Below, piece after piece: positions 1-64,000 of a stretch of 64,000 bases of DNA. Location: NCBI GenBank assembly GCA_964453925.1, contig CAYVPV010000001.1:46524-110523 (forward strand), in the 5' to 3' direction. The notes under the pieces were generated by a model. It saw only the letters and a program-made list of their open reading frames with translations, was not told where the DNA came from and ran no database searches. The position numbers were made by a program, and so were the translations under genes. Numbering within the stretch: the first letter of the stretch is position 1; the number at the start of each line of letters is the position of its first letter. This DNA comes from an uncultured Muribaculaceae bacterium. GTDB taxonomy: Bacteria > Bacillota_I > Bacilli_A > RF39 > UBA660.

Positions 1-7998: not shown

Positions 7999-9336
7999 AT
8001 GGAAATAAAATTAGATCCTATGCAAGGATATGTAACAAAACAAAGATTATTTGATCAACGTAAAGCTTTTGGGAGTACGGGAGTTAAAGCAGCAATATGT
8101 TTTAAGGAAGTAAAAGATGGAATGCCAGTAAGTCAAGATATGATAAGAAACGAAGAGGATTTTGCTACTTTAGTTGGTAGAGGACTAAATACTGTTTTTC
8201 AAGAACATACAACACCTAGTGAGCATCAGTATGTGGGTTTAGAAATCGTTGGTATACCAAAAATACTTTGCATGGTATTAAATAATGAAAAACAATATAC
8301 GGCTGATGAAAGATCCCTTAGGTATACTAAGGTAGAACCAAATAATAACATAACGGAAAAAGAAGTTGAATTGTATAATAAATGGATTGGTGTTTTTACT
8401 AATTTAATAGAAAAGAAAATGGGAGATTTTTACCGTAAATTTAGTAAAACTGAGAATGCTTATAAAAAATCTATTTTAAAAATGGCTCAAGAAAACGCGA
8501 GATATATGGTTAGTGTTTTTATGCCTACAACCACAACTTACACAGTTCCGTGGATACAAATTAATAAAATTCTTGTGTACATGCAAAAGGTGATTGATAA
8601 TCCAATTGACGATTTGGAAAAATTGTTAGTTCCTTATTTTAAGGAATTTATTAATACATGTATTAATTTAGATGTAGCGATAACTAAAGACAGCATTTAT
8701 AGAAATCTTTTATCTGATGAAAAAGATAGAGAGAAATTATTAAAAAAACATCCTGAAATAAAAGATTATAAAGGCGATAAAACTTTAATTTATAAAAATA
8801 ATAAAGATGTTGATTTAAGTTTGTTTGCAAATAGAAATGTATTTTCTGCAATTAATGACGATAATGAATATGGTCATAATATATCATATAATAATTTTGA
8901 ATCTTTTGCATGTCTAGCTCAAGAACAAAGACATAGGACAATCAGTTGTGAAATGTTAATTCCAGATGAATTTATGGCTTATGTTCCTCCAATAATAGAG
9001 GATGATGAAATTTTAGTTAATGAATGGATAAAAGATATAACTAGTGTTAAAAACGTATATCCACAAGGGCAGTTAATTAAGGTAAATCGTTGTGGAACAC
9101 TAAAAAATATTTTGAAATATGTTGCTCAGGAAAGAGCTTGTGATAGGGCGCAGTTAGAAATAGAAAGAGTATATGTAGATGATATGATACCAAATATATA
9201 TGAGAGTTTACAAAATAATGGAAATGGTGAGTTAGCTTTGAAGGTAAAACCATATGTAAAAAAATTAAGATGCACGTTTCCTGGATATCATTGTCCTGGT
9301 ACATGTGGTCATCCTAGAATAAATAGAGATTTGTAA
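7999..9336 (+). CDS. ThyX-like flavin-dependent thymidylate synthase, tandem (pseudo-dimeric) form with a Cys-rich tail
   Basis: RBS ggaggtag precedes the ATG at 7999. The N half has TPSEHQYVGLEIVGIPK...ERSLRY (ThyX core, but RHR is replaced by NNE). The C half has QRHRTIS and AQLEIERV. The C-terminus reads CTFPGYHCPGTCGH. Confidence 0.6.
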   Translation: MEIKLDPMQGYVTKQRLFDQRKAFGSTGVKAAICFKEVKDGMPVSQDMIRNEEDFATLVGRGLNTVFQEHTTPSEHQYVGLEIVGIPKILCMVLNNEKQYTADERSLRYTKVEPNNNITEKEVELYNKWIGVFTNLIEKKMGDFYRKFSKTENAYKKSILKMAQENARYMVSVFMPTTTTYTVPWIQINKILVYMQKVIDNPIDDLEKLLVPYFKEFINTCINLDVAITKDSIYRNLLSDEKDREKLLKKHPEIKDYKGDKTLIYKNNKDVDLSLFANRNVFSAINDDNEYGHNISYNNFESFACLAQEQRHRTISCEMLIPDEFMAYVPPIIEDDEILVNEWIKDITSVKNVYPQGQLIKVNRCGTLKNILKYVAQERACDRAQLEIERVYVDDMIPNIYESLQNNGNGELALKVKPYVKKLRCTFPGYHCPGTCGHPRINRDL

Positions 9337-9415
9337 AATATCAGTATTTGGTCTTTTAATTGATAAATAAACTTTAGTAGTGTATAATATAGTTAATTTT
9401 AAGGAGGTTTTGGTT

Positions 9416-10522
9416 ATGAAAAAAAATGAAGAAATGGTATATCAAGAAGTAATGGATTATATTAATGCACCAAAACATAATAGACCATGTACTTTATCAA
9501 CTATAAAAAAAGATTTAAGAACAAAAGATGTTGTAGAACTGATTTTTTCAAGACCCGATATATTTAAATTAGATGTTGAATTCCCGTTTATACCAGAAAA
9601 TTGTATGGATGAAGAGTTTGTTAAAAAATTATTGCTTGGTAACCCAACAAGAATAAACTTTATGAATGAAAAAAATGAATATTTGATTAAAGATGAATAT
9701 TTAACATATCCAGTTTTATTAGCTTTTTATATATCGAAAAATATATATGAATATAAATCACGTAAAATTTGGGGTAAAAGCTCTGAAAAAATATGTTGCA
9801 AAAGAAATATTTGGATGTTTGAAAAAAATCTTATTAGTGATGCTGATAATTTAATGGATAAAATTATATTAGAAAATAATAAAGATATTTTTAGATTAGG
9901 TATAGATAAAACTTTATGTTATTTAAATGAGTATTTATCTACAATAGAAATTCCAAAATATAAAGATGATGAATGCGGCCGTTATAAGAAAAAGTATTCT
10001 TATGCAAAATTTGACTTAGAAACTTCTCTTTTAATTCTTGTGAATGGAATGCCAGATTCAGGTAAATCAAAGATAGCTAATAAGTTAAGTTATGTTATAG
10101 GTGGATTGCATATCGATACAGATACAATTGTGGAAAGACCAAGTCTTAATGATATTGTAAACCAGCGGCGTAATGTAATTATATTATCAGATACATATGC
10201 TTTTCACTTTTTTAGTGAAAAGGAAATGAAAGGTTTTGATGTTATCAACATTATAGTAAAACCAAGTTCTATAGAAAAACTTCATAGGAACTCAAAATAT
10301 TTATCAAATATAGATTTAGATACACATAAGAAAAATGAACTAGATAAATTTACACATAGATATGACTATCTAGAAAACCCAATAATAGTTATAAATGATT
10401 ATGAAAATATAGACGAAAAGATTGATATTATCGTAGACGAAATAAAAGATAGATTATTATTAGAGTTTGTGGATGATGGATCAGCAAAAAAGTTTGTTAG
10501 AAAAACAAAAAAAGACCAGTAA
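9416..10522 (+). CDS. hypothetical protein with a C-terminal P-loop NTPase/kinase-like domain
   Basis: RBS aaggagg precedes the ATG at 9416. Walker A is NGMPDSGKSKI. The N-terminal 200 aa are unassigned. Confidence 0.5.
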   Translation: MKKNEEMVYQEVMDYINAPKHNRPCTLSTIKKDLRTKDVVELIFSRPDIFKLDVEFPFIPENCMDEEFVKKLLLGNPTRINFMNEKNEYLIKDEYLTYPVLLAFYISKNIYEYKSRKIWGKSSEKICCKRNIWMFEKNLISDADNLMDKIILENNKDIFRLGIDKTLCYLNEYLSTIEIPKYKDDECGRYKKKYSYAKFDLETSLLILVNGMPDSGKSKIANKLSYVIGGLHIDTDTIVERPSLNDIVNQRRNVIILSDTYAFHFFSEKEMKGFDVINIIVKPSSIEKLHRNSKYLSNIDLDTHKKNELDKFTHRYDYLENPIIVINDYENIDEKIDIIVDEIKDRLLLEFVDDGSAKKFVRKTKKDQ

Positions 10523-10531
10523 AAGGTCTTT

Positions 10532-11557
10532 TTAATAATCATTTAAATCTACGTTTTCTTTTTCTAGGAAATCTTTAAACTTTGTTTTAAATACCTCGGC
10601 TTCTTTTTTTATAACGTCAGAGTAAACACTTTGGCAATTCATTATTGCTTTATATATATGTTTAAATGTAACAAACTCACTATTATCAAATTTAGCATAA
10701 CTAAATGCTTTTGATAAAAGAGCAAGAGAGTTGTCTGGGTACCTTGAACCAAGTTCATAAACTCTTTTGTATTCACTAGTCATATCAACGATAAATTTCA
10801 TTATGTTTTCTATTACGAAAGAAGAGTAAGCAAGTTTAACACCAGTTTGCTTTTCTATTTTAGGATAGGATCCCATTAATATTTTAACGGTTGTTTCTGC
10901 GTCAGGCTCTGCTACATCTATTTTTTCAAAACGTCTTAAAAAGGCTTTGTCCCTAATTAGGTACTGGTTATATTCATCGAGTGTAGTTGCTCCAACAACT
11001 TTTATATCACCTCTAGATAAAGCTGGTTTCATTGCGTTTACAAAGTCTATACCACTATTTCTTGATTCAATAACAAGAGTATGAATTTCATCAATAAATA
11101 AAATTGTATTTGAGGCTTTTTCTACTTCTTTTAACAAAACGTTTATTCTAAGCTCTTCCGTTCCATCTTCAGTTATATATTTTCCAAGTAAAGATGAGGT
11201 GTTAACCTTTATAATATCATAACCTTTAATAGCGTTTGGTACGCTGTTATTTTGTATCCTATAGGCGATTCCCTCTACAATTGCAGTTTTACCAATACCA
11301 GCCTTACCAACTAATATTGCTGATTTATCTGGCGTAAGTAAAGTAAGAATTGTTTTTTCGATTTCATTTTCTCTTGCTATTGCAGGATTGGTAACATACG
11401 TCTTAGTACTTAAATTTTCACCATAAGATTCTAGAACACTTTTTCTTTTTGGTTCTAATGTTTCTTCATTTTTACTTTTTTCTTTATCATCGTCTAGCGC
11501 TAACGTTTCATCTTCAATCATGTCAAACATTTCATCCATAATAAAACCTTCTTTCAT
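10532..11557 (-). CDS. AAA+ ATPase resembling a stand-alone ClpA/ClpB/ClpC D1 module
   Basis: LVGKAGIGKTAIVEGIA Walker A, ILFIDEIHTL Walker B and RRFEKI sensor motifs. The protein is 341 aa and has no D2 domain. An alternative start at 11539 has a better RBS. Confidence 0.7.
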   Translation of the reverse strand: MKEGFIMDEMFDMIEDETLALDDDKEKSKNEETLEPKRKSVLESYGENLSTKTYVTNPAIARENEIEKTILTLLTPDKSAILVGKAGIGKTAIVEGIAYRIQNNSVPNAIKGYDIIKVNTSSLLGKYITEDGTEELRINVLLKEVEKASNTILFIDEIHTLVIESRNSGIDFVNAMKPALSRGDIKVVGATTLDEYNQYLIRDKAFLRRFEKIDVAEPDAETTVKILMGSYPKIEKQTGVKLAYSSFVIENIMKFIVDMTSEYKRVYELGSRYPDNSLALLSKAFSYAKFDNSEFVTFKHIYKAIMNCQSVYSDVIKKEAEVFKTKFKDFLEKENVDLNDY

Positions 11558-11693
11558 GTGAATATTGTACTTTTAATATTATAACAGAAAATGCTTAATT
11601 TTACTAATTTATCAATTAAAAATATTTAAGTTATTTTGTTTACTATTGAATTTTTTTCTGGTATAGTAATATTCATTACAAGGAGAAATTGGT

Positions 11694-11876
11694 ATGGAAC
11701 AAAATAATGAAGAAAAAGCTTATTATACTTTTGGATTTATAAAACCAGATGACATGGAACATAAAGAAGAAATAATAAGAATGATTCAAAATAAAGAATT
11801 AAGATTTGTTTATTGTAAATATATTACGCTTACGGAAGAGTTAATACGGGTGAGTAATGCAACAATATTTTGCTAA
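11694..11876 (+). pseudogene. possible nucleoside diphosphate kinase remnant (N-terminal ~50 aa only)
   Basis: YTFGFIKPDDMEHKEEIIRMI resembles the NDK N-terminus (TFIMVKPDGV...). The ORF ends after 60 aa and overlaps the rsmE start. Confidence 0.35.
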
Positions 11877-12561
11877 AAATAAAGTTCTAGAATTAGAAGA
11901 TAGCGATTATCATCATATCAAAAACGTAATGCGAATGAAAATAGGTGATGTTATTAAAGTAGTATATGATGGTGTTTCATACGAATGCAAACTTACTAAT
12001 GTATCAAATAAATCTTCATTTGATGTAATTTCTAAAAATAAAAAGGAAGAAGATAATTTAATGGTAGATGTTGCTTTTTCACTTATAAAGGAGCAAAAGC
12101 TGAATTATCTTTTACAAAAAACAACCGAAGTAGGAGTAAATGAACTTTTCCCGGTTAACGCCAAAAGAAGTGTTGTGAAAATTAATAGGGAAAAGGAACT
12201 ATCGAAAAAAGATAGATGGCAAAAAATATGTAAGGAAGCTGCAGAACAATCTTTTAGATCAAACGTTCCAGTTGTTAATTCAGTATGTGAATTAACTGAT
12301 TTAACAAAAAAAGAATATGATTTGAAATTATTATGCTCCTTAAATAAAAATACAAAAAATATTAAAAAAGTGCTTCCAAATGATAATAAGTGTGTTAAAA
12401 TATTACTAGTCGTTGGTCCTGAGGGCGGATTTGATTCTAAAGAAGAAGAATATTTATTAAAAAATGGTTTTATAAGTGTGTCACTTGGAAATAATGTTTT
12501 AAGGGCTGAAACTGCTCCAGTTGTAGCACTTAGCATGATAAAGTATGAGTTTATGAGGTGA
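11857..12561 (+). CDS. rsmE: 16S rRNA (uracil1498-N3)-methyltransferase RsmE
   Basis: MQQYFAK...DYHHIKNVMRMKIGD at the N-terminus and VVGPEGGF...LGNNVLRAETA at the C-terminus. Confidence 0.85.
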   Translation: MQQYFAKNKVLELEDSDYHHIKNVMRMKIGDVIKVVYDGVSYECKLTNVSNKSSFDVISKNKKEEDNLMVDVAFSLIKEQKLNYLLQKTTEVGVNELFPVNAKRSVVKINREKELSKKDRWQKICKEAAEQSFRSNVPVVNSVCELTDLTKKEYDLKLLCSLNKNTKNIKKVLPNDNKCVKILLVVGPEGGFDSKEEEYLLKNGFISVSLGNNVLRAETAPVVALSMIKYEFMR

Positions 12562-12566
12562 GTAGT

Positions 12567-13193
12567 ATGAAAAATTTATTTGCAGCAGCGTCTTATTCAT
12601 TCAATAATTTTTATAATAATTTAAATACGCAGGGGCAAATGATTTTTTCTATAATAATGTTTCTTATAACATTATTAGTTATATTACTTTTTATAACTTA
12701 TGTTATACAAGGAATTCAGACTAAAGCTAAATTAAGAAAGATAAAAAATGATACAAGGAAAAATATAAGTTCGTTAATTGATGAACGAAAAGAAACTGTT
12801 AATGTAAACAAGGTAGAAGAAAAAGAACCTTTGTATACTAGTGAAAAAACAGAAATCGAAGATATTGCAAGCGCTATATCTAATGCCCTTGAAGAGGAAA
12901 AACCAATATCTCTTACTAATTTTGAAGAAGATCAAGAAAAAACCGCTATTATATCGATTGATGAATTAATGAGAAAAGCAAAAGAATTGGAACTTATAGA
13001 AGATGAAGAACCTACAGGAATAAATTACTTAGAAAAGTATAATTTGGAACCTGCAGAGATAGATACAGTGATAGACACTGCCATGGATTCAAATTCAAAT
13101 GCTGAAGTTAAAGCTTTTAAGGTTTCACAAATAATTTCACCTATATATGGTGTAAAAAAAGAAGCAATAGATAATAATGACACAAGAGCTTAA
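12567..13193 (+). CDS. hypothetical single-pass membrane protein with an acidic cytoplasmic region
   Basis: RBS gaggtga precedes the ATG at 12567. One TM segment (IFSIIMFLITLLVILLFITYVI) is followed by a Glu-rich region. Confidence 0.5.
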   Translation: MKNLFAAASYSFNNFYNNLNTQGQMIFSIIMFLITLLVILLFITYVIQGIQTKAKLRKIKNDTRKNISSLIDERKETVNVNKVEEKEPLYTSEKTEIEDIASAISNALEEEKPISLTNFEEDQEKTAIISIDELMRKAKELELIEDEEPTGINYLEKYNLEPAEIDTVIDTAMDSNSNAEVKAFKVSQIISPIYGVKKEAIDNNDTRA

Positions 13194-13226
13194 TTTTAAG
13201 CTTTTTATTTTTAGGAGTGATTTTAT

Positions 13227-14516
13227 ATGAAAGTGGCAATATATACATTAGGATGTAAAGTAAATACATATGAAAGTGAGTATGCTGCAAAAGAATTTAT
13301 AAAAAAAGGATATGAACTAACTGATTTTTCAGATGATTCTGCTGATGTATACTTAATAAATACGTGCACTGTAACAAACACCAGTGATCAAAAATCAAGG
13401 AAAATGATTAGACAAGCTAGAAAGAAAAATAAAAATGCAGTTGTAGTTGCAATGGGATGTTTTACTCAAATTAGAAACAACGATAATGCAATAATGGATT
13501 TTGTTGACGTTGTAATTGGAAATACTGATAAAAGTAAAATAGTTGACTTAGTAGAACAGTATAGAAAAGATAGAGAAAAGATTCTTAATATAAAAGACAT
13601 GGCTAATGAGGATTTTGATGATATGGAAATAAGTTATTTTAATACCAGAACAAGAGCACTTGTTAAAATAGAAGATGGTTGTGAGAATTTTTGCTCATAT
13701 TGCATTATTCCATATGTAAGGGGAAAAGTAAGAAGTAAAAAACCAGAAAAAGTTTTAGAAGAAGTAAATTCGTTAGTTAAAAATGGATATAAAGAAATTG
13801 TATTAACGGGTATTCATACTGGCCATTATGGTTTTGATTTGGAAAACTTTGACTTTAGTGATTTGTTAACTGAATTAGAAAAAATAAAGGGTTTAGAACG
13901 TATTAGAATTTCATCTATAGAAATAGTTGAATTAAATGATAAATTTTTAAGTGTATTAAAAAAATCAAAGAAAATAGTAAATCATATACATATTCCACTT
14001 CAGGCTGGTAGTGACCATATTTTAAGATTAATGAATAGAAGATATGATAAGAAGTATTATCTAGACAGAATAAAAAAAATAAAAGAAATAAGACCTAATA
14101 TGGCAATAACTACAGATATAATAGTTGGTTTTCCCAACGAAACAGAAGAAGATTTTTCTGAAACAATGGATTTTGCTCGAGAAATAGATTTTGCCGGAGG
14201 CCACGTATTTCCATTTTCCTCTAGAAATGGAACCCCCGCTGCTAAGATGAGTGGACAATTAACTAAGCAGGAAAAACACGTAAGATGTAAGAAGTTAATA
14301 GCATTATTTGAAGAATTAGAAGAAAAATATTATAAAAAACATATTGGAAAAGAAGTTATAGTAATTCCTGAGACTTATTCTGAAGGATATTTAACTGGAC
14401 ACACTGATAACTATTTAAAAGTTAAATTTAGCGGTTGTGAAGAATTAATTGGTAAGACTATAAAAATACATATAGAAGAATATAAAGATAAAATTTTAAT
14501 AGGAAAAACACTATAA
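13227..14516 (+). CDS. mtaB: tRNA t6A37 methylthiotransferase MtaB (radical SAM)
   Basis: MKVAIYTLGCKVNTYESE N-terminus, CENFCSYCIIPYVRG radical-SAM motif and a C-terminal TRAM-like domain. Confidence 0.85.
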   Translation: MKVAIYTLGCKVNTYESEYAAKEFIKKGYELTDFSDDSADVYLINTCTVTNTSDQKSRKMIRQARKKNKNAVVVAMGCFTQIRNNDNAIMDFVDVVIGNTDKSKIVDLVEQYRKDREKILNIKDMANEDFDDMEISYFNTRTRALVKIEDGCENFCSYCIIPYVRGKVRSKKPEKVLEEVNSLVKNGYKEIVLTGIHTGHYGFDLENFDFSDLLTELEKIKGLERIRISSIEIVELNDKFLSVLKKSKKIVNHIHIPLQAGSDHILRLMNRRYDKKYYLDRIKKIKEIRPNMAITTDIIVGFPNETEEDFSETMDFAREIDFAGGHVFPFSSRNGTPAAKMSGQLTKQEKHVRCKKLIALFEELEEKYYKKHIGKEVIVIPETYSEGYLTGHTDNYLKVKFSGCEELIGKTIKIHIEEYKDKILIGKTL

Positions 14517-14541
14517 AATTAATATTTTTATAGTGCTTTTT
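14509..14541 (+). terminator. intrinsic terminator after mtaB
   Basis: 10-bp stem cactataaaa/ttttatagtg followed by cttttt. Confidence 0.6.
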
Positions 14542-14705
14542 ATTTCGACAAAGTTTTTAAAAATAGTTTATATAATAAAGATCCGAAAGAAAGGAAACTA
14601 ATATATGAACTATTTTGATAAAAAAGTATAGTAGGAGAAAAAAGTAAATGCTAGTTAAAATCTATTATTTATGATAAAATCATATTGCAATGTTAGGAGG
14701 TAAAA

Positions 14706-16895
14706 ATGGAAACATATATAAAAGGAACTTTTAAAAGAACTATTTTTTCTTCTAATGATGGATATACAGTTGGGTTAATAAAAATAAAAGATACTGATGA
14801 TCAGGACCTTTTAGAATATAAAGGAAAACAATTTACCTTTACTGGTTTATTCGCCGAATTAAACGTAGATGAAGATTATATTTTCCATGGGAATTTATCT
14901 GATAATCCTAAATATGGGATTCAATATAAAGTTAATAAATATGAGAAGATAATGCCAGAAGATAAAGATGGGTTAATTTTGTTTTTATCAAGTGATATTT
15001 TTCCAGGTGTTGGGGAAAAAACTGCTGAATCTATCATTGATACTTTAGGTGAAAGCTGTTTAAAGGATATAACTAATGATTATGAATGTTTACTTATGGT
15101 TCCTAAAATGACAGAGAAAAAAGCGATGGATATTCATAATAAATTAATTAAGTATAATGAAAGCTATGAAATAGTTATTTATTTAACAAATTTTGGATTT
15201 AACATGAAAGACGCACTTAAAATTTATAATCATTATTTAGAAGATACAATAAGAGTAATAGAAAATAATCCTTATGAATTAATTGATACGATAGATGGTA
15301 TTACCTTCTCTAAAATAGATAGTTTGAGGAATAAAACTAATGTTGAGCTTAATGACGAAAGAAGAATACATGCTTTAATTATTTATGTTATGAAAACAAT
15401 TTGCTTTACCACCGGGGATACTTATTTAGAATTAGAAACAATTTATAGTGCTGTTAAAAACGTTTATGAAGAAGGTATTAGCGAAGAAAAAATAAACTTT
15501 TATTTAGTAGAACTAAATAGTTTGGGTAAGATAATTATAGAAGACAATAAGTTTATCTTAATTGATCATTATAAAAACGAACATTATGTTGCAACGAGTG
15601 TATATGATTTATCAAATAAAGAAGATACTAAAATAAAGGACATTGATATTAAGATTGAAAGGCTAGAAAATTTTTTTGACATTTTTTATAATGATGAACA
15701 AAAACGTGCAATAAAACAAGCTTTGATTAAAAACTTTTCTATTATAACAGGTGGCCCCGGAACCGGGAAAACCACTATTATAAAAGGTATAACTCAATTA
15801 TACAAAATGACTTCAGGATATTCATTTGAAAAATTAAAAGAACGCATGATACTTTTAGCACCAACGGGAAGAGCTGCAAAAAGAATGAGTGAATCATGCG
15901 AATACCCAGCATCAACTATTCATAGATATTTAAAATGGAATAAAGAAACTGGTGAATTTCAATACAACGAACGTAATAAAGTTAGTGCAGAATTTATAAT
16001 TGTTGATGAAACAAGTATGATAGATATAGATTTGATGGCAAATTTTTTTAAAGCAATGCCAAAAAATATAAAACTAGTATTCATAGGTGACTATAATCAG
16101 CTAGAAAGTGTTGGCCCAGGAAAGGTTTTAAAAGATTTTATTGAGTCTGAAATGATTAATACAATATTTTTAAAGGAAATATATAGACAAGATCAAAATT
16201 CATTTATAACAGAACTTGCATACGAAGTTAATACTGGTGAATTAACGGAAAGTTTTTTAGAAAAGAAAGATGATTATAATTTTATAAGGTGTGAAAATAG
16301 TGATGTGTTAAAAGCTTGCGCTGACGTTGCAAAAAAAGCGATAGATAAAGGATATGATTTAAAAAACGTACAAGTTTTAGCACCAATGTACAAGGGTATA
16401 AATGGTATAGATAACCTAAATAGAATACTCCAAAAAATATTTAATCCTAAGAATGATTCTAAAAATGAAACGTATGATGCAGATGTTATTTATAGAGAAG
16501 GAGATAAAATACTTCAGTTAGAAAACATGCCTGATGATAACGTGTTTAATGGGGATATAGGTTTTATTGAAAAAATAAGTGGGACCGAAATAACCGTTGA
16601 TTTTGATGGTAACAAGGTTAAATATAAACCTAAAGATTATAAAGCTATTAAACATGGTTATGCTATAAGTGTTCATAAAGCTCAAGGCAGTGAATTTGAA
16701 ATAGTTATAATGCCAGTTATAAAAGATTATAGGCTGATGCTTTACCGAAAACTTGTTTATACTGGAATAACAAGAGCTAAAAGATCTCTTATTTTATTAG
16801 GCAATCCATCTGCTTTTTGTAAGGCTGTTTATAATGAAGGTAACAAAGAAAGAAAAACTAATCTTAAAAAAATATTAATTGATAACATTTTATAG
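14706..16895 (+). CDS. recD2: RecD2-type ATP-dependent DNA helicase (RecD/TraA family)
   Basis: ITGGPGTGKTT Walker A, IIVDETSM, and SVHKAQGSEF near the C-terminus. The 729-aa length is typical. Confidence 0.85.
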   Translation: METYIKGTFKRTIFSSNDGYTVGLIKIKDTDDQDLLEYKGKQFTFTGLFAELNVDEDYIFHGNLSDNPKYGIQYKVNKYEKIMPEDKDGLILFLSSDIFPGVGEKTAESIIDTLGESCLKDITNDYECLLMVPKMTEKKAMDIHNKLIKYNESYEIVIYLTNFGFNMKDALKIYNHYLEDTIRVIENNPYELIDTIDGITFSKIDSLRNKTNVELNDERRIHALIIYVMKTICFTTGDTYLELETIYSAVKNVYEEGISEEKINFYLVELNSLGKIIIEDNKFILIDHYKNEHYVATSVYDLSNKEDTKIKDIDIKIERLENFFDIFYNDEQKRAIKQALIKNFSIITGGPGTGKTTIIKGITQLYKMTSGYSFEKLKERMILLAPTGRAAKRMSESCEYPASTIHRYLKWNKETGEFQYNERNKVSAEFIIVDETSMIDIDLMANFFKAMPKNIKLVFIGDYNQLESVGPGKVLKDFIESEMINTIFLKEIYRQDQNSFITELAYEVNTGELTESFLEKKDDYNFIRCENSDVLKACADVAKKAIDKGYDLKNVQVLAPMYKGINGIDNLNRILQKIFNPKNDSKNETYDADVIYREGDKILQLENMPDDNVFNGDIGFIEKISGTEITVDFDGNKVKYKPKDYKAIKHGYAISVHKAQGSEFEIVIMPVIKDYRLMLYRKLVYTGITRAKRSLILLGNPSAFCKAVYNEGNKERKTNLKKILIDNIL

Positions 16896-16980
16896 TATAA
16901 ATAAATATAAATGTTTCATATTAATAATGGCATGATTAAATATGCCGAATTCATATTTTTTAAGAGAAGGTGATTAATAA

Positions 16981-17145
16981 ATGAAAGCACTAAATAATCT
17001 TGGATGGATGCTTTTAGGTGTTGCTGTAGGTTCTGGTGCATTTTATTGTTATAATGAATGTTCTTGTAATGGTGGCATAAAGCAAACAATAAATAAGGTT
17101 AAGAAAAACGCAAGTAAAAAATTAGAAAATATGATGGAACAATAG
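16981..17145 (+). CDS. small membrane protein (54 aa), not in the ORF track
   Basis: RBS agaaggtga upstream. The sequence is MKALNNLGWMLLGVAVGSGAFYCYNECSCNGGIKQTINKVKKNASKKLENMMEQ. A terminator follows. Confidence 0.45.
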   Translation: MKALNNLGWMLLGVAVGSGAFYCYNECSCNGGIKQTINKVKKNASKKLENMMEQ

Positions 17146-17159
17146 TTTCTTTTAAAGAA

Positions 17160-17193
17160 GCGGGATAGCAAATAATTGCTATCCTTTATTTTT
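17160..17193 (+). terminator. intrinsic terminator
   Basis: 9-bp stem ggatagcaa/ttgctatcc with a 4-nt loop, followed by tttattttt. Confidence 0.6.
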
Positions 17194-17206
17194 GCACAAA
17201 AAATAC

Positions 17207-17380
17207 TTGACAGATGGGTTATAGTAATACACATTCGAATGAAGGAGATTATTCGAATTATCACATGAGTCATATGTTTATCGATTATCATGTGAAACAT
17301 ACCAATGATAACAGTGTTACATACAACCTTAACAGGACTAAATTATTAAAATAAAAATTGGTAAATTTACCAATTTTTTT
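17207..17380 (+). ncRNA. candidate small transcript or micropeptide unit ending in its own terminator
   Basis: TTGACA at 17207. Internal hairpins attcgaat/attcgaat and tcacatga/tcatgtga. Terminator aaaaattggtaaatttaccaattttttt at 17354-17380. The downstream gene has its own extended -10 (tgttataat, 17392-17400). Confidence 0.3.
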
Positions 17381-17417
17381 GTTTAATTAAGTGTTATAAT
17401 ATAACTAGGAGGATTAT

Positions 17418-17978
17418 ATGAAAAAGAAAAACTTTAGTTTGTCACTTATAACATCAATTATATTTGTAGTGCTTGGTTTGTTTTTGTTCATAAGACCAGA
17501 TGCAACAATAACTACTATATCATATATAATAGGAGGAGTATTATTAGTATTAGGACTTTTATCAATATTAAGATATTTTAGATCAGATTGTGGTATTAAT
17601 GCACTTGATTTTGATTTAGTGTATGGGGTACTTGTTATAATAGCGGGATTATATTTAATATTTAATCCAACTATGCTTGCAACTATATTTCCAATAATTT
17701 TAGGCATATGGATAATAATTAATTCGGTTACTAAGTTTCAATATTCTTTAGTACTTAAAAAATTAGATAAACCAGATTGGAAATATACCTTATTAATATC
17801 ATTTTTAACTTTTGTTTGGGGAATAATACTTTTATTGAATCCACTTGAAAGTGTTTTAGTAACAACTCAAGTTATTGGTATATTTATTATTATATACGCA
17901 GTATTAGATATAATTGATAACTTTATTTTGAAGAAAAATGAAGAAGATTTAAATAAAATATATATTGAAAAAAAATAA
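17418..17978 (+). CDS. HdeD/DUF308-like integral membrane protein
   Basis: RBS aggagg upstream. About six TM helices in repeated pairs, typical of the DUF308 family. Confidence 0.65.
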   Translation: MKKKNFSLSLITSIIFVVLGLFLFIRPDATITTISYIIGGVLLVLGLLSILRYFRSDCGINALDFDLVYGVLVIIAGLYLIFNPTMLATIFPIILGIWIIINSVTKFQYSLVLKKLDKPDWKYTLLISFLTFVWGIILLLNPLESVLVTTQVIGIFIIIYAVLDIIDNFILKKNEEDLNKIYIEKK

Positions 17979-18067
17979 ACCTTACAATCGAGTAGGTTTT
18001 ATTTTATATAAATTGAATTAAAAATATTTTTATGATAATATATAAATATATAATAAGGTGGTGTACT

Positions 18068-20020
18068 ATGAGAAATAAAAAGGGTTTTACGTTGGTGGAA
18101 TTATTAGTTACAATTGCTCTTATGTTATCAATTCTTGGAATAGCAATAGTAAGTTTTATAAACATAAGTAATAGAAAAAAAGAGGAGTCTTGGCAAAAAG
18201 TTAAGGAACAAACTGAACTAGCAGCTGAAGAATATTATAAAATTAACGAGTATTATTTAGAATCTTTAACAACTGAAGGTGGATATGCTAGAATTAGTAT
18301 AGGTAAATTAGTAGAAGAAGATTTTTTAACTAAAACCGTTAATCCAATTAGTGGTAAAGCACTTAATAATTGTGACTATGTTGAAGTTACAAAAAATAAT
18401 TCTGGTTATTCATATAATTATGTAGAAAATAATGATAATTCAGTTTGTAACGTTGGTAATTATGCGATTGTAAGTAAACCAGGTGCTCCTTTAATTTCTG
18501 TTTCCTTGAAGAATGCACCAACTGGAAATGATAGTTATTATATAGGTGATGTAGAAATAAAAGCAACGGTTAGTACCGGTGGAAATGGTCCAATAAATGA
18601 AGTTAAATATTGCTCTACTATAACAGATTCACTTGATTGTGAGAATTATGAAAGCCTAACCGTTAAATCTGGGAAAGAAAATGATTATTATGGTACAAAT
18701 TATTCTATAAAAAATAATTCATCCGGTGTTGATGGTAATAAAGTAACTACAATTTTTATTGCGACAAATGTATCAGGTAATACCGTTTCTGGTGAAGTTA
18801 CATATAAAAAGGACACGGAAAATCCTGTTTGTAGCACGAATAACGGAACAACAACTTGGGCTAAAGATAAAAGAACGATAACACAGAATTGCACTGATAA
18901 GACAAGCGGATGTACGAAAGATAATTATAGTGTTACTTTTACAAATACAACTACAGTTGGTACGATAAAAATAGAAGATAAAGCTGGAAATACAAATAAT
19001 TGTAGTGCTAATGTTTATGTTGATGCAGATGCACCTACTTGCGGTACTGCGGCTGGTCAAGGTTCCACATCTAATTGGACTAATGGTACTAGAAATATAA
19101 CTCAAACTTGTTCGGATGGAAATGGTTCTGGTTGTAAATCTGTTACTCAATCATTTACTAATGAAGCAACAACTGGTACTATAACCGTAAAAGATAATGT
19201 AGGGCATACAAAAAAATGTACAGTAAATATATATATTGATAAAACAAAACCTTCATGCACGGTTGCTTTCAAGGGTACTTCTGGAAAAAATGGTTGGTTC
19301 ATTAAAAATAATGTTACAGTTAATTTAAGTACTTCCGATACGGGTAGTTCTGTTGCTAATAGTGGCGTTGGTTCATATGGTTTAACCACTTCTTCATCTA
19401 CTAGTTATAACAATAAAACAAGCGGAACTCAGTCTTCCGAAACCGCAGGCACTAAGTGGTATGGTTATGTTAAAGATAAGGCCGGTAATATACAAAGCTG
19501 TAATAAAACGGTTAAATTAGAAAAAGAAGTTACTATGAGTTTTAATTCGGAAAAAACCAATACTGTAAAATCTTATAATCCAGGTGGAAGTAGTCATGGT
19601 AAAGCGGTTTTTGATACTAGTAAAGGTGCGTGCGACTTTGGTAATTGCACTAATATAAAATGTAAAACAGATTCTACAAAATCAACAACGTGCTCTAAAA
19701 CATACTTTGCAAGATCTTGCATGTACGTAAATACTTATGATAGATATTTTTATGTTACTTCTGCTTCTTCTGGTACAAATAAAATAGTTAAGGTTGATGG
19801 TAGCACAAGTGATTCAGGAATGAAAAGAGTAACTACTTTAAGCAGATATGGTTGTAAAACATCTAGTAATTATTATTTTAAAACGTGTGGTAGTAGTTCT
19901 GGTGAAAGGGTTAATTTTACAGCTCATGAATATCAATATACTTCTCCAGCAGGAATAACTAGTAATAAAATAAGACTTTATGTTGAGTATACAGCAGATT
20001 GTGGTTATAAATCATATTAA
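18068..20020 (+). CDS. giant modular type IV pilin-like protein (class III signal peptide, pilin domain, Cys-rich Ig/HYR-like repeats)
   Basis: MRNKKG|FTLVELLV prepilin motif with Glu5. Repeated ~70-aa modules end in DTENPVC, DADAPTC and DKTKPSC, with D-x-AGN-like motifs (EDKAGNTNNC, KDKAGNIQSC). Confidence 0.75.
   Translation: MRNKKGFTLVELLVTIALMLSILGIAIVSFINISNRKKEESWQKVKEQTELAAEEYYKINEYYLESLTTEGGYARISIGKLVEEDFLTKTVNPISGKALNNCDYVEVTKNNSGYSYNYVENNDNSVCNVGNYAIVSKPGAPLISVSLKNAPTGNDSYYIGDVEIKATVSTGGNGPINEVKYCSTITDSLDCENYESLTVKSGKENDYYGTNYSIKNNSSGVDGNKVTTIFIATNVSGNTVSGEVTYKKDTENPVCSTNNGTTTWAKDKRTITQNCTDKTSGCTKDNYSVTFTNTTTVGTIKIEDKAGNTNNCSANVYVDADAPTCGTAAGQGSTSNWTNGTRNITQTCSDGNGSGCKSVTQSFTNEATTGTITVKDNVGHTKKCTVNIYIDKTKPSCTVAFKGTSGKNGWFIKNNVTVNLSTSDTGSSVANSGVGSYGLTTSSSTSYNNKTSGTQSSETAGTKWYGYVKDKAGNIQSCNKTVKLEKEVTMSFNSEKTNTVKSYNPGGSSHGKAVFDTSKGACDFGNCTNIKCKTDSTKSTTCSKTYFARSCMYVNTYDRYFYVTSASSGTNKIVKVDGSTSDSGMKRVTTLSRYGCKTSSNYYFKTCGSSSGERVNFTAHEYQYTSPAGITSNKIRLYVEYTADCGYKSY
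18134..18186 (+). repeat. 53-bp block identical to 20223-20275 (paralog 5' region)
   Basis: cttggaatagcaatagtaagttttataaacataagtaatagaaaaaaagagga is identical in both pilin genes. Flanking codons differ at synonymous sites. Confidence 0.85.
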
Positions 20021-20153
20021 TGCAGTGCATATATAAAATGTTACACCTTTTTGTACTGCTTTTTATTTACATAATTTATCATTAATAGGATAATATAGAG
20101 TTGAAAATAAAAAGTATATATGTTAATATTATTTTAGAATAAAGGAGCACATT

Positions 20154-22322
20154 ATGAGAAAAAAACAAAGTGGATTTACACTAATAGAATTATTAGTGAC
20201 TATAGCATTGATGCTATCTATACTTGGAATAGCAATAGTAAGTTTTATAAACATAAGTAATAGAAAAAAAGAGGAAGCGTGGAACCAGATAAAAGAACAA
20301 ATTGAAACTGCCGCAATAGAATATTTTAATTCCAACGAATATATGTTTGAAGGTTTAGGAGATGTTTCGGATGGAATCTATGGAAAAATATCTATCGGTA
20401 CTTTAGTTGAAAATGATTATATCAGTATAGTTATCAATCCGGTAACTGGTGAAGCGATTCCTAAATGCGCTTATGTAGAAATAGATAGATCTGGTAATAA
20501 ATATAGTGCGACATTTGATGAGTCTGTTATTAGTGATGCAACTGAAACAGCTTGCGACAGTAACGATTCAGTTATAGTAAGTCAAGCAAGTGGTCCAGAA
20601 TTCGAATTGGAAGGGGCCTGTCGTTTTAATGATGGAAATGGGAACACAACTGGTAATAATACGAGTGATTGGTGTTACCAGTATGATGTTACTCCAAGAA
20701 TAATTAATTTGAAAGGTAATATAGACGATGCGACAGTTGGTTACTGTGTTAGTAATGAGCCTATGTGCAATAATTTTAATGATTTTCAAAGTTTATATCC
20801 GACTGGAAGTGAAGATGAGATAAGAGGATATTTAGACGATGTTGAAGGAGAAGCCAAATATATAACAGCGGCTATTAATAATGGTAATGGTACTAGTTTA
20901 AGATCTAGTAAAATATATAATATTGATAGGACTGCTCCAAGTGGAAATATAGCTATTAATTCATCAAACGAAGATTATAATGTATATAATCCTAATATAA
21001 AGTTGCTTGCCGCAGACTCTGCCAGTGGAATTGGTTCCGTTCAATATTTAACTGACGAAGATAGTTATGAAGAATACTTTGATGGAAATCCTGGAATTAA
21101 AGATTGGTCTAAAACTATTGCAAGTGTTGATGTGAGCGGTGAAGAAAAACAAAACGGCACAACAGTTGTAAAATCAATTATTGTTAAAGATGTTGTTGGC
21201 AATTCTAGTAATGTAAATAGTAACGAATATAAGGTATATAGTGAATGTGGTGAAACTATTGCTGGAGACTCTAATACAACAACTGGTAGCTGTGATTGTG
21301 AAACAAAGCAACGTGCAATAACAACAACATCAAATTTAACGGATAAGTACACTGGAAAATCATGCGGTAAAAAAACCTCTACTAGTCAAGAGGCATGTAC
21401 ACCAACAGGTTGTACTGCAACGTGCCCAACATTTACTTATTCGGGAACTACTAATAACGGGTATTATGTTGGTTCTAGTGTTAGCATAAGAATTACACCT
21501 AATAGTTCTACTGATACTTGGGAGTGGTTTTCAAACGATGTTAAAACTGGTAATTATGTATCTTGGGGAACAAAAACAGGGACTCAAACAGTTAGCATTA
21601 CTGGCGAAGGAACAAGAAGGTTAAAGGTTATAATAACTAATAGTGCTGGAAATAGTAAGACATGTTATTCTAGTGAAATGAAAATAGACCGAACAGCACC
21701 TAATTGTCCAGCGTTCTCTTACAGCGGAACAAAGGGTGATAATGGATGGTATAGGTCAAGTATATCAATAACAGTTAATCCAACAAGTGATACTGCATCA
21801 TGGCAATGGTATACGAATCAAACAAGTAATGGTTCATGGAAATACTGGAGTAATAACACTGGTAAATTAACCAAATCAATAAGTACAGATGGTAAAAGTT
21901 TAAAAGGTCAAGTAATTGTTTCGGATGCTGCCGGCAATAAAAGAACTTGTACTATAAGTGCTTTTAATATAGATAAAACTGCTCCAACGATGAGTATAAC
22001 TTATGGCCCTAAAAAAGAAAAATGTGGTTCAAAATACTCAATTCGTACTAAATATACCGCTAATGATGCAACTTCTGGATTGTCAGTGGTAAAAGATTAT
22101 TATGGTTATGATTCTTCACTACCAAGTGCTAGTTCGTCATATTGGCGTAACAGAAGTATAACCGCAGGTGCTAGTTCATACTCGCATGATCATAACTGGG
22201 GGCCTACCTGTACTACGATGGGAACACCTGGTTCTGGACGTTGTTATAAATTAAAGTATTATTTAAAAGATAGAGCAGGCAACGTTAGAACTGGTATGAC
22301 AAGTAGTTGTGCAACATATTAA
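20154..22322 (+). CDS. giant modular type IV pilin-like protein, paralog of 18068..20020
   Basis: MRKKQSG|FTLIELLV prepilin motif. The pilin domain is homologous to the upstream gene. Modules end in DRTAPSG, DRTAPNC and DKTAPTM. AGN motifs (NSAGNSKTC, DAAGNKRTC, DRAGNVRTG) are present. Two ~95-aa tandem repeat modules lie at roughly aa 425-615. Confidence 0.75.
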   Translation: MRKKQSGFTLIELLVTIALMLSILGIAIVSFINISNRKKEEAWNQIKEQIETAAIEYFNSNEYMFEGLGDVSDGIYGKISIGTLVENDYISIVINPVTGEAIPKCAYVEIDRSGNKYSATFDESVISDATETACDSNDSVIVSQASGPEFELEGACRFNDGNGNTTGNNTSDWCYQYDVTPRIINLKGNIDDATVGYCVSNEPMCNNFNDFQSLYPTGSEDEIRGYLDDVEGEAKYITAAINNGNGTSLRSSKIYNIDRTAPSGNIAINSSNEDYNVYNPNIKLLAADSASGIGSVQYLTDEDSYEEYFDGNPGIKDWSKTIASVDVSGEEKQNGTTVVKSIIVKDVVGNSSNVNSNEYKVYSECGETIAGDSNTTTGSCDCETKQRAITTTSNLTDKYTGKSCGKKTSTSQEACTPTGCTATCPTFTYSGTTNNGYYVGSSVSIRITPNSSTDTWEWFSNDVKTGNYVSWGTKTGTQTVSITGEGTRRLKVIITNSAGNSKTCYSSEMKIDRTAPNCPAFSYSGTKGDNGWYRSSISITVNPTSDTASWQWYTNQTSNGSWKYWSNNTGKLTKSISTDGKSLKGQVIVSDAAGNKRTCTISAFNIDKTAPTMSITYGPKKEKCGSKYSIRTKYTANDATSGLSVVKDYYGYDSSLPSASSSYWRNRSITAGASSYSHDHNWGPTCTTMGTPGSGRCYKLKYYLKDRAGNVRTGMTSSCATY
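20223..20275 (+). repeat. 53-bp block identical to 18134-18186
   Basis: Read directly by comparing the two gene 5' regions. Confidence 0.85.
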
Positions 22323-22327
22323 AATAA

Positions 22328-22367
22328 AATGTAAAAATATTGATCTATTTTTACATTTTTCTTTTTT
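22328..22367 (+). terminator. intrinsic terminator after the pilin pair
   Basis: 11-bp stem aatgtaaaaat/atttttacatt followed by a T-rich tail. Confidence 0.6.
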
Positions 22368-22371
22368 AGAA

Positions 22372-22400
22372 TTGCTTATAATAATTATATCTGATATAAT
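22372..22400 (+). promoter_or_regulatory. sigma-A promoter (TTGCTT, 17-nt spacer, TATAAT)
   Basis: ttgcttataataattatatctgatataat lies directly upstream of the T-box leader. Confidence 0.5.
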
Positions 22401-22409
22401 TAAAACATA

Positions 22410-22612
22410 TTTAAATTGTTGATGAAAAATTAGTAAGTAATTATTATTTTAAAGAGAGTTAGCATTTGGTGAAAGCTGATACTTAATGTTACTGAAGCTA
22501 TTTTCGGAGAGTAGTTAACAGCTACCGGTTTAAAACCCGTTATTTAATTAAGAATAAAATAGGATGGTACCACGGCATAATCGTTCCTAGCGATAGCCTT
22601 GGTGCCTCTTTT
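22410..22612 (+). promoter_or_regulatory. T-box riboswitch leader, probable Ala specifier (GAA GCU A at 22494-22500)
   Basis: AGAGAG box, ggtgaaag distal motif, T-box sequence aataggatggtaccacgg (22558-22575), and a terminator ggtaccacgg...ccttggtgcc plus a T-run. Confidence 0.75.
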
Positions 22613-22631
22613 TAATAGAAGGAGGATAATT

Positions 22632-23186
22632 ATGGAATTAAAACAAAGAAATCCAAAGATATTTATTGTCTCTGGTAAAGCGAACTCAGGAAAGGACACT
22701 ACTTGCGATCTTATAAATAACCTTATTAGGTTAAAAGAGTTAACAAGTGTAAACTTACAATTTTCTTCATACATCAAAATGTACGCTAAAGTTATTTCTG
22801 GTTGGAATGGTGAGGAAAATACGAAACCTAGAAGCTTACTTCAGGAAATTGGAACCAGTATTATTAGGGATAAAATAGATAACGAATTCTTTATCAAAAG
22901 AATAATAGGAGATATACAGGTTTACTCATATTATTGTGATGCTATTACAATAAGTGACGCAAGGTTACCTGAAGAAATAGACTCTATATATGAAAATTTT
23001 GATAACGTAATTAGAATAAACATAGAAAGACCTAATTTTGATAATAATTTAAATAATAGAGAAAAGATGCATCGTACTGAAATAGGATTAGATGGTTATA
23101 ATAATTATGATTATGTAATAATAAATGATGGAACCATCGAAGATTTAAACAAAAAAATAGAAAAATTAATAGATGAGGTGTTATAA
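22632..23186 (+). CDS. deoxynucleotide monophosphate kinase-like P-loop protein (T4 gp1-like family)
   Basis: RBS aggagg upstream. IFIVSGKANSGKDTTCDLI resembles T4 gp1 IFLSGVKRSGKDTTADFI. The C-terminal IINDGTIEDLNKKI resembles ITNDGSLEELFSKI (recalled from memory). Confidence 0.55.
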   Translation: MELKQRNPKIFIVSGKANSGKDTTCDLINNLIRLKELTSVNLQFSSYIKMYAKVISGWNGEENTKPRSLLQEIGTSIIRDKIDNEFFIKRIIGDIQVYSYYCDAITISDARLPEEIDSIYENFDNVIRINIERPNFDNNLNNREKMHRTEIGLDGYNNYDYVIINDGTIEDLNKKIEKLIDEVL

Positions 23187-25871
23187 ATGAAACAATTAAC
23201 AAGTACTGAGATAAGAAAGATGTTTTTGGACTTTTTTGAAAGTAAAGGACATTTAGTCGTTCCATCAGCATCACTAGTGCCGGATAATGATCCATCACTT
23301 TTATGGATTAATGCAGGAGTTGCACCACTTAAAAAATACTTTGATGGAAGAGAAGTACCTCCTAAAAGAAGACTTACTAATGCTCAAAAATGCATTCGTA
23401 CCAATGATATAGAAGCAGTTGGTGATACTTATCATCATACTTTTTTTGAAATGCTTGGTAATTTTTCTATAGGCGATTATTTTAGGGAAGAAGCGCTTTC
23501 TTATGCTTGGGAGTTACTTACTAGTCCAGATTGGTTTGACATTGATAAAGAAAAGTTATATGTAACGGTTTATCCAGATGATAAAGATACGTTTAATACT
23601 TGGGTTTCTTTAGGATTAGATAAATCACATATCATTGCTTGTGAAGGTAACTTTTGGGATATAGGTCCAGGACCATGCGGCCCTGATTCTGAAATCTTTT
23701 ATGATAGAGGAGAAGAATATGATAAAAGAGGCCCAGAGTTAATTAAAGATGAAATAGATAATGACAGGTATATTGAGATATGGAACAACGTATTTAGTCA
23801 GTTTAATCACGTAGAAGGATTAGATAGAAAAGATTTTCCAGAACTACCTCATAAAAACATTGATACTGGTATGGGGCTTGAAAGATTAGTTTGTACACTT
23901 CAAAATTGTAAAACAAACTATGATACCGATCTATTTATGCCAATAATAAGAAAAGTAGAGGAAATGTCAGGTGTAAAATACACTGATCAAAAAGAAATTA
24001 GATCTATTGCAGATCACATTAGAACGCTTACTTTTTCATTATCTGATGGAGCAACTTTTTCTAACGAAGGAAGAGGATACGTTTTAAGAAGAATATTAAG
24101 GCGCGCATCTCGTTTTGGAAGAAACTTAGGAATAAATGAACCATTTATGTATAAATTAACTGATAGTGTTATAGAAATAATGAAAGATGCTTATCCATAT
24201 TTATCAGAACATAAGGAGTTAATAGATAGACAAATAAGAAAAGAAGAAGACGCATTCTTAAAAACTTTATCTTCTGGTGAAAAAAGGTTAGAGGAGCTAG
24301 TAAAAAGTGGTAAAAAAATAACTGGAGAAGATGTATTTAGACTTTATGATACATATGGATTTCCTTATGAGTTAACATGTGAAATATTAGAAGAGCAAAG
24401 TATTAAGATAAATAAAGAAGATTTTGATAAATGCATGGAGCACCAAAGAACAATGGCAAGAGGAGCATCTAAAAAACTATCTGGGATGAATGCTCAAGGC
24501 GATATTGTAAACTTTAAGGAAGAAAGTATTTTTACTGGCTATGAAAAATTAGAAGAAATTGCTAAAGTAACGTTTGTTGGTAATAATGATGGAAACGTAG
24601 ACAACATATACTCAGAAGGCGTTATAATAACTGATAAAACTCCATTTTATGCAACTATGGGCGGTCAATTAGGCGATATTGGCGTAATTACTGCTGATGG
24701 ATTAAAAGCAGAGATTTTAAAAACCGAAAAAGCTCCAAACGGACAAAACCTGCACTATATAAGATTAATTGAAGGTACTATAAAAATTGGTGATGTTGTA
24801 ACTTTATCAGTAGACAAAGAAAACAGATTTACTACTTGTCAAAATCATTCAGCAACGCACTTACTTCAAAAAGCACTTCAAAAAGTATTAGGAGATGAAG
24901 TTCATCAGGCAGGAAGCTTTGTTAATAACGAAACTTTAAGATTTGATTTTAAATACACAGGTAAGATATCTGATGATCAAGTTATAAAAACAGAAGAATT
25001 GGTAAATGAAATGATTGACGCTTGTTTACCTGCTGAAATAAAACAGATGAGTATAGATGAAGCAAAAAAAATGGGTGCTATGGCCTTATTTGGGGAAAAG
25101 TATGGTGATAAAGTTCGCGTTGTTAAATTTGGTGATTCCATTGAACTTTGTGGTGGTACTCACGTAACAAATACTGGTAACATAAGACGTTTTGCAATTA
25201 AATCTATCGAATCTAAAGGGCTTAATGTTTATAGAATTGAAGCTGTTTGCGATACTAACTTAGAAACTGAGATATTTAAGATGATTAAACCATATAATGA
25301 CGAAATGGTACTTTTACTTAAAAAGGCAAAAAGCATAATTAAAGATGCCGATAATAATGGTATAAAACTTTCATTTGATGTAAATATTTCTAACGAGAAA
25401 CCACTTTGCTATAAAGATGTTTTAGAAAATAAAGACGAAGTTTTAATGGTTAGAAAAAAAATAGCTGAATTAGAAAAAAAATACGCAGAAGAATTATCTA
25501 AAAAAGCACTTTCAAAAACTGATGAATATGTAAATGAAAAAATAACTGGTATTTATGGGGATGTCGTTATAAAAACTTTTGAAAATGAGAATATGGATGT
25601 TTTAAAATCACTTGTGGGGGCCATATCATCTAAGTTAGATAACGGTGTTGTATTTGTTGTAAACGTAAAAGAAGACGCAATTAACTTTATAGCAAAAGCA
25701 AGTGATTCATTAAAAGATAAAATAAACGTTGGTTTATTAATTAAGGATGTTGCTAAAATAGCCGAGGGAAATGGTGGTGGATCGTCTTTGTTTGCACAAG
25801 GAGGAGGAACAAACCCTGATAAGTTAGATATGATTTTAACTTATGTTAAATCTAAAATAGTGGAAGAATAA
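23187..25871 (+). CDS. alaS: alanyl-tRNA synthetase
   Basis: FLDFFESKGH, HHTFFEMLGNFS, the editing-domain HSATHLL and CGGTHV motifs, and a C-terminal DHHA1-like GGGG region. Confidence 0.95.
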   Translation: MKQLTSTEIRKMFLDFFESKGHLVVPSASLVPDNDPSLLWINAGVAPLKKYFDGREVPPKRRLTNAQKCIRTNDIEAVGDTYHHTFFEMLGNFSIGDYFREEALSYAWELLTSPDWFDIDKEKLYVTVYPDDKDTFNTWVSLGLDKSHIIACEGNFWDIGPGPCGPDSEIFYDRGEEYDKRGPELIKDEIDNDRYIEIWNNVFSQFNHVEGLDRKDFPELPHKNIDTGMGLERLVCTLQNCKTNYDTDLFMPIIRKVEEMSGVKYTDQKEIRSIADHIRTLTFSLSDGATFSNEGRGYVLRRILRRASRFGRNLGINEPFMYKLTDSVIEIMKDAYPYLSEHKELIDRQIRKEEDAFLKTLSSGEKRLEELVKSGKKITGEDVFRLYDTYGFPYELTCEILEEQSIKINKEDFDKCMEHQRTMARGASKKLSGMNAQGDIVNFKEESIFTGYEKLEEIAKVTFVGNNDGNVDNIYSEGVIITDKTPFYATMGGQLGDIGVITADGLKAEILKTEKAPNGQNLHYIRLIEGTIKIGDVVTLSVDKENRFTTCQNHSATHLLQKALQKVLGDEVHQAGSFVNNETLRFDFKYTGKISDDQVIKTEELVNEMIDACLPAEIKQMSIDEAKKMGAMALFGEKYGDKVRVVKFGDSIELCGGTHVTNTGNIRRFAIKSIESKGLNVYRIEAVCDTNLETEIFKMIKPYNDEMVLLLKKAKSIIKDADNNGIKLSFDVNISNEKPLCYKDVLENKDEVLMVRKKIAELEKKYAEELSKKALSKTDEYVNEKITGIYGDVVIKTFENENMDVLKSLVGAISSKLDNGVVFVVNVKEDAINFIAKASDSLKDKINVGLLIKDVAKIAEGNGGGSSLFAQGGGTNPDKLDMILTYVKSKIVEE

Positions 25872-25884
25872 AAGAGGTAATGAG

Positions 25885-27009
25885 ATGGAAAAAGTTGAAA
25901 CCTTAGATTTTGATGAAAAACCAAAGAAAAAAAGAAAACTAAAACGTTGGGTAAAGGTGTTTATAAGTTTATTAATGATTGTTATCATGTTTATAGTAAT
26001 ATTTTTTATAACGTTTAACTTTCTTTTGTCAGCAGTTTCTTCAAAAAGTGAAGTAATAGAATTTACAGTAGAAGAAGGATCTAGCGTTTATTCTGTAGGA
26101 AAAAAGTTAGAAAATGAAAAAATAATTCGCAGTAATTTAGCTTATAAGATATATGTTAGGTTAAAAGGAATTAATAGTTATAAAGCAGGGGTATATAAGC
26201 TTGATAAAAGTTATAACACTAAAGATATAGTCGACATATTAACTGGTAATTATTATAAGGAAAATGGTGTTACAATTACCTTTAAAGAAGGTAAAAACAT
26301 TAGGAATGTCGCAAAGGAAATATCTGAACATACTAATATTAGTAAAAGCGAGTTTTATGAAAAATTAGAGGATGAACAGTACATAGACTCATTGATTGAT
26401 GAGTATTGGTTTTTAACGGATGATATAAAAAACGAAGATATATATTACTCATTAGAAGGTTATTTATTTCCCGACACTTATTCATTTGCTGAAAATGTTT
26501 CGATAGAAAATATAATAAGTACGATGCTTAATCAAAGTGATAAAGTCTTTAGTAAATATAGATCATTAATAGATGCTAGTTCATATAGTATTAATGAAAT
26601 AGTCGCGCTTGCTTCAATGGTTGAATCAGAGGGAATATATGAAGAAGATAGAAAAGGTATTGCTGGTGTTTTTTATAATAGGTTAAACGCCGGAATGGCA
26701 CTTGGAAGTGATGTTACAACGTATTATGCTTTTAAGGTTGAGTTAGGTCAAAGAGATCTTACTGCAACTGAAATAAATACATATAATCCTTATAATACAA
26801 GGGGACCTTTAATGAATGGCAAATTACCAGTTGGAGCAATATGCAATTTTTCTGAGACATCATTAGACGCAGTTTTAAATCCTATAAGTAGTGATTATTA
26901 TTATTTTGTAGCGGACAAATCTGGTAAAACTCATTTTACTAAAACTTATGAAGAACATTTAAAGGTAATATCTGAGTTAAAAGAGTCCGGGAACTGGATA
27001 GAATTATAA
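25885..27009 (+). CDS. mltG: endolytic murein transglycosylase MltG (YceG family)
   Basis: N-terminal TM segment. LASMVESEG, YNRL, SDVT.YY and YNTY motifs are characteristic of YceG. Confidence 0.85.
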   Translation: MEKVETLDFDEKPKKKRKLKRWVKVFISLLMIVIMFIVIFFITFNFLLSAVSSKSEVIEFTVEEGSSVYSVGKKLENEKIIRSNLAYKIYVRLKGINSYKAGVYKLDKSYNTKDIVDILTGNYYKENGVTITFKEGKNIRNVAKEISEHTNISKSEFYEKLEDEQYIDSLIDEYWFLTDDIKNEDIYYSLEGYLFPDTYSFAENVSIENIISTMLNQSDKVFSKYRSLIDASSYSINEIVALASMVESEGIYEEDRKGIAGVFYNRLNAGMALGSDVTTYYAFKVELGQRDLTATEINTYNPYNTRGPLMNGKLPVGAICNFSETSLDAVLNPISSDYYYFVADKSGKTHFTKTYEEHLKVISELKESGNWIEL

Positions 27010-27203
27010 AAAGTTCGTATTAAAATCATGAACTTTTTTCTTTTTCATAGCAAAAAAAGTAAATGTTGTGATTTAAATTTTAAACAAATCATAAAAAAAA
27101 TAATAATCTTTTTTATGTTTATAATGCATAATATAAACTCTGATAATTTATACTGGTTTTTTACGTAATTTTATGATATAGTAGGAAACCAGGAAGTGAT
27201 TTA

Positions 27204-28223
27204 ATGAGTACAACTATGTTTAGTTCTTTAGATGTATCAGATAAAAAACGTTTAATTCATGAATTAAGGGACTTTTATATACCATATAGAAAAAGTTTAG
27301 ATTTGCCTAAATATGCTAGTTTTGGTGGGGAGATAGAATTTAGTATTAAAGGCTATGATTATAGTTATAAGCAAAATTTAAAAAAGGCAGGTTACGGAAG
27401 TACTACTGCATTTGAATTTATGAACAGTATAGGAACCCCTAAAATATGGAAAATAAAAGATGAAATAGGATCTAGAATAGAAGTTGAAACGGATGTTTTA
27501 GGTGATGATAAAGATACATGGGATACCCTAAAATATTTATTATCTTTCTTAATTGAAAAAGGTGCTTACTATAATGGTGAGGGAGGTTCACATGTCCATG
27601 CAGGTATGCAGATAATTGGAAATGATTTTGAAAAATGGAAATTGTTTTTAAAGTTATGGGCATGTTATGAGGAAGAAATTATAAGGTTTACTAATGGTGA
27701 ATACTATTTTGATAGAGAAAAGATGAATTTTTATGCTGATAGAAGTAAAAAAATAATTTTTGAATGGTTAAATGATGAAGAGTTGCAAAGAGAAAAAAGA
27801 ATTACTAATAAGCTTACGTATCAAGAACAAAATATAGATTTTTCAAACCCTAATAATATTAAAAAATATATTTCACCAGATAAATATTTTAATAATGACA
27901 AAAATGTAACCGTGGAATTTAGATCACCAAATCTAACATTAAATCATATTATATGGCAAAATAATATTAATTTATTTATTAAAATGATGCTGGCGGTTAC
28001 TAAAGAAGATTTTGATTTAGAAAAACTTGAATACAGATATGTTAATGAAAAAAATGTTGATATTTTAGAAAAAATTTCTTCTGATGAAAAAGCTTTCGAA
28101 TTATGTGATCTAATTTTTGATAATGATTTTGATAAACATTGTTTTTTAAGACAATATTATAAGGATTTTGATATTCCTATAAAAGAAAACAAGATGATTA
28201 AATCAAAACCATTTTGGAGATAA
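27204..28223 (+). CDS. putative amidoligase-family (glutamine synthetase-like fold) protein
   Basis: GGEIEFS, WKIKDEIGSRIEVETDVL, GGSHVHAG and VEFRSPNLTLN match the motif order I recall for the Amidoligase_2 family. Confidence 0.5.
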   Translation: MSTTMFSSLDVSDKKRLIHELRDFYIPYRKSLDLPKYASFGGEIEFSIKGYDYSYKQNLKKAGYGSTTAFEFMNSIGTPKIWKIKDEIGSRIEVETDVLGDDKDTWDTLKYLLSFLIEKGAYYNGEGGSHVHAGMQIIGNDFEKWKLFLKLWACYEEEIIRFTNGEYYFDREKMNFYADRSKKIIFEWLNDEELQREKRITNKLTYQEQNIDFSNPNNIKKYISPDKYFNNDKNVTVEFRSPNLTLNHIIWQNNINLFIKMMLAVTKEDFDLEKLEYRYVNEKNVDILEKISSDEKAFELCDLIFDNDFDKHCFLRQYYKDFDIPIKENKMIKSKPFWR

Positions 28224-28349
28224 TGATATAAACTGTAAAATATTAAAAATTTAATATTAAGGATGGATAAAATAAGAAATAGTCATATTGCTATTTCTTT
28301 TAATTAATGCTAAAATATAAGTATCTTATTAAAGATAGGAGTTGATAAT

Positions 28350-28592
28350 ATGTCATCTACGACTTATTTGTTTAATATTGAAAATATTAACGAAGCATTA
28401 GTTAAAGAAACGATTAAAGAAGTATGCGAGGCATTGAAAGAAAGAGGATATAATCCAGTTAATCAGTTAGTTGGATATCTAATGAGTGGGGATCCTGGTT
28501 ATATTTCTAATCATAAAGAAGCTAGAAATAAAATACTTAAGATAGATAGAAGTAAAATTCTTGAAATATTAATAAAGGAATATTTAAATTAA
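28350..28592 (+). CDS. ireB: IreB-family regulatory phosphoprotein (UPF0297)
   Basis: 80 aa. ALKERGYNPVNQLVGYLMSGDPGYISNHKEARN is the UPF0297 signature. Confidence 0.75.
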   Translation: MSSTTYLFNIENINEALVKETIKEVCEALKERGYNPVNQLVGYLMSGDPGYISNHKEARNKILKIDRSKILEILIKEYLN

Positions 28593-29023
28593 TGAGAATA
28601 ATAGGACTTGATTTGGGCACGAAAACGCTTGGTGTTGCAATAAGCGATTTAACGGAAACTATTGCAACCGGTATTACTACTTTAAGATTTGAAGAAAATA
28701 GACCAGAAGAGTGTTTAGATGAGTTGAATAAGATAATAGAAGAATATGGTGTTTCTTACATCGTTATTGGGCTCCCCAAAAACATGAATAATACTTTAGG
28801 CGTAGCGGTAGAAAGAACGAGAAACTTTATAAAAACATTAGAAGATAAATTTAAACTTCCAATATATGAGCAGGATGAAAGGCTATCTTCCGTTAGTGCA
28901 AACAACGTTTTATTACAGGCAGATGTTTCAAGAAAAAAAAGAAAATCCAAGGTGGATGGTGTTGCAGCTACAATAATTTTGCAAAATTATTTAGATATAA
29001 GAAAGGGAAAAGAAAATGGATAA
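28592..29023 (+). CDS. ruvX: Holliday junction resolvase-like nuclease RuvX (YqgF)
   Basis: MRIIGLDLGTKTLGVAISD N-terminus, GLPKNMNNT and DERLSS motifs. Confidence 0.85.
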   Translation: MRIIGLDLGTKTLGVAISDLTETIATGITTLRFEENRPEECLDELNKIIEEYGVSYIVIGLPKNMNNTLGVAVERTRNFIKTLEDKFKLPIYEQDERLSSVSANNVLLQADVSRKKRKSKVDGVAATIILQNYLDIRKGKENG

Positions 29024-29318
29024 CAAAAACGAAGTAAAACAAGACAATACGTTTACGATTGTAAATGATGATGGAAAAGAAATTAAGTGTGAAATACTTT
29101 TCACTTATGAAGATGAAAAAACTAAAAAAAACTATATGGCATACACTGATAATACAACTGATGAAGAGGGAAATACTAAAGTATATGCTTCAATTTTTAA
29201 TCCGGAAGAAGAAAATCCTGTACTTCTTCCAATTGAAACCGATGAAGAATGGAAATTAATAGAAGGGATTTTAACATCTTTATCAGCTTCACAGGATGAT
29301 GCTGATAAAAGTGAATAA
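29016..29318 (+). CDS. DUF1292 (UPF0473, YrzB-like) protein
   Basis: 100-aa acidic protein with the pattern FTIVNDDGKEIKCEILFTYE. Its position after ruvX matches Bacillus. Confidence 0.7.
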   Translation: MDNKNEVKQDNTFTIVNDDGKEIKCEILFTYEDEKTKKNYMAYTDNTTDEEGNTKVYASIFNPEEENPVLLPIETDEEWKLIEGILTSLSASQDDADKSE

Positions 29319-29400
29319 CAATGTTTACTTTAAAGTGATAAAAAATTGATTTTTATCACTTTTTTTTATATAATTATTATTAGTTTTAGGTGGTGTTGTT

Positions 29401-30003
29401 ATGGATCAAGAATTCTTAATAAAAAAGATAGAAAAGTACGCGGATGAAAAAGGTGTACCTATCATGGAAAAAGAAGGTATGGAGTTTTTAACAGAATTTA
29501 TAAAATTAAACAACGTTAAAAATATTTTAGAAATTGGTAGTGCGATAGGTTACTCAGCAATTAACATGGCTTTAGCAGGAGAGGATGTTACCGTAACGAC
29601 GATAGAAAGAGATAAAGATAGGTATATAGAAGCTGTAAAAAATGTTAAAAAACTAGGTTTGGATTCTAAAATAACGTTAATTCTTGCGGATGCGCTTGAT
29701 TTTAACACTTCCGAAGAATATGATCTTATATTTATTGATGCTGCAAAAAGTCAGTATATTAAGTTTTTTAATAAATTTTCTAAGAATTTAAAGCAAAAAG
29801 GATTTATTGTAACTGATAATATTAATTTTCATGGTTTAACTAATTCTGATAAAAGTAAGATGTCTAGAAATCTAAGACAATTAATTACTAAGCTTGAAAG
29901 ATATATTAACTTTTTAAAAGATAATGAGGAATTTAAGACCAGGTTTTTTGAAGTTGGCGATGGTGTTGCTATATCAAGAAAAAGGAAGAAAAAAAATGAG
30001 TAA
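29401..30003 (+). CDS. class I SAM-dependent O-methyltransferase (YrrM/TrmR-like)
   Basis: ILEIGSAIGYS SAM motif and IFIDAAK. Synteny with the yrrM-yrrN-yrrO block. Confidence 0.7.
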   Translation: MDQEFLIKKIEKYADEKGVPIMEKEGMEFLTEFIKLNNVKNILEIGSAIGYSAINMALAGEDVTVTTIERDKDRYIEAVKNVKKLGLDSKITLILADALDFNTSEEYDLIFIDAAKSQYIKFFNKFSKNLKQKGFIVTDNINFHGLTNSDKSKMSRNLRQLITKLERYINFLKDNEEFKTRFFEVGDGVAISRKRKKKNE

Positions 30004-30817
30004 ATTATTATTAAAAATAAATAAAGATGAAGAATTAATGTACCCTGCTGATGGGTATATTTTGGGTATTAATGAGTTTTCATGGCTTTTTGAAAAAAGA
30101 TATAACATAGAAGAAATAAAAAAAATAAAAGAAGAGAAAAAAAATAAAGAAATTTTTGTATCGTTTAATAGAATTATTTTTAATAATGAATTACAAGATT
30201 ATAAGAATCAATTACTTGAAATAGATAAGTTAGGGTTAAATGGTATTATCGTTGGTGATGTAGCCGCATTAACGTATGATTTAAAGACCGATATTATACT
30301 TGATCAATTACATTTAAATAATAGTTATTATACTATCAATCATTATCAAAATAATGGTTTAAAAGGGGTTTTATTAACAAATGATATAACAAAAAATGAA
30401 ATTGAGGAAATTAAGAATAACACGAATGTTTTATTATTTAAACAAGTTTTTGGATACCCTCATTTATCTACCTCAAACAGAAAGCTAGTAACTAACTATT
30501 TAAGCCATTTTAAACTTTTAGGTAATTCCTCATTTTATGAAATAAAAGAAAATAATAGTAATAATGTATATAAGATTATTGAAGATGAGTTTGGAAGCCA
30601 TATACTTGGTGATAAAATTCTTAATTTACTTGGAGAAGACTTAAACATTGATTATGAAATAATAGACGGATATTTAATTGATAATGTCAAAGACGTTTTA
30701 AATGTATTTATAAATGGTGATGTTTCTAAAAAAGAATTAATTGATGAAACTTATAACGCTGATACCGGTTTTATTAATAAAAAAACCATATACAAGGTGA
30801 AGAAAGATGAAAGATAA
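29996..30817 (+). CDS. peptidase U32 family protein (YrrN-like)
   Basis: An internal ATG at 29996 overlaps the upstream stop. It is paired with the larger U32 gene, as in Bacillus yrrN/yrrO. Confidence 0.6.
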   Translation: MSKLLLKINKDEELMYPADGYILGINEFSWLFEKRYNIEEIKKIKEEKKNKEIFVSFNRIIFNNELQDYKNQLLEIDKLGLNGIIVGDVAALTYDLKTDIILDQLHLNNSYYTINHYQNNGLKGVLLTNDITKNEIEEIKNNTNVLLFKQVFGYPHLSTSNRKLVTNYLSHFKLLGNSSFYEIKENNSNNVYKIIEDEFGSHILGDKILNLLGEDLNIDYEIIDGYLIDNVKDVLNVFINGDVSKKELIDETYNADTGFINKKTIYKVKKDER

Positions 30818-32018
30818 AAAAATAGAATTATTAGCACCAGCGGGTGATATTGAAAAGTTAAAGTGGGCAATTAGTTATGGTGCGGATGCAGTTTACTTAG
30901 GTGGCGTAAATTATAGTTTACGTGCAAACGCAAAGAATTTTACACTAAATGAAATTAAAGAAGCTGTAAACTATGCACATAAGCGTAATGCTAAAGTTTA
31001 CGTAACGGTTAACATTGTTTTTCATAATGATGATGTAAATGGATTAGAAGAGTATTTAAAAAAACTAGATGATATTGATGTTGACGCGGTAATATTTAGT
31101 GACCCATTAGTAATAGATATAGTTAAAAAGAATAACTTAAAATTAGAACTTCATTTAAGTACCCAAGCCTCTATCTTAAATAAAGATGCCGCTAATTATT
31201 ACATAAAACAAGGCGTATCAAGAATAGTTTTGGCAAGAGAGTGTTCTAAAAGTGATATTAAAAACATAATAGATGAAACAGGAGTAGAAATAGAATGCTT
31301 TATTCATGGTGCAATGTGTACTAATTTATCAGGTAGATGCGTACTATCAAACTACTTTACAAACAGAGATGCTAATCGTGGTGGCTGTTGCCAAGTTTGT
31401 AGGTTTAACTTTAATCTTTATGATGATAATAAAAATAAAATATCAAAAGATGACAATTTTTCAATTGCGCCAAAAGATTTATCATTAGTAGATTACATTA
31501 ATGATATGATTAATATAGGTGTATCATCATTTAAGTTGGAAGGAAGAATGCGTTCTGTTTATTACATTGCAACGATTGTTTCAGTTTATCGAAAAATAAT
31601 TGATATGTATAGTAACAACTTAAAAGATGAAGAATATATTAATAGAGCAAAGAAAATATTGTATAGATGTGCCAACCGTGATGTGGCTGCTCAATTTTTT
31701 GATAAAAAACCGGGCGAAAAAGAACAATATTACGGTTCTAGGCAAGAAGACTCTAACCAAGATTTTCTAGGAATAGTGTTAGGCTATGACGAGAAAAAAA
31801 AGGAAGCTATAATTGAACAAAGAAACTATTTTAAACCAGGTGATAAAGTAACTATCTTTGGACCAGATAAAGAAGATTATTCGTTTGTTATTAATACTTT
31901 AACCGATGAAGATGGAAACACGCTAGATGCCGCAAGACATCCAAGGGAAATAGTTAGAATTAATTGTGGTATAAGGGTTAATAAAAATGATTTAATGCGT
32001 GTCAACTTTTTGGATTGA
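30807..32018 (+). CDS. peptidase U32 family protein (YrrO-like)
   Basis: ELLAPAG, GADAVYLGG, the Cys cluster CTNLSGRCVLSNY...GGCCQVCR and SFKLEGRMRS. Confidence 0.8.
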   Translation: MKDKKIELLAPAGDIEKLKWAISYGADAVYLGGVNYSLRANAKNFTLNEIKEAVNYAHKRNAKVYVTVNIVFHNDDVNGLEEYLKKLDDIDVDAVIFSDPLVIDIVKKNNLKLELHLSTQASILNKDAANYYIKQGVSRIVLARECSKSDIKNIIDETGVEIECFIHGAMCTNLSGRCVLSNYFTNRDANRGGCCQVCRFNFNLYDDNKNKISKDDNFSIAPKDLSLVDYINDMINIGVSSFKLEGRMRSVYYIATIVSVYRKIIDMYSNNLKDEEYINRAKKILYRCANRDVAAQFFDKKPGEKEQYYGSRQEDSNQDFLGIVLGYDEKKKEAIIEQRNYFKPGDKVTIFGPDKEDYSFVINTLTDEDGNTLDAARHPREIVRINCGIRVNKNDLMRVNFLD

Positions 32019-32044
32019 CAAAAATAAAAAAATATAGTAATATG
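32016..32044 (+). promoter_or_regulatory. sigma-A promoter for greA (TTGACA, 17-nt spacer, TAATAT)
   Basis: ttgacaaaaataaaaaaatatagtaatat overlaps the preceding stop codon. Confidence 0.5.
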
Positions 32045-32078
32045 ATAGCCATGTTTAATTTTATTTGAGGTGAACATT

Positions 32079-32546
32079 ATGAAAAAAGAAAAAGAAATTT
32101 ATTTAACTAGTGAAGGATTTTTAAAGTTAGAAGAAGAGCTTAATGATGCTAAACAAGTTAAAAGACCAGAAATAATTCAAGCTATTAAGGAAGCTAGAGC
32201 ATTAGGTGATTTATCCGAAAACGCAGAGTATTCTTCAGCAAGAGAAAACCAAGCTAAATTAGAAGCTAGAATAAAAGAAATTGAATACACTTTAGAACAT
32301 GCAACAATAATTGAAAATAAAGGTGACGGAGTAATTGGTGTTGGTTCAGTAGTTACAATCGCATACGATGAAGATGATACTGAAGAATATACAATCGTTG
32401 GTACAAACGAAGCCGATCCATTCGAAAATAAGATTTCTAATGAATCTCCAATTGCAAAGGCTGTTATTGGTAAAATGGTTGGAGATAAAGTATCAGTTGA
32501 ATCTCCAAACGGAAGTTTTGATGTAGAAATAGTAAAGGTAGCGTAG
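32079..32546 (+). CDS. greA: transcription elongation factor GreA
   Basis: RBS gaggtga upstream. IKEARALGDLSENAEYSSARE and ISNESPIAKAVIGK motifs. Confidence 0.9.
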   Translation: MKKEKEIYLTSEGFLKLEEELNDAKQVKRPEIIQAIKEARALGDLSENAEYSSARENQAKLEARIKEIEYTLEHATIIENKGDGVIGVGSVVTIAYDEDDTEEYTIVGTNEADPFENKISNESPIAKAVIGKMVGDKVSVESPNGSFDVEIVKVA

Positions 32547-32612
32547 GCTATCTTTTTTGTTGATTTTTAGTAATTTAAAAGTATAATAATTAATCAAAGG
32601 GAGATAGAACAT

Positions 32613-33053
32613 ATGAATATTGAAGAACTAAGAAAAGTTATAGAAAAGCTAAGAAAATATGAAGTATATATTGAAGATTCTTTTGCGTTTATAAGTAGTT
32701 TAAATAAAAGGCAAATAAACAATATTTTGGATTTTAATCCCGAAGAAAAAGATTTTATGAATGAAAATGAATGGTATACTTATTTAATTAACTACGCAGA
32801 TGTTTTGGGAAATTTAAACTTATTAAATTATGATAAATTTAATGAAGTTGTTGATGTACTGTTTTCAAAGCTAAATGAAATGTTATACAAACATAAGGAT
32901 ACGTTTAATTCTTATGCACATGGTATTAGAAAAATAATGGAATGCAAGAGTGCTATAGAAAATGATACAGCTTACAATGATGTTAATCGTATAACCGAAA
33001 AAAATACACTGTTATATAATGAGAAAAAATGGAATATTAGTATCATCCCGTGA
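32613..33053 (+). CDS. hypothetical protein (possibly the 5' part of a frameshifted gene continuing in 33019..33747)
   Basis: ORF with RBS agggag. It overlaps the next ORF by 35 nt around an A6 run at 33024-33029. Confidence 0.45.
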   Translation: MNIEELRKVIEKLRKYEVYIEDSFAFISSLNKRQINNILDFNPEEKDFMNENEWYTYLINYADVLGNLNLLNYDKFNEVVDVLFSKLNEMLYKHKDTFNSYAHGIRKIMECKSAIENDTAYNDVNRITEKNTLLYNEKKWNISIIP

Positions 33054-33747
33054 ATTAAAAACGTTGTCTGATTGTGTATCTAAAATGATAGATTTGGCTT
33101 CAAATGAAAATTCAATAAATGGTAAAACACATAATTTAGCCATGCAGTTAATTTATGATAGTACTGATAGTTCTGTAGCTGATTCAATAAAAAAAGTAGA
33201 AACAAGTGAGTTATATTTAGATGACTTAAATACAAAAAAAGAAGTAATAATGACTATTGCAAAAAAAGAGGCTTCTTTTGCTAAAGTGATAGCAAATTTT
33301 GTTACAAATAAAACTGTAAGAAAATCTAAGGATTTTCTTTATGAATTAAAGTGTATGGACATTGTAAAAAATATTGATGAAATTAAGACGTGGTACAATG
33401 TTTTAATTAGTGAAAGTGTTCAAAAAAGTAAACATCTTTATTTTATTATTAATTCAATTCACTATATCAATCCAGACTATTTAGGCTTATTAGAAAAAAT
33501 TTGTTTAGATGAAACTTGTTTATGTAGTTCTGATTTTGATAAAAAGGTGAATATTATAATTAATTCTATAAGTTTAGAAGAGGCTAAGAAAAATATAAGT
33601 ATAATATTAAATAATTCAAACGATTATGACGATTTAGATGTTATTTTATATAATGCTATGATGTATGTTGATGAAAATAATAATGAAAAGGATTTAGATA
33701 TACCACCTGAGGTATTGAGAATGACTAAACCTAACCAAATAATGTAA
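33019..33747 (+). CDS. hypothetical helical-repeat protein (possible continuation of 32613..33053)
   Basis: Repeat-like motifs INGKTHNLAMQLIY, VRKSKDFLYELKCM and VQKSKHLYFIINSI resemble those in ORF 1582..2841. Confidence 0.45.
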   Translation: MRKNGILVSSRELKTLSDCVSKMIDLASNENSINGKTHNLAMQLIYDSTDSSVADSIKKVETSELYLDDLNTKKEVIMTIAKKEASFAKVIANFVTNKTVRKSKDFLYELKCMDIVKNIDEIKTWYNVLISESVQKSKHLYFIINSIHYINPDYLGLLEKICLDETCLCSSDFDKKVNIIINSISLEEAKKNISIILNNSNDYDDLDVILYNAMMYVDENNNEKDLDIPPEVLRMTKPNQIM

Positions 33748-33769
33748 ATGATAAGAAAGGAGTTACTAT

Positions 33770-34340
33770 ATGAAAAAATATTATTGATATCAACTGGAGG
33801 AACAATTTCTCAAATTCATACCGAAGATGGTATTGCTGTAAGTAATGAAAATTCTGCAACAGGTGATACAGTTGTATCAAATCTATTTGCTATTTCAGGA
33901 TAAAGTTAGGTATTGAAGTGATAAATTCTAAAAATATTTTAAATAAAGATAGTTCTAATATAATCCCAGAAGATTGGAAGTTTATTGTTAATACTATTTC
34001 TGATAATTATGATGACTATGATGCTTTCGTTGTAACTCACGGAACAAATACAATGGGGGGTATACATGCGCAGTAGTTTCTTTTGCTCTTCAAAATATAG
34101 GAAAACCAGTTGTATTTACAGGGGATCAAGCATCTTATGGAATACCAGGAACAGATGCTTTAATGAATTTGGAAAATGTATTTAGAGTTTTATGTGAGCA
34201 TAAAGAAATAATAAGGGTATTCTTTGTTTTTGGAAGTAAGATCATAACTGGCACAAGAGTAAAAAAACAGAATATGACTATGATGCAAATGAGATTATAG
34301 CAAAGGTTTCCTTTAAAGACCGACATTTATTCTTTAAATA
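33770..34340 (+). pseudogene. ansA: L-asparaginase (type I, AnsA-like) pseudogene, multiply frameshifted and 3'-truncated
   Basis: RBS aaggag plus an ATG at 33770 that goes out of frame after an A6 run. The shifted frames read (MK)KILLISTGGTISQIHTEDG..., ...DAFVVTHGTNTMG... and ...GKPVVFTGDQASYGIPGTDALMNL..., which are asparaginase signatures. The total is only about 570 nt. Confidence 0.7.
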
Positions 34341-34507
34341 AAATTATACTAAATTTTTAATTATTTTCTTTTACATTAATCTTAACAAATACCTAAACGC
34401 AAAATAAATATTGCATTTAAAATTAATTTATGTTAATATAATTTGCAAAATAAATTATACGAAAAATAATATGTTAATATAATTTATATTATACGAGGAG
34501 TTTTTTT

Positions 34508-34810
34508 ATGAAAAGATTTGGTATTGATAAAGAAAGAGACTTAAAAGTAGAAAGGGCTTTGACTGCTTCAAGTTGTATTGAGTTTATGGCAGGATTAGGG
34601 ATTACTTTTTATAATGTGTTAAATATTACAGGGAATATTAAACCACTGGAGGTAATTGCGGGAGTAGCTTTTGGTACTAGTTTGATTTCTATGATTTCAT
34701 CTGCAAAAATAGGTGATAAAATTGAATATACACATTATTCAGACGCCAATTTAAATTCATATGGTAGTATAGAAGAACATGGTGATTCTATTAAAATTAA
34801 GTTTAAATAG
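34508..34810 (+). CDS. hypothetical small membrane protein (100 aa, two predicted TM helices)
   Basis: RBS gaggag upstream and two hydrophobic segments. No family recognised. Confidence 0.4.
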   Translation: MKRFGIDKERDLKVERALTASSCIEFMAGLGITFYNVLNITGNIKPLEVIAGVAFGTSLISMISSAKIGDKIEYTHYSDANLNSYGSIEEHGDSIKIKFK

Positions 34811-34880
34811 CATTGATTAAATTTTGATATGGTGTGTGTTATACGATAATCTACATCCGATTTAAAGGGGAAAAATTTGT

Positions 34881-35447
34881 ATGAAAAATAAAAAAGCACT
34901 AAAAAAATAGGAGTACTAGCTTTGGCTGAAATTATGGCTTCATCTATTTCGGGCTGTAAACCCGAAATAGATAAAACTGAACCAGAAAATGCAAGTGATA
35001 AAATATATTTACAAAATGAAGAAAACATGGAACTAGTTGTAATTGGTCTTGAAGAAATATAGAACAATTCATGTGAATTAAAAGAAAAATATGGTTACTT
35101 TATGAATGATGAAAAAACATCTTTTTATGACGCGCTAAGTAAAGAAACATTAGATTTAGAAATATATAATGACGTATATAATATATATTACACCTCTTTT
35201 GAGAACATTTTATCATCTAAAGATTACGTTCTTGTAAAAAGTTCTGGTTATATTAATAAAGACTATTTAGAAAAAAATAGGAAATAGTTATTATTTTTTC
35301 AAAGATAACGACGGGAATTGTAAATTAACAACAGGATTTTTAAATGATTATATATCTTTTGATGGAGCATACGTAGATACCGTTAAAATTAATTATGAAG
35401 ATAGTGAAGCTAAAATGGAAGGAACTACTTTAGCAAAAGTAAAATAG
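34881..35447 (+). pseudogene. lipoprotein pseudogene (two homopolymer frameshifts plus one in-frame TAG)
   Basis: MKNKKALKK then a shift in an A7 run, giving IGVLALAEIMASSISGC (lipobox). An in-frame TAG lies at 35059-35061. A second shift in the A7 run at 35271-35277 links to ...GNSYYFFKDNDGNCKL...TTLAKVK. Confidence 0.55.
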
Positions 35448-35576
35448 GAAATATTTATAATAAAAATGGTTACGTTTACGTATGTAGCTGTTTTTTTTAC
35501 ATTAATGAAGGTTAGTCCTTGTAAAACGAATATAAATACGTTATAATACTAAGTGATTTAGGGAGGAATTAAATTT

Positions 35577-36842
35577 ATGGCAGAGAAAAAAGAAAAGAAA
35601 GCTAAAAACATCCATGAAGTAACCGTTAAAATAAATGGTGATGCATGGAAAAAAAAGCTGGATGAGACGTTTAAAAAAGTAATTAAAACAGTTGAAATAG
35701 ATGGTTTTAGGCAAGGAAAGGCGCCAAGAAGCGTTTTTGAAAAGAAATACGGGAAACAATCACTTGTTGTTGAAGCAGTAGATGCATGCATGCAAGATGC
35801 TTACAAAGAAGCTTTAGAAAAATTCAAGGGCGAACCTATCATGCAACCTACCGTTGCAATTGATAAAGCTGACGAAGAAGGAGTAGTTTATGTATTTACG
35901 TTCACTACTAAACCAGAGGTTAAAATTAAAAAATATACGGGATTAAACGTAAAAAAAGATACTGTTAAAGTAACTAAAAAAGACGTTGATGCTGAAATAG
36001 AAAAAATGAGAAAAGAATATGCTGACTTACAAGTTAAAGATGGAAAAGCAGAAGAGGGGGATACCGTTATAATCGACTTTGAAGGATTTGACGGAGATAA
36101 AGCATTCGAAGGTGGAAAGGCAGAAAATCACGCATTAGAATTAGGAAGTCACTCATTTATACCTGGTTTTGAAGAAGCATTAATTGGCGTTAAAGCCGGA
36201 GATAAAAAAGATGTTAACGTAACTTTTCCAGAGGATTATCATGCTGAAGATTTAAAAGGAAAACCAGTAGTATTTAAAGTAACTGTTCACGAAGTAAAAA
36301 CGAAAGTTTATCCAGAATTAAACGAAGACTTCTTCTTGGATTTAGGCTTAGAAGATGTTAAAACTAAAGAAGATTTAGAAAAAACAGTTAAAGAAACAAT
36401 GACTGAACAAATGGAATATAAAGCTGAAAATAAATACGTTGATGAGTTATTTGAAGCATTACTTAAAGAAACAAGTGTTGAAGTTCCTCATGAATTAATC
36501 CATGAGGAATTAGACAGAATGGTTGCACAATATGGTGAAAGATTACAAATGCAAGGTCTTACTTTAGAACAGTTTTATAAATTTACTAACTCTTCTGAAG
36601 AAGCATTAAAGGAACAAATGCACGAAGAAGCAGAAAAAAGAGTTAAACTTCGTTTTGCAATAGACGAAATAATCGAACTTGAAAAAATAGATGCTACTAA
36701 TGAAGAAGCAGAAAAAGATGCTGAAGAAAAGGCTAAAAAACATGGCATTGAAAAAGATGAATACATCAAATCGTTTGGCGGAATTGAAATGCTTAAATAT
36801 GATATAAAAGTACAAAAAGTATTAGATATTTTAAAGAAATAA
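35577..36842 (+). CDS. tig: trigger factor
   Basis: GFRQGKAPRSVFEKKYG, an FKBP-type PPIase region (IDFEGFDGDKAFEGG, FIPGFEEAL) and a 421-aa length. Confidence 0.9.
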   Translation: MAEKKEKKAKNIHEVTVKINGDAWKKKLDETFKKVIKTVEIDGFRQGKAPRSVFEKKYGKQSLVVEAVDACMQDAYKEALEKFKGEPIMQPTVAIDKADEEGVVYVFTFTTKPEVKIKKYTGLNVKKDTVKVTKKDVDAEIEKMRKEYADLQVKDGKAEEGDTVIIDFEGFDGDKAFEGGKAENHALELGSHSFIPGFEEALIGVKAGDKKDVNVTFPEDYHAEDLKGKPVVFKVTVHEVKTKVYPELNEDFFLDLGLEDVKTKEDLEKTVKETMTEQMEYKAENKYVDELFEALLKETSVEVPHELIHEELDRMVAQYGERLQMQGLTLEQFYKFTNSSEEALKEQMHEEAEKRVKLRFAIDEIIELEKIDATNEEAEKDAEEKAKKHGIEKDEYIKSFGGIEMLKYDIKVQKVLDILKK

Positions 36843-36883
36843 AAACAAAAGACAACTAGTTTGTCTTTTATTATGAGGTAATT

Positions 36884-37495
36884 ATGTCAAGAACAGTATT
36901 AAATGTGTTAGAAGAGGGAATAAAAAGTGTGGGTTTAGAAAATATAGATAAAAATTACGAATGGATATTAAATGATTTTTATAAAAAGTGTTGTGTTATT
37001 GATCCTAAAAGAGATTATACTCCTAAAACTGGTAAATATAGTGAAATATATCGTTGCTTTAATAGTAAACGTGAATCTAGTACTTTAGAAGTTAACATTG
37101 ATAATGAAAATATTATTAAGGTAAAACAGTTTAATGATCATTTTAGTAATATATTAACGATTACACCTGAACCTATAAACCCTATTGTTAAAAGATATAA
37201 TTTACTTAGAGTCGGTATTTTAACGCTTGAAAAAATATCGTCGGTTTACTATGAAGAAGATATTACAACTAATTTGGATAAATTAACTATTAGTAGTACA
37301 GGTGGTACTTTAGAATCATATAAAGATGATGAAGTAGAATATTATAGAGCTTTTTGCTATAATCCTGCTATTAATGAGATATCCTTTTATACTGATTGTG
37401 ATTTAGTAATGACAAAAAAGACTTCGTTTGAAGACTATGTAAGATCTATGTATAGAAAATTTAATATAAATATCACTAATAAAGGGTCATTTTAA
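36884..37495 (+). CDS. hypothetical protein
   Basis: 203-aa ORF lying between tig and lon, where clpX sits in Bacillus. No family recognised. Confidence 0.5.
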   Translation: MSRTVLNVLEEGIKSVGLENIDKNYEWILNDFYKKCCVIDPKRDYTPKTGKYSEIYRCFNSKRESSTLEVNIDNENIIKVKQFNDHFSNILTITPEPINPIVKRYNLLRVGILTLEKISSVYYEEDITTNLDKLTISSTGGTLESYKDDEVEYYRAFCYNPAINEISFYTDCDLVMTKKTSFEDYVRSMYRKFNINITNKGSF

Positions 37496-37611
37496 ATGAT
37501 CTTTTTATTATAAAAATTTCCAATAATAAATGAAGAGATTATCTTGACTTTTACGCATCTTAGTTTATAATAAAAAGTAAAATTTATGTTTGTGTGAAGG
37601 GAGATTTATTT

Positions 37612-39948
37612 ATGACCAAAACAGATTTACCAGTAATATTATTAAGAGGAATTATCGTTCTTCCTTATGCAGAACTTAAAATAGATTTAATAGAGGAATT
37701 AGATACAAAAATAATTGAACTTGCAAGTAATAATCATGATGGTTATGTATTATTAGTTTCACCACTTAATTATTTAGAAGAAAAAATTGAAATAAATAAG
37801 CTTCCAAAGTTAGGAATAGTAGGGCAAATAACTAAAAAAACAACACTTCCTAATGGGTGTATACGTGTTACAATCGCAGGTAAAAAACGTGCTGTTATAA
37901 ATAGTTATATGCCATATGATGACGTTGATGATGTTTTTGTAGGAAACGTATCTGCGCCTACTAGATATGCAATAGATGCAAGTGATGAAGAAGCTTTAGT
38001 TAGAAAATTAAAACAAGAATTGGAAAATTATATAACTATGGTTCCTTATGCTTCAAATAGTATATTAGGCGTAGTAGATGAAATAAATACTTTAAGCCGT
38101 TTAGCGGACGTTGTAGCAAATTACATGCCACTTACGTTTGAGCGTAAACACAAATTTTTAACAACTATTAATCCTCATACTAGAGTTATGATGAACCTAG
38201 AAGACATTCAAAAGGAACTAGATGTATTTGAAATAGAAAAGAAACTAGATTCTAAGTTAAAAGCAGAAATGGATAAAACTCAAACGGAGTTTATTTTAAG
38301 GGAAAAAATAAAACTTATCAAAGAAGAATTAGGTGATATTTCATCTAAGGATGATGAAATAGAGGAGATAAGAAAAAAAATAAAGAAACTTAGGTGCCCT
38401 AAAAACATTATTAAAAAGCTAGAAAGAGAATTAAATAAATATGAGTCTACTCCTTCGGCATCTCCAGAGATTGGGATAGTTAGAAACTATATTGATGTTT
38501 TAATTAATTTACCATGGAATACTTATACTAAAGATAATAGTGATTTAAAAAAAGTAAAACAAGTATTAGATGGTTCCCACTATGGCTTAGAAGACATAAA
38601 GGAAAGGATCGTTGAATATTTAGCAGTAAAAAAAAGAAGCGTGTCAAACAGAGCACCAATTATTTGTTTAGTTGGACCTCCAGGAGTTGGTAAAACTTCG
38701 CTTGCAAAATCAGTAGCAGATGCCATGAATCGTAAATTTGTTAAAATATCAGTTGGTGGTGTTAATGATCCCGCCGAAATAATAGGACATAGAAGGACCT
38801 ACATGGGAGCAAATCCTGGTAGAATTATAAACGCCTTAAAGAAATGTGGCTCTAATAATCCAGTATTTCTAATTGATGAAGTTGATAAAATGACTAAGGA
38901 TATTAAGGGTGATCCAGCAAGTAGTTTGCTTGAGGTTCTAGATCCAGAACAAAATGATAAATTTTATGACAACTATGTGGAGGAACCTTATGATTTATCT
39001 AAAATAATGTTTATATTAACCGCAAATTATGTTGATCAAATACCAAGTGAATTAAAAGATAGATTAGAAATCGTTGATTTATCGAGTTATACTGAATATG
39101 AAAAGCTATTCATTGCAAAGCAACATTTGATAAAACTTTCATGTGAGGAATATAATTTAACTGATAAAGATATTAAGTTTAGTGATGATATAATTCTTAA
39201 AATTATAAGAAATTATACTAAAGAAGCTGGTGTGCGTGAGCTTAAAAGAGTTATAAATAAAGTGATTAGAAAATATGTTAAGGGTATGCTTGAATCAAAT
39301 AAAGATACTTTAAACGTGAGAGTTACAGATAAAAAATTAGAAGAATTTTTGGGAAAACCAAAGTTTGAAAATACTAGCGTTTTAAGTGATGATGTGCCAG
39401 GCATTGTAAATGGTCTTGCTTATACTAGTTTTGGTGGTGATATACTTCCTTTAGAAGTAGTGACTTATTCTTCTAAAGAGCTAGTTAAATTGACTGGTAA
39501 TTTAGGTGACGTAATGAAAGAAAGCGTATCTATCGCACTTGGCCATATAAAAAGCCATGCAAAGGAATATAAAATTGATGTATCAAAATTAGATGACACT
39601 TGTATTCATGTAAATGCTGTAGAAGGTGGAATACCAAAGGATGGTCCATCAGCGGGAACTGCGCTTACAACTGCAATAATAAGCAGTTTAACAGGTAAAG
39701 TGGTAGATTCGTCATATGCCATGACTGGAGAAATGACTTTAACTGGTAAGGTATTGCCAATCGGAGGGTTAAAAGAAAAATCAATTGGTGCATATCGTGC
39801 GGGAATAAAAAATATAATTATCCCAAAGAAAAATGAAGCTGATATAGATCAAATACCTGATGAAGTTAGAAAAAACTTAAATATAATAATAGTTCAAGAT
39901 TATAAAGAGATATATAATGAAATATTTAGTAAAAAGAAGAAAAATTAA
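37612..39948 (+). CDS. lon: ATP-dependent Lon protease (LonA)
   Basis: RBS agggag upstream. GPPGVGKTS Walker A, FLIDEVDK Walker B and PKDGPSAG at the catalytic Ser region. Confidence 0.95.
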   Translation: MTKTDLPVILLRGIIVLPYAELKIDLIEELDTKIIELASNNHDGYVLLVSPLNYLEEKIEINKLPKLGIVGQITKKTTLPNGCIRVTIAGKKRAVINSYMPYDDVDDVFVGNVSAPTRYAIDASDEEALVRKLKQELENYITMVPYASNSILGVVDEINTLSRLADVVANYMPLTFERKHKFLTTINPHTRVMMNLEDIQKELDVFEIEKKLDSKLKAEMDKTQTEFILREKIKLIKEELGDISSKDDEIEEIRKKIKKLRCPKNIIKKLERELNKYESTPSASPEIGIVRNYIDVLINLPWNTYTKDNSDLKKVKQVLDGSHYGLEDIKERIVEYLAVKKRSVSNRAPIICLVGPPGVGKTSLAKSVADAMNRKFVKISVGGVNDPAEIIGHRRTYMGANPGRIINALKKCGSNNPVFLIDEVDKMTKDIKGDPASSLLEVLDPEQNDKFYDNYVEEPYDLSKIMFILTANYVDQIPSELKDRLEIVDLSSYTEYEKLFIAKQHLIKLSCEEYNLTDKDIKFSDDIILKIIRNYTKEAGVRELKRVINKVIRKYVKGMLESNKDTLNVRVTDKKLEEFLGKPKFENTSVLSDDVPGIVNGLAYTSFGGDILPLEVVTYSSKELVKLTGNLGDVMKESVSIALGHIKSHAKEYKIDVSKLDDTCIHVNAVEGGIPKDGPSAGTALTTAIISSLTGKVVDSSYAMTGEMTLTGKVLPIGGLKEKSIGAYRAGIKNIIIPKKNEADIDQIPDEVRKNLNIIIVQDYKEIYNEIFSKKKKN

Positions 39949-39998
39949 CATTTTCTTCTTTTTTGTTGCATATCTTTTTATTGAATGGAGATGAGTAT

Positions 39999-40760
39999 AT
40001 GAAACAGGTAATACCATTTGTAAAGGATATTAGCTTTCAAACAAAAATATCTGAAATAACAAGTATAGCATTAGAACATAATTTGCAAATGGAAAACAAT
40101 GATTCAATAGTAGGAAATTTTTTAGTAAGTGGTAAGTATAAAATTAATGATATTAGTATTAATGAGGAAGTTTTTGAACAAGAAGTTCCCTTTGATATTA
40201 CGTTAGATGATAAGTATGATGCGTCAAAAGTACAAATAGATATTGATGATTTTTATTACGAAATAATTAATGATGAATTCTTAAGAGTTCATATTGATGT
40301 TTTGGCAAATAACTTGGTTTACATTAAAAATAATAAAGTTGAAACGGTAAAAGAAGAAGTAGAACCTGAAATTTTAACTTTTTCAAATCAAGAGGAAAAT
40401 AGGAAAGATGAGGATGGTATTGAAATTATGACTGAAGAGCCTAAAAAAGAAGAAATTCTTATTCAAGAAACAAATGAAGATGATGTTAAAGAAGAAAGAT
40501 GTATAGTTCTAGAAGAACAAGAAGAAACGACTAGTGCTCCGGCAGTGAATAACGTAAACATCGCAAATAATTTAACCTCAGGTTTTCTTTCAGAAACTGA
40601 AAAATATACTACATATAAAGTACATATAGTAAGAGAAAGTGAAACATTAGAAGAGATAAAAGCAAAATACAATGTAACAACTGAAGAACTAGAAAAGTAT
40701 AATACGTTAGATAATATAGTATTAGGTACAAAGATAGTAATTCCGCTTTCAAATGAATAA
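39999..40760 (+). CDS. SpoVID-like protein with a C-terminal LysM domain
   Basis: The N-terminus FVKDISFQTKISEITSIALEH...VGNFLVSGKY resembles the SpoVID N domain. There is an acidic middle region. The C-terminal LysM reads YKVHIVRESETLEEIKAKYNVTTEELEKYN. Synteny with the ysxE-like gene supports the call. Confidence 0.55.
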   Translation: MKQVIPFVKDISFQTKISEITSIALEHNLQMENNDSIVGNFLVSGKYKINDISINEEVFEQEVPFDITLDDKYDASKVQIDIDDFYYEIINDEFLRVHIDVLANNLVYIKNNKVETVKEEVEPEILTFSNQEENRKDEDGIEIMTEEPKKEEILIQETNEDDVKEERCIVLEEQEETTSAPAVNNVNIANNLTSGFLSETEKYTTYKVHIVRESETLEEIKAKYNVTTEELEKYNTLDNIVLGTKIVIPLSNE

Positions 40761-41676
40761 AGAAGCGATTAGAAAAACAATAAAAAAAAGATGTCCTAAC
40801 GTAAAACGTTATGAAATATATAAAAAATCCATAATATATAAAGATACTGAAGGAAAAAAACATGTAGTAAAAAATAATGAAAATAATATTTTAGAAATGT
40901 ATAATTATTTAAATTCTAGAGGATTTTCCTATTTGCCTAGACTTGAATATTGTGATGATAACACTTACGTATATGAGTATGTAGAAGATACCAATACTCC
41001 CGATGAACAACGGATAAGTGATCTTATAAAAATTGATGCTTTGTTACATAACAAAACGGTGTATTATAAAGATATTTCAATAGATGAAGTTAAAGAAATT
41101 TATGAGAATTTAACTGAAAAGATAGATAACACTTTTAGTTATTATGATGATATCGTAACAATGATAGAATCTAAAATATATATGTCACCTAGTGAATATA
41201 TGTTGGTAAGAAATTGTTCATCTATCTTTTCTTGTCTTAATTTTTGTAAAAAAGAATTAGATGATTGGTATTCAATTATGCAAAGTAAAACAAAAAAAAG
41301 AGTAGTTTTATTACATAATAATCTTGATTTAAAACATATTGTAAGATCCGATGATAACGTACTTATTAGTTGGAATAACGTAACAAGAGATTTGCCAATA
41401 TATGATTTTATAAGTTTGTATAAGAAAATGTATTATAAATATGATTTCAATGAACTTTATCGTGACTATCTAAAAAGATTTCCGCTTCTTATTGAAGAGA
41501 GGAAACTTATGTTTATCATTCTTTTTATTCCACCTAAAATAACGTTTTCTAATTCTGAGATCAACTCAACAATCGAGGTATCAAAATTATGTAATTATTT
41601 AGTTACTACTGATAAATTATTTATGGAAAATGAGGCAAAAAATGCCAAAGAACAAAATAATAAGATCTATGAATAA
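40753..41676 (+). CDS. YsxE/CotS-like kinase-fold (spore coat-associated) protein
   Basis: LLHNNLDLKHIV...LISWNNVTRDLPIYDF resembles the CotS-family catalytic region, but the HxD motif is degenerate. The gene is adjacent to the spoVID-like gene, as in Bacillus. Confidence 0.5.
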   Translation: MNKEAIRKTIKKRCPNVKRYEIYKKSIIYKDTEGKKHVVKNNENNILEMYNYLNSRGFSYLPRLEYCDDNTYVYEYVEDTNTPDEQRISDLIKIDALLHNKTVYYKDISIDEVKEIYENLTEKIDNTFSYYDDIVTMIESKIYMSPSEYMLVRNCSSIFSCLNFCKKELDDWYSIMQSKTKKRVVLLHNNLDLKHIVRSDDNVLISWNNVTRDLPIYDFISLYKKMYYKYDFNELYRDYLKRFPLLIEERKLMFIILFIPPKITFSNSEINSTIEVSKLCNYLVTTDKLFMENEAKNAKEQNNKIYE

Positions 41677-41811
41677 TAAAAATACATGAAATCTAGCACA
41701 TAATATAAGAGCAAGTATAGCTTGATAAAATGTTATAAAACAAAACGCGAACACTAATATTACATATTTAGTTAATCCGCCACCAAAAAAGTTATTAGGA
41801 CGCATAAACAT
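41617..41811 (-). CDS. possible small hydrophobic protein (~64 aa)
   Basis: Minus-strand promoter-like TTAGCA, about 17-18 nt, then TATAAT. RBS aaaggtga. Two predicted TM helices. The 3' end overlaps the ysxE-like gene convergently by 60 nt. Confidence 0.3.
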   Translation of the reverse strand: MFMRPNNFFGGGLTKYVILVFAFCFITFYQAILALILCARFHVFLLFIDLIILFFGIFCLIFHK

Positions 41812-41925
41812 CACCTTTACCTTATTATATGTATTAAATAGAAAAGTTGCTAACCATATTTTTATAAAAATATGGTTTTTTTACCTAAAAAATGTTATTA
41901 TATATAAAGAATAGGAGTGGTTGAT

Positions 41926-42417
41926 ATGCTTAATAATAAAGGTTTCGCTGTTTCTGCGGTTTTATATACTTTATTAATTGCATTCTTGATGTTTTTAGGT
42001 GCAGCACTTGCTATGTTTTCATCATCAAGTAGTCTAATTGGAAAGGCAAACAATGACCTAATAAATGGAAGTGATTTTGATGTTATTCAAGTTAAGACAT
42101 ATGAAAATGGAAAAGAATGTGGTACTAATAAAGATTATATGTGGTATCAAGCTACGGATGGTGTAACCCTTTCTAATACAATAATTCAAATAAAAAATAA
42201 GTATGGTACGAAGTATTGGCCAAGGGATTTTGAAGGAAATGATATTACCGTTGAAATTGATGATACGGTAAAATTAGAATCTGGGGTTATTTCTGGGAAA
42301 ATCAGAGTTGAATATAATGTAAATCCCGAAGTAAATTATGAAAACTATGGGCAACTAACTTTCATAGATGATGATGGGAACAGAGAGGAAGTAATTTTAA
42401 AAGATATTTGTTACTAA
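41926..42417 (+). CDS. minor pilin / pseudopilin-like protein lacking Glu5 (ComGG/PilX-like)
   Basis: RBS aggagtgg upstream. MLNNKG|FAVSAVLYTLLIAFLMFLGAALAMF is a prepilin-like hydrophobic N-terminus without Glu5. Confidence 0.5.
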   Translation: MLNNKGFAVSAVLYTLLIAFLMFLGAALAMFSSSSSLIGKANNDLINGSDFDVIQVKTYENGKECGTNKDYMWYQATDGVTLSNTIIQIKNKYGTKYWPRDFEGNDITVEIDDTVKLESGVISGKIRVEYNVNPEVNYENYGQLTFIDDDGNREEVILKDICY

Positions 42418-42419
42418 AC

Positions 42420-42448
42420 TTGTTAAATTTAAAATTATTTGTTATACT
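42420..42448 (+). promoter_or_regulatory. sigma-A promoter with extended -10 (TTGTTA, 17-nt spacer, TGtTATACT)
   Basis: ttgttaaatttaaaattatttgttatact lies directly upstream of the T-box leader. Confidence 0.5.
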
Positions 42449-42454
42449 AATAGC

Positions 42455-42688
42455 ATATTTTAAAAGCAATGAACAAGAGGAGTAAGTTATTGGTTTATTA
42501 AAGAAAGCAAGTGGTTGATGTAAACTTGTATAAATAATAACCGAAGGTAGCTTGGGAGCTTAATTATAGAAATAATAGTAAATAATTACGTATGCCGCGT
42601 TAAGGAGTTAAGATGCATATCTTTATGATATGAATTAAGGTGGTATCGTGGGTATAAAACTCATCCTTTAGTTAGGATGGGATTTTTT
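42455..42688 (+). promoter_or_regulatory. T-box riboswitch leader upstream of valS
   Basis: agaggagta S-turn-like element, T-box sequence aattaaggtggtatcgtggg (42634-42653), and a terminator tcatcc...ggatgg plus T6. The specifier register is ambiguous (GUA at 42547-49 versus GGU at 42546-48). Confidence 0.75.
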
Positions 42689-42709
42689 AATTTTATAGGA
42701 GGTGAAAAA

Positions 42710-43068
42710 TTGAAGAATTATATAGATTTCTTTAATAATTATATTTCTAAATATGATTTGTCATTAGAACCATTAATAAGAAAGAAAAAATAAAACTTAG
42801 AAACTTTGATTCAAAATATAGTAAATCTGCACTAAATGATATTATAAATGGTAAAACTTTGAACATTAGTAAATATCCAGATTTGTGTGATAAATCACTG
42901 GTTAAACTAGGATTATTTAATGATATAAATTTTGATTATACAAAAAAGAGAATAATTAATGATAACTTAATAGATAAGATAAAAGAGATGTATATAAAAA
43001 GTAATCCCGTGGAGGAAGAAACAATAATAAAAGTATGTGAAATATTAGGAGAAAGGTTAGGTAAATAA
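42710..43068 (+). pseudogene. small ORF (~119 aa if repaired) split by a frameshift in the A6 run at 42785-42790
   Basis: RBS aggaggtg plus TTG at 42710 reads LKNYIDFFNNYISKYDLSLEPLIRKKK then stops. Another frame continues as IKLRNFDSKYSKSALNDIINGKTLNISKYPDL... to 43068. Confidence 0.4.
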
Positions 43069-43070
43069 AT

Positions 43071-45629
43071 ATGTTAGAAAAAAAATATGATCATGGTAAG
43101 GTAGAACAAGGAAAATATGATAAGTGGCTTAAGCATAATTACTTTAAAGCGGGTGATTTAACTAAGGAAGCTTTTAGTATTGTTATTCCGCCACCAAACG
43201 TAACAGGTAAGTTACATTTAGGACATGCTTGGGATACAACTCTGCAAGACATAATAATTCGTTATAAAAAAATGGACGGTTATGATGCTTTATGGTTACC
43301 TGGAATGGATCATGCTGCAATCGCAACAGAAGTTAAGGTTGTAGATAGACTAAAAAAGCAAGGTATTAACAAAAGAGATTTAGGCCGCGAAGGATTTTTA
43401 GAAAAAGCATGGGAGTGGAAAGAAGAATATGCTAATACAATAAGACAGCAGTGGGGTAAACTTGGTCTTGCGCTTGATTACTCAAGAGAAAGATTTACTC
43501 TTGATGAGGGGCTTAATAAAGCGGTTACTAAGGTATTTGTTGACTTATATAACAAAGGATGGATTTATAGGGGAGAACGTATTATAAACTGGGATCCTGT
43601 TCAAAAAACTGCTTTATCAAATGAAGAAGTTATATATAAAGACGTAGAAGGTGCTTTCTATCACATTAAATATTTTATAGAAGGAACTAATGACTATTTA
43701 GAGGTTGCAACAACAAGACCAGAAACTTTATTTGGAGATACTGCCGTTGCGGTTAATCCAAGTGATGATAGGTATAATAAATTAATTGGTAAGAACGTTG
43801 TTTTACCAATCGTTAATAAATTAATACCAATAGTTGGAGATGAACACGCTGACCCAGAGTTTGGTACAGGTGTTGTTAAAATTACTCCAGCTCATGATCC
43901 TAACGATTTTGAAGTTGGTAACCGTCATAACTTAGAAAGAATAGTAGTAATGAGAGAAGATGCTACCATGAATGAAAACGCTGGTAAATATGCTGGTATG
44001 GAAAGATTTAAGTGTCGTGAAGCTTTACTTAAAGATTTAAAAGAAGAGGATTTACTTATAAAGATAGAGCCTATGACGCACAATGTAGGTCATTCAGAAA
44101 GAACCGGTGTTATGGTCGAACCTTATCTTTCTAAACAGTGGTTTGTTAATATGGAAGGATTATCTAAGCATGTTTTAGAAAATCAAAGAGATAAAGATAC
44201 TAAGGTAAACTTTGTGCCCGTTAGATTTGAAAAAATACTTAATAACTGGATGAGTGATTGTCATGATTGGTGTATTTCAAGACAATTATGGTGGGGACAC
44301 AGAATTCCTGCTTGGTATAAAAATGATGAAGTATACGTAGGATTAGAGGCACCCGAAGGTGATGGTTGGAAGCAAGATGAAGATGTTTTAGATACGTGGT
44401 TTTCAAGCGCTTTATGGCCGTTTAGTACTTTAGGTTGGCCAGATAATACGTCTGACCTAGAAAGATATTTTCCTAATGACGTATTAGTAACTGGTTATGA
44501 TATTATTTTCTTTTGGGTATGCAGAATGGTATTTCAATCACTTGAGTTTACTAATAAAAGACCTTTTAAGGATTGCTTAATTCATGGTCTTATTCGTGAT
44601 AAAGAAGGACGAAAAATGTCTAAGTCTTTAGGTAACGGCGTAGACCCGATGGACGTTATTGATACGTATGGGGCTGACTCTTTAAGGTATTTTTTAACTA
44701 CTAATTCAGCACCCGGTCAAGACTTAAGATACGACGAAGATAAGGTTAAAGCAACATGGAACTTTATCAATAAGATATGGAATGCATCTAGATACGTATT
44801 AATGAATACCGAAGATTTAAAAGAAATTAATCTGAATAATTTAACATCTAGTGATAAATGGATTTTAACCAAATTAAATAAAACCATCAAAAACGTTAGA
44901 ACAAACATGGATAAATATGACTTTAACTTAGTTGGTAACGAATTATATAAATTCATTTGGGAAGATTTTTGTGATACGTACATAGAATATAGTAAAGTAT
45001 CAATTGAAAACGTATCAACTAAATCTACGTTAATTGTTGTTTTAACTGATATAATTAAAATGCTTCATCCGTTTATGCCTTATGTTACTGATGAAATATA
45101 TGATTCCATTCCGGTTAAAGAAGCTGAGAACATAATTTTATCTAGTTATCCAGTATATGATGAAAATAATATGTATGATTTAGAAGAAAAGGAAATTGAT
45201 GCTTTAGCAGAAATTATTGCAAGCGTTCGTAACGCGAAAGCTGAAAATGATATCCCTAAAGGGTTTGGAATTAAAAACGAATTTAATGACCATGATAAGT
45301 ACATAATCGATAATAATAAAGAAATATTGACAAGACTTTTAAAATGTGATATTATACTATCTTCTTTTGAGGGAGCATCTAATTTGGAATTAGTATTTTC
45401 TTATGGAAGCTTAACCTTGGTTTATGAAGGAAAAAAGGTTACTGAAGAAGATATTTTAAACCTAAAAAAAGAAAAAGATGCCTTGGAAAAAAGCATTGAA
45501 AGAAGAAAAAAACTTTTAGCTAATGAAAGGTACGTAGCTAACGCTCCAGAAAAAATTGTTAACTCTGAAAAAGAAAAGCTAAAAGACGAAGAAAATAAAT
45601 TAAATATTATTATGGATAAACTAAATTAA
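43071..45629 (+). CDS. valS: valyl-tRNA synthetase
   Basis: [14 protein letters not shown] (HIGH), KMSKSLGN (KMSKS), an editing domain and a C-terminal coiled coil. Confidence 0.95.
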
Positions 45630-45648
45630 AAAGGATAGGTGGTTTTGG

Positions 45649-46059
45649 ATGTTAGAATGTATGAAATCTTTAGGAAACAGAGAAATTATTACTAAACAAC
45701 TAGAAGAAAATACAAAGCAAATGTTTGATAAATTTGTTGATGTATCCGTTTTGGAATTATTTGATAAAGAATATGGTTCTTTTGACGAAAACGAGATACC
45801 TGTTGTCTTGTTTGATGAAGAAAAATTAATTAATGAAGCAAGAAAACTTTTTGTAGACGAAGAAAATATTCAAAGTACTTTATTGTTTTTAGAAACAAGG
45901 CCACAAGGTAAAATAATAGCTACTACAAATGATGGTAAAACGGTAATTGATATTTCTGAATATAAAAAATTCAGAAAGAAGTACCCTACGAAAGTAGCAG
46001 TTGATCAGGATGCTGATTTAGAAACTGGAAGCGTTTTCAAAAAGGGAACTATGAAATAG
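45649..46059 (+). CDS. hypothetical protein
   Basis: 136-aa ORF. No family recognised. Confidence 0.45.
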   Translation: MLECMKSLGNREIITKQLEENTKQMFDKFVDVSVLELFDKEYGSFDENEIPVVLFDEEKLINEARKLFVDEENIQSTLLFLETRPQGKIIATTNDGKTVIDISEYKKFRKKYPTKVAVDQDADLETGSVFKKGTMK

Positions 46060-46122
46060 TTTCTTTTTTCTTGCATAAAAGCCTGTTTTGATATATACTT
46101 TAACTTGAAAGGAAGCCTTGAT

Positions 46123-47820
46123 ATGAAACTAAAACATAGTTATTTTTATACATTAAGAGAAAACGTAAAAGATGAAGAATCAATAAGTGGAAACCTGCTT
46201 ACTAGAAGTGGAATGATAAAGAAAAGTTCATCTGGTGTATATATGTATTTGCCACTAGGGTATAAGGTTGTGAAAAACATAGAAAAAATAGTAAGAGAAG
46301 AAATGGAAAACATTAATGCTGGGGAACTTTTGATGCCGGCGTTAATCCCAGAAGACGTATATATATCATCAGGACGAAGAGAAGCATTCGGCAGTGATAT
46401 GTTTTCTTTAAAAGATAGGTTTGATAAAAATTATGTATTAGCACCTACTCACGAAGAGTTATTTACGGTTGCGGCAATTTCTAAAGTAAAGTCGTATAAA
46501 GACTTACCTTTTAGTATTTACCAAGTGCAAGATAAATTTAGGGATGAACCTAGAAGTAGATATGGTTTAATCCGTGTAAGGGAATTTTTGATGAAGGATG
46601 CCTATTCATTTGATGTGGATGAAAAAGGGCTTAATGATTCATATAATAACATGTATAATGCCTATAAAAAAATATTTACAAGACTTGGAATAGATTATAA
46701 AATAGTTAAATCTGACACTGGTGCAATGGGGGGACTTTTATCAGAAGAATTTCAAGCTATAACCAATATTGGTGAAGATAAATTAGTTATTTGTGATGAA
46801 TGCGGATATGCTGCTAATAGTGATGTTGCTAAATGTATGCTTTTAACTGATAAGTCAGATGAAGATATAAAAATTAGAGAGCTTGTTAAAACGCCATCCG
46901 CCGGTACGATAGAAGAAGTTTCTAAATACTTAGAAGAAGATAAAGAAAAGTTTGTTAAAACTTTAATATATAAGATTGATGAAAAGTATTATGCCGTTTT
47001 AGTAAAAGGAAATAATGAAGTTAACGAAGCTAAGGTAAAAAAATTATTAAAAGCCAATGAAATCTCATTGGCAAGCCCAGAAGAAGTAGAAGAAGTAACT
47101 GGAGCGGCACTTGGGTTTGCAGGCCCTATAGGTTTAGATATACCAGTTATCTTAGATAATGAAATAATGAATATGAAAAACTTCATAGTGGGAGCTAATA
47201 AAACTGATTATCATTATAAAAACGCTAATTTAGAGGATTTTAATTATTTATTTGTTAGTGACGTAAGATGTATTACTGACTTGGATTGTTGCCCTAAATG
47301 TGGTAAAAAATTAACTTTTAAAAACGGTATAGAGGTAGGTAATACTTTTAAACTTGGAACTAAGTATTCAGAAAATTTGGGACTTTATTATTTGAATAAA
47401 GAAAATGAAAGTTTACCCGTATGGATGGGATGTTACGGAATTGGCATCGGAAGGTGTATGGCTTCAGTTGTAGAACAACACAACGACGATAAGGGAATTA
47501 TATGGCCTATGGAAATAGCACCGTTTAAAGTATCAATTATCGTTGTTAATATTGAGGACGAAGCGCAAATGGATGCTGCTAACTATTTATATGGAGAATT
47601 AAGGAAGGGAAATATATCTACTATCTTAGATGATAGAGAAGAGCGAGTAGGAGTTAAATTTAACGATATGGATTTAATAGGTATACCAATTAGAATAACC
47701 ATTGGCAATAAGATTAAAGATCAAATAGTGGAAATAAAGGAAAGAAAAAAATCTGAATTTGAAGAAATTTCACTTTATGATGCTATGACGAAAGTTGAAG
47801 ATATCATTGATGGAGAATAA
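46123..47820 (+). CDS. proS: prolyl-tRNA synthetase (bacterial type with insertion/editing domain)
   Basis: APTHEELFT, FRDEPRSRYGLIRVREF and GCYGIGIGR motifs. Confidence 0.9.
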   Translation: MKLKHSYFYTLRENVKDEESISGNLLTRSGMIKKSSSGVYMYLPLGYKVVKNIEKIVREEMENINAGELLMPALIPEDVYISSGRREAFGSDMFSLKDRFDKNYVLAPTHEELFTVAAISKVKSYKDLPFSIYQVQDKFRDEPRSRYGLIRVREFLMKDAYSFDVDEKGLNDSYNNMYNAYKKIFTRLGIDYKIVKSDTGAMGGLLSEEFQAITNIGEDKLVICDECGYAANSDVAKCMLLTDKSDEDIKIRELVKTPSAGTIEEVSKYLEEDKEKFVKTLIYKIDEKYYAVLVKGNNEVNEAKVKKLLKANEISLASPEEVEEVTGAALGFAGPIGLDIPVILDNEIMNMKNFIVGANKTDYHYKNANLEDFNYLFVSDVRCITDLDCCPKCGKKLTFKNGIEVGNTFKLGTKYSENLGLYYLNKENESLPVWMGCYGIGIGRCMASVVEQHNDDKGIIWPMEIAPFKVSIIVVNIEDEAQMDAANYLYGELRKGNISTILDDREERVGVKFNDMDLIGIPIRITIGNKIKDQIVEIKERKKSEFEEISLYDAMTKVEDIIDGE

Positions 47821-47822
47821 AA

Positions 47823-47858
47823 AATAGCAAAAAATAGCACTTTTTGCTATTTTTTTTT
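47823..47858 (+). terminator. intrinsic terminator after proS
   Basis: Stem atagcaaaaa/tttttgctat followed by T8. Confidence 0.6.
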
Positions 47859-47926
47859 AATTTTTTTCAAAAATTTAGGGGAATTTTAAAAAAAACGGAG
47901 AATAATTAATTTAGGAGGACATTTTT

Positions 47927-49669
47927 ATGGAGAAGATATCATATGATGTTATTTTAGATATTCAACGGAAAGTAAATATAGTAGATATTATATCTGAATA
48001 TCTTCCACTTGAACAAAAAGGTAAAAATTATTTTGCGATATGTCCTTTTCATGATGATCATAACCCTAGTATGAGTATATCTCCTGAAAAACAAATATAC
48101 ACGTGTTTTGTGTGTGGAGCGTCTGGAAACGTTTTTAACTTTGTTATGGAATATGAAAAAATAAGTTTTACTGAAGCTGTTGCTAAAGTAGCCTTAAAAG
48201 CTGGAATGGCTTTAAATGTTTCTAAAGTTAATTCAAAAAAGAAAATTGATGATAAATATGAAAAATATTATAAAATGTTTGATGTGGTTAATAAATATTA
48301 TCAAAATAACATAAAAAGTGTATATGGTAAAAGCGCGGTAGAATATTTAAATAAAAGAAGTATAACAGATGATATTATAAAAGAATTTGAAATTGGTCTT
48401 TCAATGAACGATAATAATATAAATAAATTATTATCCAACAAAGGATATGATATTAATGAACTTATAGATATTGGGTTGTGTGGAAAAAAAGACAAATTTA
48501 TATATGATACTTTTAGAAACAGGATTATGTTTCCTTTATATAATCTAACTGGACAAGTTATTGGTTTTTCTGGAAGAATATATAATGGCGAAGATGAAAG
48601 CAAATACATAAATTCTAAGGAATCGGTGATATTTAAAAAAGGTATGTTGCTTTATAACTATCATCGGGCACTAAATCATGCAAGGGAAAAACATCAGATA
48701 ATTGTTGTAGAAGGTTTTATGGATGTAATAAGACTTTCTACCATTGGTATAAAAAACGTGGTTGCAACAATGGGTACTGCCATTACAAAAGAACATGCTA
48801 GATTAATAATGAAATTATCAAAGAACGTGGTTTTATGTTTTGATGGGGATAAAGCCGGTGAAAAAGCAACTATAAGTGCAATAGATGCGTTAGAAAAAAT
48901 TGGAATAGAACCTAAAATAATGCGTTTAGAAAATAATTTAGATCCAGACGATTATATTATAAAAAAAGGTGCTGATGCTTTTTTAAATCATTTAAATAAC
49001 ACTATGAGTTCGGTGGTATTCAAACTTGATATAAATAAATCAAAAACTAACTTTAATGATTATAATGAAATATCAAGTTATTTAAAAAACATATCAAAAG
49101 AGTTAGAAAAAATAGATGATAAAGTAGTTTATGAACTTACTGTAAAAAAAATATCTAAAGAAACAGGCGTTGATGTAGAAACTATAAATAGCATGGTTTG
49201 TAAGATACCTAAAACAAAGATAAAAGTTATTAATAAAAGAAATGATCATGGCAAAAATAAATATGTAAAAGCCGAGGAATACTTAGTTTACTACATGCTT
49301 AAAAGTACGGATGCTATATTGCTTTATCAAAGTAGTGTTTCTTATTTAACTGATAAAAAATTATCGGTAATAGCAATGGAAATATTAGAATTTTATGAAC
49401 GAAATAAGTATATAAACGTAACTGATTTTACTTTGTTTTTAAAAGATAAAAAGGATTTAATAAATGAGGTCTTACGGATAGATGGTTTAAACCTTCCAGA
49501 TGAGATAAGCCTTGATACTATAAAAGATTATATCAAGACAATTGATACAGGAATATTAAAGCAGGAAATAGAAAAGATAAAAGCACAAATTGCGGTGGAA
49601 TCAAACGTAGCAAAAAAGGTGATTTTATTAGAAAAATTAAGGGTTTTAAAAAAGAGGGAGTGTAAATAA
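47927..49669 (+). CDS. dnaG: DNA primase
   Basis: Zinc-ribbon [30 protein letters not shown] and TOPRIM motifs EGFMDV and DGDKAG. Confidence 0.9.
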
Positions 49670-50757
49670 TGAAAGAGATTAAAACATTTGATGAAAGAAA
49701 AAAAGAATTATTAGAAAAAGGAAAGGAAAAAGGCGTATTAACTTATGAAGAATTAGCGGAAAATTTAAAAGGTTTGGAGTTGGATGCTGACTCTTTAGAT
49801 GAATTATATAATGCTTTTCATGATAATAACATTGAAATAATATCTGAAAATTTTGAAGATGAAGAAGATTCGTCTGATGAGGGTGATGCCTTAGTAATAG
49901 AAGATGTATCGTTACCTAAAAACGCAAGTATAAATGATCCTGTTAGGATGTATTTAAAAGAAATTGGTAAGATAAGCTTACTTAGTTTAGAAGAAGAACT
50001 TGCTTTATCAAAAAGGGTAGAACAAGGAGATGAAGAAGCTAAAAGAATTCTTGCGGAGTCTAATTTAAGACTTGTTGTATCAATCGCTAAACGTTATGTT
50101 GGTAGGAATTTATCATTTCTAGATTTGATTCAAGAGGGTAATATTGGACTTATGAAAGCAGTAGATAAGTTTGATGCATCAAAGGGATATAAATTTTCTA
50201 CTTACGCAACATGGTGGATAAGACAAGCTATAACAAGGGCTATTGCGGATCAAGCTAAAACAATTCGTGTACCAGTTCATATGGTTGAAACAATTAATAA
50301 ATTAAAAAGAATTCAAAGACAATTAACGCTTGAGTTAAATAGAGAGCCTAGTGAAGAGGAACTTGCTAAAAAAATGGGAACAACCGAAGAAAAAGTAAGA
50401 GAAATATTTAAAATTTCCCAAGATCCGTTATCTTTAGAAACGCCAATAGGAGAAGAAGATGATTCCCACTTAGGTGATTTCCTTAAGGATGAAAGTTCAA
50501 TGAGTCCAGAAGAATACGCGATAAATGAAGTATTAAAAGATGAAATAGAAGAGGTACTATGCACTCTTACCCCTCGTGAAGAAGAAGTGTTAAAATTACG
50601 CTTTGGTCTTCATGGTGGAACTTGTCATACTTTAGAAGAGGTTGGTAATATGTTTGGTGTAACCCGTGAAAGAATAAGACAAATTGAGGCAAAAGCGTTA
50701 AGAAAATTAAGACATCCCTCAAGATCAAGAAAATTAAAGGATTATTTAAGTGACTAA
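49669..50757 (+). CDS. rpoD: primary sigma factor RpoD/SigA
   Basis: [18 protein letters not shown], the [14 protein letters not shown] region 2 and the region 4.2 sequence [30 protein letters not shown]. Confidence 0.95.
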
Positions 50758-51439
50758 TATAAAATTATCCAAAAGATTAAACTGCATCGCAGATATGGTT
50801 GACCAAAACGCTGTTTTAGCGGATATAGGATGTGATCATGCTCTTCTTGATATTTATTTATCAAAAAATAAAATAGTAAAAAAATCAATTGCTTGCGATA
50901 TTACAATAGGTGCATTAAATCAAGCAAGAAAAAATATCGCGATTAATAAAATAACTAATATTGAAACAAGACTGGGTGACGGGCTAGATGTAATTAATAA
51001 AAATGATAAGGTCACTACCATAGTTATGTCTGGTTTAGGAAATGGAAAAATAATTAGTATATTAAATAATAATGTCAATAAATTACAAACAATTGATTAT
51101 ATTATAATACAGTCTAATACAGGTATTAGCAAAATAAGAAAGTACGTAACATCTATTGGGTATTACATAACAGATGAAATATTAGTTAAAGAAAGAAATA
51201 TTATTTATACTATTATAAAGTTTAAAAAAGGTAAAAAAAGGTATAGTTCTAAAGAACTATTTTATGGACCTATACTACTTAATAATAAAGATAAACTTTT
51301 TGATGAATTACTTAATAGTATGATTGATAAAAATAAACATATTATTGATAAGTTACCAAATTCCAAATTCTTGAAAAAAATTAAATTAAGAATAAATAAT
51401 TATAAAATGAAGAAGATGCTTATTTGCAATAGCAATTAA
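50750..51439 (+). CDS. trmK: tRNA (adenine22-N1)-methyltransferase TrmK (YqfN-like)
   Basis: [12 protein letters not shown]...[11 protein letters not shown]. Its position after sigA matches Bacillus. The GTG start is tentative. Confidence 0.7.
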
Positions 51440-51636
51440 AAAAGCAGCCAATAATTAAAAACAAGTAGGAATTAATTTTGTCAAGCATTTAAAAATTGTT
51501 ATTTAAATAACGCTATGATAGATAGTGATGAAACAAAATTCAATCAAAGGTTGTATAGTATAATTTTTAAACAAATTTGATGCTAAAATAATAAAAAAAC
51601 TTAACAAAAGTATTTAACTTTTAGTTAGGTTTTTTA

Positions 51637-52044
51637 TTATAGAAAAAAGGTAGGCTCTGGAACTTCTTCTACGGTATTAGAAGTTTCTTGAGTTAAATTG
51701 GTTTGAGTATTTCCATTATTGTTTGTTGATACTTCATTGTTTGAATTATTACCGTTGATTCCTATTTTAGAAAATTCTTTTCCGATTCGCCCCAATGCTC
51801 TAATGTTTTTGAAAACTGGTTTAACTTGATAATAAAGTGGTATTGCTTGATTTACGACATTAAGAGTTTTTTGGGTGTTGGATAGTATAGATCCCCAATT
51901 AATTTTATTAAATAATGAAGTCCCCGCCGCCTTAGCCGCGCTTAATCCAGTACCTAAATTACTTGCGTTTGCAAGGGTATTTGCCACTGGTGCAGCAGTT
52001 TGCATACCCATGCTTGGCATCATATAAGGAAATCCTGTGTACAT
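51637..52044 (-). CDS. VrrA/YqfQ-like protein
   Basis: Met/Pro-rich N-terminus and the segment ILSNTQKTLNVVNQAIPLYYQVKPVFKNIRAL, which resembles the YqfQ conserved core. Synteny with trmK supports the call. Confidence 0.4.
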   Translation of the reverse strand: MYTGFPYMMPSMGMQTAAPVANTLANASNLGTGLSAAKAAGTSLFNKINWGSILSNTQKTLNVVNQAIPLYYQVKPVFKNIRALGRIGKEFSKIGINGNNSNNEVSTNNNGNTQTNLTQETSNTVEEVPEPTFFL

Positions 52045-52174
52045 AACATCACCTCTTGTTATAGTATATGCAAGCTTTTAAAATGGTTTAATTAAAGTAT
52101 TAAAATAAACATTTATGTGTTTAAAAAAAGTTAAATGTATGATATAATGTTTTTATAGAATAGGAAGGTGTTTT

Positions 52175-53989
52175 ATGAATGCATTAGATATAATATTGTT
52201 ACCATTTGTTTTTATTTATAGAGGATTTATATCTGTTATATTGTTGCCTTATTATTTTGTTATAGGTATAGGTAATGTATTTGGTGGAGGTAATAAAAAA
52301 CAAAAAAACACAATACCTGAAATTAAACCTGGCGAAAAGGTAAAGGTTATTAAACAAACCAGGTCAGCTTATAGCACACCAAAAACGCCTCCAAAGGAAA
52401 CTGATCCAACCAAGATTGCCGAAACGAAACAAAAAGATACTTTAAGAAAACAAAAAGATTTTGAAAAACTTGTTGCAAAAGCAAGACAAGAAGAAGCAAA
52501 AAGAGTTAAGGAACAAGAAAGAATTAGAACTGAAAACGAAAAAAGAGAAAAAGAAAAACAAGCTAGATTATTGGAAAAACAAAAACGTGAAGAAGCGCTT
52601 GAAGCAGCTAAAGAAAAAAAAGAAGAAGAGCTAAAAGCAAAGGGTGAACCAGTAACTTTTGCTGATAAACTAAAAGCCTTTTATAAAAAACTTACTTATA
52701 ATAAAAAGGAAGAATTAGAATTAGAGGCAAAAAAGACTGTTTTAGATGAACAATTTAAAGATAAAGATAGCCAAACCTCTAGATTTACCAAACCATTATT
52801 ATTTGAATATACGGCTAGGAATACAAGCGGAGAAATTGAAAAAAGCACGATAGAAGCTTTATCAAGGGTTGATGTTCATTCTTTTTTAGAAGCTGAAGGT
52901 TATGAGGTCTATGAGATAACCGCTGCTAAAACTAAGATGAATATAAAAACTTACCATATGAAAAGGGCTAGATTAATATTTTATCTTTCTCAATTATCAG
53001 CCTATTTAAAATCTGGTATAGCGCTTGCTGACGCAGTTAAAATACTAGATGAACAAGCAAAAAAACTTAACGAAAAGAAAGCTTGGAGAGCGGTTTATTA
53101 TGATTTATCTATGGGCGATGTTTTATCTGTTGCAATGGAAAAAAGAAAAGATACGTTTCCAAGACTATTAATTAACATGATAAAAACTGCTGAAATGACT
53201 GGTAACTTGCCAGAAACATTAGATGATATGGTAGACTATTATTCTGAGTCAGAATCAACTAAAAAACAAATGAAATCAGCAATGATGTATCCAATGATTG
53301 TTACTATATTTGCTGCTGTTGTTGTAACCTTTATTTTAATGTGGGTAGTTCCACAATTTGTTGACATATATGCAGATTTAGGTAGTGATATACCAGGAAT
53401 CACAAAGTTTGTAATTGCGATTAGTGACTTTTTGAAAAATTATTTAATATTTATACTAATAGTGATAATAGTAATTGTCCTTTTATTTATATATTTATTT
53501 AAAAATGTTAAAGCATTTAGAAAGTCAATCCAACAATTTGCAATGCATTTACCTGTTTTTGGTAATATAATTATATATAATGAAGTTACTATTTTTGCTA
53601 AAACATTTGCTAATTTAATAAACCATAATGTGTTTATTACTGATTCAATGGACGTATTAAGTAAAATCACTGAAAATGAAATATATAAAAAACTAATATT
53701 TGATACTGCTAAAAATCTTACTAAAGGTGAAACTATCTCAAAAGCTTTTAAAGATCATTGGGCATTTCCTAATATAGCTTATCAAATGCTTATTACTGGT
53801 GAAAAAACCGGTAGATTAGGTTCTATGATGGAAAGGGTATCAAATTATTACCAGGAACAACACAGAACCATTATTAATCAAATGAAAGCATTAATTGAGC
53901 CAATAATGATTGTTACTTTAGCAGTGTTGGTTGGTGGAATATTACTTGCCGTAATTATTCCGATGTATGGTATGTATGATGCGTTATAG
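52175..53989 (+). CDS. pilC: type IV pilus / T2SS platform protein PilC (GspF family) with a ~190-aa N-terminal extension
   Basis: Two GspF repeats (LSQLSAYLKSGIAL..., FAKTFANLINHNVFI...) and three core TM segments. The N-terminus adds a hydrophobic hairpin plus a Lys/Glu-rich coiled-coil-like stretch. Confidence 0.8.
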   Translation: MNALDIILLPFVFIYRGFISVILLPYYFVIGIGNVFGGGNKKQKNTIPEIKPGEKVKVIKQTRSAYSTPKTPPKETDPTKIAETKQKDTLRKQKDFEKLVAKARQEEAKRVKEQERIRTENEKREKEKQARLLEKQKREEALEAAKEKKEEELKAKGEPVTFADKLKAFYKKLTYNKKEELELEAKKTVLDEQFKDKDSQTSRFTKPLLFEYTARNTSGEIEKSTIEALSRVDVHSFLEAEGYEVYEITAAKTKMNIKTYHMKRARLIFYLSQLSAYLKSGIALADAVKILDEQAKKLNEKKAWRAVYYDLSMGDVLSVAMEKRKDTFPRLLINMIKTAEMTGNLPETLDDMVDYYSESESTKKQMKSAMMYPMIVTIFAAVVVTFILMWVVPQFVDIYADLGSDIPGITKFVIAISDFLKNYLIFILIVIIVIVLLFIYLFKNVKAFRKSIQQFAMHLPVFGNIIIYNEVTIFAKTFANLINHNVFITDSMDVLSKITENEIYKKLIFDTAKNLTKGETISKAFKDHWAFPNIAYQMLITGEKTGRLGSMMERVSNYYQEQHRTIINQMKALIEPIMIVTLAVLVGGILLAVIIPMYGMYDAL

Positions 53990-54001
53990 AAAGGAGTAAC
54001 C

Positions 54002-54790
54002 ATGAGTTTAGAAGTCTTTAATGGAATTATGATATTTATAATTGGACTTATATTTGGATCTTTTTATAACGTGGTTGGATATAGATTACCTAATAATATG
54101 TCAATTGCTTTTCCTCCTTCACATTGTACCAATTGTAATCATAAATTAAAGTTTTACGAGCTAATACCTGTTATATCTTATATATTTCTTGGTGGAAAAT
54201 GTAAATCATGTAAAAAAAGTATATCTATTTTCTATCCTTTTTTTGAATTATTAACAGGAGTGTTGTTTTTATTATCTTATTTAGAGTTTGGGCTTAACTT
54301 TAAATTTATAATAGCAATTACTTTTATCTCGATATTAATTATAATTAGCATAAGTGATATTAAATACTATATAATTCCAGATGAAGTTTTAATTGTTGGT
54401 ACAATAATTATTTTGATTGAGTTTATTATCAACGTAATTATTAATGACATAGGCTTCTTCAATGGTATATTAATGCCATTATTAAATGGAGCAGGGGCAT
54501 TTGCGGTATTATATTTATTTAAAGTATTGGGTGATGCTTTGTTTCAAAAAGAAAGTTTAGGTGGTGGGGATATAAAGTTATTATTCTTTGTAGGATTAAC
54601 CATTGGTTTTGATATGTCGATAGTAACAATATTTATTGCTTCTTTTATAGCGCTTCCATTATCAATAATTAGTTTAATAAGATGTAATAATAATGTTTTG
54701 CCTTTCGGACCATATCTATCACTTGCTGCTACTATAATAATGCTTACCAGCTTAAATTTAAATACAATTTTGAATTTTTTTACCAAATAA
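54002..54790 (+). CDS. pilD: prepilin peptidase (A24 family, PilD/ComC)
   Basis: CTNCNHKLKFYELIPVISYIFLGGKCKSCKK zinc-binding motif, catalytic Asp context GGGDIKL, and multiple TM helices. Confidence 0.85.
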   Translation: MSLEVFNGIMIFIIGLIFGSFYNVVGYRLPNNMSIAFPPSHCTNCNHKLKFYELIPVISYIFLGGKCKSCKKSISIFYPFFELLTGVLFLLSYLEFGLNFKFIIAITFISILIIISISDIKYYIIPDEVLIVGTIIILIEFIINVIINDIGFFNGILMPLLNGAGAFAVLYLFKVLGDALFQKESLGGGDIKLLFFVGLTIGFDMSIVTIFIASFIALPLSIISLIRCNNNVLPFGPYLSLAATIIMLTSLNLNTILNFFTK

Positions 54791-54864
54791 AAACGTCTTT
54801 TTTAACATTTTTATTGTATTATTTATAATTTTATGTTAGTATACTTTATTAAAGGAAGCGTGAA

Positions 54865-55350
54865 ATGATGACTTTAAATGTTAAATATATAGACGATTCA
54901 ACAAAGGTACTTTTATCCAACTTTGATAAGAAAAGTACCACAACAATATATGATTACATTACTATAAAAAAATATAATATTGATAAGAAAAATCCGGAAA
55001 GTAAAGAACCTGTTGAACTTATGGTTAAGTCAGTTGGAATAGGTGAAAGAGGTGCATTGGAAAGTTTCGTAACAGAAATAGAAGATAATTTATATGATAA
55101 AGTTATTTCTGAAATTAATTTTGCATTACCTAAAAATGAAAAAGAAAAAACGTGGATTGAGATGAAAGGTGTATTTTTTGATGAAAAAGGATTGATGGTA
55201 CATGCAGAGTCATATTTTAGAAAGTTAATATCTTTAAAAAGTGTTGATAAAGATATATTGGAAATAAAAAATATTTTAAGTGCCTTATTTCTTAATGATA
55301 CCGAAAATCAAAGAGAGAGTAAAACTAAAAAGATAATAAATAAGAACTAA
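54865..55350 (+). CDS. hypothetical soluble protein within the pilus gene cluster
   Basis: 161-aa ORF between pilD and pilB. No TM segment and no recognised family. Confidence 0.45.
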   Translation: MMTLNVKYIDDSTKVLLSNFDKKSTTTIYDYITIKKYNIDKKNPESKEPVELMVKSVGIGERGALESFVTEIEDNLYDKVISEINFALPKNEKEKTWIEMKGVFFDEKGLMVHAESYFRKLISLKSVDKDILEIKNILSALFLNDTENQRESKTKKIINKN

Positions 55351-55372
55351 TAATTTTATATTAGTTCTTATT
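55341..55372. terminator. bidirectional terminator between convergent genes
   Basis: 11-bp stem aagaactaata/tattagttctt with A/T-rich flanks on both strands. Confidence 0.5.
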
Positions 55373-55374
55373 TA

Positions 55375-56682
55375 TTATATATCAATCATTTCCATGTCAT
55401 CTGTTGGAATATTAGGTGTAGATGTAGCGAGATTTTGATTAAAAATATCTTGAATAGGTTGAGTATTTTGATCTTTACCAGTTACTATTTTAACTGACTC
55501 ATCATCAAGTTCAACTAATCTTAAAATTTCTTCTATGGTTGTTATATTTTGCAATACTTTATTTAAACCATCTTGCAGAAGAGTAGTCGTATCACCTTGA
55601 TATACTAGTTTTCTTAATTCTTCTTTTGGTATACCATTTGAAATTGCATCTCTTATTTCTTGTGAAATTACTAATACTTCGTGAATAGCTATTCTTCCTT
55701 TATAACCGCCAACACATTCAGCACAACCTTCAGCGTAAGCAAGCTCGTTGATATCAACGCCCAGATTTGCTTTAATTAATTTTTTTTCGTATTCAATAGC
55801 AGGTCTTTTTTTCATACAATGAGGGCAAATTCTTCTAGCTAATTTTTGTGAAACTATACCATTTAATGAACTTGCAAGCAGGTATGTTTCAACATCCATA
55901 TCAGTTAAACGTTCAATTGTGTTAAGTGCGTTGTTGGTGTGTATTGTTGATAATACTAAGTGACCAGTAATAGATGCTCTAACGGCTATTTTTGCGGTTT
56001 CATCATCACGAATTTCACCTATCATTATTATGTCTGGGTCTTGACGCAAAATAGATCGTAATACTTCTGCAAAGGTAAGACCTATTTCACTATTAACTTG
56101 TATTTGATTTATGCCAGCTATATTCATTTCTACTGGATCTTCAACGGTAACTAAGTTAACTTGTGGTGTATTAAGAATCTGTAATAAAGAATAAACCGTA
56201 GTGGATTTACCTGAACCAGTGGCTCCGGTAACCAAAATTATTCCGTTTGGTTCCTTAATTAATTCCTTCATTTTTTCTAAGTTAGTAGGTGAGAAACCTA
56301 GGCTTTCTAATCCATTTAAAGACGCTGAATAATCCAGAATACGGATAACTATTTTTTCACCTTCGTTGGTAGGAAGTGACGAAACACGCATATCAAGATT
56401 AATATCTTTTATCGTTATTTTTATGGCACCATCTTGGGGTAATCTAGATTCGGTTATATCCATACCAGAGATAATTTTTAATCTTGCTATTAAATTCTTT
56501 TTGATGCTCTCAGGAATTGTTGTATAATCTATTAAAACTCCGTCTATTCGAAATCTTATCTTAATGGTTGTTTCAGTAGGGTCGAAGTGGATATCGCTAG
56601 CGCCAGCTTGTGCTGCTATATATATAATTTCGTTTACTATTTCAGTAATTGGTAATTTAGTAAAATCTATTTGTTTTAACAT
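55375..56682 (-). CDS. pilB: type IV pilus assembly ATPase (GspE/PilB family), short form without the N1 domain
   Basis: GATGSGKST Walker A, IMIGEIRD Walker B and the tetra-Cys motif CPHC...CAEC typical of the assembly ATPases rather than PilT. Confidence 0.85.
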   Translation of the reverse strand: MLKQIDFTKLPITEIVNEIIYIAAQAGASDIHFDPTETTIKIRFRIDGVLIDYTTIPESIKKNLIARLKIISGMDITESRLPQDGAIKITIKDINLDMRVSSLPTNEGEKIVIRILDYSASLNGLESLGFSPTNLEKMKELIKEPNGIILVTGATGSGKSTTVYSLLQILNTPQVNLVTVEDPVEMNIAGINQIQVNSEIGLTFAEVLRSILRQDPDIIMIGEIRDDETAKIAVRASITGHLVLSTIHTNNALNTIERLTDMDVETYLLASSLNGIVSQKLARRICPHCMKKRPAIEYEKKLIKANLGVDINELAYAEGCAECVGGYKGRIAIHEVLVISQEIRDAISNGIPKEELRKLVYQGDTTTLLQDGLNKVLQNITTIEEILRLVELDDESVKIVTGKDQNTQPIQDIFNQNLATSTPNIPTDDMEMIDI

Positions 56683-56805
56683 TCACAATCGCTCCCTTTA
56701 TTATTCTTTTTTACTCTTTAATAATTATATCTTTACTCTAGATTTTATTATGATAATATTATATAATATATTTTAGAAGATATCAATAAAGAAAAGGTGA
56801 TAAAA

Positions 56806-57321
56806 ATGAAAAAGAGTAATAAAGGGTTCTTTTTAGCAGAAACAATCGTTGTAATAGCACTAGTCACAACTGTTATGGCTTTTGTCTATCCAAATGTTAC
56901 TAAATTATATGATAATTATAAAAATAGGACTAAGTTTTATGATCAGACGGAAGATTTATACACTTTAAAAGCTGCTTACAAATATTTAATTAATGAAAAA
57001 GCTGATTTGATTAGTAATCCTACAACAGATACTAACGGTGTGGGATGTAAAAATATATCAAGTCTAAATAACGGAAGAATAACAGATAGTGTATTATCAT
57101 ATTTAAATATTGATGAATTATACATTGTAAGTTATATGGCAAGTCCTTCCTCTGATAATTACAACTTTAATAAGTATCTTAAAAGACTAAAGAAAACTAC
57201 ATATGATAGTGGTTCATACAGATTAATTGGTTTATTTAAAGAAGACGCAGAAGAAAGATATGCCTCTATTAAAATAGAAAACCCTAACCCAGTTAGAGGT
57301 TGTAATTTAGGAGGAAATTAA
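56806..57321 (+). CDS. type IV pilin-like protein
   Basis: RBS aaaggtga upstream. MKKSNKG|FFLAETIVVIALV is a prepilin motif with Glu5. Confidence 0.65.
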   Translation: MKKSNKGFFLAETIVVIALVTTVMAFVYPNVTKLYDNYKNRTKFYDQTEDLYTLKAAYKYLINEKADLISNPTTDTNGVGCKNISSLNNGRITDSVLSYLNIDELYIVSYMASPSSDNYNFNKYLKRLKKTTYDSGSYRLIGLFKEDAEERYASIKIENPNPVRGCNLGGN

Positions 57322-57322
57322 A

Positions 57323-57796
57323 ATGAAAAAATTAAGTAATAAAGGTCTAACTTTAGTAGAACTTATTGTTAGTTTTGCAATAGTGGGCGTTGCTATAATA
57401 TATTTCTTTCAAACTTTGTATACGGTAAAGAACGTATATAATGTTTCCAGGGACGAAACACAAGCTTTTGCAGATAAAAATTATGTATTAAGAATATTAA
57501 ATGCTTATCTTGACGAGTATGACGAGTTACCTGAAAATTTTTGTGCATATTATGATTTAGAATGTCATAATATTGTTAATTCTGGCCTTATTTCTGGAAC
57601 AAATATAAATTTTTATTTGGTAACAATGCTTGATGGTACAGAATTTAATTTTTATAAATACAAAGAAGAGAATGATATTTCAAATGGAACGCCTAGTGAC
57701 ACGGAAGATTACGTTGAAGATGGTATATTAGAAGAAAATAATAGTGATGATATTTACTTTGACGATGATGAAGAATTATTTGAAGAAGACCAATAA
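57323..57796 (+). CDS. type IV pilin-like protein with an acidic C-terminal tail
   Basis: MKKLSNKG|LTLVELIVSFAIV is a prepilin motif with Glu5. The C-terminus reads DDIYFDDDEELFEEDQ. Confidence 0.7.
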   Translation: MKKLSNKGLTLVELIVSFAIVGVAIIYFFQTLYTVKNVYNVSRDETQAFADKNYVLRILNAYLDEYDELPENFCAYYDLECHNIVNSGLISGTNINFYLVTMLDGTEFNFYKYKEENDISNGTPSDTEDYVEDGILEENNSDDIYFDDDEELFEEDQ

Positions 57797-57803
57797 TAAC
57801 CAC

Positions 57804-58688
57804 TTAAAATAATCTAAATATAAGGTATTTTAAATATCTTATATTTTTGTTTTGAAACATTCCAATACTTTGCATTTGAATACATAACCCTCCAAAATTT
57901 AAAAAGTAGTAGCAAAGGATAAACTTTATTACATTGTTAAATGAGGTGTTAGATAACCTAATAATTCCACCAGTCATTTCAAGTAGGCCACCAATTATTA
58001 TTTCTAAAGTTTTGGGAAGATTAAATATGTTTCCAATTAATGTTATTAAAATACTAAACATTATGATTATTCCAAATATTAATAGCAAAGCGTTCATTGA
58101 TGATTTTATTGAAGTTGTTATGGAGTTTATTAAATTAGTATTATTAAACTCTGCTTTTTTTATATTTTTATTATCTATTTTTCTTTTGTTTAAAAACGCT
58201 TTTATAAAGTTACTTATCCATATTAATAAAAGTAGTAAAAGACCTATTTTAGAATCATTAAATACATATATCCCAACACCTCCAATTACAAATAAAGGAT
58301 TTATAAAGTGAGTAGTATAAAAAAGCGTTTCAGCTTCTTTTTCATCTATGATTTTTTTTTCTAAAAAATCATTTATATAAAGTGCGTTGCTGGGTGTACC
58401 AACAAACATGGACGTTATAAAAATTCCCGTCATAACATCGTTAAAATTAAATAATTTTTTAAATATTGTTTTAATAAAACTAGGTATTATAATATGAACG
58501 TTTTGTTTAATTAAAATATTTCCTACTACCATTGTAGGAAAAAGCGAAGGGAAAACTTTTGTTATAAACATTACCATGGAAGATTTTACGCTATCAATTA
58601 CTAGATGAGAATTAAGCAAAATTAAAAGTTCAAGAAAAACAAATACATAAATTATAAGTAAATCTTTTTTTGAAGTCATAAAAACCAC
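57804..58688 (-). CDS. YlbJ-like integral membrane protein (nucleoside-recognition/Gate domain family)
   Basis: Polytopic membrane protein. The N-terminal region FITKVFPSLFPTMVVGNILI resembles sporulation membrane protein YlbJ. Confidence 0.4.
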   Translation of the reverse strand: MVFMTSKKDLLIIYVFVFLELLILLNSHLVIDSVKSSMVMFITKVFPSLFPTMVVGNILIKQNVHIIIPSFIKTIFKKLFNFNDVMTGIFITSMFVGTPSNALYINDFLEKKIIDEKEAETLFYTTHFINPLFVIGGVGIYVFNDSKIGLLLLLLIWISNFIKAFLNKRKIDNKNIKKAEFNNTNLINSITTSIKSSMNALLLIFGIIIMFSILITLIGNIFNLPKTLEIIIGGLLEMTGGIIRLSNTSFNNVIKFILCYYFLNFGGLCIQMQSIGMFQNKNIRYLKYLIFRLF

Positions 58689-58807
58689 CTATTTAAGGAT
58701 ATGTTTTTTTAAAATTTATTAGTATTTATTTGAAAAAAATGTTTTTTGATAAGTCTTTCGTGGCTTTTTTATATTTTTTATTATATAATTATAAATAGGT
58801 GATTAAA

Positions 58808-64000: not shown

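Follow-up and report, generated by a model that had tools for sequence, protein, structure and literature searches.

Here we find that two very large tandem genes, A and B, in a 64,000-nucleotide stretch of DNA from an uncultured gut bacterium (hereafter the window) encode modular pilins, a known class in which they are uncharacterised members, and not a new kind of system. Both open reading frames lie on the + strand, A at 18068-20020 (650 aa) and B at 20154-22322 (722 aa), in agreement with a preliminary description of this DNA that had placed a pair of giant type IV pilin-family ORFs here. A good ribosome-binding site precedes each start codon (AAGGTGGTG-N5-ATG in A, AAAGGAG-N7-ATG in B), and each gene also has promoter-like and terminator-like signals of its own. 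A probable terminator 3' of gene B (22321-22364, + strand) was found as inverted repeat I2, a hairpin with 19-nt arms that are 89% complementary, followed by a T-run. The AlphaFold2 (AF2) models (mean pLDDT 86.1 for A and 78.8 for B) begin with an alpha1 helix and a small pilin head, which are followed by a string of beta-sandwiches. As had been described, each protein continues well beyond its pilin module, for ~500-570 aa of Cys-rich all-beta sequence. The models show these extensions as 4-6 further all-beta modules each, mostly predicted Cys-rich Ig-like beta-sandwiches. Cysteine makes up 3.4% of A and 2.8% of B, versus 1.1% in a set of 35 other proteins of the window.

Both N-termini carry canonical class III prepilin signals, KG/FTLVE in A and SG/FTLIE in B (the slash marks the predicted cleavage site). 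The leaders are MRNKKG and MRKKQSG and the mature N-termini FTLVELLV and FTLIELLV, respectively, and Glu5 is present in both, as claimed earlier. A and B pass the cut-offs of Pfam N_methyl (28.8 and 30.1 bits; cut-off 21.2) and NCBIfam TIGR02532 (23.4 and 23.3 bits; cut-off 16.3), and the G/F-T-L-x-E motif is kept at the same position near the N-terminus in 195 of 205 homologues. The pilin module of A (aa 1-140; 18068-18487, + strand) comprises the signal, an alpha1 helix (aa 9-59) and a small four-stranded head, with Cys102 and Cys127 in invariant columns of alignment A1, and that of B (aa 1-147; 20154-20594, + strand) is modelled as a helix (aa 10-60) with a small beta sheet. Both modelled modules are lollipop-shaped, and the shared pilin domain of ~140 aa noted previously is reflected in 51% identity between A and B over their first 148 aa. 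Sequence and profile matches of the module in the PDB cover only the alpha1N segment of type IV (major) pilins.

The extensions are built from modules, all on the + strand, but repetition in excess of chance was demonstrated for some pairs of modules only, and not throughout as the preliminary description had implied. In A, module 1 (aa 141-252; 18488-18823) is all-beta in the AF2 model and ends in NVSGN...DTENP. Modules 2 and 3 (aa 253-322 and 323-394; 18824-19249) are homologous units of ~70 aa (shuffle z = 14.9) with four Cys each and Dx(A/V)G(N/H)xxxC and DxxxP motifs, and their pLDDT reaches at least ~90 in the majority of 10-residue blocks, with a single block at 76. Module 4 (aa 395-487; 19250-19528), an Ig-like unit of ~93 aa, is homologous to modules 3 and 4 of B, its region being 35% identical to B 472-599 by BLASTP. 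The protein closes with a Cys-rich beta head domain of ~160 aa (aa 488-650; 19529-20017), modelled with block means of pLDDT between 83 and 97 (most >= 89), which is a candidate ligand-binding tip. It has no Pfam match and no PDB sequence match, and it is always the last domain in the ~30 family members of 414-819 aa that carry this type of head. In B, modules 1 and 2 (aa 148-261 and 262-364; 20595-21245) are predicted beta-sandwiches, module 2 bearing DxxSG and KDVVGN. They are followed by a Cys-rich insert with three long strands in the AF2 model (aa 365-424; 21246-21425), a degenerate TSP1 (thrombospondin type 1)-like module: it aligns with a segment by which two relatives, P0125 and P0129, exceed the cut-offs of Pfam TSP1, whereas B itself has no Pfam TSP1 match. 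Modules 3 and 4 (aa 425-515 and 516-610; 21426-21983) are homologous Ig-like units of ~92 aa (z = 23.6), and terminal module 5 (aa 611-722; 21984-22319; strands in the AF2 model) ends in KDRAGNVRTGMTSSCATY. Sequence comparison found a related terminal module at the C-terminus of relatives P0008, P0009, P0012, P0020 and P0035. Across the two proteins, homology was detected between A 395-487 and B 516-610 (z = 7.6), A 323-394 and B 516-610 (z = 7.3), and A 253-322 and B 262-364 (z = 6.2). In the same shuffle comparison, no sequence relation to other modules was detectable for module 1 of A, module 1 of B or the C-terminal 163 aa of A. All the boundary motifs listed earlier (DTENPVC, DADAPTC, DKTKPSC, DRTAPNC and DKTAPTM) and every AGN motif were found, together with further copies (KDNVGHTKKC and NVSGN in A, DRTAPSG and KDVVGN in B). 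Such a signature, DxAGN with DxxxP between domains, is typical of Big_3/Big_13-type domains.

The comparisons show that the extensions have an Ig-like fold with weak sequence links to Big_13, Big_3_2 and SiiE-type domains. Foldseek matched the models of A and B with probability 1.0 to GhpA Ig strings, the tandem repeats of RTX adhesins and SiiE, as well as to Ig/FN3 strings of phages, so that the proposed Ig-like nature of the modules holds at the level of predicted structure. Profile A2 reached the BIg domains of SiiE (E = 0.0016) in the region of A modules 2 and 3. Of the domain families put forward in the preliminary description, OmpL47 matched weakly in module 2 of B (aa 281-308); a weak Big_13 match covers B aa 536-607 (E = 0.019), and some relatives score above the Pfam cut-offs of Big_13 and Big_3_2. 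The HYR-type assignment, however, has to be dropped, as neither A nor B had a Pfam HYR match even at E <= 1 and sub-threshold matches occurred in only 5 of 34 relatives.

The two genes occupy a conserved, hypervariable locus. Upstream, recD2 was confirmed through an 84%-identical orthologue and the DUF308/HdeD-like gene was likewise confirmed. Downstream, the expected T-box lies at 22410-22591 (89.9 bits, E = 5e-20; just below the Rfam cut-off of 93), but a DNMK-like ORF (22599-23186) separates it from alaS. The pair had been taken for an insertion into otherwise conserved synteny, yet it is not a one-off: among related contigs in which both flanks are visible (L082-L085 and L087), the slot between DUF308 and DNMK-alaS holds two or three giant pilins, and L001, a contig cut at its end, has the flank on the upstream side, a single giant pilin and the beginning of another ORF. 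The extensions can hardly be aligned between related genomes, although identity in the flanking genes amounts to 60-84%. For RecD2 it is 73-84% and for the pilin modules 44-63%, and the extensions give local matches only, at 24-47%. Whole modules are present in some relatives and absent from others, and the same terminal head is borne on stalks of differing length. More broadly, the pilin module heads ~214 clusters (at 50% identity), mostly of proteins of 400-1000 aa. It essentially never occurs as a short stand-alone form, the short matches appearing to be truncated or, for two of them, chimeric.

Pilus assembly genes lie ~30 kb from A and B within the window. They encode a PilC/GspF-type platform protein of 604 aa (52175-53989, + strand; Pfam T2SSF E = 4e-50; GspF and PilC models match below their equivalog cut-offs), presumably an assembly partner; an A24 prepilin peptidase (54002-54790, + strand; A24_N_bact E = 1e-34, Peptidase_A24 E = 6e-15); and a PilB/GspE-type assembly ATPase of 434-435 aa (55375-56682, - strand; T2SSE E = 5e-129) that scores 488 bits with GspE and PilB models and 279 bits, below cut-off, with ComGA. 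Beside the ATPase gene, a motif scan found two small pilins (56797-57796, + strand) of 174 aa (KG/FFLAE) and 157 aa (KG/LTLVE), candidate filament partners of A and B. Their N-termini are less canonical than those of A and B, only the second matches N_methyl, and both have conserved counterparts that follow the ATPase gene of L086. A further pilin-like ORF without Glu5 (KG/FAVSAVLYTLL; 41917-42417, + strand), which we read as a possible tip or initiator subunit, has no Pfam or NCBIfam match and in L086 is likewise conserved ahead of valS. Within the ~64-kb window, neither PilT nor PilMNO genes nor an obvious conventional major pilin were seen. In L086 the machinery lies ~4 kb from a member of the giant-pilin family, and in L088 it adjoins three giant pilins.

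Taken together, we consider A and B to be modular type IV pilins that probably act as minor subunits, displayed on a pilus as variable adhesins. The A24 peptidase would cleave A after Gly6 and B after Gly7, the ATPase and platform protein would extract the hydrophobic alpha1 from the membrane for assembly into a type IV filament, and Glu5 would make the usual contact between subunits. Since the extensions are bulky, A and B are most likely of low abundance and located in or near a tip complex with the small pilins, an arrangement that would be similar to that of Streptococcus sanguinis PilB/PilC or ETEC CofB. Against this reading weigh the ~30 kb between the two genes and the machinery, the absence of PilT, PilMNO and an obvious conventional major pilin from the ~64 kb visible, and the retention of Glu5 in both, by which neither is the terminal cap subunit. 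If extended, a stalk of five modules would measure ~15-20 nm and may keep a distal binding domain off the filament, as in an adhesin, the distal domains of A and B being candidates for such a function. With two or three paralogues per locus, the gain, loss and replacement of whole modules between related genomes could furnish different or shifting specificities for binding in the gut.

Several other explanations have to be weighed against this. A and/or B might be the main filament subunits, with an alpha1 core and radial Ig-like stalks forming a thick "bottle-brush" pilus, which we regard as unlikely. The less canonical N-termini of the small pilins, only one of which exceeds the N_methyl cut-off, leave room for such a role, as it is A and B whose N-termini most resemble, within the window, those of a canonical major pilin. 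Their Glu5, the rarity of short stand-alone forms and the expression signals that each gene has to itself fit it too, and a location in the filament body is possible if the linker is flexible (Raynaud et al., PMC8179133). However, a set of two or three divergent paralogues in each genome, hypervariable in their extensions, suits accessory adhesins better than a backbone, and a normal major pilin may be encoded elsewhere in the genome, because only 64 kb are visible. To our knowledge, no type IV filament is built of 70-kDa subunits.

Alternatively, the prepilin signal might serve for export and anchoring only, leaving A and B held in the membrane or in a very short pseudopilus, from where they would span the wall and work as adhesins or binding proteins of the surface, in analogy to the archaeal bindosome, whose sugar-binding proteins carry a class III signal. 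We see this as equally improbable. The genes lie among housekeeping genes outside the machinery cluster, the predicted length of a stalk of 4-5 modules is close to the thickness of a Gram-positive wall, and alpha1 would be the only tether, since A and B lack LPXTG or another wall anchor. Yet the near-universal Glu5 and the long pilin-type alpha1 suggest selection for polymerisation, family members in L086 and L088 are near ATPase, platform and peptidase genes, and the characterised bacterial modular pilins are filament subunits (PMC8179133, PMC9934059, PMC6048534). It is very improbable that the pilin-like N-terminus results from an error of annotation or start codon and that A and B are ordinary Sec-exported Ig-repeat surface proteins. 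A longer mechanical ORF for A does begin at 18032, but the ribosome-binding site precedes the ATG at 18068 and not that at 18032, the motif passes curated cut-offs, and its constant position in 195 of 205 homologues, and in every paralogue examined, shows that the start codon is not mis-called.

The preferred reading, that of tip-displayed modular pilins, has precedents (PMC8179133, PMC9934059, PMC6048534), and the suggestion that this architecture is unprecedented does not stand: Raynaud et al. (2021) catalogued >1,200 modular pilins in 264 architectures from InterPro, including FN3, He_PIG and 12-repeat examples (PMC8179133), and the pilin module of A and B itself heads ~214 clusters. Like A and B, the multi-domain pilins of that survey combine the IPR012902 motif with repeated beta-sandwich-type domains. 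The A/B family, which has no specific annotation or experimental study, would have escaped it because the extensions of most members lack a Pfam or InterPro signature. S. sanguinis PilB (vWA) and PilC (lectin) are likewise from a monoderm host and are two distinct modular pilins with neighbouring genes; in each, a class III signal and a small pilin domain lead into grafted module(s) of non-pilin type, and a role in adhesion by display at the tip of the pilus is proposed for them, as it is for A and B (PMC8179133, PMC9934059). However, each S. sanguinis pilin has one globular module, whereas A and B have 4-6 that form an Ig-like stalk and head, share no detectable sequence similarity with them past alpha1N, and occupy a hypervariable slot between housekeeping genes, ~30 kb away from the machinery. 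CofB (ETEC) and TcpB (Vibrio cholerae), type IVb minor pilins at the pilus tip where they initiate assembly, are similarly large (~520 aa) and combine a pilin domain with beta-rich domains and, distally, an H-type lectin domain for binding (PMC6048534). Unlike A and B, CofB is a homotrimer of a diderm type IVb system with two extra domains rather than a string of Ig-like repeats, and PDB searches with A and B gave no sequence match to CofB or TcpB. The best structural matches of the extensions, SiiE, RTX adhesins and the GhpA grappling hook, in which the stalk is presumed to be a spacer, resemble them at the level of the fold (8-18% identity), but are T1SS- or T9SS-exported proteins of thousands of residues and not pilins. 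Finally, although the interchangeable minor-pilin 'Tips' of the Myxococcus Kil pilus belong to a Tad (type IVc) system of a diderm predator and form multi-protein complexes rather than single stalked pilins, they too, as proposed for the A/B locus, offer several alternative minor-pilin sets with variable domains at the pilus end, and with them the target range is changed (PMC12075869).

Two large open reading frames, A (18068-20020, 650 aa) and B (20154-22322, 722 aa), lie in tandem on the same strand. A mechanical ORF call places the beginning of A at 18032; the ATG at 18068 is preceded, at a distance of 5 nt, by a Shine-Dalgarno sequence, AAGGTGGTG, and B has AAAGGAG 7 nt 5' of its own ATG. 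On the 3' side of B there is a hairpin followed by a T-run (22321-22364). As the preliminary description had recognised, both proteins carry a textbook class III signal, with a basic leader ending in Gly, a hydrophobic stretch of ~20 aa and Glu at +5 (MRNKKG/FTLVELLV in A and MRKKQSG/FTLIELLV in B). Indeed, both score above the cut-offs of Pfam N_methyl (PF07963; 28.8 bits for A and 30.1 for B, cut-off 21.2) and of TIGR02532 (23.4 and 23.3 bits, respectively, cut-off 16.3), and G/FTLxE is found near the N-terminus in 195 of the 205 homologues listed. This conservation, together with the ribosome-binding site preceding ATG 18068, excludes a start-codon artefact as the source of the pilin N-terminus. 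A promoter and terminator consensus scan of this AT-rich DNA gave counts not above those in shuffled sequence. At the DNA level, the only repeat shared by the two genes is a 196-nt, 75%-identical stretch at their 5' ends; there are no tandem or long identical repeats, and this repeat search gave no indication that gene conversion has happened recently or that a phase-variation switch is present.

The first 148 residues of A and B are 51% identical, in agreement with the ~140-aa pilin domain that the two had been proposed to share, and only weak module-level similarity is found beyond. The pilin module ends at about residues 140-147 and gives way to Ig-like, TSP1-like and unassigned modules. 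AlphaFold2 models built from family alignments (mean pLDDT 86.1 for A and 78.8 for B) predict an alpha1 helix of ~50 residues (aa 9-59 in A, aa 10-60 in B) and a small four-stranded head, that is, the lollipop fold of pilins, and past this head they predict beta structure only, up to the C-terminus of either protein. Both proteins are thus modular pilins in the sense of Raynaud et al. (2021), having a pilin module followed by non-pilin C-terminal modules. Every copy of the DxxxP(x)C boundary and of the DxAGNxxxC motif quoted from the initial reading is present, plus a few extra copies, and Cys makes up 3.4% of A and 2.8% of B versus 1.1% of the 35 other proteins in the window. The extensions had been portrayed as series of repeated modules. 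Shuffle tests uphold this for some pairs, both within each protein (A 253-322 against A 323-394, z = 14.9; B 425-515 against B 516-610, z = 23.6) and across the two (z = 6-8 for some pairs); however, the first module of A, the first module of B and the last 163 residues of A have no detectable sequence relation to the other modules.

The extensions had also been associated with Ig-like or HYR-type adhesin domains. The Ig-like assignment is supported by structure prediction, since Foldseek searches of the PDB matched the AlphaFold2 models of A and B to strings of Ig/FN3-type beta-sandwiches with a probability of 1.0. The bacterial matches fall in the Ig-repeat segments of GhpA, the grappling-hook protein of Aureispira, in the tandem repeats of the RTX-adhesin entries 6xi1 and 6xi3, and in SiiE (TM-score on target 0.43), and a search of a viral library returned phage Ig/FN3 strings. 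A family profile for A/B homologues (A2) reaches the BIg domains of SiiE with E = 0.0016; Foldseek and this profile together therefore place the modules among tandem beta-sandwiches of the bacterial Ig-like type. Neither A nor B passes a Pfam Ig model: Big_13 gives a weak match to B aa 536-607 (15.8 bits, cut-off 27) and none to A. Relatives do exceed Pfam cut-offs, P0013 with Big_13 (27.2 vs 27 bits) and P0038 with Big_3_2 (47.8 vs 23.3 bits). The HYR assignment, by contrast, was not borne out, as neither A nor B has a match to HYR (PF02494) at E <= 1 in the Pfam search, and the matches in 5 of 34 relatives are all sub-threshold (best E = 0.0012; P0013, 18.0 bits vs a cut-off of 21.7).

The C-terminal domain of A is modelled with high confidence (pLDDT means of 10-residue blocks 83-97, most >= 89). 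It has no match in Pfam and no sequence match in the PDB; a profile search of the PDB gave noise only (zinc fingers, flavodoxin) and a large-database profile search gave none. The domain is again the final one in some 30 family members with lengths of 414-819 aa, and this terminal position on stalks of varied length is as expected of a distal functional head. In B, residues 365-424 (21246-21425) align with a stretch that in relatives forms a true thrombospondin type 1 repeat; the aligned segment of P0125, for example, passes TSP1_ADAMTS (30.8 bits, cut-off 23.8). The B segment itself has no match to the TSP1 models PF00090, PF19028 and PF19030, and in place of the core CSxxCGxG it has the degenerate GSCDCET. 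We also observed TSP1 repeats above Pfam cut-offs within bacterial giant pilins in 11 of 32 members of the B family (e.g. P0125 and P0129, aa ~406-458). Structural and binding studies are merited by the 160-aa head of A, for which neither Pfam nor the PDB offers a sequence relative, and also by the bacterial TSP1-like modules found among relatives of B.

At E <= 0.001, database searches returned 395 homologues for A and 186 for B, and the 205 distinct homologues listed across both searches are 405-1035 aa long. When the pilin module alone was used in an exhaustive profile search (E <= 1e-30), 214 representative clusters at 50% identity were obtained, and ~90% of the best 150 of these 214 are 400-1000 aa long. 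A stand-alone short form of the module was sought and rejected, as the short database matches appear to be truncated or, for two of them, chimeric. With long proteins dominating in this way, the A/B-type pilin module practically always continues into a long extension. A profile search of genome contigs with the pilin module retrieved, among the matches listed, distant pilins only (<= 36% identity), the MAGs that carry them including gut, rumen and goat-colon samples; the related contigs with a stated source are from human-gut metagenomes. RpoD of the window, whose GC content is about 25-35%, shares a 90%-identity cluster with that of Candidatus Aphodocola excrementigallinarum, a MAG from chicken gut that is placed in Bacilli incertae sedis.

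The preliminary description took the pair for an insertion into conserved synteny. Comparison with related contigs contradicts this, for the slot itself is a conserved one: L082/L083, L084/L085 and L087 all have recD2, a 54-aa ORF, DUF308, two to three giant pilins, a DNMK-like gene, alaS and mltG, in this order, and L001 agrees with them through a single giant pilin and the beginning of another ORF, at which point the contig ends. RecD2 is 73-84% identical between the slot-bearing genomes and for most of the remaining flanking genes the identity is 59-91% (alaS 54-69%), whereas the pilin modules at the slot are only 44-63% identical and the extensions give short local matches only (24-47% identity), whole modules being present or absent between relatives. 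Judged by these sequence comparisons, the contents of the slot are hypervariable while its position is conserved.

Several features of the flanks may be recorded here. The 54-aa ORF between recD2 and DUF308 (MKALNNLGWMLLGVAVGSGAFYCYNEC..., 16981-17145) has a counterpart of equal length and position in L001, L082, L084 and L087, and is probably a real small membrane protein. A T-box lies upstream of alaS in the region 22410-23186 (89.9 bits, just under the Rfam cut-off of 93 and hence overlooked by a default scan), and downstream of it the DNMK-like (deoxynucleotide monophosphate kinase) ORF abuts alaS, a pairing conserved in L082, L084 and L087. AlaS of the window (23187-25871) shows 54% identity to its L082 and L084 counterparts and 69% to the one in L087, and the group seems to contain two divergent types of alaS, of 894-898 aa versus 907 aa. 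A clean recombination boundary at the locus was considered and rejected: alaS is divergent (54%), but mltG, ruvX and greA on its downstream side are as conserved as the upstream genes. Elsewhere in the window, the ORFs at 1582-2841 (419 aa) and 9380-10522 (380 aa) have no Pfam match at E <= 0.001.

A compact type 4 filament gene set is found about 30 kb downstream of A and B. It consists of a PilC/GspF-type platform protein (T2SSF; 52175-53989) with a Lys/Glu-rich N-terminal extension of ~200 aa, an A24 prepilin peptidase (54002-54790), an N-terminally short PilB/GspE-type ATPase (T2SSE; 55375-56682, on the minus strand and opposite to its neighbours) and two small pilins (56797-57796); a further pilin-like ORF, which lacks Glu5, lies at 41917-42417 upstream of the valS T-box. 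The peptidase, assembly ATPase and platform protein that together mark a type IV pilin system are thus all encoded within the window, and no PilT or PilMNO was seen in these 64 kb. A Com pilus was rejected, since every ComG model (the ComGA, ComGB and ComGC-GG equivalogs) remained below cut-off; GspE/PilB and GspF/PilC models give the ATPase and platform protein higher scores than ComG models do. In L086, a 777-aa family member (10001-12334) with the same pilin module as A and B sits between proS and dnaG, ~4 kb upstream of the same machinery block as in the window (platform protein 86% identical, ATPase 84%). Members of the giant pilin family can thus occur outside the DUF308-alaS slot. In L088, a contig of a more distant lineage, three giant pilins of 1042, 1029 and 931 aa (5072-16268) adjoin the gene for a 751-aa T2SSE ATPase; their first ~85 residues are almost identical, the remainder is different, and an ISL3 transposase lies between two of them, so that the array looks like a cassette-style arrangement.

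Drawing on filament biology and on precedents, we consider A and B to be probably minor, tip-proximal modular pilins that display adhesin stalks. What the analysis itself shows is their pilin-type signal and fold, their Ig-like modular extensions, the machinery in cis and the conserved, hypervariable tandem locus. In the scheme proposed here, the A24 peptidase would remove the 6-7-residue leader, and the ATPase and platform protein would insert alpha1 into the growing filament, where the bulky extensions may favour a low-copy, tip-proximal site beside the small pilins. The stalk would then present a putative distal binding domain, and paralogues and module exchange could vary binding specificity. 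We infer by analogy that the extra modules may serve a pilus-mediated function such as adhesion.

It seems improbable to us that A and B are instead the principal subunits of the pilus, even though no conventional major pilin is visible within the window and their N-termini are the most canonical ones in it. If this were true of the giant pilins in this lineage of small-genome gut Bacilli, Ig-like stalks would radiate from the pilus as a sheath around a scaffold, and paralogue choice and module shuffling could re-coat the whole fibre. To our knowledge, neither a major pilin of 65-75 kDa nor a "bristled" type IV filament has been described. We likewise think it unlikely that the two are membrane-anchored, wall-spanning surface proteins that just borrow the prepilin pathway.

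The A/B family is a clear-cut case from nature in which one constant pilin "handle" is paired with exchangeable Ig-like stalk modules and distal heads, the genes forming tandem arrays of paralogues at a slot in the chromosome that is itself conserved. This pattern points to diversifying selection on the adhesion targets of these uncultured gut Bacilli, which have small genomes and are Candidatus Aphodocola-like. With about 214 clusters (50% identity), mostly from gut metagenomes, a sizeable unannotated family is added to the modular pilins, which supports the suggestion that signature-based surveys undercount such proteins.

The architecture had been put forward as unrecognised, but modular pilins have already been reported by Raynaud et al., who found more than 1,200 of them in 264 architectures, multi-repeat examples included (PMC8179133). 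The same authors predicted many further modular pilins without domain signatures (PMC8179133), and the A/B family is such a case. Precedents for the mechanism are PilB and PilC of S. sanguinis, CofB of ETEC and Kil of Myxococcus (PMC8179133, PMC9934059, PMC6048534, PMC12075869). CofB and TcpB were absent from the PDB sequence matches and from the top 50 Foldseek matches of A and B, and the resemblance to these type IVb minor pilins is architectural only. The A/B family is thus an uncharacterised addition to the modular pilins that extends known biology and brings no new principle; its long Ig-like stalk, its distal head without known relatives and its hypervariable tandem slot are the noteworthy extras that it adds.
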